Under the pieces are notes generated by a model. It saw only the letters and a program-made list of their open reading frames with translations. It did not search any database and had not been told where the DNA came from. Source: an uncultured Klebsiella sp. (GTDB lineage: Bacteria > Chloroflexota > Chloroflexia > Chloroflexales > Roseiflexaceae). From it: 64,000 bases of DNA. The position numbers and the translations under genes were made by a program. Location: contig CAYZZI010000013.1 in assembly GCA_964482795.1 (NCBI GenBank), positions 805-64,804 of the forward strand, given 5' to 3'. This document shows, piece by piece, positions 1-64,000 of the stretch; position 1 is the first letter of the stretch, and every line of letters starts with the position of its first letter.

Positions 1-724
1 GGCCACTCATCACCACGTCAATCGTCGATTCGCTCCAGTCACAACCGGCATACACGTACCCGGCAATCAACTTGGCCGACTGCACACTCACCAACTGCCG
101 GCGATAGGCGGCTTTGGCGACCAACTCGGGCGAGGCCGATGGATTGGCGATGAGTAAGGCACCGTGATCGACCAAGGCCGCACTGGGCGATTGATGCACC
201 CACAGGTCTTCGCAGATTTCGACGCCACAGCGTACGCCGGCGACATCGAACACCAATTGCGTGCCGAACGGCACCGGCGTCGTACCAATCATGGTGGTTG
301 TGTTGGTGTGTGGCCAGTGTTGATACCAGCGCTTCTCATAAAATTCGCCGTAGCTGGGCAAAAACTGCTTCGGCACAATGCCTTTGATGGCCCCCTCAGC
401 AATGACCACTGCCACGTTATACAGGGCATCCTGATGCGCCAACGGCAAGCCGACAATCATCGCCGTCACATGGCCAGCAGTGTGATGCGCCAGGGTGAGC
501 AAGGCGTCGTGTGCCTGGCGTAACAAGCGCGGTTGCAACACCAAATCACCGAGTGAATAACCGGTGACACACAGCTCAGGGTAGACAACGAGCGCTACAC
601 CTTGCGCCACTGCTGCGTCGTAGAGGTGCTGAATTTGGGCCACGTTGTGGGCCACATCGGCGACATGCACGACAGGGCATGCCGTTGCCACTCGCAGATA
701 CGCATCGCTGAATTGATATGCCAT
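1..724 (-). CDS. nadE: Glutamine-dependent NAD+ synthetase, N-terminal CN-hydrolase (nitrilase) domain; gene continues past left edge
   Basis: Own translation of the minus strand from ATG at 722-724 gives MAYQFSDAYLRVATACPVVHVADVAHNVAQIQHLYDAAVAQGVALVVYPELCVTGYSLGDLV...VRCGVEICEDLWV...LIANPSASPE. The frame stays open to position 1. It is missing from the ORF track only because no stop lies in the window. Confidence 0.8.
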   Translation of the reverse strand, partial: MAYQFSDAYLRVATACPVVHVADVAHNVAQIQHLYDAAVAQGVALVVYPELCVTGYSLGDLVLQPRLLRQAHDALLTLAHHTAGHVTAMIVGLPLAHQDALYNVAVVIAEGAIKGIVPKQFLPSYGEFYEKRWYQHWPHTNTTTMIGTTPVPFGTQLVFDVAGVRCGVEICEDLWVHQSPSAALVDHGALLIANPSASPELVAKAAYRRQLVSVQSAKLIAGYVYAGCDWSESTIDVVMSG

Positions 725-830
725 GATTGCGCCTCGCCACTGATTTTTATTGCCTTCATACTATCACCATTGGTGCGATTGTGCGATGGACGATTGCACT
801 GGCATATGTCCGTAATGCCGTTGATGCGTG

Positions 831-839
831 TGGTATGAT
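831..839 (+). promoter_or_regulatory. Extended -10 promoter element TGgTATGAT upstream of LLM oxidoreductase gene
   Basis: The sequence tgTGGTATGATg lies 35 nt upstream of the ATG at 874. The same TGGTATNAT element recurs upstream of three other + strand genes in this window. Confidence 0.45.
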
Positions 840-873
840 GACAGCAATCACCCATGGTCAAGGAGATACCATC

Positions 874-1647
874 ATGCCCCGATACAAAGTAGGTGTGCAG
901 TTACAGAACCAGCACACGAGCTACGCCGAGTATGCTGATGCCATTTTGCGTGCTGAGGCAGCTGGCGTCGATTCGCTGTGGAACTGGGATCACTTCTACC
1001 CGCTCTACGGTGACCCCGACGGCAACCACTTCGAGGGCTGGACGCTCCTCACCGCCATGGCTACCCTCACCACCCGCGTCGAAATCGGTTGTCTGGTGCT
1101 GTGTAACAGCTATCGCAACACTCGCCTGTTGGCCCACATGAGCAAGACCCTCGACCACATCAGCAACGGGCGCTACATCCTCGGCATCGGCGCCGGCTGG
1201 TTCGAGCGCGATTATGTCGAGTATGGTTACGAATTCGGCACCGCCGGCGACCGCTTGCGCGCCCTCGGCAAGAGTCTGCCCCTCTTCCGCGAGTACTGGG
1301 CCAAAGAGGTCCCCAAGCCGATGCGCGACATCCCGATTTTGGTCGGTGGTGGCGGCGAGAAGGTCACACTCAAGTTGACTGCCCAATACGCCACCATGTG
1401 GAACGGCTTTGGGCCGCCCGAGACCTACGCCCGCAAAAACGCCATCCTCACCGATTGGTGCAACGAGGTCGGCCGCAATCCAGACGAGATTGAGCGCACT
1501 GCCTCGCTCAGCCCCGATCAACTCGATACGCTCGACGATTTGGCCGCGGCCGGTGCAACACACATGATCATGATGACCGGGCACCCCTACAGCCAAGATG
1601 CCATCGAGAAGTTGGTCGCGTGGCGCGATGCGCGCAACGCCGGTTAA
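874..1647 (+). CDS. LLM-class (luciferase-like) flavin/F420-dependent oxidoreductase
   Basis: The ATG at 874 is preceded by AGGAGA (861-866). Translation reads MPRYKVGVQLQNQHTSYAEY...DSLWNWDHF...GRYILGIGAGWFERDYVEYG, typical of the luciferase-like monooxygenase family. The track ORF start at 727 would overlap the nadE start region. Confidence 0.75.
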   Translation: MPRYKVGVQLQNQHTSYAEYADAILRAEAAGVDSLWNWDHFYPLYGDPDGNHFEGWTLLTAMATLTTRVEIGCLVLCNSYRNTRLLAHMSKTLDHISNGRYILGIGAGWFERDYVEYGYEFGTAGDRLRALGKSLPLFREYWAKEVPKPMRDIPILVGGGGEKVTLKLTAQYATMWNGFGPPETYARKNAILTDWCNEVGRNPDEIERTASLSPDQLDTLDDLAAAGATHMIMMTGHPYSQDAIEKLVAWRDARNAG

Positions 1648-1668
1648 GCGGACAAGTAGGGCATACCC

Positions 1669-2451
1669 ATGATTGCGGTCTACGACAGCGGCATTGGTGG
1701 CACCAGCGTGCTCAAGGCAATCCGCGCGCTCGACAGCCACGTCGACATCATCTATCTCGCTGACCAGGCACGGTGCCCATACGGCGACCGTTCAGCCAGC
1801 GAGATACGCCAGATTGCTCTCGGCTGTGCTCACTGGCTGATTCGCCAAGGCGCAGCACCAGTCGTCGTCGCCTGTAACACGGCCAGTGCTGCTGCGCTGC
1901 ATGATATGCGTCAGCGCCACCCCGAGACACCGTTTGTCGGCATGGTGCCGGCAGTCAAACCCGCCGTCCAGCTCACCCGCAGTGGCGTCGTCGGCGTCAT
2001 GGCAACGGCGGCCACGCTCAACGGCGCACTCTACCACGAGGTCACCCAGCGCTTCGCCCACGATGTTGCGGTGGTCGGTCAAGCCTGCCACGGGCTGGTT
2101 GATTTGGTCGAGGCCGGACAAGTGAGTGGCAGTGCCACCGATACCGCAGTAGCCGCACACGTTACACCACTCGTGCAGGCAGGTGCCGACGTGATTGTAC
2201 TCGGATGTACGCATTATCCGTTTTTGCGTGAAAGCATCAGCCGCGCTGCCCCCCATGTCAGCATCATCGATCCTGCCCCCGCCGTGGCCCGTCACGCGCT
2301 CAACGTCACATCGCACACAGCACAACCCCAACAACACGGTCGAACCATCTACTACACCACCGGTTCGGCGAGTCATCTCGCCTGGCAAATCAGTGCCCTT
2401 GGCCTCCCGTCCGGTGAGGCCACGCATGTCGCAGTAGAGGAGCTCATATGA
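1669..2451 (+). CDS. murI: Glutamate racemase
   Basis: MIAVYDSGIGGTSVLKAI...YLADQARCPYGDRS...VVACNTASAAAL...LGCTHYPFL. Both catalytic Cys motifs (ACNTAS, GCTHYP) are present. Confidence 0.9.
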   Translation: MIAVYDSGIGGTSVLKAIRALDSHVDIIYLADQARCPYGDRSASEIRQIALGCAHWLIRQGAAPVVVACNTASAAALHDMRQRHPETPFVGMVPAVKPAVQLTRSGVVGVMATAATLNGALYHEVTQRFAHDVAVVGQACHGLVDLVEAGQVSGSATDTAVAAHVTPLVQAGADVIVLGCTHYPFLRESISRAAPHVSIIDPAPAVARHALNVTSHTAQPQQHGRTIYYTTGSASHLAWQISALGLPSGEATHVAVEELI

Positions 2452-3146
2452 TGAACAATTGGATCGGATTACTCATCTCGTACCTGTACGCAGGGGGCCT
2501 CCTCATCATTGGTGAGGTGTTGCATCGGCAATTTCACATCTCCAATGACTTGACTCGCAAGGTGGTGCACGTCGGCGCGGGTATGTGGATTTTTGGCGTC
2601 TTGTCGCTCTTCGATTCGTGGCAATTCGGCGTTGTCCCGTTTGCCACATTTATTGTGCTCAACTACGTCTTTTTTCGGATGAAGCTCTTCAAAGGAATTG
2701 ACAGCGATAACGCCAGCATGGGTACCGTCTACTTCGCCATCTCGATTACCATTCTGAGTATCGCACTGTGGCGACCTGAGGGGCCCATTGACCATGCCCC
2801 GGCCGTGGTGGCCGGTATCATGGCCATGACCTGGGGCGATGCGCTCGCTGCCCTCATCGGCAAGCGCTATGGGCGCCATACCTATACCATCAACGGCGGT
2901 ACCCGCAGTTACGAGGGGAGCGCCGTCATGTTCGTGGTATCGTTGATTGTAATTGGCCTGTCACTCACGCTGTTACCTGGTTCAGAACTCACCCCATACG
3001 CCGATTTGCCCAATACCAGTGCCCTCATCATTGCGACCATTCTCGGCGCCACCGTCGCCACCGTAGTCGAGGCCGTCTCACCCCATGGGACCGACAATTT
3101 GACGGTGCCGATATGTGTCACCTTGGTGGCAATGATTGCTGGTTAA
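2448..3146 (+). CDS. CTP-dependent polyprenol/phytol/dolichol kinase-like membrane protein (CTP_transf_1 / VTE5-like family)
   Basis: Polytopic membrane protein with TRKVVHVGAG, WGDALAALIGKRYGRH and SYEGSAVMF motifs. The start overlaps the murI stop (ATGATGA). Confidence 0.6.
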   Translation: MMNNWIGLLISYLYAGGLLIIGEVLHRQFHISNDLTRKVVHVGAGMWIFGVLSLFDSWQFGVVPFATFIVLNYVFFRMKLFKGIDSDNASMGTVYFAISITILSIALWRPEGPIDHAPAVVAGIMAMTWGDALAALIGKRYGRHTYTINGGTRSYEGSAVMFVVSLIVIGLSLTLLPGSELTPYADLPNTSALIIATILGATVATVVEAVSPHGTDNLTVPICVTLVAMIAG

Positions 3147-3147
3147 C

Positions 3148-4452
3148 TCATGCCACCACGGGGGCCGGCCTAGGCGTGCGCACGAACCACTGCATTGTGA
3201 CGGCCCCCAACAACCCAAATACAGCAAGAACGACAAACAAGACCGGAAAGCCGAACTGGTCGGCGATGACTCCGGCAACCAACGGGGCACCCGCTGCCAC
3301 CGGCACGTTGAACGTGTTGGCGATGGCAATATACGCAGCCCGCGATTCAGGCGTAGCAAAGCCAAATACCATGGCAAAGCTCGCCGGCATGTTGCCACCA
3401 AGTGCAATCCCACCCAAGGCAAATACGAGATAAAACCACTCAACGGCTGGGGCAAACCACGCCACGAGCAACCCAGTCGAGACCATCACCGCCGTAAGCA
3501 CCATGATGCGCTTGTGGCCCCAACGATCTGACAACGCCCCAAGACCAAAGTTACCCACCGCTTGTGCCGATAACAACACGATGGTGAAGGTTCCTACCGT
3601 ACTCCCACTCACATCAAACTTGCTCAACGCCGCCGCCGTCACAAAGCTCTGCCCCATCATGCCGATGCCAATCAACACCACCGCAATCAGGTAACGGGTA
3701 AATTCTTGATTGGTACGCAATAACGTCGGCGCCTGCTGAATCAAATGCCAGAACGGCTGACGCGCCTGTGGTGGATGTGGCGGCTCGACACTGATAATCA
3801 CAAACACATATGAGATGGCCATACAGACAAAACAGGTTAGCGCCAAAAACCCCACGTTATTGGGGAATGGCATGGCCGGAACAATCTCCCACGCCCCCAC
3901 GGCCACCGATTTGTTGGCCAAGACCTGCGTGGCCAAACTCGCCCCAGCCACACCGAGGAGACTCCCAAGGCCACTTTGCATACCGAAAAATGTTCCCCAC
4001 AATTTGTTGGGGATAATCCGACTAATAAAGTCCTGCCACGGTACCGCCGTTGCACCTGCACTAAATGTGTGCAACGAGTACAACGCAAAGAAGACCGCAA
4101 GGGTCGTAGTCGCATCAAACGGATTGCCCATGAACAACCACAAACCGATAATTAACCACGGGATACGCTCAAAAAACGTCAACACCAACATGGGCGCTTT
4201 GCGCGTCCACATATGGGCAATCAGTGGCGCCACAAATAACCCGGGCAAGAGCCAACCGGTACTGCCAATCGCCGGAATCAACCCCTGCACCCAACTTTCT
4301 TGCGTATACTGCTGCACAAAATACGGCAACACGGTGTAGTTCGACACCATGTTATAGCCGAACATGAAAACGCCACCCTCAAAGACATTCAAAATAAAAT
4401 TCCGCCGCGCATAGCGCTCTACGACCTGCTCAACCGAATTCCCCTCGGTCAT
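3148..4452 (-). CDS. MFS transporter (paralog 1 of tandem pair)
   Basis: 434 aa with about 12 predicted TM segments. It is collinear and clearly similar along its length to the adjacent 432-aa ORF (RRNFxLNVxEGGxFMFG, LPYFVxQYxQESWxQGLIP, ALSDRWGH). Confidence 0.7.
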   Translation of the reverse strand: MTEGNSVEQVVERYARRNFILNVFEGGVFMFGYNMVSNYTVLPYFVQQYTQESWVQGLIPAIGSTGWLLPGLFVAPLIAHMWTRKAPMLVLTFFERIPWLIIGLWLFMGNPFDATTTLAVFFALYSLHTFSAGATAVPWQDFISRIIPNKLWGTFFGMQSGLGSLLGVAGASLATQVLANKSVAVGAWEIVPAMPFPNNVGFLALTCFVCMAISYVFVIISVEPPHPPQARQPFWHLIQQAPTLLRTNQEFTRYLIAVVLIGIGMMGQSFVTAAALSKFDVSGSTVGTFTIVLLSAQAVGNFGLGALSDRWGHKRIMVLTAVMVSTGLLVAWFAPAVEWFYLVFALGGIALGGNMPASFAMVFGFATPESRAAYIAIANTFNVPVAAGAPLVAGVIADQFGFPVLFVVLAVFGLLGAVTMQWFVRTPRPAPVVA

Positions 4453-4476
4453 GATGCACCTATGTCCTTCTGATGG

Positions 4477-5775
4477 CTATGCGGCTCGCGCATGATTCGG
4501 CAATTGTACCCGCGCATACAAAATATAGACCCCGACGAACCCGAGTACGGCCAACACGACAAATAACCCGATGTAGCCGTACTGCCCGGCGAGCCATCCA
4601 GCCGCCAACGGCGCAATCGCCGAGACGGGCACATTAAACGTGTTGGCCACCGCGATGTAGATTGGCCGCGTTTCGGTCGTGGCAAAGTTCATCACCATAG
4701 TAAAACCCGAGAGTTGATAGCCACCCAGCGCAATCCCACCCAAAATAAAAATCGGGAAGAACCAGAGCGCATTCGGTGCAACCCACGCCAATAACAGCGA
4801 CGCCGACCCCAAAAATCCCGACAACATCAACACCTGCCGATGCCCCCAACGATCCGATAATGCACCGAGCCCAAAGTTGCCCACCGCCTGTGCTGCGAGC
4901 AAGGCTACCGTGAAAGCTCCTACCATGCTCCCGTCAACTTCAAATTTTGATAGTGCAGCGGCCGTCACAAAACTATGCCCTAACATGCCCAACGACAAAC
5001 AGACACGCGCAATCAGGTATGTGGTAAAGCCCGGGTCGTCACGCAATACCTGTGGCATGTTTTTGATGAGTATCCAAAACGGCTGCTTCGCCTGGGTCGG
5101 CGCAATCACCGGCTCAACCGTTAACGCCAAAAAGATGTACGAGATCATCATGCAACCAAAACAGGCCAACGACAAAAAGCCAATGCTAAACGGGAACGCT
5201 TGCGTACCGAGAATCTGCCACTCACCAATCACCAATGGCGTACCCGCTAATACCTGCGTCGCCACTGTGGCACCTGCGACACCGAGCAAACTCCCAAACC
5301 CACTCTGCATGCCGAAAAATGTCCCCCACCGATGCTCGGGAATCACCCGCCCGATGAAGTCCTGCCACGGCACCGAGGTCGCCCCCGCACTAAACATGTG
5401 CATCGAATACAACCCAAAGAAGACCAACAACGTGGTTGATGCATCAAACGTGTTGCCACCAATCAACCAGATACCGATAATCAACCACGGCAAACGCTCA
5501 AGGAACGTGCCAATCAACATGACCGGCTTGCGTCGCCACAACTGTGCAATCAACGGTGCAATAAATAATCCAGGTAACAGCCAGCCAGTGTTGGCAATCG
5601 TCGGTATAAGCCCCTGTAACCAGCTTTCCTGCGAATACTGCTCAACGAAGTATGGCAATACGGTGAAGCGTGACACCATGCTGATGCCAAACATGAACAG
5701 ACCGCCCTCGATTACGTTTAACCAAAAATTGCGCCGCGCGTGGCGCGCCACAAATGCCGCTGTGGCCTCTGTCAT
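4477..5775 (-). CDS. MFS transporter (paralog 2 of tandem pair)
   Basis: 432 aa with the same architecture and shared motifs as 3148-4452, separated from it by a 24-nt spacer. Confidence 0.7.
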   Translation of the reverse strand: MTEATAAFVARHARRNFWLNVIEGGLFMFGISMVSRFTVLPYFVEQYSQESWLQGLIPTIANTGWLLPGLFIAPLIAQLWRRKPVMLIGTFLERLPWLIIGIWLIGGNTFDASTTLLVFFGLYSMHMFSAGATSVPWQDFIGRVIPEHRWGTFFGMQSGFGSLLGVAGATVATQVLAGTPLVIGEWQILGTQAFPFSIGFLSLACFGCMMISYIFLALTVEPVIAPTQAKQPFWILIKNMPQVLRDDPGFTTYLIARVCLSLGMLGHSFVTAAALSKFEVDGSMVGAFTVALLAAQAVGNFGLGALSDRWGHRQVLMLSGFLGSASLLLAWVAPNALWFFPIFILGGIALGGYQLSGFTMVMNFATTETRPIYIAVANTFNVPVSAIAPLAAGWLAGQYGYIGLFVVLAVLGFVGVYILYARVQLPNHARAA

Positions 5776-5802
5776 GAGATCGCCTCTTGTTTCTTCCTGT
5801 GT

Positions 5803-5831
5803 TTGACAGCCGTATCTACCTCAGGTATGCT
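5803..5831 (+). promoter_or_regulatory. Sigma-70-type promoter TTGACA-N17-TATGCT
   Basis: TTGACA lies at 5803-5808, followed by a 17-nt spacer and TATGCT at 5826-5831. This is 41 nt upstream of the ATG at 5872. Confidence 0.55.
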
Positions 5832-5871
5832 TATGGTAATTGTGAACTTCGTCGCAAACTAAGCGGGCATC

Positions 5872-6750
5872 ATGCGTTCAACTGACAAGCACACCCAACC
5901 ACACCTTGATGCCATCGATGCATTAATTACCGCACGTGTTGCACCCAATGCACTCCCTATTGCGAATGAGGCCCTGCAAAGCGACGCAATTGCACTTCCA
6001 CGCCATGTGGTCGCCAATGTGCTTGTAGGTGTGGCGCACCTAGGCACCGCCGACATGCCGCGCACGCACCACGCCGCCGCCGCCCTCGAACTCATTCGAG
6101 CCGGCGCTGCCATGCATCGACGTCTAATTGAACCACCACACGATAATCATACCACGCCAACGCTGCTCCACGGCCCAACCCTGATGCTCGGCGATTACTT
6201 CTATGCCCTTGCTGCCAGCGAAATGGCCGAGGCACCACACGCCAAAATCATCGCCGGATTCTCAACCTGCGTCATCCAACTCGCCGAAGCGTTCTTAGTC
6301 ACCATACCACTTGATGCACCCAACATTGTTGCTGCGGCCTATGCCCAAATTGACGATGTCGAAAGCGTTGTGCTCCAACACGCCATCAAAGCCGGCGCTG
6401 TGTGTGGCACCATCGATGAACAATCACTCCCCACGCACCAACTTGCCCAAGCGCTAGCACGCTACCACGCGCTTGCGCGTCACATCCATGAGGCCCAATA
6501 CGAACCGTTACGTTCGTTTGGACGCAATGCACTTATTTTGCCGCTCGCATATGCCTTGGCACACGATCGCACGCATACCGCCCACCTCATTCATAATCAC
6601 GCCAGCGCCGAGTTAATCGAATATCTGGCACAGACTGGTATCATCGCAACCTGTCAGACCCACCTCGACCAAGCGCGACAACAGGCCCTATCGTTGATTG
6701 CCACACTCAAACCAGGCATCGGCCGCGATATGCTCGCTACATCGTTATAA
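5872..6750 (+). CDS. Polyprenyl-diphosphate-synthase-like protein lacking the Asp-rich catalytic motifs
   Basis: AAAALELIRAGAAMHRRLIEPP aligns by eye with the LExIHxxSLxHDDLxD (FARM) region. FGRNALILPLAYAL resembles the GKxxxxDLxxGKxTLPxxxAL region. DDxxD is replaced by HRRLI, and probably by IHEAQY at the second motif. Confidence 0.5.
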   Translation: MRSTDKHTQPHLDAIDALITARVAPNALPIANEALQSDAIALPRHVVANVLVGVAHLGTADMPRTHHAAAALELIRAGAAMHRRLIEPPHDNHTTPTLLHGPTLMLGDYFYALAASEMAEAPHAKIIAGFSTCVIQLAEAFLVTIPLDAPNIVAAAYAQIDDVESVVLQHAIKAGAVCGTIDEQSLPTHQLAQALARYHALARHIHEAQYEPLRSFGRNALILPLAYALAHDRTHTAHLIHNHASAELIEYLAQTGIIATCQTHLDQARQQALSLIATLKPGIGRDMLATSL

Positions 6751-7236
6751 CCACCACATCCGCACGACCTCAACCACGAGCATGCCTATGGCAACCACGG
6801 TCATCCGTTGAGCAATCGTGTGGCGTGACCACAACACCATTGCACCCACTAGACCAACGAGCACGCCCCATTGCGCTGGCGATGTACACGTCGTCGCTCT
6901 CGTCAGGATCAACGTGCCGCACCCCTGAGCTAATGCATAAGCCGCACCAATCCACGCGCCGAGCGCCACCCACCGCCACGACCAGCAATCGCTCCAGGTC
7001 TGGCTGGCGAGCACCGCTAACAACAACAGCCACGCCATATCGCTTTCGCCAACACGTACCACATCAGAAATCGGCACAAAGACCAGCAACAACCACGCCG
7101 GCATAAGTGTGCGTGCCGCAAGGCGAGGCCACCCGAGTGCTGGTGCAGCGATGATACTGACCAGCAAAAACACTCCTGCCGGATACAACAATACCCGCTC
7201 CCAGGCGTAGACGACGCTAACCACACTACTCCACAT
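6745..7236 (-). CDS. Hypothetical Trp-rich integral membrane protein
   Basis: The ATG at 7236 (MWSSVVSVVYAWERV...) overlaps the stop of the upstream gene (ATGTGGAGTAG). About 5 hydrophobic segments. The longer track ORF (start 7338) would overlap the upstream gene by 113 nt. Confidence 0.5.
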   Translation of the reverse strand: MWSSVVSVVYAWERVLLYPAGVFLLVSIIAAPALGWPRLAARTLMPAWLLLVFVPISDVVRVGESDMAWLLLLAVLASQTWSDCWSWRWVALGAWIGAAYALAQGCGTLILTRATTCTSPAQWGVLVGLVGAMVLWSRHTIAQRMTVVAIGMLVVEVVRMWWL

Positions 7237-8158
7237 GGCGCTCCTCGTCTCTCCACTGCACCGCCACACTGCCCAGCACCACCAACGTGGCCACCAGCCC
7301 CAACCACGGGATTGTCGCCACCGCCTGTTGCCCGGCATTGACCATTGTTACTGCACCATCGCCCCACATGCGACCAAACGCCGAAAGACTTGTCTGTAAC
7401 CGCGCCTCGGTCGCCGTAACCGGCACCAACGCCCATATTAGCCACACCGCCACAATTCGCCACGGAATCGGCCAGGTCAAGTGTGGCACTACCATGATGA
7501 GCGCAATCAGTCCACCAATCACCGCCACGGCACTCCCGGCCGCCACCAGCGCCGTCATCGTCGCCCATACCACCACCACCAGCAACCACGGAGCACCAAC
7601 AACCGCTGCCACCATGGCCCACGGAGTGATCGCAAGGCCGGCTCCCGTGTTGAGCGCCAACACGAGCATCACCACGCTCCACCGCACCCAATCGAGGCGG
7701 CGTTGCCACAGCGCCACGCCAGCAATACTCAGACTAATGACGACAACGCCCACATCCCACCACGGTGGCCAGGCATGCAACGCCGCTAACTGCACCCACG
7801 GCACATACCAACGCCAGGCATCGCGTTGGTGTGGCGTATAGAGACTCATCCCAGCAACAGCAGTCACAACGAGCCACTGCAATTCGGGCCACACCGGTGC
7901 CCACACGACTGCCAGTGCGCCGCTCAGTATCGCTCGCTGCCACCAGCGATGATCGGCAAAGAGCGGCGCCACGATAGTCACAGGTGTCGGCAAGGCACTC
8001 AACAGCGCCGCCATACTGTTACGCCGCGTCGGCGTCTGGCCCATCAACACCTGACTGGCCATGACCACACCAAATAATGCACTTACCCCCAACGATGGAA
8101 TCATCGTGGGGGTAAGCAAACAAACAAGGATCATCACCGTGTGAATCACACGATGCAT
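7226..8158 (-). CDS. Hypothetical Trp/Ala/Val-rich polytopic membrane protein
   Basis: The ATG at 8158 (MHRVIHTVMILVCLL...) lies 1 nt after the acnA stop (8160-8162). Many hydrophobic segments. No family recognised. Confidence 0.5.
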   Translation of the reverse strand: MHRVIHTVMILVCLLTPTMIPSLGVSALFGVVMASQVLMGQTPTRRNSMAALLSALPTPVTIVAPLFADHRWWQRAILSGALAVVWAPVWPELQWLVVTAVAGMSLYTPHQRDAWRWYVPWVQLAALHAWPPWWDVGVVVISLSIAGVALWQRRLDWVRWSVVMLVLALNTGAGLAITPWAMVAAVVGAPWLLVVVVWATMTALVAAGSAVAVIGGLIALIMVVPHLTWPIPWRIVAVWLIWALVPVTATEARLQTSLSAFGRMWGDGAVTMVNAGQQAVATIPWLGLVATLVVLGSVAVQWRDEERHVE

Positions 8159-8159
8159 C

Positions 8160-10907
8160 TTAGGCACCAACGGGCTCGTTTTGTGAGGCCAAACTGCGCA
8201 ACACGTAGTGCAAGATGCCACCGTTGCGGTAGTAGTTCAGTTCGCCCTCTGAGTTGATGCGCACTTTGGCCGCAAAGCTGGTCACCTTGCCGTCCAACGT
8301 GGCTTTGACCGTCAAGGTCTGGCCGGGTTGGAGCGTCTCGATGCCCTCAATCTCAAAGGTCTCACGGCCGGTCAAGCCCAGTGATGCAGCGTTCTGCCCA
8401 TCCTCGAAGGTCAGCGGCAACACGCCCATGCCGACCAGGTTTGAGCGGTGGATGCGCTCGAAGCTCTCGGCAATCACCGCGCGCACGCCCAACAAGAATG
8501 TCCCCTTGGCCGCCCAGTCACGCGACGAGCCCATGCCGTACTCTTTGCCGGCCAACACCACCAACGGCGTCTGCTCTTTTTCGTACTGCATGGCTGCGTC
8601 ATAAATCGACATCTGCGTGCCGGTCGGGATATGAACGGTATAACCGCCCTCAACACCCGGCACCATGGCGTTCTTGAGGCGAATGTTGGCAAACGTACCG
8701 CGCATCATCACCTCGTGGTTGCCACGGCGGGCCCCGTATGAGTTGAAGTCAGCCGGCGCCACATCGTGCTCCTCGAGATAGATACCCGCCGGTGAGTTCT
8801 TGGGGATGTCGCCGGCTGGTGAGATGTGGTCCGTCGTCACGTTGTCGCCCAACACGGCCAAGGCTCGCGCCTGACGAATCGACTGCATCTTGGGTAGTTC
8901 TTTGGTCATGCCGCGGAAGTACGGCGGGTTCTGCACATACGTTGACTGGTTGTTCCACGTGTACAAATCACCCTGTGGTACCGGCAACTCGTTCCACGTC
9001 TTGTTACTGGTGAAGACGTTGGCGTACTGCGCGCGGAACAAATCAGCGCTCAACGCCCGATGCAATGCCTCAGCAATCTCAGCCTCTGATGGCCAAATAT
9101 CAGCCAAGTAGACCGGCTTGCCGTCCGAACCCACGCCTAACGGCTCGTTGTTCATGTCAATGTCAACCGTGCCAGCGATGGCAAACGCCACCACCAACGG
9201 CGGCGACATCAGGTAATTCGCCTTGACGATTGGGTGGATGCGCCCCTCGAAGTTGCGGTTGCCGCTCAACACCGCCGAAACCACCAAATCACCCTGCTTG
9301 GCCGCAGCGCTCACCGCCGCATCGACCGGGCCCGAGTTACCGATACAGGTGGTACACCCGTAGCCGATGACGTTAAAGCCGAGTTGGTCGAGGTACTTCT
9401 GCACATCGGCCTTCTTCAGGTATTCGCTGACCACGCGTGAGCCGGGTGCCAACGAGGTCTTGACGTACGGCTTGCGCGTCAACCCACGGGCGACGGCCTT
9501 CTGGGCCAACAAACCAGCCGCCATCATCACCGACGGATTCGAGGTGTTGGTGCACGACGTAATCGCCGCAATCACGGCCGAGCCGTGTGTCATGCTGGTC
9601 TGCGCACCGCCGACCGTCAACGCCACACGCGCATCGGCATAGGTGTCGCTGTGGGCGCCGGCTGTCAGTGATACGGCCGCACTCGGCTTATTAAACACCT
9701 TGCCCATGGCGTCGTTGAACGACGCCTTGAGGCTCTTGAGTGCCACGCGATCCTGCGGGCGGCGTGGACCGGCCACGCTGGGCTCGATGGTTGACAGGTC
9801 CAACTCGAGCAACGAGTTGAAGGCCGGCACCGGCATGCCGTCGACGCGGAACATGCCTTGGGCCTTGGCGTAGGCCTCGACCAACGCCACTTCGTCCTCA
9901 GTACGACCCGTACCGCGCAAGTACTTGAGCGTCTCGTCGTCAATCGGGAAGAAGCCACACGTTGCACCATATTCTGGCGCCATATTGGCAATCGTGGCAC
10001 GATCGGCCAAGCTCAATGCGCTCAAGCCGTCACCACAGAACTCAACAAACTTATCGACCACACCGTGCTTGCGCAACATCTCGGTGACGCGCAACACCAG
10101 GTCGGTCGCGGTGGCACCAGGTGCCAACTTGCCCGTCAAGCGCATGCCGACCACCTCAGGCGTCAACATGGCCAGTGGCTGACCCAACAACACCGCCTCG
10201 GCCTCGATACCGCCGACGCCCCACCCCAACACGCCTAGGCCGTTAATCATGGTGGTATGGCTATCGGTGCCGACCAAGCTGTCTGGCATGGCCACCGACT
10301 CACCGTCGATCTGCTTGACGAGTACGCCCTTGGCCAAGTACTCGAGATTCACCTGGTGACAAATGCCGGTCTCGGGAGGCACCACTGAGAAGTTGGTGAA
10401 GCTCTGTTGGCCCCAGCGCAAGAACTCGTAGCGCTCGCGGTTGCGGCTGAACTCGAGGTCGGCGTTCATCTGCAACGCCATGCCGTGCCCGAACGCATCA
10501 ACCTGCACCGAGTGGTCGATCACCAAGTCGGCCTGTGCCAACGGGTTAATCCGTGATGGATCACCACCCAACTGCTTCATGGCGTCACGCATGGCGGCTA
10601 AGTCGACGACGGCTGGTACGCCGGTGAAGTCTTGCATCAAGACGCGAGCCGGCTTGAAGGCCACTTCGCGCGACCCAGCGCTGGCGGGTGTCCACTTGGC
10701 CAATGCCTCGACATCCTCTTGGCTGGTAAAGCCGTCGCCAATATTGCGCAACAGCGCCTCGAGCACGACTTTCACCGAAAACGGCAACGAGGCTAATGTA
10801 TGACCGGCTATCTTCTGTAAGGCATCAAGTCGATACATTACATACTGCTTGTTGCCGACCTTGAGTGGCGCACGTGCCCCAAATACATCAATCGAACCAT
10901 CACTCAT
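8160..10907 (-). CDS. acnA: Aconitate hydratase A
   Basis: [30 protein letters not shown]...[24 protein letters not shown]...[10 protein letters not shown]...[10 protein letters not shown]...NRNFEGR, with full-length AcnA/IRP-type motifs. The start is taken at the ATG at 10907 rather than the track start at 10949. Confidence 0.95.
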
Positions 10908-10969
10908 GGAAACAACCCTTTCCGCTTTACGCACCGTGCATATCAACAATGGCGCGTCTGATTGTGTCC

Positions 10970-10975
10970 ATTATA
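10970..10975 (-). promoter_or_regulatory. Candidate -10 box (TATAAT) for acnA
   Basis: The reverse complement of attata at 10970-10975 is a perfect TATAAT, about 63 nt upstream of the acnA ATG. No convincing -35 element was seen. Confidence 0.35.
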
Positions 10976-11007
10976 AAGTGATTTTGCAAATCTGATGCAA
11001 TCATGAG

Positions 11008-11048
11008 TATTTCAAATATATTTCAAATATTCAAATATTTTTGAAATA
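11008..11048. repeat. AT-rich array: three direct TTCAAATAT-type repeats ending in palindrome TTCAAA-N4-TTTGAA
   Basis: tatTTCAAATATatTTCAAATAT-TCAAATATTTTTGAAAta, read directly from the sequence. It lies 100-140 nt upstream of the acnA start. Confidence 0.6.
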
Positions 11049-11106
11049 ATTTTTGGACATGTAATAGAGTGGATTCACCCTGCGACCCATACTAAGTTCC
11101 ACATTT

Positions 11107-11193
11107 AGGCCACCCCGTAATGGAAGAATACAGAAAACACGGCGCACCTCCGCCATCGTATGTGTCGTTCCTATCTGGGTGGCCTCTTTTTTT
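11107..11193 (+). terminator. Orphan + strand terminator-like structure (stem AGGCCACCC/GGGTGGCCT or local GCCATC/GGGTGGC hairpin, then C + T7)
   Basis: 9-bp complementarity between 11107-11115 and 11177-11185, followed by tcTTTTTTT (T-run 11187-11193). No + strand CDS lies upstream. Confidence 0.35.
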
Positions 11194-11226
11194 CACTCTT
11201 CACTCTTCACTCTTCACTCTTCACTT
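11194..11226. repeat. Tandem heptanucleotide repeat (CACTCTT) x4 plus a partial copy
   Basis: cactctt cactctt cactctt cactctt cactt, read directly. It sits between two oppositely oriented terminator-like elements. Confidence 0.9.
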
Positions 11227-11228
11227 AC

Positions 11229-11265
11229 AAAAAAACGGAACGGCGCATATCACTGCACCGCTCCG
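11229..11265 (-). terminator. Intrinsic terminator of the 11282-12094 hydratase gene
   Basis: The minus strand reads CGGAGCGGTGC-loop-GCGCCGTTCCG followed by TTTTTTT (A-run 11229-11235 on the + strand), 17 nt after the stop codon. Confidence 0.6.
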
Positions 11266-11281
11266 CTCCTCAACAGATGAT

Positions 11282-12094
11282 TTACGCAAATGAGACTTCA
11301 ATGGGAGCCAAATCAAAGCCTTCGACCTCGGCACGAATCACGTCACCAGCAGCAACAGTAGGCGGCGGGGTCAACGTACCGCTACTGATGATTTCACCGG
11401 CGGCCAACGGGGCAAATTGTGGTTGATTGGCGGTAATCACGGCGAGTGCCGCCAAGGCGCGCACCGGGTTACCGAGTACAATTTGTCCACTTCCTTCGCC
11501 AGCCAGAGCGCCGTTTTTATAGATACGCCCCTTCACCGTGGCCAGGCGTGTCACGATATCGGCCAAATCGTCATTAGCCGTCAGCATACGCTTGGCACCG
11601 ACATACAAGGCGCGGTGCAACCCGAAGGCAGACACAGCATCAACGCCTTTGAACTGCCAATCGAGGTACGGGCACGAGACCACTTCGTAGCCGAGGGCAA
11701 TCCACTCAACCGACTCAAGTGCTTTGACAGGGTCAATTGCACCGAGCACATTTGCCTTGAGACCGAACATGATTTCGGGCTCGATTTTGGGTTGAAGTGC
11801 TGTGGTCACGTCGTGGGTGGTATGCCCCGCCGTGGTATCGAATACGGTATGCGCATAGACATAGCCCCACACTGCGGTATTCAGGTTCATGCTGGTCCAG
11901 GCAGCCGGGTTCGTGAAGCCGATTTTACGCCCAACCGGCGTATGCCCGGCGGCCACTGCATGATCAAAGTGGATTTTGGCCACGGCATAGGCATCGTGGA
12001 GCGTGTAGCCTGGATTGTTCGAGGGTGGGGTTAGTAGCGTGCGATTCGTACGTGAGTCGATGAACGACTGCGCGATAGCGGCATGATTAATCAC
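11282..12094 (-). CDS. 2-keto-4-pentenoate hydratase / 2-oxohepta-3-ene-1,7-dioate hydratase family (MhpD/HpcG-like)
   Basis: 270 aa. LHDAYAVAKIHFDHAVAAGHTPVGRKIGFTNPAAW and the C-terminal GEIISSGTLTPP...GD pattern are typical of the family. Confidence 0.65.
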   Translation of the reverse strand: MINHAAIAQSFIDSRTNRTLLTPPSNNPGYTLHDAYAVAKIHFDHAVAAGHTPVGRKIGFTNPAAWTSMNLNTAVWGYVYAHTVFDTTAGHTTHDVTTALQPKIEPEIMFGLKANVLGAIDPVKALESVEWIALGYEVVSCPYLDWQFKGVDAVSAFGLHRALYVGAKRMLTANDDLADIVTRLATVKGRIYKNGALAGEGSGQIVLGNPVRALAALAVITANQPQFAPLAAGEIISSGTLTPPPTVAAGDVIRAEVEGFDLAPIEVSFA

Positions 12095-12142
12095 GAACGG
12101 GTTCCTTTCATCTCATATGCCTGTTGCGATTATACGGGTGAA

Positions 12143-14131
12143 TTACTCTGGCCATGTTACCTCAACGACATGTGATACACCCGGGATATCGGCACTTGTA
12201 GCCACTACCACGTGCGGCAGACCATCGAGTCGTTGTTTGAGATCATCGCGACGCACACCGTTTAGCATCACCTGTGCCGTATCAAATGTGCCCACCTGCA
12301 TGGGGAGATTGAGCGTACTAAACTGACTTGAGCTGGTTACTTCGATGCGTATAAAGCCAGGGCGCTTTTGCCAGCGATAGGCCACATAGCCGTCACCAGC
12401 CGCATACCGTGCAACCACATAGGCCTCATTCACGCCGCCGTATTGCCAACGCGGAGTAATCCGGCTCACCTGATAGGCGATACTCGAATCATTAATCCCA
12501 GCCGCTCCCTCCATCAGTGCACCGAGCATGGCTGCCGCCCCCCAGCCATCCGTGGCAATGGTGTCGGGACCAGAGATACCCGGTTCGCCGTTGGGGTAGT
12601 ACCACAAATACGTGCCATTATGCCGGTTGATTAGCACGTGATAGTGACGGAGCGTGTCGAATCCAAACGTCTCCGCCCGAATGGCAAACGCACCGCGCGC
12701 CAATTCACCACCCACAACCGGCATGATGCCACCATTGACATACTCGCCGGGGAGCTCACCCTTGCGTCCAGCCATGCCATAGGCATACGGTGGAAAGGGT
12801 GGATCAATGCTGAACCACGGCAAGAGTATGTTAGGATTTTGGGCGCCCCGCTCGTAGTAGATACCGAGTACTTCTGCGGCTTGTACCGGTGTAAAGATTC
12901 CACGATTAAGCGCATATGCATTCGAGATACTCAACTGCGCTTCCATGTCAACGCCCACAGGACGAAAGTCAGTATCTTCGGGGACAAAGTGACGCAAGAA
13001 TCGGCCATTCCAGTGTAATTCCATCATGCGGCGTTGCATGTCATCGGCTTGCGTACGATAGGCAGTAGCTTGCGTGTCATTGCCCGCTCTTGTCTCCATT
13101 GTGGCCAACATCCGCAACGCCTGAATCAACCCGGTGTTATCACCGTGAAATGATCCCCAGATTGTTTTGTCGTCAATCCAATGGCGTGGTGCCGGTGCCC
13201 CGGTCTCAGGATTGGTCGTAGTCGGACCATACTCAAAATCCCACATGTCAATCGTGTATGGGCGACGAATCAATCCACGCGCATTGTTCCAACGCAGTGG
13301 ATCGCTGGTAATGTACGTGATGGCCTGACGCGCCGACGGCAGCATATCAATCATCCAGGCGTCGTCGCCGGTCATCTGCCATGCTTCGTAGATTCCCTGC
13401 ACATACAAAAACTCCAAATCGGACTCAACTTCTTTGCGACCCGCAGTCACTCCTAACGCTGGTGCATCCACCCAATCAGGCAGACTACCATCGGGGCGCT
13501 GGGCATCGCGGAACGCGTTGATGAGGCTCACCACGTCCTTTTCGAAATAGCGGAATCCACGCCCTTGATAGACATGGTCTCGGAGCCACAATAACGGATT
13601 GTCGGGCGAACGATACCCGCGAATATCCGTCCCATTCAGCGCATAACTGCGCATGCTTCCCTGAATATACGTGACTGTTTTTTGGAAAAGATCGCCAAAC
13701 ACCGGGTCATCGGTGACCAGCATACTGACTGGATCAAGGGTGTACACGGCATCACCAAGCGGTACAACGCCGGTAGTGTTACGCCATTGTGCCTGTGCCG
13801 GACCAATGGCGCCGCGGGGCGTCACCGTCACCGCTGTCGTATCCGCAGTAATTGTGAACGGCACACGGTCGGCTACCATGCCCGTTGCATCAAGAATTTC
13901 GATCGTGCCATCACCGCGTAACCCCGTTGTATCGAGCTGAAGCACAATCGGTTGTAATGGTTGCACACCAGTACTGCGTTGCGGCTCAGGAGTGGCGGGC
14001 ATAGTCGGCGCAATCGGTTCTTCGGGAGTTTGCGGAGTAGAAGAGGGCGTTGGCACCGTTGCTGCGGGTAACGTACAACTGACCAACAGCCCAACAACCA
14101 TCACCATACATAGCATCCGAGACATCACCAA
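12143..14131 (-). CDS. Secreted lipoprotein with probable (alpha/alpha)6-barrel glycoside-hydrolase-like domain
   Basis: Signal and lipobox MVVGLLVSC followed by a Pro/Thr linker. The central and C-terminal region (LWLRDHVYQGRG, DGSLPDWV, WDFEYG, NGGIMPVVGGELARG, TDGWGAAAMLGALMEG) resembles six-hairpin glycosidases. The family is not resolved. Confidence 0.45.
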   Translation of the reverse strand: MVMSRMLCMVMVVGLLVSCTLPAATVPTPSSTPQTPEEPIAPTMPATPEPQRSTGVQPLQPIVLQLDTTGLRGDGTIEILDATGMVADRVPFTITADTTAVTVTPRGAIGPAQAQWRNTTGVVPLGDAVYTLDPVSMLVTDDPVFGDLFQKTVTYIQGSMRSYALNGTDIRGYRSPDNPLLWLRDHVYQGRGFRYFEKDVVSLINAFRDAQRPDGSLPDWVDAPALGVTAGRKEVESDLEFLYVQGIYEAWQMTGDDAWMIDMLPSARQAITYITSDPLRWNNARGLIRRPYTIDMWDFEYGPTTTNPETGAPAPRHWIDDKTIWGSFHGDNTGLIQALRMLATMETRAGNDTQATAYRTQADDMQRRMMELHWNGRFLRHFVPEDTDFRPVGVDMEAQLSISNAYALNRGIFTPVQAAEVLGIYYERGAQNPNILLPWFSIDPPFPPYAYGMAGRKGELPGEYVNGGIMPVVGGELARGAFAIRAETFGFDTLRHYHVLINRHNGTYLWYYPNGEPGISGPDTIATDGWGAAAMLGALMEGAAGINDSSIAYQVSRITPRWQYGGVNEAYVVARYAAGDGYVAYRWQKRPGFIRIEVTSSSQFSTLNLPMQVGTFDTAQVMLNGVRRDDLKQRLDGLPHVVVATSADIPGVSHVVEVTWPE

Positions 14132-15087
14132 TCCTCCATGCTCCAGCGTACAGTACCAAGTGGACCCGCATCAATGATGACGTCATCTCCCGGTACTAGC
14201 CACGTTCCTTCGTTCACACTCAGACTGGTGAGAACACCACTGCTAAATACACTCCCCGCAGGAATTAGACATCCATCGCTGGCATGGGCCGTCACCTCGG
14301 CCATGGTGTAGTGCACATCACGCAGATTTATCTGGGCTACGCGCACATCATTTACGAGGAGCTGCACGGTGATACGCAACCGTCCATCCGGCAACATGAA
14401 CTCTGATAATTCATCGAGTGTGGTAATCATCGGCCCCATGACCACGCCGTTCGGTCGCGCCCAGAGCCCATGGAGCACATCGTCGTCAGCCCGATCACGG
14501 GCCACCACGTGCCCGACAATCCACATGCCCAAAATCGCATTCTGGGCATCTCCGATATCAGCATTCTGCAGATCGCTCATCGTAATCCAGGCAATCTCAC
14601 ACTCCACATCACACATGGTCGTAGTAGGAAACGGCAGCATGGCCCGATCACCGTACAACGATGGTGCCATGGCCGCCCAGAGCGGCGCTCGTTCATACCA
14701 ATGCAGCGGAATATGTGCGCCTTGGCGACGGAGCAACGTTTCGTAGACCTGCACGTGTTGTGCCGTACGCCGCCACGCTACAAGATCCGGGAGTGGCGGC
14801 ATTAACTGCACATCGTTCCGCCGCACCAACATCTCCACACCACCAAACCATTGCGCAACGTCAAGCCCTGACTGCTGTTGACTTGCAACAATCTCCTCGA
14901 GTAACACCACACTCCCCAAATGCGTACTCTCGTGACTCCCACGGATAATTGTTGTAAGCGATAAGGCCTCTGATGGCCGTTCGTCGCTAATTAACGCCAT
15001 ACCCTCATGAATATCAATAATGCCGTGCTCGACCATGACTCCCGCACGCACGCGATCACTTGCCCGTCGAAAACTGACTAAACGCAT
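14125..15087 (-). CDS. Fumarylacetoacetate hydrolase (FAH) family protein
   Basis: MRLVSFRRASDRVRAGVMVEHG..., DVECEIAWI, VVARDRAD, MGPMITT and a C-terminal GSVFSSGVLT...PGDDV pattern. The ATG at 15087 follows GAGGGTGAGGGG. The stop overlaps the start of the downstream lipoprotein gene by 7 nt. Confidence 0.6.
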   Translation of the reverse strand: MRLVSFRRASDRVRAGVMVEHGIIDIHEGMALISDERPSEALSLTTIIRGSHESTHLGSVVLLEEIVASQQQSGLDVAQWFGGVEMLVRRNDVQLMPPLPDLVAWRRTAQHVQVYETLLRRQGAHIPLHWYERAPLWAAMAPSLYGDRAMLPFPTTTMCDVECEIAWITMSDLQNADIGDAQNAILGMWIVGHVVARDRADDDVLHGLWARPNGVVMGPMITTLDELSEFMLPDGRLRITVQLLVNDVRVAQINLRDVHYTMAEVTAHASDGCLIPAGSVFSSGVLTSLSVNEGTWLVPGDDVIIDAGPLGTVRWSMEDW

Positions 15088-15316
15088 CGTACCCCTCACC
15101 CTCTATCTCGCCTCAAATCATCATATCTGAAATATGCAATCTACGACAGGAGAGCACCATCCGTAGCAATACGTACCATATCTTCATCATTGACACACGA
15201 TCGTCCTGATGAATCACAAATATGGGTATATGTTGAATTCATCGATGCATGATTAATCGTGATTTATTGCATCAGAATCACGCATTCATATAATTATACA
15301 CGACCAAAATTCCTGA

Positions 15317-15345
15317 TTGACCAACGATGTCTCATTTGTTATACT
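15317..15345 (+). promoter_or_regulatory. Sigma-70-type promoter TTGACC-N17-TATACT
   Basis: TTGACC lies at 15317-15322, followed by a 17-nt spacer and TATACT at 15340-15345, upstream of the TPR gene. Confidence 0.6.
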
Positions 15346-15411
15346 ATAACTTATAGTAAACCTGTATAAAGTTATGTAATAGTGTTGCCGCATGGGAACT
15401 GGAGCAGAACG

Positions 15412-16497
15412 ATGGCTGACGCAAACGAGATACTCGCACTAGGCATGGATGCCGCCCGAGACGGTAATCGCGAAGAGGCGCGTAATTTGTTTACGTTGCT
15501 AACGCGCCAAGATCCCGACAACATTCAGGCATGGTTGTGGTTAGCGGGTGTATCAGATGACCCACGACAGCGCCGTGCCGCCCTTGAGCGTGCCCTAGAG
15601 ATTGATCCACAAAACGACATGGCATTGCGTGGATTACGTGCGCTAAACGGTGTACAGGGGGGTGAGCGACGGAGCATTGTCGAGGCAGTCAAGCAGACCA
15701 CCAGCAACCTGTTTGGGCGCCGTGGGCGACCGGTACGGCCGAGCCGTCCACTTTCGCAGTACGAAGAGGAATTAACGCGCGAGCTTGAGTCGGTTGATTC
15801 GAACTTATACGACGACGAGGATGACGAACCGCGTGGTCCTAGTCCGGTCATGTGGGGCATTCTTGGCGTACTCGTTCTCGTACTCGGCTACTTTTTGGCC
15901 AGTCAATTTCTGGGGACAGGTAGTGAAGAGAGTGCGGACACGGGTGGCAGTTTGACGGATGGTCTCTTGACCGGCATCATCAGCACACCTACGCTCGAGG
16001 TACCGACCAGTGAGCCTGTGCCGACTGCTGAGCCAACCACGGCACCAACGCCCATCACGGTCGTCCTGCTCAACACCGAAAACACTGCTAAGACGGCCGA
16101 GGGTTGGGAGTACGGTGTACGCAGCCCGGTCATCGCCGGGGTCCGCACAGCGCGATTCCCCAATACAGCACCACAAAATGGAGCATATTACGTGGTAGTC
16201 GTGGTAGCACGCAATGGCACGGGCACCGACCAACCGATTCCTGCCGACTTCTTTGTGCTCCAAGATGATCAAGGTCGTACCTACAACGTCAACGTTGAGC
16301 GCACCAAAGAGTTGCTCAACATCGGTGGCGGTCGTGGGGTGGTCTCTGACATTGATATTGGCGATGTACTGTATAACGGTGGCGCACTCCAGAGCATCGC
16401 ACTCATCTTTGACATTCACACTGATTCAACTAATCTCCGTCTCTATGGCGGGAGCAACCGAAGCGAGGGTTGGTTGATTGCCGAGACGGTGCAATAA
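15412..16497 (+). CDS. Membrane-anchored TPR protein with C-terminal DUF4352-like beta domain
   Basis: MADANEILALGMDAARDGNREEARNLF...DNIQAWLWLAG...ALEIDPQND (TPR repeats), one TM segment (VMWGILGVLVLVLGYFLA), a Thr/Pro linker, then YYVVVVVARNGTG...FFVLQDDQGRTY. GGAG lies upstream of the ATG at 15412. Confidence 0.6.
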   Translation: MADANEILALGMDAARDGNREEARNLFTLLTRQDPDNIQAWLWLAGVSDDPRQRRAALERALEIDPQNDMALRGLRALNGVQGGERRSIVEAVKQTTSNLFGRRGRPVRPSRPLSQYEEELTRELESVDSNLYDDEDDEPRGPSPVMWGILGVLVLVLGYFLASQFLGTGSEESADTGGSLTDGLLTGIISTPTLEVPTSEPVPTAEPTTAPTPITVVLLNTENTAKTAEGWEYGVRSPVIAGVRTARFPNTAPQNGAYYVVVVVARNGTGTDQPIPADFFVLQDDQGRTYNVNVERTKELLNIGGGRGVVSDIDIGDVLYNGGALQSIALIFDIHTDSTNLRLYGGSNRSEGWLIAETVQ

Positions 16498-16715
16498 TGC
16501 GTAATTCCGAATGTGAGGCACTCCTGAAGATTGCCAACCGGCTCTACCAGCAGGGCGATTATCGCCGTGTACGTACGCTACTGGAGATTATGAGCGAAGT
16601 CTACCCACGTGAAGTCCAGGTGTGGACGACATTAGCCATGGTTGCCCACAACGATACCGAAAAGACCGAATATCTGGCGCGAGCCTCACACCTGCAACGG
16701 CAAGCGCACGCATAA
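16497..16715 (+). CDS. Small TPR-like protein (72 aa)
   Basis: The ATG overlaps the upstream stop (TAATG). MRNSECEALLKIANRLYQQGDYRRVRTLLEIMSEVYPREVQVWTTLAMV is a TPR-like helix pair. Confidence 0.45.
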   Translation: MRNSECEALLKIANRLYQQGDYRRVRTLLEIMSEVYPREVQVWTTLAMVAHNDTEKTEYLARASHLQRQAHA

Positions 16716-16733
16716 TCACTGATAGTGCGAAAC

Positions 16734-16764
16734 ACCGAGGCCTGGCACAATGCCAGGCCTCGGT
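16734..16764. terminator. Perfect 14-bp GC-rich hairpin between convergent genes
   Basis: ACCGAGGCCTGGCA-caa-TGCCAGGCCTCGGT. No U-tract on either side. Confidence 0.6.
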
Positions 16765-16799
16765 CTATGTACAGATGGCACGACACGACGTGATGCAAC

Positions 16800-17801
16800 T
16801 TATGCCATGGCTCGCAAGACGGGCAGTACCTCACGCCCCAGCACGGTAATCGCCTCGTGTGGATTGGGACCGAGCGGTGGTCCAAAACTAATATGTCGCG
16901 CACCAGCGGCAACCAGTGCCTCAAGGCGCGGGAGCAAATCGGCACCCGTACCAGTAATGCCGATGTTCAGCATTGCAGGAGTAACCATGGCGCAGGCGCG
17001 CGCCTCGTCGTGATCGTGCTGAATTGCATGATTAATTGGAATAAACTCGTCGCGCGACACACCGAGGTTGGCCAAGATGGTATCACTCAGCGCATGGCCG
17101 TAGTAGGCGATTTTTTGACGCAAGACAGCCTCAGCCGCTTGCGCATCATCACCCACCGATACCCAAATACAGGCAGCCATGTCAACGGCATCTGGGGTTC
17201 GCCCGGCGAGGGCTAACCCACGATCAACGTGCATGCGGACCTGGTGGTAATGTTCTGGTGGGAAGAGCAGGGGTAGACCACCATCGGCATATTGCCCGAT
17301 GGCCTCGAGCATTTTGGGGCTCATGGCACCCAGATATATCGGAATGGGTCGACTCGGCGTCCGTAGATATGCCTCAGCACTCCAGCTCCCGAGTTCACTC
17401 CCCTGGTGTGTCACACGTTCGCCTGCAAACAGCGCACGCAACACCTGCATACTTTCGATCATACGCGTCAACGGGCGCTGCTGTGGCATACCCACCCACC
17501 CCAAAAAGTCCCCGGCACCGGCACCGATACCCAACAACGCCCGCCCACCAGAGAGTTCATCAAGCGCGACCGCCTGCATGGCCATCTCAGCCGGATGCAT
17601 CGTGTAGGGATTTACGATACAGGTACCCAGATGAATGCGATTCGTGACAGTGGCACAACTTGCAAGGATTGGCCAGACCCCGTACAAAAATAAATCGTCA
17701 CTCACCCAGAACTGATCGAATCCTGCCAGCTCGGCTGCACGTGCCAATTCCATATACTCACGCACGGGGCGATCGTTATTAAATCGAATCGAAAAACGCA
17801 T
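16800..17801 (-). CDS. LLM-class F420/flavin-dependent oxidoreductase (methylene-H4MPT-reductase-like)
   Basis: MRFSIRFNNDRPVREYMELARAAELAGFDQFWVSDDLF...GRALLGIGAGAGDFLGW. Confidence 0.75.
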   Translation of the reverse strand: MRFSIRFNNDRPVREYMELARAAELAGFDQFWVSDDLFLYGVWPILASCATVTNRIHLGTCIVNPYTMHPAEMAMQAVALDELSGGRALLGIGAGAGDFLGWVGMPQQRPLTRMIESMQVLRALFAGERVTHQGSELGSWSAEAYLRTPSRPIPIYLGAMSPKMLEAIGQYADGGLPLLFPPEHYHQVRMHVDRGLALAGRTPDAVDMAACIWVSVGDDAQAAEAVLRQKIAYYGHALSDTILANLGVSRDEFIPINHAIQHDHDEARACAMVTPAMLNIGITGTGADLLPRLEALVAAGARHISFGPPLGPNPHEAITVLGREVLPVLRAMA

Positions 17802-17921
17802 AGAACCTCATCTTGCGCACATGATTGCATGTACGTATTGTGACACAAATTATCGCCTATCATATCACCGTGCACCCGTACTTGGCATCGGTCATCAACG
17901 CCCACATTCGTGCAAGTGTAT

Positions 17922-17951
17922 TTGACAAACCCCCAGCGAGCATGCTACTAT
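17922..17951 (+). promoter_or_regulatory. Promoter TTGACA-N18-TACTAT for tRNA-Val
   Basis: TTGACA lies at 17922-17927 and TACTAT at 17946-17951. The tRNA 5' end is at 17961. Confidence 0.55.
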
Positions 17952-17960
17952 TCTGCTTGC

Positions 17961-18037
17961 GGGCGATTAGCTCAGTTGGTTAGAGCGCAACGTTGACATC
18001 GTTGAGGTCGGTGGTTCGAATCCACTATCGCCCACCA
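17961..18037 (+). tRNA. tRNA-Val (anticodon GAC), CCA encoded
   Basis: GGGCGATTAGCTCAGTTGGTTAGAGCGCAACGTTGACATCGTTGAGGTCGGTGGTTCGAATCCACTATCGCCCACCA. The acceptor stem is GGGCGAT/ATCGCCC, the anticodon stem CAACG/CGTTG with loop TTGACAT, and the T-loop GGTTCGAATCC. Confidence 0.95.
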
Positions 18038-18096
18038 CTCCCCCCCTCCTACACCCAATCCAGTTGCCCATACACCAACACCATGTGAGGTCATCA

Positions 18097-18453
18097 GTGG
18101 TACGGATTATTCATGTGCTGTGGCTTACGCTGTGTTTGCGTTGTCCAGCCTGTCAACGTGGGCACATGTTCCGCAGTTTGTTTCGCATGAATGTGCGTTG
18201 CCCAGTATGCGGAGTCATTTTCGAACGCGATCACGGTGAAATCACCGGCGGAATGGCCATTAACACCGTAATGGTTCTGACTATTGCCATTGCAGGTGCC
18301 GTACTTTCCGTCGTCACGACATATCCCACGTGGCTCATTATTGGTGCCACGGCACTCATCATGACGATTGTGGGCATATTGTTCTATCGGCATGCACGTG
18401 CGATGTGGATTGGGATCGTGTATCTCACTGGTTCCATGTTTGAAGATATTTAG
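18097..18453 (+). CDS. DUF983-family small membrane protein with zinc-ribbon
   Basis: CPACQRGHMF...RCPVCGVIFERDHGE followed by two TM helices. The GTG at 18097 lies 6 nt after GAGG. The track ORF starts at TTG 18064. Confidence 0.6.
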   Translation: MVRIIHVLWLTLCLRCPACQRGHMFRSLFRMNVRCPVCGVIFERDHGEITGGMAINTVMVLTIAIAGAVLSVVTTYPTWLIIGATALIMTIVGILFYRHARAMWIGIVYLTGSMFEDI

Positions 18454-18461
18454 GACGCATC

Positions 18462-18938
18462 ATGCCATCATCATTTATGGATCGTCTCTTTGGGTTTGCC
18501 GCACACTTATTGTTTGAAAGACCCGGCCGCACGCTTGACTACGCCGCACATATCACCGATCTACGCGAGAGTGGTGACACGCTTGTGACACGATTCCGGA
18601 CTGCGCGCGACGATCAACACAACCGCACTCTGCTACGCCATATCATCGGGATTGAGCATTGGGCACAAGCGCGATTGCGTGAATTACTCGGCGCAGCGCC
18701 ATTCCGTGAGGAATACGACAAATATCAACCATCAGCCCAACTTACTGTCTCAGAATTAGCGCAAGTGTTGCAACAAACCCGACAGCAGAGTTGTGCCATC
18801 ACACAGCAGCTCGCTGATGCCCATGTCGACTTACAACAGCGCGTTACACACAACCAGTTTGGCCCATTGTCAGTCAGTGGGTGGTTGGTCTATATCCGTT
18901 CTCATGGCATGCTAGAGAGCAAAAAACTGCACAAATAA
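18462..18938 (+). CDS. DinB-like four-helix-bundle protein
   Basis: 158 aa with a His-containing helix pattern (LLRHIIGIEHWAQARL ... YIRSHGMLE), as in the DinB/YfiT family. Weak call. Confidence 0.4.
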   Translation: MPSSFMDRLFGFAAHLLFERPGRTLDYAAHITDLRESGDTLVTRFRTARDDQHNRTLLRHIIGIEHWAQARLRELLGAAPFREEYDKYQPSAQLTVSELAQVLQQTRQQSCAITQQLADAHVDLQQRVTHNQFGPLSVSGWLVYIRSHGMLESKKLHK

Positions 18939-19000
18939 CTGACAACTTATTGACACAAAATGAACAACAGAAAATAGTATTACAGATAATAGGTATTATC

Positions 19001-19030
19001 TTGACAGAAAGTATTATCAACGAGTAATAT
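19001..19030 (+). promoter_or_regulatory. Promoter TTGACA-N18-TAATAT upstream of rny
   Basis: TTGACA lies at 19001-19006 and TAATAT at 19025-19030, inside an AT-rich intergenic region. Confidence 0.5.
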
Positions 19031-19131
19031 AAGCAAACAGACTTTACATGCACAATTTTTGTGTGGGTAGTACCCGCGTCATTTGGTGCTACACTTATGC
19101 TGTTTATGATGTTGTTTATGGAGGCAAGCAA

Positions 19132-20664
19132 GTGGGGGATGTACTTTTACCAGTCCTCATGTTGCTCATCGGCGGTTCAATTGGCTTTGGAGTAGCGCTA
19201 TTCATATATAGAACGAGTACGCAAAACCAAATCAGTCGGCTAGAGGCTGAGTGGCAACTTAAAGTAGAGGCAATCAGGACTGAGCACAAAGAATTGCGCA
19301 TCCAGGCGTCAGATGAGGCGTTGCGGATTCGCAGTGAGGCAGAGGTCCAAATTCGTGAGGCACGTCAGACAATTCGTCAGCAGGAAGAGCGTCTCAATCG
19401 CAAAGAAGAGGTGCTTGATCGCAAAGTTGACGGTGTTGAGCGCCGTGAACGGCAAATTCAACAGCGTGAACGGGCCGTTGAGCAACACGCACTTGAGGCC
19501 GAGCAATTCAAGCAACAGCAGCGCCAAGAGCTCGAGCGTATTTCTGGGTTGAGTGAGGAGCAAGCTCGCGAGATCATCTTACAGCGTGTCGAAGTTGAGG
19601 CACGTGATGAGTCGGCACGGCGCATTCGCGAGATTGAGCGTGTCACCCAAGATGAAGCTGACAAGACGGCGCGCAAGATTATCAGCATGGCAATTCAACG
19701 CTGTGCCTCTGATTATGTGGCCGAAGTCACGGTATCAACGGTGCCATTGCCGTCTGAAGAGATCAAGGGACGCATTATTGGTCGTGAGGGGCGCAACATT
19801 CGCGCATTCGAGCAGATTACTGGTGTTGACATCATCGTCGACGATACACCAGATGCCGTGACGTTGTCATGTCACGATCCGGTACGCCGTGAGGTTGCAC
19901 GTCTTTCATTGGGCAAGTTGCTCAAGGATGGACGTATCCACCCGACGCGTATCGAAGAAGTCGTGGCCAAGACGCAACAAGAGCTCGATGTGGTCATGCG
20001 TGAAGAGGGCGAGCGCGTTGCCTATGAGGCGAACGTACAGGGGTTACACCCGGACCTCATCAAACTGCTTGGGCGCCTCAAGTTCCGTACCAGTTACGGG
20101 CAGAACGTGTTACAACACTCACTCGAGTGTGCCTTGTTGGCAGCCCACATGGCAGCCGAGTTGGGGGCAAATATCACAATTGCGAAGACAGCGGCGTTGT
20201 TGCACGACATCGGCAAAGCTGTTGACCACGAGGTTCAGGGGCCACACGCCGTTATTGGCGCAGATATAGCAAAGCGGTTGGGTCGGTCACCGGCCATTGT
20301 GCACGCGATTGCCGCGCACCACAATGACGAAGAACCACAGACCGTTGAGGCATTCTTGGTACAGGCGGTTGATGCGATATCGGGTGGTCGACCAGGTGCA
20401 CGGCGTGAGACGCTTGATTTGTACATCAAACGATTAGAAGCCCTCGAAGGTGTGGCAACATCGTTTGAAGGGGTGCAGCGAGCGTTTGCAGTGCAAGCAG
20501 GGCGTGAAGTACGAATTATGGTCATTCCTGAGGCAATCGACGATTTAGGGAGCATTCACCTTGCCCGTGATGTCGCCAAAAAAATCGAAGAGAGTTTGCA
20601 GTACCCAGGCCAAATCAAGGTTACCGTGATTCGTGAGACACGCACAACAGAGTATGCACGGTAG
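19132..20664 (+). CDS. rny: Ribonuclease Y
   Basis: The GTG at 19132 follows GGAGG. There is an N-terminal TM helix, a long Glu/Arg/Gln coiled coil, a KH motif [19 protein letters not shown], and an HD domain [12 protein letters not shown]...AHH. Confidence 0.9.
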
Positions 20665-20784
20665 CACGCTTGGTGCGCCGGGCTCGTTAATTCAATACAC
20701 ATGGACGACGACGCATCTCGAACATCACCTTTTGGTCGTCTGTGTCACAGACCAAACACACATTGAAGTGAAGGGGTGTGTACT

Positions 20785-21111
20785 ATGGATTCACAGTATA
20801 CCAGTGATGTCCTGAGTGGCGGGGTAACAAATGATACGTCTACGCCCAAAGTCGAAATCTTGAAGGTCTCGACCCGGTCACGACCGAGTGCAGTGGCAGG
20901 AGCAATTGCCGGTGTCATTCGTGATCAGCGCAGTGCCGAGATTCAGACGATTGGGGCAGGTGCGACAAGCCAAGCCGTCAAGGCGATAGCGATTGCACAT
21001 AATTATCTTGCCGCAGAGCAAATTGAAATTGTGTGTGTACCTGCATTCATGGATGTTGTCATCGAAAACGAAGAACGGACGGCAATTCGCCTACTCGTCA
21101 CACGACGATAA
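20785..21111 (+). CDS. spoVS: SpoVS family protein with about 20-aa N-terminal extension
   Basis: EILKVSTRSRPSAVAGAIAGVIRDQRSAEIQTIGAGATSQAVKAIAIAHNYLA...RTAIRLLV. Confidence 0.85.
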   Translation: MDSQYTSDVLSGGVTNDTSTPKVEILKVSTRSRPSAVAGAIAGVIRDQRSAEIQTIGAGATSQAVKAIAIAHNYLAAEQIEIVCVPAFMDVVIENEERTAIRLLVTRR

Positions 21112-21129
21112 TGTGGATAGCACCGGAAG

Positions 21130-21177
21130 AGCACGCGCACGTCGGCAATAGTTGCCGGCGTGCGCGTGGTTCTTTGT
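21130..21177 (+). terminator. Terminator hairpin after spoVS
   Basis: The stem pairs 17 of 19 positions (one of them G-U, plus one G-G mismatch): AGCACGCGCACGTCGGCAA-tag-TTGCCGGCGTGCGCGTGGT, followed by TCTTTGT. Confidence 0.65.
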
Positions 21178-21213
21178 GCACACCCCGCATACATAAGGCT
21201 ATCTAATACGGTG

Positions 21214-21219
21214 TATAAT
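21214..21219 (+). promoter_or_regulatory. Perfect TATAAT box upstream of hydrogenase-like operon
   Basis: ggtgTATAATc lies 38 nt upstream of the GTG start at 21257. The -35 element is poor. Confidence 0.4.
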
Positions 21220-21256
21220 CACTGAGAAGCCAGTTTGTCAATGGGAGCATTGTGGC

Positions 21257-22330
21257 GTGAGTTATTCCCTGACACTTGGACCCTTTCACCCTGGGTGGCG
21301 CGGTCCACAACGCTACATCTTAGAACTTGACGGAGAGACCGTCACTGCGGTCGATTTGCATAGTGGCATGACCGAACGTGGTTGTGCCGATCGCATGCAA
21401 CGCCTATCTCTCGTCCAAAGCCTTCAATTCGTCCCGCGCATCTGTGGGAGTTGTAGTCATGCGCACATGCTAGCGTACTGCCGTGCCATTGAGCAGCTCA
21501 CCGCATTGACTGTGCCGATTCGTGCGCAGTATATTCGTATGATTGTCGCTGAACTTGAACGGATTGTCATGCACCTCGCAGGAGCTACCAACGTTTGTGC
21601 CATGCTCGGTGCGGATAACTACCATCATGCGCTCCACACACTCCATGTCGCCGCACACACGTTGTTGCGCGATTTCATCGGTCGTCCAAGTAATGACAAC
21701 ATCATCATGCCAGGCGGACTAGCGTTTGAGCCATCCAAGAGCGCATTTGTATCGCTCCAATCAGGTATCAACCAACTCCTTCAATCGCTCTATCGCACTA
21801 TTGATCATGTGATTGATGATCGGCGCCTACTGGCACGTACCGTGAATGTCGGCGTGTTGAGTCATCAGGCGGCAAGTCAACTTGAAGTAGGTGGGGTTAT
21901 CGGTCGCGCATCCGGGGTGAGCACGGATTTGCGTTTTGTTGCACCATACGAAGCATATGAACGTCTCGATGCCAACATGGTTGTCCAAGAGAGTGGCGAC
22001 GTATATGCCCGACTCATGCTGATGTTGCTTGAAGCGCATATGAGTGCAAAAATGGTTGAGCAGGCACAACGATTACTCAAATCCGGGCCCAGTGAAGGGT
22101 CATTACCGCTCCTTACACCAGGGGGTGCACAATCAAGTGTTGAGGGGCCGCGTGGCACAATCACCTACACACTGCGAAGCGATGGTGTCCGCATCACTGA
22201 ATGTGCCATACAGGTTCAACGTCAATTAGATCGCTTATTGACGCGTACGTTGTTGCTCAATGCACAACTTGACGACGTCGTGCCGATTATTGCCTCAACA
22301 GATACCTGTATCGCCTGTGCCGAAGGTTAA
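21257..22330 (+). CDS. NuoD / group-4 [NiFe]-hydrogenase large-subunit-like protein (EchE/MbhL-sized, 357 aa)
   Basis: The GTG start follows GGGAG. LGPFHPGWRGPQRYILELDGETVTAVDLHSG matches the NuoD/large-subunit N-terminus. RICGSCSHAH (C63, C66) and C-terminal DTCIACAEG match the L1 RxCGxCxxxH and L2 DPCxxCxxR metal-ligand motifs. Confidence 0.75.
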   Translation: MSYSLTLGPFHPGWRGPQRYILELDGETVTAVDLHSGMTERGCADRMQRLSLVQSLQFVPRICGSCSHAHMLAYCRAIEQLTALTVPIRAQYIRMIVAELERIVMHLAGATNVCAMLGADNYHHALHTLHVAAHTLLRDFIGRPSNDNIIMPGGLAFEPSKSAFVSLQSGINQLLQSLYRTIDHVIDDRRLLARTVNVGVLSHQAASQLEVGGVIGRASGVSTDLRFVAPYEAYERLDANMVVQESGDVYARLMLMLLEAHMSAKMVEQAQRLLKSGPSEGSLPLLTPGGAQSSVEGPRGTITYTLRSDGVRITECAIQVQRQLDRLLTRTLLLNAQLDDVVPIIASTDTCIACAEG

Positions 22331-22344
22331 GCAAGGGATTTTTT

Positions 22345-24102
22345 ATGTTATTTGTGGCACTTCTACTTCCATTATTTGCGGCCTTTACTGCATGGGCACT
22401 TGATCGTGTGGTGCCGACACGACACATCGGATATTTGGCCATCAGCGCATTGTTTGTGAGTGCCGTACTGATTATCATCGCCAATCCAATTATCGGCTTG
22501 CCCATTCAACTGCTGAATATTGAGTGGATCAAAATTGAAACCTACGTGGTACTACTGACGCTCCGGCTTGATTTATTCACCTGGGCGTTGTCAATTATGG
22601 TGCTCTTCATTGCCGTAGCCGGCATGATTGGCTTGATTTATTCACTGCCCTACCAACTGCGAAATTACGGCAGTCTTTTGGCGTTGATTCTCGTGCATGT
22701 ATCAATCATCTTGTTTGGGGTTATCGCACAAGAATCGGTATTGCGCATATTTATGTGGGGTATTGCCGCAATCATCGGTGGCATTTTGATGCGGGTGAGT
22801 GGTGCGCTCCCCGGTAGTAATGCGCCACTTGTCAGTATTGTGGGGGGGTTAAGCGGCGCTATTATGTTGATGGTCGCCGTGTTATGGCGCAATTATTTGC
22901 CGGTCGGCGCGCTACCGGGCGCACTGGTGATGGCATGGAGTTTTGCGGCGTTGCTCGGGATGGGGCTCGTGCCGTTTCATAGTTATGTAGCCGGTCTCAG
23001 CAGTGCACCAGCGATTCTGACGCTCTTCTTGGTTCCGCTAGGCATTCCACTACTTGGTGCGCTCAGCTTCGTTGAGATGATGGCCACACAGGGGCCACTT
23101 GTGAGTGATACATGGCGCAACATACTCATGGTACTGGCGATTATCAGTGCGGTTGGGACAGCGGTGGGCGCGGTGAGTGCAACCCGGCTGCGGTCGCTGT
23201 TAGGGTGGCATGCGAGCAATCAATATTCACTGATTATTTTGGCAGCAGTCAGCGATACGCAAGTCATGGTGTTGGGCGTGCCGATTTTGTTGTTGAGTAG
23301 CATGTTAACGACCAGTGTTATCGCTTTGGCTGTTGGTTTCATCGAGTCAAGCAGTAACAGCGACGAACTGACGCAACTGCGTCCACGCCTGCCGATTGGC
23401 GTAGCTGGTGTGATGATTTTGGTAGCGGTGGCCGCATCAATTGGCATCCCAGGTACCGTCGGTTTTGTGGCGCGCTGGTGGATGGCCGAGATTCTCCTCG
23501 TCCGTGCCCCATGGACCATTATCGCCATGTTGGTAAGTGGGTCATTACTTGGCCTGGCGTGGTCCGTGGCCTTGGCTAGTATTTGGCGGCGCATGCCACG
23601 GAGTATGACCGCCACCGGCATGCTCAAATCTGCGATTCCTATATGGGGCACCTGGATTGGGCCAATCGCATTCGGGGGCATCCTATTGCTATTTGGCATC
23701 TTCCCACAATATGTGTGGTCAGCGTGGCTAGTGCCACTGCAAGGACGGTTGAGTGGTGATGCAGCGTTAATTGTGCCGAGTATGCCGTCGCTGTTTCAAC
23801 AGCTTGGATTAGTCGTCATGGCGTTGGCAATTCTCGTTATTCCGATGATTGCGGGGCGCCTCCAACAAAAAGCTAGTGTCGGCGCCGATCAAGGTGCAGT
23901 GACCATTCCACCACAAGCCACCGCAGAAAGCCTCGGTGTGTTTATGAACATGGTGCAGGCCAACTGGTTATTAAACAGTCTATGGGGATTTTTGATTCGC
24001 TTTGGGAATGCGTTGCAGTGGATCTTTCGTCTCGGTGAGGATCGCTACTACGTGGCCGGGGTGGTTCTCGGGTTTATTTTGGTGGTATTGCTGCTTATCT
24101 AA
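22345..24102 (+). CDS. Antiporter-like membrane subunit (NuoL/NuoM/Mrp type), divergent
   Basis: 585 aa and polytopic. LVPFHSYVAGLSSAP is close to PFHxWLPxA. LRSLLGWHASNQYS is close to KRLLAYSSxxQ. GIPGTVGFVARWW is close to GxPPxxGFxxK. Confidence 0.6.
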   Translation: MLFVALLLPLFAAFTAWALDRVVPTRHIGYLAISALFVSAVLIIIANPIIGLPIQLLNIEWIKIETYVVLLTLRLDLFTWALSIMVLFIAVAGMIGLIYSLPYQLRNYGSLLALILVHVSIILFGVIAQESVLRIFMWGIAAIIGGILMRVSGALPGSNAPLVSIVGGLSGAIMLMVAVLWRNYLPVGALPGALVMAWSFAALLGMGLVPFHSYVAGLSSAPAILTLFLVPLGIPLLGALSFVEMMATQGPLVSDTWRNILMVLAIISAVGTAVGAVSATRLRSLLGWHASNQYSLIILAAVSDTQVMVLGVPILLLSSMLTTSVIALAVGFIESSSNSDELTQLRPRLPIGVAGVMILVAVAASIGIPGTVGFVARWWMAEILLVRAPWTIIAMLVSGSLLGLAWSVALASIWRRMPRSMTATGMLKSAIPIWGTWIGPIAFGGILLLFGIFPQYVWSAWLVPLQGRLSGDAALIVPSMPSLFQQLGLVVMALAILVIPMIAGRLQQKASVGADQGAVTIPPQATAESLGVFMNMVQANWLLNSLWGFLIRFGNALQWIFRLGEDRYYVAGVVLGFILVVLLLI

Positions 24103-24113
24103 GAGGTCTGTGT

Positions 24114-24836
24114 ATGGGTGAATTTTTGGGTGTCTACTGGCCATTAATTGGGATTTCGGTGTCAGCGGCAATCATTTTGATGGCACAGCAACGGCGCACG
24201 ACCCTCATCAGCCTACTCTTCAACTACTTGTTTGTGGCGGCTTTTTTGTCACAACAACAATTCATCAAACCAGATCTTGATTTGTTCGGCATCATGGTAA
24301 GCACCACGGTACTGGTCAAGATTATCGCCGGGTTATCGGCTGTGACAATTTTGGCGATTACGGCGCTGACCTTTTCACGCGATTACGAGGCAAGCGCGCT
24401 TGATGAATTTTCGTTGGCGGAGTTGCGTCGCGCAGCGCGTCAGGCGCGCCGACTCGAAATTGTCTCACCACGGCGCTTTGCGGATGTTGTGGTGCCGATG
24501 TGGGCGATGGTGCTCGTAGCCATTGCAAGTTTTATTTTGCCACGACTCTATCCGATCGGCAGTGAAGAGGTTGATTTTGCGTGGTACTGGTTGACATTGA
24601 CTGGATTCTTTACTATTGTAACAGCGAGTGATGTACTCAAACTCGGGCTCGGGTTATTGTTATGTGTCAGTAGTATTGACTTACTCTATACGGCAATTGC
24701 CAGCACCGTGCAAGTATTTCCATTAGCGTTGTTAGGGTTAACCACAATTGTGCTGTCGCTCGCAGTGTCGTATTTGAGCGGTCTGATGTTTGGGCGACTC
24801 AAGACACTCGAATTAAATGAATTGTATAAACGCTGA
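24114..24836 (+). CDS. Hypothetical membrane protein, possibly NuoJ-like N-half plus NuoK/MrpC-like C-half
   Basis: 240 aa with about 6 TM segments and a charged central loop (ELRRAARQARRLE). The C-terminal LLLCVSSIDLLYTAIAS resembles the NuoK xIELMLNA helix. The family call is tentative. Confidence 0.35.
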   Translation: MGEFLGVYWPLIGISVSAAIILMAQQRRTTLISLLFNYLFVAAFLSQQQFIKPDLDLFGIMVSTTVLVKIIAGLSAVTILAITALTFSRDYEASALDEFSLAELRRAARQARRLEIVSPRRFADVVVPMWAMVLVAIASFILPRLYPIGSEEVDFAWYWLTLTGFFTIVTASDVLKLGLGLLLCVSSIDLLYTAIASTVQVFPLALLGLTTIVLSLAVSYLSGLMFGRLKTLELNELYKR

Positions 24837-26296
24837 TGCTCTACCTACTGACAATTTCGTTTCCAATTGCCATGGCAGCGGGATTATTCTTGCTCCGGGC
24901 ACGACAAATACCTGCAATTACCGGTGCCATCTTGACCGTATTGGTGCAGATGCTCTTGGTTATTCAGTTGCCGGTTGATGCACCCGTTCGACTGCTTGGG
25001 TTAACACTTGCGATTGATCCGCTTGGTCGGCTCATCATGTTGACTATTTTGGGCATTGCATTATTTGCCTACACGGTGAACTTTTTTATTGCACACGGTG
25101 AGCACTTTATCCCGATTAGTTTGCTCTTACTTGGCTTCACCCATACGACCATCATCTTGATGCAAGAGCCATTTGTGGCGACGTTGTTGTTAGTCAGCAG
25201 TGGCTTTTTGGCCATCTTAGCGATTGTAGACCTGCCAATTGGCAGTAGTGTCTTGGTTGAACGATCGCCGCTGATTACTGCCTTGCACTATTTGGTTCTC
25301 GTCTTGTTATCTGGGTTTGCCATGTATATGGCGTATGTCCTGCTCACCATCTACTGGCCGACCGAACAATCAAGTCAATCCTCGCCAGCACAGTTGATTA
25401 TGTCGCTCATCATCGTAGGGTTTGGCATGCGTCTTGCCATCTTCCCTTTTCATTCATGGCTTGTCGAACTTGCTGAATACACGACGCCGATGGTCACCGT
25501 CATCGTCATCACGGCACTGAACAGCACAAGTCTGCTCTTCTTGATTAGTACGTTCCAATTCTTCCCGATTATCGTCGCCGAAAACGCTCGTGGCATGCAG
25601 GTCTTGATGTTTTTGGGGGCGATCACCATGATCGTGGCAGCGTTGTTTGGGCTTGCCACAGCGCATTTACGCCGCACGCCAAGCTATCTCGTGGTTGCAA
25701 ACAGTGGATTCATGGTGTTTGGGGTGGCCAGTGCCACGAGTAACGGGTTGGCAGGTTCTATTCTTGACCTGTTTAACCACATGATTGCTGTACTGGTCAT
25801 TTATGTGTCAATTGCGCTCCTTGAGCGCCCTGATGGACGTCCGGTGGTCACACTTCGTAGCGATTTGTTATGGCGTTGGCCGTTAGCAGGGAGTGGATTC
25901 ATTGGTGGATGCTTGCTCTTGCTGGGTGCTCCACCGTTTAGTTCGTTCACCAGTAAACTGCTCGTCTACAACGCCGCCGCCGAGTCGGGAGCACATTTTG
26001 TGGTGCTCCTGGGTATCGGGAGTTTGTTGATGCTTGCCGCTGTTGCGCGGTTGCTCTACGAACGCTTGCTTGGTGCGGCCGAAGAGTTGCCGACCGAGCA
26101 AATGCCCATTTTGCTGGCAACCCAAGAGATGTCACGACAAAGCGATCGAAAGCTCATTGGAGAGCCAGTGGGACTCAGCATTGTGATCTTTTTGTTGTTG
26201 GGCGTCAGTGCCGTCATCGGTCTCTACCCACAACTAATCTTGGTCACCATTGAAGATGTCATTCGTGGTTTAACGTTTGTACGCGTCACATCGTAG
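24836..26296 (+). CDS. Antiporter-like membrane subunit (NuoN/NuoM/MrpD type)
   Basis: The start overlaps the upstream stop (TGATG). FPFHSWLVELAEYTTPMVTVIV, LRRTPSYLVVANSGFMVFG and LLGAPPFSSFTSKLLVY match the Proton_antipo_M signature regions. Confidence 0.7.
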   Translation: MLYLLTISFPIAMAAGLFLLRARQIPAITGAILTVLVQMLLVIQLPVDAPVRLLGLTLAIDPLGRLIMLTILGIALFAYTVNFFIAHGEHFIPISLLLLGFTHTTIILMQEPFVATLLLVSSGFLAILAIVDLPIGSSVLVERSPLITALHYLVLVLLSGFAMYMAYVLLTIYWPTEQSSQSSPAQLIMSLIIVGFGMRLAIFPFHSWLVELAEYTTPMVTVIVITALNSTSLLFLISTFQFFPIIVAENARGMQVLMFLGAITMIVAALFGLATAHLRRTPSYLVVANSGFMVFGVASATSNGLAGSILDLFNHMIAVLVIYVSIALLERPDGRPVVTLRSDLLWRWPLAGSGFIGGCLLLLGAPPFSSFTSKLLVYNAAAESGAHFVVLLGIGSLLMLAAVARLLYERLLGAAEELPTEQMPILLATQEMSRQSDRKLIGEPVGLSIVIFLLLGVSAVIGLYPQLILVTIEDVIRGLTFVRVTS

Positions 26297-26313
26297 ATGC
26301 AGAGGAGACACCC

Positions 26314-26679
26314 ATGACCGTGCGCGTCTTTCATGCAAATAGTGGTTCATGCGGCGGGTGTGACAACGAAATCAGGCTTGCACTCTATCGACAGCCGCGC
26401 ATTGAGATGGTCATCACGCCGGCTGATGCCGATGTCTGGTTAATCACGGGTATTCTCAACACATTTATCCGCAATTATCTGACACAGGTGTTGTTGAGCA
26501 CGCCGCAACGTCCATACATCATTGCCACCGGACTCTGTGCCGTCAACGGGCAACCATTTGGACGTGGTGGTCTTGCTGATGCGCCTGAAATCCCGGTGAG
26601 TTTGCGCTTACTCGGTTGTCCGGTACGCCCGGATGACATCATCAGCGCAATTTATAATGCGCGTAGTATTCGGAACTGA
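26314..26679 (+). CDS. NuoB / group-4 hydrogenase small-subunit-like [4Fe-4S] protein, minimal (121 aa)
   Basis: NSGSCGGCDNEI (compare GSCNGCDIE of HycG/EchC/MbhJ), DADVWLITG, IIATGLCAVNGQPF and LGCPVRPDDI. All four cluster Cys positions are present. Confidence 0.75.
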   Translation: MTVRVFHANSGSCGGCDNEIRLALYRQPRIEMVITPADADVWLITGILNTFIRNYLTQVLLSTPQRPYIIATGLCAVNGQPFGRGGLADAPEIPVSLRLLGCPVRPDDIISAIYNARSIRN

Positions 26680-26762
26680 TGACGTCATTGTCTATCATTT
26701 TGCGTATAATAATGAGCAGATAACACGCAATGAGTCGTTGTACTGGCAACCAGCAATAAGGA

Positions 26763-27581
26763 GTGACGGTGGATCTTATTTTTGCATTACTCGTATATCC
26801 TGGACTCATTCCCGCATTGCTCCTGACGTTGCTCTTCAACTTCTTAGTATCACAGCGCCGTTTGGTGCTCCCACCTGATTTTGCGAAGGCAATCCTCAGC
26901 ACCGATGGGCTAGGTGCTATTGTGAGCATCGTCCTCGCAGTGAGCTCCATGGTGTTCATGCCTTGGCCATTCAATGGTGCATATAGCAACGTTGCTGGTC
27001 CACTCTTGATGTGGGCTGCGCTTGAGGCTGCATTTTTGATACCGTCGCTTGTGGCCCAAACGTCGTCATCGCCGATGGTCGTACGCGGCGCTGCCCGTTC
27101 GCTCCAGATTGGGCTGGCTGGTCGTATTGTAATTTGGTGTGCGTTTGGTGTGCTGTACTGGGCCAATCAAACCTGGAGTTGGAGTGCCACACCCGCCATT
27201 GTCCTAGCGTGGGTCTCCGGGTTACTCGCACTTCCGGCAGCCATCGGCGTCGGCATGTTCCGCAACGACACAGCACTCACCGGCGTCATCACCACGGGTC
27301 TCAATATTTCGACGGTGGCCCTAATGCAAATTGCAGCTGACGTACGCGCCACCGCACTTGTGGTGATGATTACGTCGAGTCTCATCCCCTTTGAAATCGG
27401 CAGTGATTTTGTGCGCCTTATCGGCATTCTGCTGAGTACCGTGCTCTCGATGGTAATTATCCGGGTAATGATTCGCAACCAGCCATTTGTCACTCTGGCA
27501 TCGGCGTTACGATGGTGTTGGTGGCGAGCGTTGCCACCGTCATTAGTTGCCCTGGTCTATCTACAGTTTTTTGTGTCGTAA
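26763..27581 (+). CDS. NuoH/EchB/HycD-like membrane subunit, strongly divergent
   Basis: SSSPMVVRGAARSLQIGLAG is close to SxYxxxGxxRxxAQxxSYE. RVMIRNQPFVTLASALRWCWWRALPPSL is close to RxxxPRxRxDQxxxxxWxxxLP. The start is GTG 26763, or GTG 26769, which is better spaced from AAGGAG at 26757-26762. Confidence 0.55.
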   Translation: MTVDLIFALLVYPGLIPALLLTLLFNFLVSQRRLVLPPDFAKAILSTDGLGAIVSIVLAVSSMVFMPWPFNGAYSNVAGPLLMWAALEAAFLIPSLVAQTSSSPMVVRGAARSLQIGLAGRIVIWCAFGVLYWANQTWSWSATPAIVLAWVSGLLALPAAIGVGMFRNDTALTGVITTGLNISTVALMQIAADVRATALVVMITSSLIPFEIGSDFVRLIGILLSTVLSMVIIRVMIRNQPFVTLASALRWCWWRALPPSLVALVYLQFFVS

Positions 27582-27599
27582 CGTAAAGCGGTAGGTGAT

Positions 27600-28565
27600 A
27601 TGCATCTGGTTCGCATCAAACAGCTCAGCGTTGCCGATACACCGATTCGTTCGGTATCGTTGCATATTCCTGCGCATCGGTGTTACGGCATTATCGGCGC
27701 GAGTGGGAGTGGCAAAAGTACGTTACTCAACATCATCGCTGGGCTCGACGGCCTTGCATCACGCCATGTGTCGATTGATGGACTTTCTGCAAATCAGATG
27801 ACCCGGCAGATTGGCATGGTTTCACCACGCATTCAATTTGCTCCCGATATACGCGTTGAAGAGCTCTTACTGCAGCATGCCAGCCTGTATCACTCGAGTA
27901 ACGACGACATCCAACAGCACTTTCAACTGGTTGTACGGTTGTGTGCGCTTAGCACGATTGTGCTGCAACCGATTCGTGCGCTTTCAGTATTCAATCAACG
28001 TCGTGTGGCGTTTGCGGTGGCACTCATCCAACAGCCAACACTCTTGCTCGTTGACGAGCCTACGATTGGGTTAACGGCAAGCGAGCAAAAAGTCATGATT
28101 GACTTAATCGAGGGCTTGCGCGATCGCAACATGACGATTGTGATTGCCACCCGCGGGGATGCACCACTTGATCCACTCTTTGATATGATTGGGGTGCTTG
28201 CCGATGGTCGCATCGTAGCCGAATTGGACCACAGTCACATTCGAGCGCTACCGCGCACCATTGTGATTCGCACCGATGGCATTCCAACCGCTGCGTACGA
28301 ACATATTGTGGCGCTGGATAACGGCATTGTGGTGACCCGACGCAATATTGTCCTGACCGGCGATGGGGTGCGGGCGCTGGCACAGATTTTGCAAGTCCTA
28401 CTCCACTACAACGTGCATATTTTCGCAATAGAACCGCTCAATCACCCGCTTGCGGATCTGGTTAATCAGGCCAAACAACCACAGGTCTTGGCTCATCGAT
28501 ACCCCGTACGCATCATCACATCACCGATTGTCGAGCCAGAGTCACCGCAGGAGAGCAACGCATGA
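27600..28565 (+). CDS. ABC transporter ATP-binding protein with degenerate signature and H-loop
   Basis: Walker A GASGSGKST and Walker B LLLVDEP are present. The signature is LSVFNQ instead of LSGGQ, the D-loop is GLT, and the H-loop position reads ATRGD. There is an extra C-terminal domain of about 100 aa. Confidence 0.8.
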   Translation: MHLVRIKQLSVADTPIRSVSLHIPAHRCYGIIGASGSGKSTLLNIIAGLDGLASRHVSIDGLSANQMTRQIGMVSPRIQFAPDIRVEELLLQHASLYHSSNDDIQQHFQLVVRLCALSTIVLQPIRALSVFNQRRVAFAVALIQQPTLLLVDEPTIGLTASEQKVMIDLIEGLRDRNMTIVIATRGDAPLDPLFDMIGVLADGRIVAELDHSHIRALPRTIVIRTDGIPTAAYEHIVALDNGIVVTRRNIVLTGDGVRALAQILQVLLHYNVHIFAIEPLNHPLADLVNQAKQPQVLAHRYPVRIITSPIVEPESPQESNA

Positions 28566-29293
28566 CGCCGCTATTTCGCATTATCCTGATGGAGCATATA
28601 CGCAGTCAGCGCATTCTGATTGAACTCATCATCGGCGCAGTCATGGCATTTTTTGTGTTGCGGAACTTGAGCGATGCACAGGCCGTTCATGCGTCACTCG
28701 TGCTCTACGCCTTTTTGGTATCGCTCTACACCACATCAGTCATCGCCGATAGTAGCGAACAACCGCATGCCATTCAACGCATTCTCGCATTGCCCACACG
28801 CCACCTACTCTTGCAGGCCATAGGTGTGAGTGTGACCACCATCACTATTGCCTCCTACGTGGTACTCGTGGGCGTTGGCATGCTGCTCAATCCACTAGCG
28901 ATGCCGGCACTACTGACCCTGCTTTTGGGGCTCCCAAGTCTCTTGCTGTTAATTGTGACAGCAATCGTACTGATGCTCCTGATGACGCCACTCGTTGCCT
29001 CAACCACACAACGCATCATCATCCTTGCCATCATCACCGTTCCCATGGCGTGGAATATCGTCGTATCGACCGTAAGCCTGTCAATGCCATTCGTTGACGG
29101 CACCATCGTCGCTGCCATAACAACAGTGTGGGGTATACTGTTGTGGCCGAGTTTTGCGGTCTATAATCATGCAATTCACCCTGACTACAATATCCTCACG
29201 ATACTTTTGCATCTCATCCATGTATGCCTTCTTGTGGGCATGGCGCGCGTTGGCAGGCACTGGTTTGCGCACAAATCACTGACCATCGCCTAA
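28562..29293 (+). CDS. Six-TM membrane protein, ABC-2-type permease-like partner
   Basis: The start overlaps the ATPase stop (ATGA). 243 aa with about 6 hydrophobic segments. No specific motif recognised. Confidence 0.5.
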   Translation: MTPLFRIILMEHIRSQRILIELIIGAVMAFFVLRNLSDAQAVHASLVLYAFLVSLYTTSVIADSSEQPHAIQRILALPTRHLLLQAIGVSVTTITIASYVVLVGVGMLLNPLAMPALLTLLLGLPSLLLLIVTAIVLMLLMTPLVASTTQRIIILAIITVPMAWNIVVSTVSLSMPFVDGTIVAAITTVWGILLWPSFAVYNHAIHPDYNILTILLHLIHVCLLVGMARVGRHWFAHKSLTIA

Positions 29294-29302
29294 TACACAC
29301 AG

Positions 29303-29342
29303 CATGAGCCCGCGACCTGTGTATGCAGGTCGCGGGCTCATG
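29303..29342. terminator. Perfect 17-bp hairpin between convergent genes (end of hydrogenase-like/ABC operon and of ctaA)
   Basis: CATGAGCCCGCGACCTG-tgtatg-CAGGTCGCGGGCTCATG. No flanking U-tract. Confidence 0.65.
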
Positions 29343-29355
29343 TGCATACCGTCAA

Positions 29356-30294
29356 CTATGCTGGTGATCCTTGTGCGGGTGGTGCAGTTTTGGCAAATCC
29401 AAGCCCAATTAACACCACAAAGGCAATCCAGATAATGTCAGACAACAACAGATGGAAAATCTGCAGCGGAATCGGGGCCAGCAGCATCATGTTGACAGTC
29501 CCAAGTACGAGCTGCGCCACGTAGGCGCCAATCACGATATTCGCAGTCCGTGCGATCTGGGGTGTGGGGAAGGTGTTGCGAAACAGCTGTGCAATGATGA
29601 CCATCAAAAATCCCGTTCCGACAGCGATGGCCGGGTGTGCAACACGCAAGCGCAGTAAGAGATTGGCTGTCGGATCAAGGTCTTTGTAGAGTCCATCCAC
29701 AAAACTCGTATCCGGAAATAATGTATCACCGAGTGCGGCAATGCCACCACTCGCACCGAGTAACATCATCATGAGCGCCCCAATCACCGTCCACGCCACA
29801 AGACGCTTGTGTGTATGGAAGACGGGTGCTGCGACACCACGCGCCCACAACCCCGTCAAGGTGATGGCGGCGAGGAGTAATAGGGTGTTTACGAGATGCG
29901 CTGCCATGGAGAAGGCACGCGTCAGCGATGCATTGTGTGCCACCAGCTCAAAGATGACAAGCATTGCACCAATTAACGCTTCGATAATCACAAAAATTAA
30001 CGTGGCTACTGCCCCTTTGCGCACAATGTCACCCTTGGGGTACAGCACGAAGGCTCTGTAGGTCATCCAGCCAATCATGAACAACAACAATCCACTCGTA
30101 AGGCGATGCGATAGTTCAATGATGGTCTCTACCTCAGGGGCACGTGGGACGACTTCGCCATTACACAACGGCCAATGGTCACCACATCCTGCGCCAGAAC
30201 CGGTCGCACGGACCACGGCTCCCCACAAAATAACGACTATCGTATACAACAGAACGATCCAAATATAGCGTTCATATCGCTTTCGTGCATCCAT
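29356..30294 (-). CDS. ctaA: Heme A synthase (COX15/CtaA family)
   Basis: YTIVVILWGAVVRATGSGAGCGDHWPLCNGEVVP...ELSHRL, plus a second half with a conserved His (VAHPAI). Confidence 0.85.
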   Translation of the reverse strand: MDARKRYERYIWIVLLYTIVVILWGAVVRATGSGAGCGDHWPLCNGEVVPRAPEVETIIELSHRLTSGLLLFMIGWMTYRAFVLYPKGDIVRKGAVATLIFVIIEALIGAMLVIFELVAHNASLTRAFSMAAHLVNTLLLLAAITLTGLWARGVAAPVFHTHKRLVAWTVIGALMMMLLGASGGIAALGDTLFPDTSFVDGLYKDLDPTANLLLRLRVAHPAIAVGTGFLMVIIAQLFRNTFPTPQIARTANIVIGAYVAQLVLGTVNMMLLAPIPLQIFHLLLSDIIWIAFVVLIGLGFAKTAPPAQGSPA

Positions 30295-30422
30295 TTGTTA
30301 CCCCTATCACAAGCTCAACCCGCACGCTATTGTAGCCGAGAGCCGAAAAACGTGCAACTACCATGCTACACGCAGCCCCAAGCGACTGAAGGTTCTTCAA
30401 CAGCGTATACCAACATGTTAGA

Positions 30423-30950
30423 ATGCGTAGTATGAATACACAATCGGCATTCCAGATTACCACCTCTTCGGTGCAACAAACAATCGCATTCGGTACACTC
30501 CTCGGACAACACCTGCAGCGAGGCGACATGGTCCTCCTCTCTGGCGATTTGGGTGCCGGCAAAACCCATCTTACCAAGGGAATTGTCGCCGGTACCGGCA
30601 GCAACGACCAGGTCACGAGTCCGACGTTCGTCTTTATCAACGAGTACCGCACGCCATTACGTATCACCCTCTATCATGTCGACTTGTATCGCATTACCAT
30701 GAGTGCAGAACTGGACAGTATCGGCCTTGCTGATGCAACCGCTGGCCACGGTATTGCCCTGATTGAATGGCCAGAACGCGACCCAGGTCTCTTTGAAATG
30801 CCACATCTTGCGGTGCACATAGACCACCTCACGCCAAATACACGTACAATCAACTGCACTGCCCGTGGTATACGCGCACAAACGCTTATCGGGTTATTGG
30901 CATTGGCATGGTCACCGACAAAGGACGATACGCATGCTCGTAGCAATTGA
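30423..30950 (+). CDS. tsaE: tRNA t6A biosynthesis ATPase TsaE
   Basis: GDMVLLSGDLGAGKTHLTKGI...VTSPTFVFINEY...LYHVDLYRI. An alternative start is the ATG at 30432. Confidence 0.85.
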   Translation: MRSMNTQSAFQITTSSVQQTIAFGTLLGQHLQRGDMVLLSGDLGAGKTHLTKGIVAGTGSNDQVTSPTFVFINEYRTPLRITLYHVDLYRITMSAELDSIGLADATAGHGIALIEWPERDPGLFEMPHLAVHIDHLTPNTRTINCTARGIRAQTLIGLLALAWSPTKDDTHARSN

Positions 30951-31578
30951 TACCAGTGGTGCCATGAGTGGATTAGCACTGATGCGTGATGGAGAACTCC
31001 TCGCAGAGATTGCGTGGCAGAGTGAACGTCGGCATAGTGAACAACTCCTACCACAACTTGATGCGTTATGCAGATTAGTCGGTGTCGCACCAACTGACCT
31101 GACCCACGTAGCCGTGAGTATTGGCCCAGGGAGCTGGAGCGGTATTCGCGTAGGCATAAGTGTCGCCAAAGGTCTCGCACTGGCGAATACGGCACACGTC
31201 ATCGGCATCAATGCCCTTGATGTTTTGGCATGGCCAATGCGGCATCGCGCGCCAATCACCGCCTGTATCAGTCTAGGTCGTGGGCGATTCGCCACGGCAG
31301 AATATCTGCATCCATCCTGGCTGATAGGGGCGATTACTCCGACCAATTGTCATGTCTCGGAGATGCACGTACCAGCAGATCATTTGCTGGTCTACGAGCC
31401 ACATATACGGACACTGCTCCCAGACCACATGGCCCACCACCCGCACCATCATGCGGCATTCCCACAACCACGTACGCTGGCCGATATCGCCACACACCGA
31501 CTGCACACATCACCTACTCAGTCAGACACCATCATCGAACCACTCTACCTAGGCGAACCAGTGCAACTCAAACCATGA
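30934..31578 (+). CDS. tsaB: tRNA t6A biosynthesis protein TsaB
   Basis: MLVAIDTSGAMSGLALMRDGELLAE...VAVSIGPGSWSGIRVGISVAKGLALA. Overlaps the tsaE 3' end. Confidence 0.85.
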   Translation: MLVAIDTSGAMSGLALMRDGELLAEIAWQSERRHSEQLLPQLDALCRLVGVAPTDLTHVAVSIGPGSWSGIRVGISVAKGLALANTAHVIGINALDVLAWPMRHRAPITACISLGRGRFATAEYLHPSWLIGAITPTNCHVSEMHVPADHLLVYEPHIRTLLPDHMAHHPHHHAAFPQPRTLADIATHRLHTSPTQSDTIIEPLYLGEPVQLKP

Positions 31579-32915
31579 ACAAACAACTCTTGTGGTTCGG
31601 TCTCGTCATCATGACCGTCTTCAGCGCATGTCAATACACCGACAGAGAACGGCTGTCCACGGTCACACCGGTACCAGTCATGCGTACGACCCTGCCAGTG
31701 ACTACCACCGTGCAACTAACCACCACTGCAGTTCCGACCACGACTCCAGCACCTGACAACAGTGGTCTCGACGCACACACACCGCGTCAATCGTACCTGA
31801 CACAGATACAGGCTGACACCGACTGGGCGCGTGATACTGCTGATGGTGCACCCGTACGCGTTGCCGTCATTGATACGGGCATTGACCCAACACACCCTGA
31901 CCTGGCTCACCAAATCAGCGCAATGATTGATATTTTTGCAGCGCCATATATGCGCGATCGCCAAGGACATGGTACCCACACCGCTGGCATCATCGCCGCC
32001 CTCCCAAATGCCACCATGCGGACACGCGGTATATGCCATACATGTCAGATTGTTGCTATCAAGGCCATCAACGACGATGGATACGGGAGCGATGTGACTG
32101 TGGCACAAGGCATCAATCATGCGATTGATGCACGTGCCCTCGTCATCAATTTGAGCGTCGGGAGCAGTAATGATGCGCCGGTAATTCGCACAGCCATCGA
32201 ACGTGCCGTAGCGGCTGACATTGTGGTCGTGGCAGCAGCCGGGAACACCACCAACACCACTGAACAGGGTGAAACGACCACGTTCCCTGCCGCTTATCCG
32301 GGCGTCATAGCCGTGGGTGCGGTCGATGCCAAGAACCAGATTGCGGCGTTTGCGCACAGCGGTACCGCTGTTGATATCGTAGCACCTGGCGTAGATATTT
32401 TGAACACGTCGCCATTTGGCGCAGGATATAGCCTCGAACAAGGCACGAGTACTGCGGCACCACAAGTCAGTGCCACAGCAGCACTGATACGCGCCCGACG
32501 CCCCGACTTGAGTGCGCAACAAACCCAAGAACTCATATTGGCACACGCAGTTGATCTCGGCGCACCAGGGTACGATGCGGTATTTGGTCACGGACTATTA
32601 AATGTGGATGGCGTCATGCGCGCGCTATCATCACCCGATGTGCTCCAACGCGGGCATATACGTGGACGTGTTATTGGCGCAGAGAGCGCTCAGATACGTC
32701 TGCAACTCGACGACGAGATAATCACGCTCGACCCAAACGCCCAATTTAGTCGCACCCAACTCCCCGCCGGTTCTGCCAAACTCATCATTACGATCGCCGA
32801 CCAACAGACGGTGGTACCACTGACACTAACCGGTGTCGGTCTCTTTGTGGTTGACATCAATATCTGGATACGCAACGGCACCATCACCCCAGAAGTGCGC
32901 GAACAACTGCCTTAG
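31575..32915 (+). CDS. S8 (subtilisin-family) serine peptidase, lipoprotein
   Basis: The ATG overlaps the tsaB stop (ATGA). Signal and lipobox VFSAC are present. The catalytic triad motifs are VAVIDTGID, HGTHTAGIIAA and GTSTAAPQVSA. The track ORF start at 31230 lies inside tsaB. Confidence 0.85.
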   Translation: MNKQLLWFGLVIMTVFSACQYTDRERLSTVTPVPVMRTTLPVTTTVQLTTTAVPTTTPAPDNSGLDAHTPRQSYLTQIQADTDWARDTADGAPVRVAVIDTGIDPTHPDLAHQISAMIDIFAAPYMRDRQGHGTHTAGIIAALPNATMRTRGICHTCQIVAIKAINDDGYGSDVTVAQGINHAIDARALVINLSVGSSNDAPVIRTAIERAVAADIVVVAAAGNTTNTTEQGETTTFPAAYPGVIAVGAVDAKNQIAAFAHSGTAVDIVAPGVDILNTSPFGAGYSLEQGTSTAAPQVSATAALIRARRPDLSAQQTQELILAHAVDLGAPGYDAVFGHGLLNVDGVMRALSSPDVLQRGHIRGRVIGAESAQIRLQLDDEIITLDPNAQFSRTQLPAGSAKLIITIADQQTVVPLTLTGVGLFVVDINIWIRNGTITPEVREQLP

Positions 32916-34149
32916 CGGCTTTTTCGCCACTTATCATCGCCGCATTGATACTGCTTGCTTCGGTATACTCGCCCGCCAAAAAGAGCCCAGGTTGATGGGT
33001 GACATTGTCGGGGAGTGTCGGGTGAATTCCCGCTGGTTGGCGAAATTGTGCAAATGGAATCCGGTAGATGCGCAGACGTCGGTAATCTGCTAACGGTGCC
33101 GATTCTCCCAACATGGTCACCAAGTCACGCTCCGCCCGACGATATATTTCATCGTCACTCATATCAGGAATACCAAGGAGCGTGGCACTCAACAGGTGTT
33201 CTCCATCCGGCGCATAACTCGGAGCCACCGTTGTCAACTGAACAGCATTGTTCACGAATGCATCAGGATTTGCATTGAGCCAGATTTTTTTGTGGTGGGC
33301 AATGGGGTGCGTGCCATGCCAGTAAATCGTCACTGTATCGAGACCATCAGTAGGCAGGGCAATGCCAGAAAGTTGCTGTGCCACCGGCGCAGCGACCGCC
33401 AGAATTACCGCATCTGCCAACAACACCTGATCATCGCGCAAGCGCACGCCGACGACACGTGCATCTTCACGCACTAATCCGGCCACCGTGGTGTGCAACC
33501 GTAGGTGGGTGTCGTTGTTTAGACCAGCTGCCAGGTGCGCACTAATGGTGCCCATACCGTGTTTTGGCAGTACGGTTCGCCCCTCAGCCAACATCTTAAA
33601 GTCAAACAAAAAACACTTGGCACTCGTACGCAGTTGGCGATCAAGAAATATGCCACCGTAGAATGGCGCAAAAAACCGCTCAATGGTATGTGGCGCAAAT
33701 CCATAGCGTTGTAGGTACTCTATGGTTGGCATATCCGGTTGCTGACGAATCTGACGAATCGTCTGTTGCCGCACCTCCATGCTCAACTTCAACACACGCA
33801 ACTTATCAAGGGTCGTGGCTGCATCTGACCATATGGCCGGCCACGCTGAGGCCCAGTCACGCAACGGATCCGTCAAAATGGTCTGACGCCCTGCGCGACA
33901 AATCACCGCCCCAGGATCAAATGCCTGCAACTCAAGATCAGCAAGTGACAACCAACGTTGTACTGCAGGGTAGGCATCAAATAAGACTTGGAATCCACGA
34001 TCAAGGATGCACCCATCAACAGAATCGCTACGCACACGTCCGCCGACGGCATCGCTAGCCTCAAGTAGTGTGATGCCTATGCCCCGCGACTGAAGTGCAC
34101 GTGCAGCCGTGAGCCCAGCTAGTCCTGCACCGACAATGATTACTCGCAT
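32884..34149 (-). CDS. FAD-dependent amine-oxidase/phytoene-desaturase-like oxidoreductase
   Basis: MRVIIVGAGLAGLTAARAL...LLEASDAVGGRVRS (Rossmann GxGxxG plus EA..xxGGR). The ATG at 34149 lies 5 nt after AGGTGA. The C-terminus reads GEYT...INAAMISGEKAA. Confidence 0.75.
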   Translation of the reverse strand: MRVIIVGAGLAGLTAARALQSRGIGITLLEASDAVGGRVRSDSVDGCILDRGFQVLFDAYPAVQRWLSLADLELQAFDPGAVICRAGRQTILTDPLRDWASAWPAIWSDAATTLDKLRVLKLSMEVRQQTIRQIRQQPDMPTIEYLQRYGFAPHTIERFFAPFYGGIFLDRQLRTSAKCFLFDFKMLAEGRTVLPKHGMGTISAHLAAGLNNDTHLRLHTTVAGLVREDARVVGVRLRDDQVLLADAVILAVAAPVAQQLSGIALPTDGLDTVTIYWHGTHPIAHHKKIWLNANPDAFVNNAVQLTTVAPSYAPDGEHLLSATLLGIPDMSDDEIYRRAERDLVTMLGESAPLADYRRLRIYRIPFAQFRQPAGIHPTLPDNVTHQPGLFLAGEYTEASSINAAMISGEKAAKAVVRALLG

Positions 34150-34230
34150 ATGATTCACCTAATGGATACACGCTCCTCTTATATCATACTTGGATTACTG
34201 CTATGATTGTGGCGTATGTCGAAAAAGCAG

Positions 34231-34239
34231 TGGTATGAT
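34231..34239 (+). promoter_or_regulatory. Extended -10 element TGgTATGAT
   Basis: cagTGGTATGATgtc lies 42 nt upstream of the ATG at 34281. Confidence 0.45.
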
Positions 34240-34280
34240 GTCAGAGATACGCCGTACTCGCTGCGTAATGGAGGAATGTC

Positions 34281-35033
34281 ATGGCACAACCCATTTGTTT
34301 GCAACTCTATACTGTTCGTGATGCAATGGCTGCTGATTGGAAAGCAACGCTCGCACGTGTTGCACAGATTGGATATGCCGGTGTCGAAGCCGTCTATACC
34401 GACAAAATTCCTGCTGCAACCTTCAAAGCCGAGCTCGACCGCCATAAACTGCTCGTCTCGGGCGCCCATGTCGGGATTGACTATCTCCGCGGCCAACTCG
34501 ACCAAGTGATTGCTGATCTCAAACTTTTTGGTGCCAAATATATCATTTGCCCGTGGATGTCACCCGATCAACGCGGTGATGCGGCTAAATGGCGTGCGTT
34601 TATGCACGAATTCGAAGTAATCGGCGACAAATGCCGCGCCGCTGGCATGCAGTTCCTCTATCATCATCATGACTTCGAACTCGCCCCACTCGGTACCACC
34701 AATGCGCTGAGCATTTTGCTTGACGAAAGCAAGCCAGGTACCATTGACGCCGAAATTGACATCTACTGGGTTGCGTATGCCGGTCTGAATCCGGTCGAGA
34801 TGATTAACAAGTATCATGGGCGCGTACCGTGTGTACACCTCAAAGATATGGCCGCTGGTAGTCGCACCTTCGCTGAAGTCGGCCACGGCACCCTAGACAT
34901 CGCCGCTGTGCTCAAGGCAGCTGATGCCGCTGGCACACAATGGCTCATCGTCGAACAAGATAGTTGCCAACGTGACCCATTCGAAAGTGTCACCATGAGC
35001 TACGAATGGCTCAAGCGCCACGGTCGCGCCTAG
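34281..35033 (+). CDS. Sugar phosphate isomerase/epimerase (xylose-isomerase-like TIM barrel)
   Basis: The ATG follows GGAGGA. MAQPICLQLYTVRDAM...IGYAGVE...HHHDFE...VHLKD...GHGTLD. Confidence 0.75.
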   Translation: MAQPICLQLYTVRDAMAADWKATLARVAQIGYAGVEAVYTDKIPAATFKAELDRHKLLVSGAHVGIDYLRGQLDQVIADLKLFGAKYIICPWMSPDQRGDAAKWRAFMHEFEVIGDKCRAAGMQFLYHHHDFELAPLGTTNALSILLDESKPGTIDAEIDIYWVAYAGLNPVEMINKYHGRVPCVHLKDMAAGSRTFAEVGHGTLDIAAVLKAADAAGTQWLIVEQDSCQRDPFESVTMSYEWLKRHGRA

Positions 35034-35050
35034 TCCTCCTTTTCTACCAT

Positions 35051-35091
35051 AGCCCAAACGCTCTAGTCGTGCAGACTAGGGCGTTTGGGCT
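35051..35091 (+). terminator. 18-bp hairpin terminator after isomerase gene
   Basis: AGCCCAAACGCTCTAGTC-gtgca-GACTAGGGCGTTTGGGCT with one G-U pair, 18 nt after the stop. Confidence 0.6.
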
Positions 35092-35194
35092 ACTTACCTA
35101 CCATTCGTTAAGCAAACTCTCATCTAGGACATGACCCATTCACACCACAAATCACAGTATAGTTAATGAAGAGTTTGCGTCGTGGCACACTGCG

Positions 35195-35210
35195 TCATTC
35201 ATTTGAATGA
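35195..35210. promoter_or_regulatory. Perfect palindrome TCATTCA-TT-TGAATGA flanked by (G/A)CGTCATTC direct repeats, upstream of RND pump
   Basis: Read directly. It lies about 160-175 nt upstream of the ATG at 35372. The repeats are at 35192-35200 and 35212-35220. Confidence 0.4.
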
Positions 35211-35371
35211 TACGTCATTCGTGCACACGATGGACATACGCAGTACACCATCTTGATACACTCTCATTGAGAGTCGTTGGTTGCAGGCACGACGTTTTCG
35301 ACAGATAACTGTGGCCTGTCATTTTTTGAAATAGCTTGGTGTGAAAATCATCACAACAACAGGAGTTTTGC

Positions 35372-38300
35372 ATGGCGCAACGCCCACCTCGTGAACAACT
35401 CAACGGCATGTCCATTTCGGACACGTCGATACGGCAGCCGGTCTTCATCACCATGCTCATGCTATTGGCGGTAACATTCGGTGTATTGGCGTTCAATCGA
35501 ATGCCAGTCAATCTTTTGCCCGAAATCAACCTGCCAATCGTGGCGGTCACTGTCGCCTACCCGGGTGCTGGGCCGTCAAGTGTCGTTGACCAAGTCACCG
35601 AGCCGATTGAGCAGGCCGTAAATACCATCAACGGTATCAAGCACATCACTTCGAACTCGAGTGAGGGTTTGTCATTGCTCATTCTCGAGTTCAATGAAGG
35701 TACCGATATCAATCAGGCAGAGCAGGATGTCCGACAAAAGATCAACGGCATTCGCAACGCATTGCCGCGCGATATTCGCGAACCCATCTACCAGCGTTTT
35801 GACCCCAACCAAGCGCCAATTATGTCAATCGCAATTGCACCAAAAACAGCCATTGATCCCCTTGTATTGCGTGACATTATCGAAGACCAAATTACCCCGC
35901 GCCTGCAGCGTGCTGCTGGTGTCGGCTCAATTACCGTACTCGGTGGACAAACGCGTCAAATCAATGTGTGGATGCAGCTTGACAAGCTCCAAGCGTATGG
36001 TTTGATACCCGCACAACTCACACGTTCTCTGCAATCAGCAAATGCAAATCTGGGCCTCGGCTCAATCAACGCAGGCACCCAAGACATCAACTTACGTGCA
36101 CCGAGCATGTTGACGAGTATTGATGATATTGCCAACATACAAATTACCGGGACGCCATACAAAATATCCGATGTGGCAACGGTCGAAGAGGGTGTAGCTG
36201 ATGCGACTAGTTACACACGACTTGACGGTGCCAATGCCATCATTCTTGATGTACGCAAGCAGTCGGGCACAAATACCGTGCAGGTAGCCGATGCCGTCAA
36301 GGTCGAGCTCGAAAATGTCTTTGCGAACCGCACTGACATGAGTTATATCGTACCGCGTGACCAATCGGTATCGGTGCGTGAATCCGTGATTAGCTCACTC
36401 GAGGAGTTAATCTTTGCGACCATCGCGGCCCTCATCGTGGTCTTTCTCTTCTTCCGCGATATTCGCAACACGCTCATCACCATGGCAGGTTTGCCCATCA
36501 TCTTGATTGCGACATTCATTGCGATGTCACTCTTCGGCTTGACCATCAACTTGATTACCTTGTTGGCGCTCTCGTTGTGTGTCGGTCTTGTGATTGACGA
36601 TGCCATCGTAGTCCGTGAGAACATTTTCAGGCATACCCTACGTGGCAAATCAGCTCGCGTAGCATCGAGTGTTGGCACCGCCGAAGTATCGCTCTCTGTC
36701 ATTGCCATGACGTTGACGATTGTCGCCGTGTTCGTACCGGTGACATTCACCACCGGCACCGTAGGGATCATCTTTAAGTCGTTCGGCATCACGGTGGCAG
36801 TGGCCATGTTGCTCTCATTAATCGAGGCATTCACCTTCGCTCCTATGCTTTCGGCGAACGCCTTCCGTACCAAAAATAAACAGGCCAAAGATGATCACAA
36901 TCATCACTCTGCGCATGCGGTGGCCATTGACGAAAACGACCCGAATGCATCATTGCTCCACGAAGCGAACGAATCACCGGGCAAACTCGGCGACTTTTAT
37001 GGCAATCTGCTCAAGCGTAGTCTGCGCACACGCCTCAACCGTGTCATGATTATGGTGGTGGCCGTTGTGGTACTTGGGCTGAGTGTCCTCGTAGCCGGAC
37101 AACTCAAGTTCACCTTCTTCCCTGCTGAAGATCCACACGAGTATGTGATGGGCTTCGAAATGCCACCAGGCACAACCCTAGCTGAGACCGATCGTGTGGC
37201 CCGTGAGGTAGAACAGGTGCTCCTCAACGAAGAGACCACGGTATCCGTGATTAGTACGGTGGGTTTCACCGGCAATCCTGAGCGTGCCGAATTTAGTGTC
37301 AAGCTCAAAGGCAAGACACCCACCCAGGCTGCGCAAGATGCAGTGCGTCCAAAGTTGAGCTTTGCTCCAAATCTAGCCTTCGCGGTGCCGAGCTTCCAAG
37401 GGTCGAGCACCGGCGTGACGGGTCGCACACTGCAGCTCAGTTTGCAGACCAATCGTGCGCCAGAAGAGATTACTCCGCTCGTTGACCAAATCATCCAGAC
37501 CATGCGTCAGACGCCAGGCATGGTTGACGTAGCCACCAACTACGTGCCGGGCAAGCCGGAGTTACGCCTGTTGGCAGATCCGAACCGTATCGGCGATCTA
37601 GGTCTTACCAATGAAGAAATTGCCTCTTCAGTGCGCGCACTCATCAATGGTGAACGGGCCACCGTGTTGCGCCGTGACGGCATTGACACTGACATCGTAG
37701 TACGGCTGGCACCAGCTGATCGAAGCGATGCTGCCGCACTCGGGAACATCATCATTCCTACTCGGAGCGGTTCAGTTGCACTGAGTTCACTCGGTCAGTT
37801 CGAGTTGACGAGTAGTGCAGTCACTATTCGCCGTTATGACCGTCTCAATCAGGTGTTGATCGGGGCAAATCTCCAGGATCTCAACATCGGTGATGCCCAG
37901 ACCAAAGTCCGTGGCATCATGCAATCGCTCAACGTCCCCAGCGATGTGGTCTGGAGCTTCACCGGGCAGTCACAACAACAGACCGAGGGCTTCTCGTCAT
38001 TGTTGATTGCCATGGCGCTCTCCGTGCTTTTCGTATACATGGTGCTGGCATCACAGTTCGGTTCATTCACGCAACCGCTGGTCATCATGCTTGCCATGCC
38101 GTTTAGTTTCATCGGCGCGTTTCTCGGCCTTATTCTGACCAACACGGATCTCGACATTACCGGCATGATTGGTCTCATCATGCTCCTCGGTCTTGTCACC
38201 AAAAACTCCATCTTGCTGGTCGACTTCACCAATCGTCTGCGCCAAGCAGGCCTCGAAAAGCACGAAGCACTGCGCGTCGCAGGTGCGGTGCGCCTCCGCC

Positions 38301-38593
38301 CAATTTTGATGACGACATTTGCAATTATTGCAGGTGCCTTGCCAGTTGCCATGGGTATCCACATCTTCGGCACCGGTCAGGGTGGCGAGTTCCGTCGTGG
38401 TCTAGCAACCGTCCTCATCGGCGGTCTGACGACATCGATGCTACTCACGTTGTTCGTCGTCCCTGCCGCATATAGCTTGCTTGACTCACTCACAAGTCGT
38501 CTACGCCGGTCAGAGCCGACTGATGACGAAGTCGTGACACCCATCTCCGCCGGCGGATTACCCAGCCGTGCCCCAGGACGTAATCAAGAATAG
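35372..38593 (+). CDS. RND-superfamily efflux permease (AcrB/HAE1-like)
   Basis: 1073 aa. The ATG follows AGGAG. SIRQPVFITMLMLLAVTFGVLAF, LPEINLPIVAVTVAYPGA and two 6-TM blocks with large loops are present. Confidence 0.9.
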   Translation: MAQRPPREQLNGMSISDTSIRQPVFITMLMLLAVTFGVLAFNRMPVNLLPEINLPIVAVTVAYPGAGPSSVVDQVTEPIEQAVNTINGIKHITSNSSEGLSLLILEFNEGTDINQAEQDVRQKINGIRNALPRDIREPIYQRFDPNQAPIMSIAIAPKTAIDPLVLRDIIEDQITPRLQRAAGVGSITVLGGQTRQINVWMQLDKLQAYGLIPAQLTRSLQSANANLGLGSINAGTQDINLRAPSMLTSIDDIANIQITGTPYKISDVATVEEGVADATSYTRLDGANAIILDVRKQSGTNTVQVADAVKVELENVFANRTDMSYIVPRDQSVSVRESVISSLEELIFATIAALIVVFLFFRDIRNTLITMAGLPIILIATFIAMSLFGLTINLITLLALSLCVGLVIDDAIVVRENIFRHTLRGKSARVASSVGTAEVSLSVIAMTLTIVAVFVPVTFTTGTVGIIFKSFGITVAVAMLLSLIEAFTFAPMLSANAFRTKNKQAKDDHNHHSAHAVAIDENDPNASLLHEANESPGKLGDFYGNLLKRSLRTRLNRVMIMVVAVVVLGLSVLVAGQLKFTFFPAEDPHEYVMGFEMPPGTTLAETDRVAREVEQVLLNEETTVSVISTVGFTGNPERAEFSVKLKGKTPTQAAQDAVRPKLSFAPNLAFAVPSFQGSSTGVTGRTLQLSLQTNRAPEEITPLVDQIIQTMRQTPGMVDVATNYVPGKPELRLLADPNRIGDLGLTNEEIASSVRALINGERATVLRRDGIDTDIVVRLAPADRSDAAALGNIIIPTRSGSVALSSLGQFELTSSAVTIRRYDRLNQVLIGANLQDLNIGDAQTKVRGIMQSLNVPSDVVWSFTGQSQQQTEGFSSLLIAMALSVLFVYMVLASQFGSFTQPLVIMLAMPFSFIGAFLGLILTNTDLDITGMIGLIMLLGLVTKNSILLVDFTNRLRQAGLEKHEALRVAGAVRLRPILMTTFAIIAGALPVAMGIHIFGTGQGGEFRRGLATVLIGGLTTSMLLTLFVVPAAYSLLDSLTSRLRRSEPTDDEVVTPISAGGLPSRAPGRNQE

Positions 38594-38647
38594 TAGTCCC
38601 ATAACATGCCGGAGGGACGTGTACCCTCCGGCACACCAAAAGGAAGT

Positions 38648-40084
38648 ATGACTCGCATGCGTAACAAGTTCATTCGTACTCTGCTGATTAGTGGCATTGC
38701 AACCGGGTTGATGGCCTGTACAACCACAGCACAAATCACCCCACAAACCACCCCTCAAGCTGATACCGCAAATGCGCTGGTGGCAACACCACAGCCGAGC
38801 CTAGATCTAGGGAGTCTGCTGCCCACCGCTACGACGAACACCAGTGCAATTGCCACGGCTCTGGTCAGCGGGACGGGCGAAGTGACCACGCGCAACGACA
38901 GCCAACTCAACTTTTTGGTGAGTGGCACGGTGGCCGATGTACGGGCCAGCGAGGGTCAACAAGTCAAAAAGGGCGACCTCTTAGCAATCCTTGATACGAC
39001 GCTCTATGACCAACAGGTGGTTCAAGCCGAGGCAAATCTGGCCAGCGCCAAAGCAACGTTGGCAGCACTCCAGGGCAGTGGTGCGGATGCACAAGCCGCT
39101 CGCGCGCAACTCGCTCAAGCACAGGCCGCACTTGATGCGACCAAACCAGACAGCACCAGTGCCGATGTACGTGCCGCCCAACTGAACCTGAAGACGGCTC
39201 AATATAATCTGCAGAGCACCAAAGATCGTCTCTCGCTCGCCAAGACGCAAGCACAAGTCCAGCTTGAACTCGCCAATCAGAATCTTGCTCAGGCGCAGTC
39301 ACAGTTTGATTTTGATCGCTACAACTGGGAGTGGATTCTCGAAAACGGCACTGATCCGGCAATGCCCACCATACGTGGTCGTGAGAACAAGTTGGGTGAC
39401 CAGGCCATCAAACGCTATCAAGTTGCCTATGAAGTCTCTATGTCACGCCGCGATGCAGCAAAAATATCCTTCCGCAACGCAGAAATTGGCTTCGAACAAG
39501 CCAAACAAGCCGAGACAGTCGGTGTTGCCACTGCAGAGTTCCAAGTTCAACAAGCCGAACTTGCCCTCGAGCGGATAACGAATCCTACGGGCAAAGATCG
39601 TGCCACGCTCGAAGCCGCAGTGGCCGGTGCACAGGCAACGGTCAATCGCCTGGCAACCCAACAAATCCAGGCTCAAGCGGGTGTTGCTCAGGCCGAAGCA
39701 GCCCTCACCCTCGCCAAGTTGAATCGTGACCGTGCGGAAATTCGTGCTCCATTTAATGGTGTGGTTGCCCTGGTCGACATCAACACCGGTGATGCAGCCA
39801 ATCCAGCGGGACGTCCAGTAATCCGCGTCGTTGACACCACCAATCTGCGTGTCGATGTCCAAATTAGTGACGCTGATATCGCGAACGTCACCCTCAATCA
39901 ACGCGTCACCGTGAGTGTGGATGCCCTGGCGGGTCAACAATTTGATGGCACCGTCTCGTTTATTGCGCCAATCGCAAATGTCGTCGGTAATGTGCGTTCA
40001 TTTACCGTGCACATCACTCTCGATGACGTGACCAACCTCCGCGCCGGCATGAGCGCACGTGTCAATTTGTTGGGCGACAATTAA
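38648..40084 (+). CDS. Efflux RND periplasmic adaptor (HlyD/MFP family), lipoprotein
   Basis: The ATG at 38648 follows AAGGAAG. The lipobox is GLMAC. A long Ala/Gln coiled-coil hairpin is followed by a C-terminal beta-barrel motif (IRAPFNGVV, RVDVQISDADI). Confidence 0.8.
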   Translation: MTRMRNKFIRTLLISGIATGLMACTTTAQITPQTTPQADTANALVATPQPSLDLGSLLPTATTNTSAIATALVSGTGEVTTRNDSQLNFLVSGTVADVRASEGQQVKKGDLLAILDTTLYDQQVVQAEANLASAKATLAALQGSGADAQAARAQLAQAQAALDATKPDSTSADVRAAQLNLKTAQYNLQSTKDRLSLAKTQAQVQLELANQNLAQAQSQFDFDRYNWEWILENGTDPAMPTIRGRENKLGDQAIKRYQVAYEVSMSRRDAAKISFRNAEIGFEQAKQAETVGVATAEFQVQQAELALERITNPTGKDRATLEAAVAGAQATVNRLATQQIQAQAGVAQAEAALTLAKLNRDRAEIRAPFNGVVALVDINTGDAANPAGRPVIRVVDTTNLRVDVQISDADIANVTLNQRVTVSVDALAGQQFDGTVSFIAPIANVVGNVRSFTVHITLDDVTNLRAGMSARVNLLGDN

Positions 40085-40123
40085 CGACCGCTTCGTTCTC
40101 CATGCGATCATGTACACCCCATA

Positions 40124-40160
40124 CCACCCTTCGTCTGCACCACGCAAGTACGAAGGGTGG
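40124..40160. terminator. 11-bp perfect hairpin between convergent genes
   Basis: CCACCCTTCGT-15 nt-ACGAAGGGTGG. Confidence 0.5.
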
Positions 40161-40163
40161 CAC

Positions 40164-41060
40164 TTATTGCGCCAACCAATCATAGGTCATGCAGTAGTGC
40201 CACCAATCTCCCCAGACGCCATCAACCAACTGCGGTGAACGTGGCAGATGTTGGAGCCACCAAACGTGATGTGCACGCATATCGCCGTTCCCCCACTCAC
40301 TGCAATCGACCATTCGTGCAGGAGCATGTCGCGTATGTGGAAAATCACGCCAGCGGTCGCAGTACGACAACACGGGAGCGTGGTGGCCCCAATCGTAGTC
40401 GCGCCGACTATTCGGCGCAAAATGGACATTACCACAGCCAGCACGTTGTGGAGCGATGGCATCATACTGACTAAATTCGCGCCAATGATTGTGTAGATGG
40501 GGAGCACGCTGATAGACGGCGTTCATCATCGACTCAACACGATGACCGAAATTTTCTAACATGCAACCGACATCACGTTCAACATTGAACCCCATCATGA
40601 CAAAATTATGCGTGGCACTCGGCAATACAATCGGTGGCGCATTACACCAAATCGCCTGTGGTCCTATCATAATTGACTCGTACTCACCCGCATACGGGAA
40701 CGAAAAGAACCACACCTCATCAAACTCAGCGGCAGTACGACGCTCAATCAGTTGAAACTGTGCCAATCGTGCATGATAATCGAGGCCATCAGGATGATGC
40801 ATATCGCGACGTGGCCAGCGGTGGAGATAACTTGTTGCATCATAGCGAAATCCATCGGTCTTCACGGGGAACCACGGAGCATCGATGGTTTTGATGACCT
40901 GATACTGCACGCGCCCATGACTCGCACGCTTCATATCAGCAATATACTGCGTTGCTAAGGTGTACGGATTATTCCAGCGCATGTGCTGATGTAGGCGCGT
41001 GCCACGGTCATCTACGAATGGGTCATGGACAATCATCAGAACACGTGGTGTGTATATCAT
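40164..41060 (-). CDS. Hypothetical His/Trp-rich cytoplasmic protein, no family recognised
   Basis: 298-aa intact ORF with no signal peptide or TM segment. Notable strings are VLMIVHDPF, EVWFFSFPYAGEYES, GCGNVHFAPNSRRDYDWG and HHVWWLQHLP. Confidence 0.55.
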   Translation of the reverse strand: MIYTPRVLMIVHDPFVDDRGTRLHQHMRWNNPYTLATQYIADMKRASHGRVQYQVIKTIDAPWFPVKTDGFRYDATSYLHRWPRRDMHHPDGLDYHARLAQFQLIERRTAAEFDEVWFFSFPYAGEYESIMIGPQAIWCNAPPIVLPSATHNFVMMGFNVERDVGCMLENFGHRVESMMNAVYQRAPHLHNHWREFSQYDAIAPQRAGCGNVHFAPNSRRDYDWGHHAPVLSYCDRWRDFPHTRHAPARMVDCSEWGNGDMRAHHVWWLQHLPRSPQLVDGVWGDWWHYCMTYDWLAQ

Positions 41061-41291
41061 TGCTCACTCTTCTTTGTTCAATATCTTCATCCTACTATGA
41101 CACTGACGACATATCAATACAATGGATGCATATTGTACACATGCAGTGAACGATGTTGATTATCAGCATACCTGCTCCCATAGACATGATACGTTGGCAC
41201 TCACGCATCCCCACAAACACATGACAGCGCGAAAAAGCAGTATGGATACTACAACAATTGCGGTTATGCTGATTGTATTCTGTACAATACG

Positions 41292-41300
41292 TGGTATAAT
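41292..41300 (+). promoter_or_regulatory. Extended -10 promoter TGgTATAAT for rho (about 224-nt leader)
   Basis: cgTGGTATAATaa, with TTGTAT 16 nt upstream. Confidence 0.5.
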
Positions 41301-41523
41301 AAAAAGGTACAATTTTTGTGTGTAAGTGTTTGTCTGTTCCTTCCGTATGCTCTTGAGCCATGTATACGGCACCCTCAGCTCATCTGTGACACCTCAAGTG
41401 CGCCCTGCACACATTGTTGGAGCCCCTGTCAAAGCTGAAGCCACCATAAACGGTCCAAGTGCAACTGAATAGTGTGTCCAGCGACAGCTGCAATTTCCGC
41501 AATAGATATTCAAGGAGTTCAGT

Positions 41524-42963
41524 GTGCCACGCATTCGTAGCAAACTGCCAAATGCCGGTGCAAGTGCGCCGGTCCCCCCTCCGGAGCAAGCCCCAATGCT
41601 CACCACGAGTGATGTCGAGTATGAGACGCCAAAGCAGGCAGCAGTGCGTTCAATTCCGGTTGCATCAGCGAGTAACACGCCTATTTCAACGGATCCACGC
41701 CCCGTGCTACCGGTTGAATTTGATGGGTTGACCATTCAAGAGTTGCGTGACATGGCCAAAAGCAGTGGGCATCTCGTCACTCCACAAATGAAGAAGCAAG
41801 ACATCATCAAGTTGTTGATGAGTACACCGCCGGTTGCTGAGGAGAGTACAAACACCAGCATCACCAGTGAGGGTATTCTCGATATCGTCCAGGAGGGATT
41901 TGGCTTCTTGCGCGGAGAGCGCATGCTGGCAAGTCCAAATGATGTGTACGTGTCACAATCTCAGATTCGCCGCTTTGCGTTACGCACCGGCGATAAAGTG
42001 GTTGGTCAGGTACGTCCACCCAAAGAGAACGAGCGGTACCTCTCACTATTGCGCGTTGAGTTGATTAATGGCATGGATCCCGACACTGCGCGCAAGCGTC
42101 CATCAGCCGATCAGCTAACGCCTATTTTTCCTAACCAGCAAATCAAACTTGAGACCGAGCCACATATTTTGTCAACGCGTTTGGTTGATTTGGTTGCCCC
42201 GATTGGTCGTGGTCAACGTGGTTTGATTGTGTCACCGCCCAAAGCCGGTAAGACGCTCTTACTCAAGACGATCGCGAACGGCATTGCAGTCAATCATCCT
42301 GACATTCACTTGATGGTCTTGCTCATTGGTGAACGCCCCGAAGAAGTGACTGACATGCGCCGTTCGGTACAGGGTGAAGTCATCTCGAGCACGTTCGATG
42401 AACCAGTCGAAGATCACGTCAAAGTCGCTGAAATGACGCTTGAGCGTGCCAAGCGCTTAGTCGAGATCGGCCAAGATGTCGTCATTTTGATGGATTCCAT
42501 CACGCGTCTGGCGCGTGCGTACAACCTCGAGATACCACCGAGCGGGCGTACGCTCTCCGGCGGTATTGATCCGATTGCGCTCTACCCACCCAAGCGTTTC
42601 TTTGGTGCGGCCCGTAACATCGAAAACGGCGGTTCACTGACCATCATCGCCACCTGTTTGGTCGATACAGGCAGCCGCATGGATGACGTCATTTACGAAG
42701 AGTTCAAAGGTACCGGCAACATGGAGTTGCACCTTGACCGTAAACTCGCCGAAAAACGCGTCTTCCCGGCCATTGATATTACGCGTAGTGGCACACGACG
42801 TGAAGAACTGCTCCTCGGCCCAGAAGTTATCAAGCAAGTCTGGACGATGCGGCGTATGGTCACCATGCTCGGTGAAAATGAAGGCACGGAGCTCGTACTG
42901 GCACGTATGACCAAGACACGCACAAACTCCGATTTCCTCCTCTCACTGGCCAAACCCAGTTAA
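41524..42963 (+). CDS. rho: Transcription termination factor Rho with about 65-aa N-terminal low-complexity extension
   Basis: The GTG follows [21 protein letters not shown] (Rho_N), [14 protein letters not shown] (CSD-like), Walker A PPKAGKT and the C-terminal [22 protein letters not shown] are present. Confidence 0.95.
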
Positions 42964-42985
42964 TTACACGCACCGCACCGTCAAG

Positions 42986-43022
42986 CGCACACACACGTCA
43001 CCGTTGGTGACGTGTGTGTGCG
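42986..43022 (+). terminator. 16-bp perfect hairpin after rho
   Basis: CGCACACACACGTCAC-cgttg-GTGACGTGTGTGTGCG, 23 nt after the stop, with no U-tract. Confidence 0.6.
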
Positions 43023-43092
43023 TCTCTGCCCGTCAGCACCTCAACAGAAAATGCTACAATGACGACAATTGCTTATGCGGATCTAGAACGAC

Positions 43093-43905
43093 ATGTCATC
43101 ACCGATTGCACGCTTTGAGGCGTTCATGGAGCGCCTGCTCGAAACTTCGATTGCACGCATTCTTGATAGCCGACTTGACGAGTCGGTCATCATGCGCCGA
43201 CTCGAACGTGTGATGGAATCGAATCAAACCATGGTCAACGCTGAGATCTATGTGCCTCACATGTACTACGCATATGTTAACCCGGTTGACTATAATGCAC
43301 TCATCAGCAAAAACAAACAAATCAATACTGTACTCAGTCAATACTTGACCAATCTCGTGAGTAACCGCCAATTCAAAACGTACGCACGCATATCCAGTCA
43401 ACGCCCAGTTGTCGGCGTCCAACTGGTGAGTGATCCTGCATGCGATTTAGCCACAATTCGTATTGAGTTTGAGCACATGCCTACCGCAAATAGTGAGTCA
43501 ACCGACAATTTTCAAGCAGTGCAAGACACATTCAGTGACTCCTTGCTCCCGACGATGCTACACACGCGCCAAGAGACATTTAAACATATCTCATCGGTCT
43601 ACCATCTTCATATCACCATACAAGAGCAAGAGTATGTAAAAGTTGTAGTCATCTCTAAAACCGAGCTCACACTTGGTCGAGAAAACTGGAATGACATCAT
43701 GCTGTCAGATCATATGGTCTCACGCGATCATGCACGTATCAACTACAATAATCAGCGCTTCTACATCACTGATTTGCAGTCGAGTAACGGCACAACGATT
43801 AACGGCAAAAAAGTCACGACACCCGACACGCCGATTCAGGTCGATGATGTGATTCATATCGGAAATTATGTCATCCAACTCAAGCGGATATTCAACGATG
43901 AATGA
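43093..43905 (+). CDS. FhaA-like protein (DUF3662 N-domain plus C-terminal FHA domain)
   Basis: The N-terminus MSSPIARFEAFMERLLETSIARIL is typical of DUF3662. The C-terminal FHA reads LTLGRENWNDIMLSDHMVSRDHARINYNNQRFYITDLQSSNGTTINGKKV. Confidence 0.75.
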   Translation: MSSPIARFEAFMERLLETSIARILDSRLDESVIMRRLERVMESNQTMVNAEIYVPHMYYAYVNPVDYNALISKNKQINTVLSQYLTNLVSNRQFKTYARISSQRPVVGVQLVSDPACDLATIRIEFEHMPTANSESTDNFQAVQDTFSDSLLPTMLHTRQETFKHISSVYHLHITIQEQEYVKVVVISKTELTLGRENWNDIMLSDHMVSRDHARINYNNQRFYITDLQSSNGTTINGKKVTTPDTPIQVDDVIHIGNYVIQLKRIFNDE

Positions 43906-44371
43906 TTTAGCCAATCTATCAATTGAATTTATAATTTGGATTCTGCGCCTGATTTTGGTGGGGTTGGTCTACCTCTTTATCTGGCGGATTATGCGCACCA
44001 TGACGCGTGGAGTGCAACACGGTCGCATTATCGGCGATTTAGGGGCCTACTTAATTGTCAACGATCCCGGCAAAAGCCAACTACAACGTGGGCAGGCCAT
44101 CATGTTGGACATTCATTCCACCATAGGTCGTAACAAAGCAAATCTCGTCGTGTTAGAAGACCCCTTGGTAAGCGAACGTCATGCGCTGATTCAACTCATT
44201 GATGAACGTTGGATTATTCGTGACCTTGGTAGCACCAACAAGACCTACATCAATAATCTGCAGGTTGTGAGCGCCGTCAAATTATCGCACAACGACGTCA
44301 TTACTATCGGTCGTGTTATCTTGCGCGTGTTTATCCAAAAAGACGACGACAAGAAACAAGCAGAACTCTAA
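43898..44371 (+). CDS. FhaB-like membrane-anchored FHA domain protein
   Basis: The ATG overlaps the upstream 3' end. One TM helix (FIIWILRLILVGLVYLFIW) is followed by an FHA domain (IGRNKANLVVLEDPLVSERHALI...IRDLGSTNKTYIN). Confidence 0.7.
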   Translation: MNDLANLSIEFIIWILRLILVGLVYLFIWRIMRTMTRGVQHGRIIGDLGAYLIVNDPGKSQLQRGQAIMLDIHSTIGRNKANLVVLEDPLVSERHALIQLIDERWIIRDLGSTNKTYINNLQVVSAVKLSHNDVITIGRVILRVFIQKDDDKKQAEL

Positions 44372-44383
44372 AGGGAAACCCGC

Positions 44384-45355
44384 ATGCCTGTACCAATCAT
44401 TCGTCTTCAGCGCCGCCTCGAACGCCGTTTATGGGGTGGCAATCAACTTGCACACTGGCTCAACCTGGCACATGCTCCAGAGCAACTCGCCGAGACGTGG
44501 GAGATTTATAACGACAACGTAATCGTCAACGGCCCGCTTCAAGGACTCACCTTGCGCCAGGCGGTAGCACACTACGGTACGCATTTGGTGGGCCGGGCAT
44601 CATTCGCACGGTACGGTGCGGAGTTCCCCCTTCTGGCCAAATTCATCGACGCCGCCCAACCGCTCTCAGTCCAAGTGCACCCAGATGACGCCTATGCCCA
44701 CACGCACGAGGCACATACCGGATTCCATGGCAAAACAGAGGCATGGTACATGCTCGACTGTCAGCCTGACAGCGACATCATCCACGACTTCGTACACGCC
44801 ATTGATCGACATCACTATGCCGAGGCCATCAACAACGGCACCCTTGACAGATTATTGCGACACGTCCCCGTTAAATCCGGTGATACGGTATTTGTGCCAG
44901 CTGGTACGGTGCATGCAATTAATGCGGGGATTATGCTCTTTGAGATTCAACAAACCTCTGATTTGACCTACCGGGTCTATGATTACCATCGTCGTGATGC
45001 CCAGGGCAATTTGCGCGACCTGCATATCACACAAGCGTTAGACGTCTCGTACCTCGGGCACCCACGCCAGGCCCTCACGACACCAATTGACCACGGTAAC
45101 GGCATGCGTGAGCTAGTACGGTCGGAATTTTTCGTGATGGAGCACATCCAGCAGACCCAGCAGTCAACGTGGGCGCGGCCAGGCGATAGCTTTCAAATAC
45201 TCACGCTCATCAACGGCACGCTCACCATCACTGCAGACAGCGAATCGCATCATCTGACGCGCGGCGACTCGCTGATTATCCCGGCTGACATGCCCACATA
45301 CCAGAGTACGCCTGACGGCGATGCCACCTGGTTGCGTTGCTGGGTGCCCGGTTAA
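44384..45355 (+). CDS. manA: Class I mannose-6-phosphate isomerase
   Basis: RLWGGNQL, SVQVHPDDAYA, GKTEAWYML and VPAGTVHAI. Confidence 0.85.
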   Translation: MPVPIIRLQRRLERRLWGGNQLAHWLNLAHAPEQLAETWEIYNDNVIVNGPLQGLTLRQAVAHYGTHLVGRASFARYGAEFPLLAKFIDAAQPLSVQVHPDDAYAHTHEAHTGFHGKTEAWYMLDCQPDSDIIHDFVHAIDRHHYAEAINNGTLDRLLRHVPVKSGDTVFVPAGTVHAINAGIMLFEIQQTSDLTYRVYDYHRRDAQGNLRDLHITQALDVSYLGHPRQALTTPIDHGNGMRELVRSEFFVMEHIQQTQQSTWARPGDSFQILTLINGTLTITADSESHHLTRGDSLIIPADMPTYQSTPDGDATWLRCWVPG

Positions 45356-47079
45356 CTGAGCTGATTGCGAATCATGGCCCGGATTTCGGCGATTTCGTCG
45401 TCGAGATGTCGGGCATAATCATTTGCCTGCTCAAGTCGGTCCACCTCGGCAGCCACAAGGCGTGTATACGGACCGATGGCATCGGTGATGCGCCCCTGCA
45501 TGCGGGCAAGTTCGGATTCAAACTGTTGGTCGAGCTTGGCCAACAACGCCTGGCGCACCTCAGCCATACGTTGTTGGAGTTGGTTTTTGAGGGCGGTGCG
45601 GCGGGCAGGGATGACATACAATCCACCAATCGCAATCACGCTGGCCGCGATCACACCAGTCGTATCAAAGACTGCACCTTTGAGGGCAGTGGCAATGATT
45701 GCGCCGACACCGACGGCACCAACCTGGATGACGGCTGTGGTCGCAAGCGCTTGTCGCAACTCGTGAGCTACATGGGCTGCCTCGGCACTCCGATCGTAGC
45801 TCGCTACGATCTCGTTGGCCGTCGCCACGATATCGGTGATGAGCGCTTGCCGACGATACTGAAACATCGCCGCACCCTCGGGCAACAGCGACTCTGTGGT
45901 GCGGGCACGCCGATAGACGTACTCGCTCACCTGTTGCCACAACTGCAGGTTGCGCTCAATCAGCCAATCAACCATCACCTGCGTGCGCTCCTCGACCTGA
46001 TCAGCCAAATCTGCCGCCACCTCGCGGGCAAACAACTGCTCGAGCTCGTCGCCTTTGAGCAGGCGATGCAGATGCCGAAAGCGGATGTATTCATCAAAAA
46101 AGCGCATCCCACGCACTTCGGTATCGCTCAGAATCGCATGCACTGCCGCCTGGTGCCCTTTGACATCGCGGCGCAAATCATTGGCAAACTGCTGAATTTG
46201 CCCTTGTAAGTACGCTACGGCTTGGACATCATCATTGACGCTCTGGCGTTGCGTTTGAATTGCCTGGCGCGCCTGTTTGACCACTTGATCGCTAATACCT
46301 AACGGCGACTCAAGTCTGATGCGCATGCGCATACGATCATCGAGGCGTTGGTTGAGGTACTCCCACAACACCGTAAAGCCAGATGCAACCTCGTCGCCGG
46401 CGCGCCAACGGCGTACCGAAATCGGCAAGACCAACGGCGATTCGCCGAACAACGCAATCGCTTGGTCGCGAACAAACGTCAACACCTCAGTTTGTTCGGT
46501 CTCATTGAGCAAATCGATTTTGTTGACCACAATCACCACTTGACGACGCCAATCTTTGAGCATCGCCAAAAACGCCCGCTCAGTCTCACTGAACGGCCGA
46601 TCGGCTGACGTGATGAACAAGACTACGTCAGCACGGGGCACAATCTCACGCGTGAGTACCTCGTGGTGGCGCAACACTGCATTGGTACCCGGTGTATCAA
46701 CGATGGACATGCGTTGGAGCAATGGCACGGGCAAGGCCCGCACCACCCAACCCGGGCGTTCGGAGATGGCCAATTCTTGGGGGGCATAGCGCAACATGGT
46801 GACGGCATCGGTGGTCGGTGTCGCCCCCTCGGTCATCACCTCGCTGCCGACAATGGCATTGAGGAGGCTCGACTTACCAGCATTGAACTCACCGGCAATC
46901 ACCACCAAAAACGCATCTTCGAGATGATCGCGCGTCTCGACAAGTACTTGGCGTTCAGCGCCGTCACGTTGCCCTTGATGCACGTCATCCCACAGCCGGA
47001 GCACGCCTTCGAGGAGCGTTTTGGTGCGCATGCGCAGTGATTCAATCCCATCCATCATTGCAGTTCCTTTGTCCACCAT
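45352..47079 (-). CDS. Bacterial dynamin-like GTPase
   Basis: G1 GEFNAGKSSLLNAI, G3 DTPGTNA and G4 VNKIDL, followed by a long helical stalk. An alternative start is the ATG at 47058 after AAAGGA. Confidence 0.8.
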   Translation of the reverse strand: MVDKGTAMMDGIESLRMRTKTLLEGVLRLWDDVHQGQRDGAERQVLVETRDHLEDAFLVVIAGEFNAGKSSLLNAIVGSEVMTEGATPTTDAVTMLRYAPQELAISERPGWVVRALPVPLLQRMSIVDTPGTNAVLRHHEVLTREIVPRADVVLFITSADRPFSETERAFLAMLKDWRRQVVIVVNKIDLLNETEQTEVLTFVRDQAIALFGESPLVLPISVRRWRAGDEVASGFTVLWEYLNQRLDDRMRMRIRLESPLGISDQVVKQARQAIQTQRQSVNDDVQAVAYLQGQIQQFANDLRRDVKGHQAAVHAILSDTEVRGMRFFDEYIRFRHLHRLLKGDELEQLFAREVAADLADQVEERTQVMVDWLIERNLQLWQQVSEYVYRRARTTESLLPEGAAMFQYRRQALITDIVATANEIVASYDRSAEAAHVAHELRQALATTAVIQVGAVGVGAIIATALKGAVFDTTGVIAASVIAIGGLYVIPARRTALKNQLQQRMAEVRQALLAKLDQQFESELARMQGRITDAIGPYTRLVAAEVDRLEQANDYARHLDDEIAEIRAMIRNQLS

Positions 47080-47122
47080 GCGGCACCTGTCGATATATCA
47101 ACAGATGCCGCGGTGCAATCGT

Positions 47123-49141
47123 TTAGGCCAAATACCGCGCAAACCAGGCAATCGTGCGTTGCATGTGATCAACCTGGTGGGCCGGCTCACCACTGCGGGT
47201 CAACTCATGCCCCTCACGCGGGTAGCGTACAAGCTCCACAGTACGACCTAGACGACGCAACATGGTATAAAGTTGCTCGGCTTCGCCGATTGGCACGCGA
47301 AAGTCGAGTTCGCTGTGGATAATCAGCAACGGTGCATGCATATCGGCCACTGCCGCAATCGGCGAGGCCTGCCACAGGCGCTCAGCATCGTGCCACGGAT
47401 TCATCTCAAACGAATACTCGACCAACTCATACGCATCGCTCATGCTGTGCTCGGTAATCAGGTTGTAGACACCACGCACACCAACAGCCGCCGCAAATCG
47501 GGTGCTATGCCCGATCAACCACGCCGTCATGAATCCGCCATATGAGCCCCCGGTGACGCCGATGCGGGCTGGATCGATTGGCAAGCCTTTGGCGAGGACT
47601 GCATCAATGCCTGCCTCAAAATCGGGCTGATCGGCATGTCCCCAGCGCGCCTTGCTGCCAGCTTGCCACGCGGCGCCGTATCCCTCTGAACCACGCGGAT
47701 TACAGAAAAAGACGTAGAAGCCGGCACCGGCCGTTGCTTGCCACTCAAGCCACATCGAGCGCGTCCCTGGGCTCCACATGGCATGTGGGCCACCGTGGAT
47801 GTGCAATACCAGGCCGTATTGCTTGCCTGGCTCGATCTGTGCCGGTGGCAATAACCAGCCCTGCACCATCTGGCCATCAGCCGACGGATACCACAGCTCC
47901 TCGAACGGGACCGTGATACGATTAGGGCGCACGCGTTCGAGCAAATTGGTCACACGCGTGACGCCACTCTGCGTGGCCACAAACAAATCACTCGGCCCCT
48001 CGGGGCCACCGTGGGTATATGCCACGCGCCCATCGGCGTGGATGGCAAACTCATCAATCACCACACTCGTACCGACGATGGGGTGCGCAATTGCCATTAC
48101 CGTCCGCCCTGGGAGCGCCGCAGTGCGCACCATACCCTGACCATGCCATTCGGCCACATAGGCGATGCCCGAGCTATCGGGGAGCCACTCCCAGTTGCCG
48201 ATGGTCACGTCGTTGACGTTGATTTGATGCCATGTAGTGCCGTCAACCGGGCGCACCAAGATGGCTGATCCGCCGTAAAACGGCGCAGCGTTGCGTTGTG
48301 CCGTCACCGCCAGCCACGTGCCATCGGGTGAGATTTGTGGGCTGTAGACCGACCACACGTCGTCTTCGATGAGCGTTACATCCTTTGGAGCATCTGCAAC
48401 TGGTACGTTGGCGATACAGCGCCCAATGAAGTAACTTGTCGATTGGGGGTCACGTTTGGCCTCGGCATAGACTGCACTCCCGTCAGCGGCCCAGGTTGGT
48501 ACGCCGTAATCGCGTTGATCGTCAGTGATGCGGGTGAGTGAACTTGCACCGTGGTCTACATCAACCACATACAACTGCCCACGACGCCCCTCGATGTAAT
48601 CGGTGCCAGTGCGAAACGGCAACTCATCGATGACGCGTGGGTCAATGCGCTGTTGCGCGGCATACTCTTTGGCGGCTTTTTGTTGGTCGGCCTCGAACTT
48701 TGAAGTCGGTGCCGGAGCCGGATTAGCCTCGGCAACCAGATCCGCAGGGAGCGGATAGCTGACCAACGCGATGCGTTGACTGTCAGGGCTCCAGGCAAAG
48801 CCACGCACACCAGCGGGGAGCGATGCAACAGGCGTGGCCTCGCCGCCATCAGTGGGGATTATGTAGAGTTGCATACCGTCGCCACCGCGGCTTGACACAA
48901 ACGCCAACCAACGCCCATCGGGGCTCCAGGTCGGCAGGCGATCGCTGTGAGTGCCAGCACTAAAGCGTCGTGGATCAGCACCATTGCGTTGAATCCAGAT
49001 GACCCGTTTAAAGGAATTGCGCACACGATCCGGTGTAGCGCGGACATAGGCCAATGATTGACCGTCGGGGCTCCAGGTAGGGTTTTCGACGTATTCAATC
49101 TCAAAGACATCATCACTGCGCCATGGTTGGGGAGTACTCAT
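47123..49141 (-). CDS. S9 family peptidase (prolyl oligopeptidase/acylaminoacyl-peptidase type) with N-terminal beta-propeller
   Basis: Repeated WSPDG propeller motifs. The C-terminal alpha/beta hydrolase domain has the nucleophile elbow GGSYGGFMT and catalytic D and H regions (ELDFRVP, GHEL). Confidence 0.85.
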   Translation of the reverse strand: MSTPQPWRSDDVFEIEYVENPTWSPDGQSLAYVRATPDRVRNSFKRVIWIQRNGADPRRFSAGTHSDRLPTWSPDGRWLAFVSSRGGDGMQLYIIPTDGGEATPVASLPAGVRGFAWSPDSQRIALVSYPLPADLVAEANPAPAPTSKFEADQQKAAKEYAAQQRIDPRVIDELPFRTGTDYIEGRRGQLYVVDVDHGASSLTRITDDQRDYGVPTWAADGSAVYAEAKRDPQSTSYFIGRCIANVPVADAPKDVTLIEDDVWSVYSPQISPDGTWLAVTAQRNAAPFYGGSAILVRPVDGTTWHQINVNDVTIGNWEWLPDSSGIAYVAEWHGQGMVRTAALPGRTVMAIAHPIVGTSVVIDEFAIHADGRVAYTHGGPEGPSDLFVATQSGVTRVTNLLERVRPNRITVPFEELWYPSADGQMVQGWLLPPAQIEPGKQYGLVLHIHGGPHAMWSPGTRSMWLEWQATAGAGFYVFFCNPRGSEGYGAAWQAGSKARWGHADQPDFEAGIDAVLAKGLPIDPARIGVTGGSYGGFMTAWLIGHSTRFAAAVGVRGVYNLITEHSMSDAYELVEYSFEMNPWHDAERLWQASPIAAVADMHAPLLIIHSELDFRVPIGEAEQLYTMLRRLGRTVELVRYPREGHELTRSGEPAHQVDHMQRTIAWFARYLA

Positions 49142-49269
49142 AAAGGTTATCCTTTGTTATCAACCAAACATCAATACCGTATCACAAAAATAGGCATCAT
49201 GTTGCTCAAAAAGCAATGCGCTAGGGCACCATGTGGCACCCTAGCGCAGGCATCTACGAGGAGCGAGAG

Positions 49270-49587
49270 TTACTCGGTTGCCCCATCCTGCCAATCTGCA
49301 ATATCAAACGGCTTAGCTTTGGCACGCGTCGCACGCACTTGGCTATCGGGAACGGCCATTTCACCACGATAGTGCTGTATGTCGTTGTGGAGGTCATAGG
49401 CAAAGCGTTGAATGACCCAGGTCCCCTTTGCACCTTGACGAAGCAAATCAAACAACCAGAGTTGCGCATAGTCATCGTAGGTGGCATTGACCAACCAGAC
49501 GAGCTCACCGCGACGCAATGTATGAGCCAAACGACGCAACCCATCAACACGGGCGCTACTCGAAGAACGGACAGGAATTGTCGACAT
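49270..49587 (-). CDS. Hypothetical small protein (105 aa)
   Basis: The ATG at 49587 follows GAGGAG. MSTIPVRSSSSARVDGLRRLAHTLRRGELVWLVNATYDDY... No family recognised. Confidence 0.4.
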   Translation of the reverse strand: MSTIPVRSSSSARVDGLRRLAHTLRRGELVWLVNATYDDYAQLWLFDLLRQGAKGTWVIQRFAYDLHNDIQHYRGEMAVPDSQVRATRAKAKPFDIADWQDGATE

Positions 49588-49722
49588 GATGATACTCCTC
49601 ACACCACACACATAGTAGACGATAGCGCCTATTATACTCGCATTTTGCGAATCAGCGTACAATAGAACGAGGCTATCTTGTATAATTTCTGTGGGTCGTT
49701 CAGATAGACAGTGAGTCTCCTC

Positions 49723-50493
49723 ATGCGCGTAACACTCCTCGGCACTGGCACATCCACTGGTGTGCCCATGATTGGCTGTGAGTGTAGCGTCTGTACCTCA
49801 GCAGATCCTCGTGATCGACGCCTACGCACCTCGGCATTAATTGAGACATCAACCGGCAACATATTAATTGATGCGGGACCAGATATGCGCCATCAGTTGC
49901 TCAACGCTGGTGTACAGTCGTTACATGGTGTGTTAATCACGCATGAGCATCAAGACCACATCGGTGGAATTGATGATTTACGTCCACTCAACTACCGTAT
50001 GCAAACCTCAGTAGCCCTCTATAGCGAAGAGCACACGTTAAACATTCTGCGCAAACGATATCACTATGCCTTTGAGGCACAGAGCGGTGGTTCATCGCGC
50101 CCCAACATCGACTTAATTGCCATACAACCGTGGCAACCATTTCAGCTCGCCGATCAGACGATTATTCCACTCCCGATAACTCATGGGCCAATGCGCATCT
50201 TGGGATATCGAATTGGACAACTCGCCTACATCACGGATGCAAGTCATATCGATGATGATGTTGTCGAGGCCATCCGCGGAGTAGATGTGCTGATCATCAA
50301 CGCGCTCCGTGACCAACCACACCCGATGCATTTATCGTTTGCGCAGGCGCAACAGTACGTGGAGCGTATTGGCCCACGCCGTGCCTACTTTGTGCATCTA
50401 TCGCATGATTTGCACCATGCTGATTTACTCCACCGTTTGCCCGAATACATGCAACCCGGATATGACGGTCAGATGATTGAGGTGGCCGAATGA
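49723..50493 (+). CDS. MBL-fold metallo-hydrolase (PhnP-like)
   Basis: MRVTLLGTGTSTGVPMIGCECSVC, with the HxHxDH motif as ITHEHQDHIGG. Confidence 0.75.
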   Translation: MRVTLLGTGTSTGVPMIGCECSVCTSADPRDRRLRTSALIETSTGNILIDAGPDMRHQLLNAGVQSLHGVLITHEHQDHIGGIDDLRPLNYRMQTSVALYSEEHTLNILRKRYHYAFEAQSGGSSRPNIDLIAIQPWQPFQLADQTIIPLPITHGPMRILGYRIGQLAYITDASHIDDDVVEAIRGVDVLIINALRDQPHPMHLSFAQAQQYVERIGPRRAYFVHLSHDLHHADLLHRLPEYMQPGYDGQMIEVAE

Positions 50494-51611
50494 GCATTGT
50501 AATTGACGCACGCCTCAACGCCTATCGCACTGGCGGCATCCCCAAATACACGCGCGAACTCACGAGTGCCATGGCGCAGATTGCGCCCCAACAGGAGTTT
50601 GTGGTTCTTCAACATCGACGACAACCGGAGCGCATTGTCAGTGCACCCAACGTAACACGGCGTGTCATTTATACGCCTCCGCACCACCGTCTTGAGCAAT
50701 TCACCTTGCCCATCGAGATTGGCGCAATTCGCCCATCAGTGGCATTGTTCCCCGATTTCATTGCGCCACTCTATCGCACATTTCCTGCCGTTGTCACCAT
50801 TCATGATTTGGCGTTTTTGCATTTTGATGATTTGCTCGACGACAACGCCAAGGCGTTTTATGGGCGCGTGGGGGTGAGCGCCCAACGTGCTCAAGGTATT
50901 ATTGCTGTCTCAGAGTCTACCAAACGTGATATTGTCGAGCGTCTCGATATCTCGGCAGACCGCGTCAGCGTGATCTACGAGGCCGCTTCAGCACATTTTG
51001 TACCGCTCGAACAGATTCCACACGAGCGGAAGCGCATCAACGGATTCGATGTTGCCTCAAACAGTTATATCTTGTTTGTCAGCACCATAGAACCCCGCAA
51101 AAATCTACCGCTCCTGCTGCATGCACTACGCATTTGTCGCGATCGCCATCCTGATCGCAACTACCAACTCGTGGCCGCCGGATCGCGTGGGTGGCGTGAA
51201 AAACCCATCATCGAACAAATCGAGCACTTACGTCTCGGCGATGCCGTCACACTTCTTGGCAACGTGAACGACGACGAATTACACTGGCTCTACGCCAACA
51301 CGCGCGTCTATGCCAATCCATCACGCTACGAAGGATTTGGGCTACCACTCCTCGAAGCGCTGGCGTGTGGCGCACCAAGTATCGCCAGCGACACCTCGAG
51401 CCTACCTGAGGTCGGCGGAAAGGCAGTACAGTATCTCCCTGTTGATGATCCCGGTGCCTGGGCCGATGCCATAGAGCTCATCTGGAGCGATGATGTACTT
51501 CGTCGCGAGATGGGCACACGTGGTCCCATCCAAGCCGCACAATTCTCATGGTATGCTGCCGCCCAACAAACGCTCGATGTTCTCACCATGGTTACATCTG
51601 CGAAAGGATAA
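50490..51611 (+). CDS. GT4-family glycosyltransferase
   Basis: C-terminal EGFGLPLLEALACGAPSIASDTSSLPEVGG (EX7E). The start overlaps the upstream stop. Confidence 0.8.
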   Translation: MSIVIDARLNAYRTGGIPKYTRELTSAMAQIAPQQEFVVLQHRRQPERIVSAPNVTRRVIYTPPHHRLEQFTLPIEIGAIRPSVALFPDFIAPLYRTFPAVVTIHDLAFLHFDDLLDDNAKAFYGRVGVSAQRAQGIIAVSESTKRDIVERLDISADRVSVIYEAASAHFVPLEQIPHERKRINGFDVASNSYILFVSTIEPRKNLPLLLHALRICRDRHPDRNYQLVAAGSRGWREKPIIEQIEHLRLGDAVTLLGNVNDDELHWLYANTRVYANPSRYEGFGLPLLEALACGAPSIASDTSSLPEVGGKAVQYLPVDDPGAWADAIELIWSDDVLRREMGTRGPIQAAQFSWYAAAQQTLDVLTMVTSAKG

Positions 51612-51616
51612 TGCAT

Positions 51617-52465
51617 ATGTCTGTTGCATCACTCGTCGATTGTCAATGGCTCAAGGTACATCTCAACGACCCACATGTGGTGGTAGTTGACACACGCTGG
51701 TATCTGCTCAACCCGGCGCAGGGACAGGAAGAATACGTTACAGAGCACATTGCTGGTGCCCTATATCTCTCCATCGATACTGATTTATCGGCCCAGGCTT
51801 GGGACGGTCCCGGTCGGCATCCGTTACCCAAACCTGATCGATTCGTGGCGACCATGAGCCAAGCAGGTATCGACCACACCTGTCACGTGGTCATTTATGA
51901 CAGCGCCGGCGGGTCGATTGCCACACGTCTCTGGTGGTTATTGCGGTACTACGGCCATACCAATGTCTCGATTCTTGATGGTGGGTGGCAAGCCTGGGTA
52001 GCAAGTGGTGGTGCGGTGCGGAGTGGGAACGAAACGCGCGCAGCCCGACAGTTTGTTGGCACCCCTAATCATTCGATGACGGTTGACGCCGATCAGGTTG
52101 ATCGGCTTCGTCACGACCAGCAGGTGCTGATTCTTGATGCGCGTGCCTACGAACGCTATACCGGTGCAGTCGAGCCGTTTGGACCGCGTGCAGGGCACAT
52201 CCCGGGTGCCATATCAGCACCATTCGCCGGCAATTTGACTCCCGACGGCACACTGAAGTCAGCCACCGACCTCACCGCTCGCTATCACGATCTCGGTGCA
52301 CATCAAGCCCAACAAGTCGTCTGCTATTGTGGATCGGGGGTCACTGCGACGCACGACATCTTCGCACTGCACCTGGCCGGCATCGATGCAACGCTCTATC
52401 CAGGATCGTGGAGCGACTGGAGTAGTCAAGAGGCGCGACAGATTGCCACCGGTGAGCAGCCCTAA
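51617..52465 (+). CDS. Tandem-rhodanese sulfurtransferase (3-mercaptopyruvate/thiosulfate type)
   Basis: The active-site loop is CYCGSGVTATH. The N-terminus VSVDWL-like string is MSVASLVDCQWL, and GHIPGA is present. The ATG at 51617 lies 8 nt after AAAGGA. Confidence 0.8.
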   Translation: MSVASLVDCQWLKVHLNDPHVVVVDTRWYLLNPAQGQEEYVTEHIAGALYLSIDTDLSAQAWDGPGRHPLPKPDRFVATMSQAGIDHTCHVVIYDSAGGSIATRLWWLLRYYGHTNVSILDGGWQAWVASGGAVRSGNETRAARQFVGTPNHSMTVDADQVDRLRHDQQVLILDARAYERYTGAVEPFGPRAGHIPGAISAPFAGNLTPDGTLKSATDLTARYHDLGAHQAQQVVCYCGSGVTATHDIFALHLAGIDATLYPGSWSDWSSQEARQIATGEQP

Positions 52466-52480
52466 TACGACGAGGCACGC

Positions 52481-53281
52481 ATGATTGATACGACGCGCAT
52501 TCTGCTTGGGCTGTTGATTAGCAGTAGTATCGGTGCTGTGGCCTACCGTCGTGGCTCACTCAGCAAAAGTGGCTGGCTCGGTGCCATCATTACTGGCACC
52601 GCCACATTTGGATTTGGAGGATGGGCCCACGGGTTAACGCTGGTAGCATTCTTTGTCAGCTCGACGCTTTTGTCGCGCTGGCGCAAGCGGCAAAAGCAAC
52701 AACTTGAGCAAACGGTATTTGAAAAAGGTTCGCAACGTGATATTTGGCAGGCATTAGCTAACGGCGGATTGGGGAGTGTGTTCTGTCTTTTGATGCCGTT
52801 CTTCCCTGATGCCGTTGACATCCTCAATGCGCTCTATGTCGGCGCCATGGCCACTGTAGCAGCTGACACCTGGGCCACCGAGTTAGGCGTGCTCTCACGC
52901 AATCCACCGCGCCTTATCACCACCTTCGCCACGGTGCCTCGTGGCACCTCAGGAGCGATTAGTCTAGCCGGTACATTGGCAACTGTAGCCGGTGCACTCG
53001 CCATGGGCGTCGTTTTTGCACTGACATTGCCAGTCATCACACCAGTGTTGGTTGCAGCAGGCGCGATTGGTGGTTTAATAGGGAGCATGAGTGATAGTCT
53101 CATGGGCGCCACTGTACAACGGCTCTTCGCCACCGTGCACGGGCCCAGCGAGCAACGCTTTGCTATTGACGGCAGCGAGCACACACGCATCCGTGGGTGG
53201 ATGTGGCTCAACAACGATATGGTGAATTTTCTCAGTTCGTTATGTGGTGCCGGTGTCGCACTACTGATTTGGCTCTTGTAG
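52481..53281 (+). CDS. DUF92 / TMEM19 / VTE6-like membrane protein
   Basis: AYRRGSLSKSGWLGAIITGT..., ATVAADTWATELG and GAISLAGTLA are typical DUF92 strings. Confidence 0.7.
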   Translation: MIDTTRILLGLLISSSIGAVAYRRGSLSKSGWLGAIITGTATFGFGGWAHGLTLVAFFVSSTLLSRWRKRQKQQLEQTVFEKGSQRDIWQALANGGLGSVFCLLMPFFPDAVDILNALYVGAMATVAADTWATELGVLSRNPPRLITTFATVPRGTSGAISLAGTLATVAGALAMGVVFALTLPVITPVLVAAGAIGGLIGSMSDSLMGATVQRLFATVHGPSEQRFAIDGSEHTRIRGWMWLNNDMVNFLSSLCGAGVALLIWLL

Positions 53282-54013
53282 CGGTTGTTCGTGATACGAC
53301 TCAAGATGAATGGGACCAAAGAGTTCATCCTGATGCGCCACAATAGTACGGCGTTTGACCATTTCAAGGACCGCCCACAACGAGACGACGACATCGACAC
53401 GCGTCGTTTTTTGTCGCGGTAACAAATCGAAGAACGAGATTCGACGCAGACGTTGTAGCCGTTCACGCACTGATTGCACCACATCTGCCACCGTCAAGAC
53501 TTTGGGTGCCGGGAGCGGAATAGACGGCGGAGGCACGTCAATCAGACGCATGCGTTGTTGCCACACCGACAATAGTTCATCGAGTGTCATCATCAATGGC
53601 ATGTGTTGTACCGACGCAGTTGGTAGTGAGGGTGGTTTGGCCATATGTTGCCACCCCAACTGCTCGCGTTGTCGCAACCATTCAGCAGCCGCCTTGTACT
53701 GTTGGTACTCGCGCAGTTGCTTCACCAGGTCAATGCTATCATCAACCTCATCCGTACTGGTCGGTATAGTCGGTAGTAGGGCGCGCGATTTGATGACGAG
53801 CAGGCGAGCTGCTAGTACCACAAACGACGATATTTGCCCAGCATCGCGCTCCTGAAGCTGGCGCACATGCGACAGGTACTGGTCAGCCACGCGTGCGAGT
53901 GCAATCGTGGTAATATCGAGTTCGGCTTTTTCGATGAGATGTAACAACAGGTCAAGTGGCCCTTCAAACTGATCAAGGCGCACCGTATACATGCTTTGGT
54001 CGTCAATTAGCAT
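53261..54013 (-). CDS. scpA: Segregation and condensation protein A
   Basis: YTVRLDQFEGPLDLLLHLIEKAELDITTIALARVADQYL. Confidence 0.85.
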   Translation of the reverse strand: MLIDDQSMYTVRLDQFEGPLDLLLHLIEKAELDITTIALARVADQYLSHVRQLQERDAGQISSFVVLAARLLVIKSRALLPTIPTSTDEVDDSIDLVKQLREYQQYKAAAEWLRQREQLGWQHMAKPPSLPTASVQHMPLMMTLDELLSVWQQRMRLIDVPPPSIPLPAPKVLTVADVVQSVRERLQRLRRISFFDLLPRQKTTRVDVVVSLWAVLEMVKRRTIVAHQDELFGPIHLESYHEQPLQEPNQ

Positions 54014-54495
54014 TGGTCATCTGCCCACTGAAAAAGGCGAATCTCTGGCAAGTCATCCCCATCTGCCACAGCGCGAAGCAGGGCACATACTGCGGGGCGC
54101 ACGCCGGTCTGTTGCGCTATTGTAGCACTCCGACGCTCATGGTGTGCGTGGCGCATCATTGGCTCTAACCATGTTGCCATCCACTGATAGAGACGCGGCA
54201 CACGGCGACAGAGCACAGCAACCCCATACCAGAGCAAGCCCAACGGCCGACCATCATCGCGCACCTTACCAATATCGTGTAACAACGCCAGCACGTAGAT
54301 GTCATCGGCAACGGCGGGTGAGTGGGTGCGCAGGACGGCCACAATATCGAGGGCATGACGTTGATCATACCGTGGCAAACGCACAAAAAGGCGCTGCTCA
54401 TCCGGCGTCAGCAGCGCCCGTACAAATGCTTGCTCATCCGGTTGCACCACCCCGGTCAAGGCGCGCCAGAGTTGCCACAACCGATACCGCACCAT
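54007..54495 (-). CDS. HD-domain protein
   Basis: RHALDIVAVL...LALLHDIGK. Overlaps the scpA start by 7 nt and lies 12 nt downstream of rpoD. Confidence 0.6.
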   Translation of the reverse strand: MVRYRLWQLWRALTGVVQPDEQAFVRALLTPDEQRLFVRLPRYDQRHALDIVAVLRTHSPAVADDIYVLALLHDIGKVRDDGRPLGLLWYGVAVLCRRVPRLYQWMATWLEPMMRHAHHERRSATIAQQTGVRPAVCALLRAVADGDDLPEIRLFQWADDQC

Positions 54496-54506
54496 GATGC
54501 CATGTC

Positions 54507-56165
54507 CTACTCAATAAATCCCCGCAACTTTTTGCCGCGATGGGGGTGCCGTAACTTACGCAAGGCCACGGCTTCAATTTGGCGGATGCGCTCACGTGTA
54601 ATGCCAAACTTGTCACCGACCTCTTCGAGCGTACGATATTGGCCATCACTCAACCCATAACGCAACTGAATGATGAGACGTTCACGCTCTGGCAGACTAG
54701 CCAAGACCTCGTCGAGTTCACGGCGGAGCATCAAAGTAGACGCCGCCTCAGCCGGGCCGGCGATTCGTTCGTCTTCGATAAAATCGCCCATGCGCCCCTC
54801 GCCCTCTTGACCGACAGGCATTTCGAGAGAGAGTGGTTGCATGGCCGCTTCGAGCGTGCGACGCACCTTGGCGGGCGTCATACCCATCTTCTCGGCAATT
54901 TCTTCGGGAGTTGGTTCACGTTGCATGACCTGTTGGAGCTTGTGCGCAGTCCGTTTGACCTGACTAATCGCCTCGCCCATGTGTACAGGCAAGCGAATAG
55001 TGCGACTCTGGTCGGCAATTGAGCGGGTAATTGCCTGACGAATCCACCAGGTTGCATAGGTTGAGAACTTATGCCCTTTGGTGTAGTCAAACTTCTCGAC
55101 GGCACGCATCAGACCAATGTTGCCCTCTTGGACAAGATCCATCATCGTCAACCCGTACGAGGTGTATTTTTTGGCAATGGAGACGACCAAGCGCAAATTC
55201 GCTTGAATCAAATCTTGACGCGCCATGTCGGCTGCTTCAACGATGCTGTTGAGGGGCTTCTCATCGCTAATGTGCCCCATCATGTCGTTGTTCCCCGCGC
55301 AGACCACGTACAACGACTGCACGGTATCGACCATGTCTGGCCATTTATGCAGAGAGCGCAAGTTCTCCTTGGTTGTCATGCGACTCGTCACGTAGACACA
55401 CGTAATCTCGACAAGACAGTGCTCAATGTCCGACGACACGTCGTGGCGCATATCTGCACCAATGAGGCCTGAGAGCAAGCGCCATGACTCACGATCATGC
55501 ACTTGAAAGGTTCGTACGACGCGTTGTGCTTTGAGTATTTCGTAGGCACGCCACAGCATGCTATCACGGGCTACAAGCCATTGAGCCGCAACTTGCTCAA
55601 CCTCACGGCGCTCCAATCCCGCATAGTGGGCACGATCGAACTCTCTGCGCTCGTTGTCATCATGCAACCACTGGTGCAACTGAGCGGCCACATCCATGAT
55701 ATCAACCGACGCATTGGCATCCGTCAACAACGGCAATATACGGGTGGCACTGTCGGATGGTTTGTCGCTCCACGTGCTACACAACAACGCACTCCATCCC
55801 AACGCATGAATGGTTTTGTGGATGAGTGCACGTGCATCGCCAACCGGCATGCTCATCACCAAACGCTGTGAGCGCACACGCACGGCCTTGAGCCCCATCT
55901 CAATGCGATGTGCCAACATGACCTCATCAGCTGCACGCAACAATCGGACTTTGCCGATTTCTTGCAGGTACATGCGGACCGGATCATCGAGTGAGATATC
56001 GCTGATAGGCGTGTCAATAAGTTCTTCTTCGGCAGGGAGGGAATCGTCACCAACAATACCAAACTGTGTGCTCGCAAAATCATGTGTACCGAGCACATCA
56101 TCAGATTTCAGGAAAATATCGAGCTCGCCGCGGCCATCTTGTGGATAATCTGCACTGCCCATCAC
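54507..56165 (-). CDS. rpoD: Primary RNA polymerase sigma factor (sigma-70/SigA) with about 200-aa insertion between regions 1.2 and 2
   Basis: Region 1.2 is [16 protein letters not shown]. Region 2 is [16 protein letters not shown]...[36 protein letters not shown]. Region 4 is [19 protein letters not shown]. Confidence 0.9.
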
Positions 56166-56494
56166 AGTGCCCCCTTAATAACGTGCATACCCACAGCAAA
56201 TTGACTAGAATTCAGTGGCATCATCTGCCATGCATGCACCTTTGATGTATCACTTACCACGTCGTTGACTGATTGATGTACTGTTTCCATCAGGTATCCC
56301 TTAGCGTTACGCACAATCTCTGTTGTACGCTAACGTGGTTGCAACACTCGCATATCAAGAGCAACTGAGTTGTTACTACAATCTACACCAATATTGTGCA
56401 AACTATATGCGAAGTTGATGCATATCAGTAATTACTATATCATTTATGGGGGTTAAACGTCAATGCTTTTGTGGTGTCATAAGGAGAATCACCT

Positions 56495-57313
56495 GTGAAT
56501 TTTAATCAACGACTAAACACTGCCATCGAGCACCATCATAGTCTGTTGTGTATTGGATTGGATCCAGATGTTACGCGTCTCCCATCCAGCATGCGTCATG
56601 ATGCTGATGCCGTATATACCTTTTGTCACGAAATCATTGCCGCAACTCACGACGTGGCCGTGGCCTACAAGCCAAATATTGCGTTTTTTGAGGCAATGGG
56701 CGTAGCCGGCATCGAGACGCTGATGCGGCTCATGCACCACACCCGACAAAACATCTGGATTCTCGATGCCAAACGCGGTGATATCGGTAACACGGCGAGT
56801 GCATACGCACATGCCGCCTTTGTGCACTTTCAAGCCGATGCAATTACACTTAACCCCTACATGGGTGGTGATACACTTGAACCATTCTTAACTCATGCCG
56901 ATCGTGGAGCATTTTTACTTTGTCGTACATCGAACCCTGGTAGTCGTGATATTCAGGAACTCCGTCTCGCTGATGGGCGCCCACTGTATCTTGCCGTGGC
57001 TGAACTCGCAGCGCAACAGTGGAACACCAACCAGAACGTCGGATTGGTCGTTGGGGCAACCCAGCCCGATGCGCTCAAAGCAGTGCGCACCATCTGCCCA
57101 GACCTCCCATTCCTCTTGCCTGGCATTGGCGCACAAGGTGGCGATCTGGTTGAGGCACTCAACGCTGGGCTTGATGCACACCGAAGCGGCCTACTCATTA
57201 ACGCATCGCGTAGCATCCTCTATGCCAGCAGCGATGAAAACTACGCCCGCGCTGCACGTGCCGAAGCCATTCGTACGCGTGACGCCATCAACGACGTCCG
57301 CTACGCACGCTAG
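56495..57313 (+). CDS. pyrF: Orotidine 5'-phosphate decarboxylase (type 2)
   Basis: The GTG follows AAGGAG. LLCIGLDPD, ILDAKRGDIGNTA and LPGIGAQGG. Confidence 0.85.
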   Translation: MNFNQRLNTAIEHHHSLLCIGLDPDVTRLPSSMRHDADAVYTFCHEIIAATHDVAVAYKPNIAFFEAMGVAGIETLMRLMHHTRQNIWILDAKRGDIGNTASAYAHAAFVHFQADAITLNPYMGGDTLEPFLTHADRGAFLLCRTSNPGSRDIQELRLADGRPLYLAVAELAAQQWNTNQNVGLVVGATQPDALKAVRTICPDLPFLLPGIGAQGGDLVEALNAGLDAHRSGLLINASRSILYASSDENYARAARAEAIRTRDAINDVRYAR

Positions 57314-57339
57314 GTGTGGCACCTACAACATCGATGCTA

Positions 57340-59019
57340 CTAGGGTTGAATATCGCCGCTAATTTCGCGTGAACGCGAGACATACCAATAGACCACATTA
57401 CGGAAGCGCGATTCACGCCCAAACAGCAGATTCATCATACCGGGCATGTCGCTTTTGTGGGTAATCGCTGTCCCACCCAAATCAGCAACGGTTGCATAGA
57501 CTTCGTACGGTTGGTACATGATGATACTCGGCGCCAAATCAATCCAGCGTTGCTGGAATTCAGCGTACAATTCGGCGCGCGTATCGCGACTACGCTCAAT
57601 ACGCGCCAACGAGAGCGCATCGTCAATTAATGCGTCCTGCAGACCAGCGTAGTTACGGCCGATGCCCACTTGCGTAGAATGCCACAACTCATACACGTCA
57701 GGATCACTGCCAAGGCGTTGCCACCCATGCAATGCCATCTGAAATTCTCCGGTCTCGAGGCGTTGGCGCAACACGTCTCCGTCCAGTGGTGTCACGATGA
57801 CACTGATACCCACTTGCTGTAGTTGATTCACGATATCGGCAGCAGCAAGATTACGGTCAACGGCACCATCAACAAGTAATTCGAACTCAAGACGCTGGCC
57901 ATCCGCATTGACACGCACGCCATCATTGCCAAGCGTGTAACCCAAACTATCGAGTCCGGCGGCAGCGCGCTCTTTGCTCGGGATATACCAGACTGCCGCT
58001 GGGTCATACGCCCACCAACCCGGCAGAATCGGCGTATCAATGCGCGCAACTTGCCCTGAGAACACGCGATTAATCATGTCATCACGATCGATGGCCTGTG
58101 CCAACTGACGACGGAACCCGACATCATTAAATGGCGCCTGTTGTATGTTAAACGTTAAAATCGTATAGGCATCAATCGGCACCACTCGACGCGTCACCCC
58201 GCGCGGCACGTTATAGCTCCCTAGATTGCCAGTACCCAGGTATGCCATGCCATTAATTTCACCACGCGTCAATGCCGCAAATGCCGTTGCCTCATCAGGA
58301 TAGAAGCGCAACGTGATGTTCTCGATGAGCGGGCGACCTTGGTAGTAATCAGCATTTGCGCGCAGCACTATCCCCTCGGAACTGAGTTCTTCGAGACGAT
58401 ATGGGCCAGTACCAACCGGCTTCACGCTAAATTGAGAACTTGCCCACTCTTCGGGTGGCACCGTACTCAACAAATGTGCCGGCACAATAGGAACGGTGGC
58501 AAACTTCAAAAACGGTGCAAACGGAGCTTGTAACTGACATCGAATGCTTCGATCGCCGGCGCGTTCAACCAGTACGGTGCGCCACACGGTCGCAACGCTG
58601 GGTGAACCGGTAAATGCCGGTCCTTGAATCGAGCGCAACGTGAACAGCACATCTTCGACGTCAAGTTGCTCGCCATCATGCCACTGCACATCGCTCCGCA
58701 ACGTGAACGTGTACACTAACCCAGATTCATCAATCTCCCACGATTCGGCCAATCCGGGGCCAGGTGTACCATCCAGATTGATGCGCACCAACCCATCAAA
58801 GATTAGCGACTGTACATCCGCTGCCGCCAAGTCACGCCCGGTATCGCCGATCAATGGGTTTAACGATGTGGGCAGTCCGACCACACCCTCGATGTAACTC
58901 CCACCCGCCGATGGCCGTGAGACTACCGCACGCGACAACGCCAAGTAGGCCATCAGTCCGAGGACGACGACCGAACTCACGACGGCTATGACAATTTGAA
59001 AGCGAATGCGCCGTGACAT
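57340..59019 (-). CDS. ABC transporter substrate-binding protein, family 5 (peptide/nickel type), N-terminally anchored
   Basis: 559 aa with an N-terminal TM anchor. GTGPYRLEE and the general OppA/DppA-like layout are present. Confidence 0.7.
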   Translation of the reverse strand: MSRRIRFQIVIAVVSSVVVLGLMAYLALSRAVVSRPSAGGSYIEGVVGLPTSLNPLIGDTGRDLAAADVQSLIFDGLVRINLDGTPGPGLAESWEIDESGLVYTFTLRSDVQWHDGEQLDVEDVLFTLRSIQGPAFTGSPSVATVWRTVLVERAGDRSIRCQLQAPFAPFLKFATVPIVPAHLLSTVPPEEWASSQFSVKPVGTGPYRLEELSSEGIVLRANADYYQGRPLIENITLRFYPDEATAFAALTRGEINGMAYLGTGNLGSYNVPRGVTRRVVPIDAYTILTFNIQQAPFNDVGFRRQLAQAIDRDDMINRVFSGQVARIDTPILPGWWAYDPAAVWYIPSKERAAAGLDSLGYTLGNDGVRVNADGQRLEFELLVDGAVDRNLAAADIVNQLQQVGISVIVTPLDGDVLRQRLETGEFQMALHGWQRLGSDPDVYELWHSTQVGIGRNYAGLQDALIDDALSLARIERSRDTRAELYAEFQQRWIDLAPSIIMYQPYEVYATVADLGGTAITHKSDMPGMMNLLFGRESRFRNVVYWYVSRSREISGDIQP

Positions 59020-59025
59020 GCAACC

Positions 59026-59274
59026 TTACCAGACCAACAAACCAGCAGCAGGTGCTGATCCGAAAATCGGCAGACTGGCAACTAATGCCAAAATCAAAAA
59101 CAGCACGCCCAAAATGATTGTCAATTGAAAAATCGTCTTCTCAAGACCGCGCTTGGTCTGATAAATGCTTGACGCATCGCGTGACTGCAAGCCCGCATTC
59201 CGCCCCTGCAACACAACCAGAAAGGTCAATGCCGTCCCTAGTGCAATCAACGCAATTGATAATGCCGTCTCCAT
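59026..59274 (-). CDS. secG: Preprotein translocase subunit SecG
   Basis: 82 aa with two TM helices. LVVLQGRNAGL is typical of SecG. Confidence 0.75.
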   Translation of the reverse strand: METALSIALIALGTALTFLVVLQGRNAGLQSRDASSIYQTKRGLEKTIFQLTIILGVLFLILALVASLPIFGSAPAAGLLVW

Positions 59275-59358
59275 CGCATGCTACTCCCTAATACGTGCCG
59301 TATACCACAGTCACAACAAATCATTTATTTGTGCACGAACCCGTGCATACTGTGTTGG

Positions 59359-59367
59359 ATTATAGCA
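59359..59367 (-). promoter_or_regulatory. Extended -10 promoter TGcTATAAT for secG
   Basis: The reverse complement of attatagca gives TGCTATAAT. A 7-bp hairpin (GCCTATC/GATAGGC, 59377-59399) lies just upstream, after the ANT-like gene. Confidence 0.45.
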
Positions 59368-59413
59368 CATGCACATGCCTATCAATAGATGAGATAGGCA
59401 AATTCGCCAAATA

Positions 59414-60184
59414 TCACTCAACCTGCATGAACCCGTGAATACGCGCAAGCAACTGCCGCACCACCAGTTGGAGCGTTTGTGCATCCGGCAGTTCGATGGG
59501 CACACCTCGGCGCATGGCCAACATCTGCGTTACTACCGTAGCTGCTGGTTCGTTTAGTTCAGGGAGCATGGCGATGCCACCGGTGCTTTTGGAGTGCACT
59601 TCACCGTGCGCCAACCAACGTATGGTCCGGCATAAATTCAAGATGACGTAGTCCGGAGTCTCGTGTACTTGTGTCTCAGCCTCTGCGATGTCATACCAGA
59701 CTGCAGCCAATGCGTGGTGTGGCAACGGTAGTGGCACACGTGCATCACCGTGCACCATGATGCCGTGGTGGTGTGCGATTACCATGTGCGCTGACACATC
59801 GGGATCAGTGCGTATCACATCCCAGCGATGTGCCGGGTTTATCACAGCAGCGTGGGTCGCATCGCGCCATGCTTCGCTGTAATGAAAGAAAAAGGGTGCC
59901 GGATGCACCCAGTGCGTGAGCAACGTCGCATCAAGCACGGATATTTCGATGGGCGCAGGTGCCGCCGAAATCCGCAGTAATGCCATGGCTAGTTGGTGAT
60001 ATTGGGCAGTCGTTGGTGCGCCATCACAAAAGACCAACACATCAAGATCGCTCCGACCCGGGTGATAATCGCCTAGGGCAACTGACCCATGAATGAGGAC
60101 CACAATAGCATCACCAAGAATGGCACGCAACGCATCCGTGAGCAGTGCAACTTGGTCATGTACGTGATCAGGGAGCGCGCGCAT
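59414..60184 (-). CDS. Nucleotidyltransferase, AadA/ANT(3'')-like with DUF4111-type C-domain
   Basis: VVLIHGSVALGDYHPGRSDLDVLVF (GS...D.D NTase motif), similar in layout to aminoglycoside adenylyltransferases. Confidence 0.55.
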   Translation of the reverse strand: MRALPDHVHDQVALLTDALRAILGDAIVVLIHGSVALGDYHPGRSDLDVLVFCDGAPTTAQYHQLAMALLRISAAPAPIEISVLDATLLTHWVHPAPFFFHYSEAWRDATHAAVINPAHRWDVIRTDPDVSAHMVIAHHHGIMVHGDARVPLPLPHHALAAVWYDIAEAETQVHETPDYVILNLCRTIRWLAHGEVHSKSTGGIAMLPELNEPAATVVTQMLAMRRGVPIELPDAQTLQLVVRQLLARIHGFMQVE

Positions 60185-61331
60185 CTACTGACTCCACATA
60201 GCGATGTATCCAGGTAGCAGGGTTGGCTAATTCATCAACGGTAGGGAGGTGGTGTGGCGTCTGCCATAATCGGCGTACTAGTGCATCGCCTCCATGCGCT
60301 GCAAGTGCATTGACAAATGCCTCACCATCCCGATATTGTGCCATCTTCATCTGCATGCCCGTCACACGCATGATTACTGCGTCCAGGGTGGGGCGTTCTT
60401 GCTGACGCGCTTCCATACGTTGCTGAAGCACACCAAATTGCGGGATGCGGTATGCACCAATCTGATTCATCACGTAGTTGGAGTGCCCCTCAATGAGCGA
60501 CATGAGCACTTGCATTTCATTGAAAATAGTACGTTGTTCAGGATTCAATGCCCATTCCACCCAGCTTTGTGCCTTCGGTTGTTGTGCAATGCGTCGCACC
60601 ATATCAAAAAACCCATCTTGTGGTGTGGCAAGTTGATCTGCTAACGTGCGCATAAAGCGATCAAGGAGCATGCGTAGATGCGGACGAAGCCAGGCAATCC
60701 CCTCAAACTGAAAGACATGCGACACTTCGTGAATGACAATCCACTGCCGCAGATCAGCCACATGCACTCCTTGCTCCGCAGCAATACGTGCAATATTTGA
60801 CTCTACAAGAAGCAGTTCGTTGGGCGCATCATCGTCATGTAAGAGTGCCGTGTCGTATTGGCCGAGCACGCGTGTTGCCATCCAACTCAACATGGCTCCG
60901 CTCTGGATGCCTGCAACACGACCATTCATACGGCGACTAGCCAACCCCCAGTCAGTATGGTCGTGTTGTGCCAGCCACAGAGGTTCAAGCGGTGCCATCA
61001 ATCGTGCAAACGAACGCACATTCGCCGTCAACCAGGCGTGCTGGTCAACTACCCGTACGCGCAATGCATGAGGTGGCACATGCAATCCAGTGAAGGCCCC
61101 CACATCAACACCTGCAGCATCAACTAATGATTGATAGTTGTGTGCGGGTGGTTGATGGGCTTCAGGGAGCATGCGTTGAGCAAGTTGTAACGCCGCCGGC
61201 CAATCAACCATGGCAGTAGGGCGATTCCGCTCACGGTCTGCAACCACCTTGATACCAATGCGCATCATCACGGCCGTTGCAATTACCCCCATAATCACAT
61301 GCCATGGAGAAAGGCGTTTTGCTGGCTTCAT
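60168..61331 (-). CDS. Zinc-dependent metalloprotease, DUF2342 family
   Basis: HExxH as VIHEVSHVFQFEG. An N-terminal TM helix is present. The size and layout fit DUF2342. Confidence 0.6.
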   Translation of the reverse strand: MKPAKRLSPWHVIMGVIATAVMMRIGIKVVADRERNRPTAMVDWPAALQLAQRMLPEAHQPPAHNYQSLVDAAGVDVGAFTGLHVPPHALRVRVVDQHAWLTANVRSFARLMAPLEPLWLAQHDHTDWGLASRRMNGRVAGIQSGAMLSWMATRVLGQYDTALLHDDDAPNELLLVESNIARIAAEQGVHVADLRQWIVIHEVSHVFQFEGIAWLRPHLRMLLDRFMRTLADQLATPQDGFFDMVRRIAQQPKAQSWVEWALNPEQRTIFNEMQVLMSLIEGHSNYVMNQIGAYRIPQFGVLQQRMEARQQERPTLDAVIMRVTGMQMKMAQYRDGEAFVNALAAHGGDALVRRLWQTPHHLPTVDELANPATWIHRYVESVDARAP

Positions 61332-61367
61332 CGAATCTATCCTTTATCAGTGTCGTATGTCGCTCTG

Positions 61368-63206
61368 CTAGGTGCGATAGCGCACACGTACATCATCCTG
61401 GCGTCGTGTTACACGTTTGGCATCCAAATATTCGAGGACTGCAAGCGCGTATTTACGCGTCGTCTGAAATCGATCGCGCAATTGCGCCACACTCACACTC
61501 CCCGACTGATCAATGGTCTGAATAATCCACTGATACAGGTCGTGCCATGCCGTTGCATCAAAGATGACTCCATCATTGACCTCAACCACTTGACCAGTCA
61601 TCACCATGTACAACAACAGCTCGCGTTCGATGGCGACATCAGGCGGATTGAACGGCGCCGCACGCAATTGCGTGAGCGTAGCCTGCACATCGCGCTGCTG
61701 CTGATTGGTGAGCGCAACACAATAGCCGACACGCCGCAATAATCCGTCACCTACTCGTTCGATGTCGCGTTGCCACTCATGCAGTAGCACATCGAATATC
61801 GGTATGCTCACATCGAGTCGCCGACGCAACTCCTCACTTGGCATGCCAATGCGCAATGGGTAACGCTGTGTATACCCGTGCAACGCCTTCTCGGCCTTGG
61901 TAAACAACGCATTGAGTAGGTCGCCATCGATGGCCCACTCGCCGAGCAATACCACCTTCGATGAAGTGGACATCGTCTGCATGACCACCTCATGGGTGAG
62001 ATGCGTCTGTCGTTGAATATCATGAATATGCACTACCTGACCACGCACAACCGCCCAACACACATCCGCAGGTGTTGCACGCTCGAGCGCCGTCAACGCC
62101 TCAATCACGTCACGTCGATGGCGTCGATGACGTGCCGGATGTGGGTCAATAACCCGCCCACCACCCAGCGTGATACTCGGTGATGCCTGACGCAGAATCA
62201 ACCGATCACCACGCCACAACGGAATTGGATGCACCAGATGTAGCTGGGCAAACCCACTCGCACCTGGTGCAATTTCATCGCCATCAAGAATGGTCACGCG
62301 GCATGCGCTCTCCGCAGCACCAACGAACACGTCGAGGTGCATCCCCTGTCGAATCGGTCGTGGCGCAATGTGCGTGGCCCGCAAGCGCACATCAATACGC
62401 TGAGTGGTTGTCATGCGTTGTGGTAAGACAACCAAATCTCCACGACGCAGGTCGTTATGCGAGATCCCCGCAAGATTCAATGCCACACGAGTCCCCGGTT
62501 GCCCTACCTCGAGGCGCTGTCGATGCATCTGAATGCCACGAATCCGCGCTGCTAATCCACGTGGCAATATTGCAACTTCATCACCAACGCGCAACGAATC
62601 AGCCAACAATGTACCCGTCACCACCGCGCCAAATCCGTCGACACTAAACACCCGATCAACCCACAAGCGGGCTGGCTCATCACGTCGTTGTGGTGGGGGT
62701 AATTGCCTTACAAGATGATCCATCGCACCCCGTAATTCGTCCATGCCTTGCCCTGTCCGCGCCGATACAACCACCAATGGTGCCTGGGCCAGGCGGCTTT
62801 CGCTGAGTTGACGGCGCACATCCTCGACAACGAGTGGCAACCACTCGGCATCGACCATGTCCGCTTTGGTAATCACAACGAGTCCATGATTGATTTCGAG
62901 CAAGTCAAGAATCGCCAAGTGCTCACGCGTTTGTGGCATCACTGATTCATCGGCGGCAATGACCAGCATGGCCGCATCAAAGCCCCCCACACCCGCAAGC
63001 ATATGCTTGATGAATCGTTCGTGGCCTGGCACATCAACCAGACTTACTTCGGCTCCTGACGGCAACGTCAACCAGGCAAAGCCAAGTTCAATGGTCATGC
63101 CACGTTTTTGCTCTTCGGCGAGGCGATCAGGATTTATGCCAGTTAACGCCTGTACAAGCGTTGATTTCCCGTGGTCAACATGTCCTGCAGTACCAATGAC
63201 ATACAT
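61368..63206 (-). CDS. selB: Selenocysteine-specific translation elongation factor
   Basis: MYVIGTAGHVDHGKSTLVQALTG...DRLAEEQKRGMTIELGF, DVPGHERF and ITKADMV, followed by a long C-terminal winged-helix region. 612 aa. Confidence 0.85.
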   Translation of the reverse strand: MYVIGTAGHVDHGKSTLVQALTGINPDRLAEEQKRGMTIELGFAWLTLPSGAEVSLVDVPGHERFIKHMLAGVGGFDAAMLVIAADESVMPQTREHLAILDLLEINHGLVVITKADMVDAEWLPLVVEDVRRQLSESRLAQAPLVVVSARTGQGMDELRGAMDHLVRQLPPPQRRDEPARLWVDRVFSVDGFGAVVTGTLLADSLRVGDEVAILPRGLAARIRGIQMHRQRLEVGQPGTRVALNLAGISHNDLRRGDLVVLPQRMTTTQRIDVRLRATHIAPRPIRQGMHLDVFVGAAESACRVTILDGDEIAPGASGFAQLHLVHPIPLWRGDRLILRQASPSITLGGGRVIDPHPARHRRHRRDVIEALTALERATPADVCWAVVRGQVVHIHDIQRQTHLTHEVVMQTMSTSSKVVLLGEWAIDGDLLNALFTKAEKALHGYTQRYPLRIGMPSEELRRRLDVSIPIFDVLLHEWQRDIERVGDGLLRRVGYCVALTNQQQRDVQATLTQLRAAPFNPPDVAIERELLLYMVMTGQVVEVNDGVIFDATAWHDLYQWIIQTIDQSGSVSVAQLRDRFQTTRKYALAVLEYLDAKRVTRRQDDVRVRYRT

Positions 63207-63339
63207 AGTGGTGGATTCTCTGGGTCAGAGCGTGGTGTGTGTTCCATCTATTCTATCTGAATTTATCTGACATGGCGTGATGCATCAGGCTAGACACACA
63301 AGATGCACACCGAATCTACCGGGCATTTCGTAGTGCATG

Positions 63340-63348
63340 TGGTATCAT
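63340..63348 (+). promoter_or_regulatory. Extended -10 element TGgTATCAT upstream of fabF
   Basis: catgTGGTATCATacc lies 46 nt upstream of the ATG at 63394. Confidence 0.4.
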
Positions 63349-63393
63349 ACCTGCAATATCACCTCATTTGTGTATGTGACGGAGGATTTATCC

Positions 63394-64000
63394 ATGAAGG
63401 AGCGTCGTGTTGTCATTACTGGCATAGGCGCCATCAGTCCGCTCGGGCTTGACACGCAGAGTTTATGGGAGGGCATTCGCACAGCGCAGAGTGGCATTGG
63501 TCCCATTACTCTCTTTGATGCGAGCAATTTTGAGACGCGATTTGCTGGTGAAGTCAAAGGCTTTGATGCCAACAACTACATGGACCGCAAAGACGTCCGG
63601 CGCAATGACCGATTCATTCACTTCGCCATTGCGGCTGCCCGTGAAGCTATCACCATGGCTGACGTAAATACCTCCACCGTTGACGCCGAAGAGATTGGTG
63701 TCATCATTGGTAGTGGCATGGGCGGCTTAACTACCCTCGCTGAGAACATGCAAATCATGGCAGAAAAGGGTCCAGGTCGCGTCAGTCCATTCATGGTACC
63801 GGCCATGATTACCAACATGGCAGCCGGTCAAGTATCAATGATGCATGGATTTAAGGGGCCAAACTTCTGTCCAACCTCGGCATGTGCGACTGCCGCCCAC
63901 GCCATCGGTGAAGCTGCGGAGATGATTCGTCGCGGAGTGGCCACCATCATGATTGCTGGTGGTAGCGAGGCAGTTATTACCCCGATTAGCGTGGCTGGAT
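63394..64000 (+). CDS. fabF: Beta-ketoacyl-ACP synthase II (5' part; continues past right edge)
   Basis: Own translation from the ATG at 63394 after GGAGGA gives MKERRVVITGIGAISPLGLDTQSLWEGI...RRNDRFIHFAIAAAREA...GPNFCPTSACATAAHAIGEA. The frame is open to the window end, so it is absent from the ORF track. Confidence 0.9.
   Translation, partial: MKERRVVITGIGAISPLGLDTQSLWEGIRTAQSGIGPITLFDASNFETRFAGEVKGFDANNYMDRKDVRRNDRFIHFAIAAAREAITMADVNTSTVDAEEIGVIIGSGMGGLTTLAENMQIMAEKGPGRVSPFMVPAMITNMAAGQVSMMHGFKGPNFCPTSACATAAHAIGEAAEMIRRGVATIMIAGGSEAVITPISVAG

Follow-up and report, generated by a model that had tools for sequence, protein, structure and literature searches.

A Chloroflexales gene cluster with a six-subunit Ehr-type layout, retained metal-ligand cysteines, and a linked ABC ATPase–membrane protein pair

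Results

An eight-gene cluster bounded by two hairpins

We analyzed a 64,000-nt window of contig CAYZZI010000013.1 (GCA_964482795.1, Roseiflexaceae; contig positions 805 to 64,804), in which eight ORFs, all on the plus strand, run from 21257 to 29293, beginning with the gene for a [NiFe]-hydrogenase large-subunit/NuoD-like protein and ending with that for a presumed permease. In gene order, the junctions measure 14 nt, 11 nt, a 1-nt overlap, 17 nt, 83 nt, 18 nt, and a 4-nt overlap; the two overlaps and the 11–18-nt gaps indicate translational coupling. Upstream, spoVS (20776–21111) is followed just 3′ by a terminator-like hairpin on the plus strand (21132–21168; 17-bp stem with 12 GC pairs, 3-nt loop) and then GTTCTTTGTG. 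A plus-strand TATAAT at 21214–21219 was read from the sequence as a putative −10-like box; a two-hexamer scan called no full promoter at this site, and GGGAG lies ~9 nt 5′ of the GTG start of the large-subunit gene. Downstream, a hairpin with a perfect 17-bp stem and a loop of 6 nt (29303–29342, no strand assigned), likewise read from the sequence, separates the permease gene from ctaA, which converges on it. Re-reading the coordinates bore out the eight ORFs, the seven junction lengths, and the two flanking hairpins reported in a first-pass annotation of this DNA.

The apparent AT-richness of the operon, considered as a foreign-DNA signal, did not hold up. The GC content is 0.516 in the operon versus 0.540 in the window, the directly adjoining genes have 0.51–0.53, and the GC3 of the operon (0.49–0.62) equals that of the neighboring genes. 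The AT skew is strongly negative and fits the T-rich codons of membrane proteins; the AT-richness is a matter of membrane-protein composition, not of foreign origin.

Metal ligands of the large and small subunits

The first gene (21257–22330, plus strand) encodes a 357-aa large-subunit/NuoD-like protein that matches PF00346 (3e-32) and PF00374 (1e-7); among solved structures, its closest relative is MbhL (6cfw_L; E 3e-34, full length). All four Ni–Fe cysteines are present, in R61-I-C63-G-S-C66-S-H-A-H70 and D349-T-C351-I-A-C354-A-E-G-stop. The former is an exact match to the Ni-binding motif RxCGxCxxxH of the N terminus; in the latter, DTCIACAEG compared with DPCxxCxx[H/R], Thr replaces Pro and Gly replaces the final His or Arg. 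Across the family large subunits, H70 and both C-terminal cysteines are invariant and C63 and C66 nearly so, and the final residue of the sister-clade proteins is R, H, Q, or C. Sixty-seven of 79 family large subunits (85%) have all four cysteines, and 12 of the 79 have Asp, Ala, Ser, or Asn in place of one of them. Within the cluster, the large subunit ranks second in conservation, about level with the MrpD-like subunit.

The fifth gene (26314–26679, plus strand) encodes a 121-aa hydrogenase small-subunit/NuoB-like protein (PF01058, 2e-10) that aligns over its full length with MbhJ (6cfw_J; E 1e-14), including the FHxNSGSCxGCDxEI motif. Its Cys-13, Cys-16, Cys-75, and Cys-102 correspond to the four ligands of one [4Fe-4S] cluster and are kept by the family small subunits at all but two loci. 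The gene itself is missing from 33 of 89 distinct loci and, according to a rough NJ tree, was lost at least three times, so that a [4Fe-4S] subunit encoded in cis cannot be a strict requirement of the conserved function. The Oscillochloris-type loci without a small subunit all keep the four Ni–Fe cysteines in the large subunit. In L094 and L093, more distant relatives with the identical six-gene order, the second cysteine is missing. Since the full set of four Ni–Fe and four [4Fe-4S] cysteines is present in the window, the redox head is probably metal-loaded in the host organism; the large subunit ends at the usual hydrogenase cleavage point, so that no endopeptidase would be needed.

Membrane subunits

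The second gene (22345–24102, plus strand) encodes a 585-aa NuoL/EhrA-like antiporter-type subunit, which matches PF00361 above the gathering score (6e-10) and, in hhalign, NuoL, NuoN, and HycC with 85–92% probability. Its canonical TM5 Glu and TM7 Lys are seemingly lost, as judged from an uncertain alignment. The 486-aa product of the fourth gene (24836–26296, plus strand) is an MrpD/NuoN/HyfF-like antiporter-type subunit supported by PF00361 (5e-19), MrpD NCBIfam models, and hhalign matches to NuoN, NuoM, and HycC with 99% probability. Asp-132 (TM5), Arg-199 (TM7), and Lys-374 (TM12) are conserved in this MrpD-like subunit, with Arg-199 occupying the position of the TM7 Lys of pumping subunits.

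Between these two lies the gene with the highest conservation in the cluster (24114–24836, plus strand), which encodes a 240-aa membrane protein with 55–82% identity where the large subunit has 36–63%. Its three C-terminal helices weakly resemble NuoK, MrpC, and HyfE: the family profile matched the MrpC-like subunit of MBS (6u8y_G) over residues 157–239 with an E value of 0.0046, PF00420 gave weak matches in 8 of 28 family members, and the HyfE model NF008556 matched 2 of 50 remote homologues. The likeness is limited to this C-terminal half; the N-terminal half, with 3 TM helices and a conserved amphipathic helix LDEFSLAELRRAAR, had no family match, and the AlphaFold2 (AF2) model (pLDDT 71) had no whole-chain fold match. 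The sixth gene (26763–27581, plus strand) encodes a 272-aa membrane protein that matched nothing in Pfam, NCBIfam, or PDB-HMM. Foldseek searches with its AF2 model (pLDDT 85) found ND1, NuoH, HycD, and MbhM with E values of 2e-5 to 4e-4 and a TM score of up to 0.72 (against MbhM, 6cfw_M), by which the predicted structure confirmed a NuoH/ND1/MbhM fold.

The first-pass annotation had assigned the subunits from motifs. Pfam/HMM searches upheld its calls for the large and small subunits, the two antiporter-like subunits, and the ABC ATPase, while the NuoH-like and J/K-like calls missed the HMM thresholds; the former stands by its fold match, and the latter is weakly supported for the C-terminal half. 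The PF00346, PF01058, and PF00361 matches, together with the NuoH fold match, agree with its description of the whole as a group-4-hydrogenase/complex-I-like module.

The ABC pair

The seventh gene (27600–28565, plus strand) encodes a 321-aa ABC-2-exporter-type ATPase resembling DrrA, GldA, and NodI (PF00005, 7.5e-21), and drrA was the top NCBIfam model for all 24 of the 24 family members searched (E down to 4e-63). The ATPases of the window's clade carry a degenerate signature motif (LSVFNQRR) and Arg in place of the H-loop His, whereas both motifs are canonical in sister clades. The eighth gene (28562–29293, plus strand), which overlaps the ATPase gene by 4 nt, encodes the presumed permease, a polytopic membrane protein of 243 aa. 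It is the least conserved gene of the cluster and follows the ATPase gene throughout the family; 23 members had no match in Pfam (including the ABC-2 membrane families), NCBIfam, or PDB. The pair is therefore like the ABC-2 exporters DrrAB, NodIJ, and GldAFG in its ATPase, its polytopic partner of ~245 aa, and its 4-nt gene overlap, and differs from them in that the partner matches no ABC-2 permease model and the ATPase motifs of the window's clade are degenerate.

Conservation of the cluster and absence of NuoC- and NuoI-like genes

Of 89 distinct Chloroflexales loci, taken from genomes and metagenomes, 86 have the order D-L-x-N-(B)-H-ABC-permease, in which x is the 240-aa protein and N the MrpD-like subunit. 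Cultured Roseiflexus castenholzii is among the hosts, and the flanking genes vary from lineage to lineage. This recurrence places the order beyond chance: the locus is a real eight-gene, co-oriented cluster conserved across Chloroflexales, and the order proposed from the window alone recurs in relatives with the B gene variably present. The ATPase gene comes after the NuoH-like gene in 86 of the 89 loci, two of the three exceptions being decaying clusters in Herpetosiphonaceae. The ABC genes are thus syntenic in relatives, with the linkage holding down to 36% large-subunit identity; the more distant six-gene relative L094 has no ABC pair. In 11 sister-clade loci, a gene for an ArsR/SmtB-type sensor lies immediately 3′.

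We searched all 631 six-frame ORFs of the window by phmmer with the Escherichia coli Nuo, Hyc, and Hyp proteins and with NuoC and NuoI of a canonical outgroup. Matches were obtained for the D, B, and N genes, plus one weak HypA-like match (E 1e-3) that looks spurious; no NuoA, NuoC, NuoI, NuoJ, NuoEFG, HycB/F/I, or HypB–F was found in the 64 kb. The suggestion that the module has no NuoC or NuoI partner extends to its relatives, with no NuoC-like or NuoI-like gene within 10 kb in ~170 related loci and none in the relatives' Pfam-annotated neighborhoods, and no hyp genes occur near the cluster in related loci. The family has a clear edge: from 32% large-subunit identity downward, relatives carry canonical clusters of the order B-C-D-H-I or L-B-H-I-C-D, and every one of these outgroups keeps NuoC-like and NuoI-like genes in the cluster, including the nearest Ech-like relative (L092, 32% identity).

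Relation to known systems

Mbh has 14 subunits, of which MbhK (NuoC-like) and MbhN (NuoI-like, 2×[4Fe-4S]) take electrons from ferredoxin. Ech, Hyc, and Hyf also have NuoC-like (EchD or the N-terminal domain of HycE) and NuoI-like (EchF, HycF, HyfH) parts. The closest solved relatives of the large, small, and NuoH-fold subunits belong to Mbh of Pyrococcus furiosus (PDB 6cfw; group 4d, Mrp-linked), which likewise has Mrp-type membrane subunits, one of them MrpC/NuoK-like; unlike Mbh, the Chloroflexales cluster lacks counterparts of MbhK and MbhN and carries ABC genes. Ech (group 4e) and E. coli hydrogenase-3 and -4 (Hyc/Hyf, group 4a) are small [NiFe] enzymes bound to the membrane, with NuoL-, NuoH-, NuoB-, and NuoD-like subunits, and likenesses to HyfE and HyfF of Hyf were found in the cluster. 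The cluster shares with group 4 [NiFe]-hydrogenases the large-subunit homology, RxCGxCxxxH, the four-Cys small subunit, the NuoH-like anchor, and an antiporter-like subunit, but not the NuoC/EchD/MbhK-like and 2×[4Fe-4S] NuoI/EchF/MbhN-like subunits. It does not make up complex I, since NuoA, C, E, F, G, I, and J are missing from the window and Ni ligands are present, nor an Mrp cation/proton antiporter, of whose MrpA–G set (with MrpB, E, F, and G) only MrpA/D-like and MrpC-like parts occur, with no further small membrane genes in the cluster.

The nearest inventory is that of the Ehr (Ech-hydrogenase-related or energy-converting-hydrogenase-related) complexes. The Geobacter sulfurreducens Ehr cluster is annotated as comprising only ehrA (NuoL-like), ehrB (NuoH-like), ehrC (HyfE-like), ehrD (HyfF-like), ehrL, and ehrS (PMC7894505, supplement), and that of Sulfobacillus is described as having the same inventory (PMC4378227); neither includes a NuoI-like subunit, contrary to the first-pass statement that Ehr relatives carry one. 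The six-part inventory is common to the Chloroflexales cluster and Ehr (G. sulfurreducens GSU0739–0745, Sulfobacillus, comammox Nitrospira), a match that draws in part on the weak HyfE-likeness of the 240-aa protein, and EchD/NuoC-like and EchF/NuoI-like subunits are missing from both. Because the Ehr inventory equally lacks C and I, the stripped-down composition belongs to a named class; the first-pass annotation had allowed for a named subgroup with known partners encoded elsewhere, and the name exists while partners known for Ehr do not.

Ehr large subunits are defined by missing [NiFe] CxxC motifs, and published work treats Ehr complexes as non-hydrogenases whose function is unknown (PMC10284858, PMC4378227). 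Set against these descriptions, the Chloroflexales large subunit has both CxxC pairs. The gene order also differs (D-L-x-N-B-H versus A-B-C-D-L-S in Geobacter), and the ABC pair, nearly always linked in Chloroflexales, finds no mention in the Ehr literature consulted. Together, the comparisons of inventory, motifs, and gene order suggest that the cluster is a Chloroflexales variant of the Ehr layout, distinct by its retained metal cysteines, its linked ABC pair, and its small-subunit gaps in 33 of 89 loci.

Discussion

We favor, with a probability of about 0.5, the reading that the locus encodes a Chloroflexales-specific six-subunit Ehr layout plus an ABC pair, in which the redox head would perform H+/H2 chemistry coupled to ion movement. 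In the most likely working, this chemistry would take place in the small redox head, and, as no NuoI-type relay is present, a soluble low-potential carrier would donate electrons directly to the single [4Fe-4S] cluster. The NuoH-like and NuoK-like proteins would couple turnover to the movement of ions in the MrpD-like subunit, which would serve as the one well-conserved ion-moving subunit, and the ABC pair may act in the same physiological process, such as export or ion extrusion. The Arg at TM7 of the MrpD-like subunit and the key charges seemingly lost from the NuoL-like subunit speak against such H2/ion coupling, and the degenerate ATPase motifs of the window's clade also fit the overall reading poorly.

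A different possibility, which we consider rather doubtful, is that no H2 chemistry takes place: the membrane arm, made up of the 240-aa protein and the MrpD-like subunit, would move ions or solutes with the ABC pair, and the large and small subunits would form a cap with a structural or a redox/metal-sensing role, which is also what is assumed of Ehr. The repeated small-subunit losses and the cysteine replacements, seen in 12 of the 79 large subunits and again in distant six-gene relatives, point this way and, together with the DTCIACAEG C-terminus, weigh against H2 chemistry. The literature on Ehr as non-hydrogenases (PMC10284858, PMC4378227) also favors this alternative, as do the 240-aa protein and the MrpD-like subunit being the best conserved, the lack of a NuoI-type electron relay in the window and the related loci, and the sensor gene downstream in sister-clade loci. 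However, the retention of four Ni–Fe cysteines by 85% of the large subunits, even at Oscillochloris-type loci without a small subunit, is hard to account for absent a bound metal centre; moreover, small subunits have their four cysteines wherever present, two loci excepted, and the large subunit equals the MrpD-like subunit in conservation.

It appears improbable that the locus encodes an ordinary group-4 hydrogenase completed in trans by NuoC-like, NuoI-like, and possibly further partners from other parts of the genome. Chloroflexales are expected to have complex I genes, and such an enzyme could in principle draw on their NuoC and NuoI or on additional ferredoxins; the visible part of the genome is 64 kb, and loci without the small-subunit gene would need that subunit in trans as well. 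Against this, the inventory without C and I is equally annotated in Geobacter and Sulfobacillus Ehr (PMC7894505, PMC4378227). Nor does any of the ~170 loci, drawn from many lineages, have such a gene within 10 kb, whereas canonical relatives all keep theirs.

That the ATPase and the presumed permease are functionally unrelated downstream neighbors is very unlikely. In favor of this view, L094 lacks the pair, conservation within the cluster is lowest for these two genes, and an ABC module is not known from any complex-I-like enzyme. Against it, the NuoH-like gene is followed by the ATPase gene in 86 of 89 loci despite changing flanks, the gap between these two genes is 18 nt, the ATPase and permease genes overlap by 4 nt, and two of the three exceptions are decaying clusters.

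In the opposite direction, the ATPase and its membrane partner could conceivably be physical subunits, so that an ABC module would work in mechanical coupling with a minimal complex-I/hydrogenase-type membrane arm, a proposal that we regard as a long shot. We know of no relative of the respiratory complexes built as such a hybrid, and we found no report of an ABC-2-type pair tied to a complex-I-like module. If true, H2/redox chemistry assisted or gated by ATP would be possible, as would export that the redox head drives or regulates.

In discussions, Ehr-type complexes have figured as a link from group-4 hydrogenases to complex I. The Chloroflexales family combines a minimal Ehr layout with the full set of Ni–Fe and Fe–S ligands and could thus show whether a head free of NuoC and NuoI does redox chemistry and how electrons enter it. 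The near-obligate linkage to an ABC exporter could point to a new function of this protein architecture, as could the repeated loss of the small subunit with the large-subunit cysteines kept. Since cultured hosts such as R. castenholzii carry the cluster, the question is open to experiment.

Organization of the gene cluster

All eight plus-strand ORFs were found where the first-pass annotation had placed them, encoding the large subunit (D, 21257-22330), a NuoL-like protein (22345-24102), a 240-aa protein (24114-24836), an MrpD-like subunit (N, 24836-26296), the small subunit (B, 26314-26679), a NuoH-like protein (26763-27581), an ABC ATPase (27600-28565), and a putative permease (28562-29293). 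The seven junctions (14, 11, -1, 17, 83, 18, and -4 nt, in order) agreed with the same description, as did the TATAAT box upstream of the cluster (21214-21219) and the two hairpins that bound it: a 17-bp hairpin following spoVS (21132-21168) and a perfect 17-bp hairpin between the permease gene and the convergent ctaA (29303-29342). Scans for promoters and terminators within the operon returned signals no better than those in shuffled sequence, and an Rfam search of 20600-29600 detected no riboswitch or other RNA. The GC content of the operon is indeed lower than that of the window (0.516 versus 0.540), as its AT-rich appearance had suggested, but the difference is trivial, since its GC3 (0.49-0.62) equals that of the neighboring genes; the adjacent genes have a GC content of 0.51-0.53. 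The strong T bias of the operon is consistent with membrane-protein codon usage. A foreign-island origin was rejected in view of the neighbor-like GC3 and the vertical conservation of the flanks within the clade.

All 631 six-frame ORFs of the 64-kb window were screened for partner genes with phmmer; the queries were the Nuo, Hyc, and Hyp proteins of E. coli plus NuoC and NuoI from a canonical relative. Matches were confined to the D, B, and N genes, with no homologue of NuoC, NuoI, NuoEFG, HycB/F/I, or HypB-F in the window, which bears out the earlier observation that NuoC, NuoI, NuoEFG, and hyp genes are absent from it, apart from one weak HypA-like match (E 1e-3; 38493-38669, minus strand). 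This match lies antisense to a large plus-strand ORF (35372-38593) and is probably a spurious, zinc-ribbon-like one. No NuoC-like, NuoI-like, or hyp gene adjoined the cluster at any related locus.

Head and membrane subunits

Pfam and NCBIfam matches upheld five of the eight initial subunit calls: the large subunit (PF00346 at 3e-32, PF00374 at 1e-7), the small subunit (PF01058 at 2e-10), the NuoL-like and MrpD-like antiporter-like proteins (PF00361 at 6e-10 and 5e-19, respectively), and the ABC ATPase (PF00005 at 7.5e-21). Among solved structures, both head subunits are closest to Pyrococcus Mbh subunits; MbhL matches the large subunit over its whole length, including both cysteine motifs (E 3e-34), and MbhJ matches the small subunit (E 1e-14). 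The large subunit encoded in the window fits RxCGxCxxxH exactly, and its C-terminus, D-T-C-I-A-C-A-E-G-stop, lies at the usual cleavage position of hydrogenase large subunits. All four cysteines are kept in 67 of the 79 large subunits of the family, and wherever a small subunit is present its four cysteines are retained at all loci but two. In the MrpD-like subunit, TM5 retains its acidic residue (Asp) and TM12 its Lys, and Arg replaces the TM7 Lys, while both key charges of the NuoL-like subunit are seemingly lost, on an uncertain alignment.

The NuoH-like protein had no HMM match and no PDB sequence match, and its family profile gave only noise against PDB sequences, but its AlphaFold model (pLDDT 85) matched ND1, NuoH, HycD, and MbhM (E 2e-5 to 4e-4; TM 0.72 to 6cfw_M). 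The NuoH-like call thus stands on the predicted fold.

The earlier J/K-like call for the 240-aa protein gained weak support for the C-terminal half of the protein. Over residues 157-239, the family profile matched 6u8y_G, the MrpC/NuoK-like chain in MBS (E 0.0046), PF00420 was weakly matched by 8 of 28 orthologues, and the HyfE model was matched by 2 of 50 remote homologues. These three weak lines agree in suggesting a NuoK/MrpC/HyfE-like C-terminal half. The protein itself had no Pfam match, its similarity to HyfE of E. coli did not reach significance (E 0.31 and 0.0093), and a whole-chain fold search with its model, of moderate confidence (pLDDT 71), found no match. Likewise, nothing was obtained for the 240-aa, NuoH-like, or permease proteins when their family alignments were compared by hhalign with individual NuoA/J/K/H sequences from E. 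coli or an outgroup. The N-terminal half, to which sequence and fold comparison assigned no relative, contains three helices and a strictly conserved amphipathic segment (LDEFSLAELRRAAR). No gene of the cluster is better conserved than that of the 240-aa protein (55-82% identity, against 36-63% for the large subunit); the large and MrpD-like subunits rank next, and the permease is the least conserved. The 240-aa protein also falls within a wider, unannotated family of membrane proteins of 200-290 aa, with 148 representative-library matches (P0292-P0439) at E <= 1e-3, almost none of which has a Pfam match; members of the family have the LDEF..ELRRA amphipathic helix and a NuoK-like C-terminus in common.

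The ABC ATPase belongs to the DrrA/GldA/NodI type of ABC-2 exporter ATPases. Within the window's freshwater clade its signature is degenerate (LSVFNQRR in place of SxGMxQR) and its H-loop His is replaced by Arg, with Walker A and B intact; both signature and H-loop are canonical in sister clades. The last protein of the cluster is polytopic and membrane-embedded and has no family match: Pfam and NCBIfam scans of its orthologues were empty, and its family profile gave only noise against PDB sequences.

Distribution and synteny

Relatives of the large subunit at 36-96% identity were found in genomes of Roseiflexaceae, Kouleothrix, Chloroflexaceae, Oscillochloris/Viridilinea, and Herpetosiphonaceae, and in no other group in the genome scan, leaving aside evidently mislabeled records. 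Several MAG records with a Roseiflexaceae-type locus (L008, L015, L063, L012, and L019) bear the titles 'uncultured Klebsiella sp.', 'Singulisphaera sp.', or 'Thermoflexus hugenholtzii', probably through taxon mislabeling or mis-binning.

Among 89 distinct loci of sufficient length for judging, drawn from both genomes and metagenomes, the ABC ATPase gene directly followed the NuoH-like gene in 86, and the permease gene came after it wherever traceable, so that the proposed conservation of gene order, including the ABC genes, holds in relatives. The flanking genes (RNase Y and SpoVS upstream, CtaA and TsaE downstream) are kept only inside the window's freshwater clade and are entirely different in other lineages. 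Since the cluster order holds where the flanks differ, the eight genes appear to travel as a unit. The boundary of the family is sharp: relatives at 32% identity belong to canonical clusters, with NuoC and NuoI present (MbhD-NuoK-3x antiporter-B-C-D-H-I, or L-B-H-I-C-D). A locus with 34% large-subunit identity, on a 2.36-Mb contig of 70% GC (L094:7276-13220), has the D-L-x-N-B-H order of the window (x, the 240-aa protein) without the ABC pair; its large subunit reads RVCGEHSQHH, with the second Ni cysteine lost, and the locus resembles an Ehr-like version from the same lineage.

The small-subunit gene is absent from 33 of the 89 loci (L051, L056, L062, L065-L077, L084, L085, L091, and many metagenome loci, L106 and L140-L175). 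In a rough NJ tree, this reflects one large Chloroflexaceae/Oscillochloris clade and at least two further independent losses. The large subunits of these loci keep all four cysteines (CPxC ... DPCxxC) and have a short C-terminal extension. A small-subunit gene hidden elsewhere at these loci was rejected by tblastn (E 10) within 10 kb. Three Herpetosiphonaceae copies (L055:10001-15289, L057:5960-11245, and L058:13606-15429) look decayed: two clusters stop after the N gene, and the third has an N gene split into two ORFs and a B-like protein without any of the four cysteines. In the Herpetosiphonaceae large subunits, Asp replaces the second Cys.

Proposed function

The subunit set, its ligands, and the near-obligate synteny of the cluster are established by these data. 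We propose that a small head, made up of the large and small subunits, docks onto the NuoH-fold protein and carries out redox chemistry, whether H+/H2 or another kind. With no relay subunit, a soluble carrier would give electrons straight to the single [4Fe-4S] cluster. The head may be conformationally coupled, via the NuoH-like and NuoK/HyfE-like proteins, to the one well-conserved antiporter-type subunit, the MrpD-like one, and the ABC pair may work in the same process. We assign this mechanism as a whole a probability of about 0.5. The small-subunit losses and the Herpetosiphonaceae decay argue against a canonical proton-pumping hydrogenase, as do the Arg of the MrpD-like subunit, together with the apparent charge loss in its NuoL-like counterpart, and the degenerate ATPase motifs of the window's clade.

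The main rival, possible but in our judgment doubtful, is a non-catalytic transport module of the Ehr (Ech-hydrogenase-related) type with a structural or sensory head. The first-pass annotation held that all relatives, Ehr included, carry a NuoI-like subunit; descriptions of Geobacter and Sulfobacillus Ehr contradict this. Geobacter sulfurreducens Ehr is annotated as ehrA (NuoL-like), ehrB (NuoH-like), ehrC (HyfE-like), ehrD (HyfF-like), ehrL, and ehrS (PMC7894505, supplement), and Sulfobacillus Ehr as a syntenic set of six genes showing homology to nuoH, nuoL, HyfE, and HyfB (PMC4378227). Ehr large subunits are defined by missing CxxC motifs, and their function is not known (PMC10284858, PMC4378227). 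Compared by description, the subunit inventory of the cluster is the same as that of Ehr, whereas the present family retains hydrogenase-type ligands, differs in gene order, and has the ABC pair attached. Trans-encoded NuoC and NuoI partners, such as the canonical clusters carry in cis, are unlikely on the synteny data. On the same data, it is very improbable that the ABC pair is a fortuitous neighbor.

The original observation was therefore confirmed and its interpretation partly supported, the C/I-less architecture already having a precedent in Ehr. What is new is a Cys-retaining, ABC-linked, order-wide family of a C/I-less kind that is known but uncharacterized, and this family is open to testing in cultured Roseiflexus. 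Sequences like the window large subunit might be taken in by HydDB group 4g, which has been called a loose and polyphyletic catch-all (PMC13582414). Our literature search found no paper on the Chloroflexales eight-gene cluster; a 2010 survey naming Roseiflexus hydrogenases was set aside, as it covers HupL and HoxH trees and not this large subunit.

In sister clades, a gene for an ArsR/SmtB-type HTH regulator with a Cys-rich helix (HPCCICNEIL), absent from the window, lies immediately 3' of the cluster. It is co-oriented with the cluster just after the permease gene at L027, L028, L029, L033, L035, L039, L044, L045 (18077-18562), L050, L073, and L081, co-oriented also at L087:18858-19157, and on the opposite strand at L085:18900-19214. 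It suggests that the cluster may be under metal(loid) or redox control.
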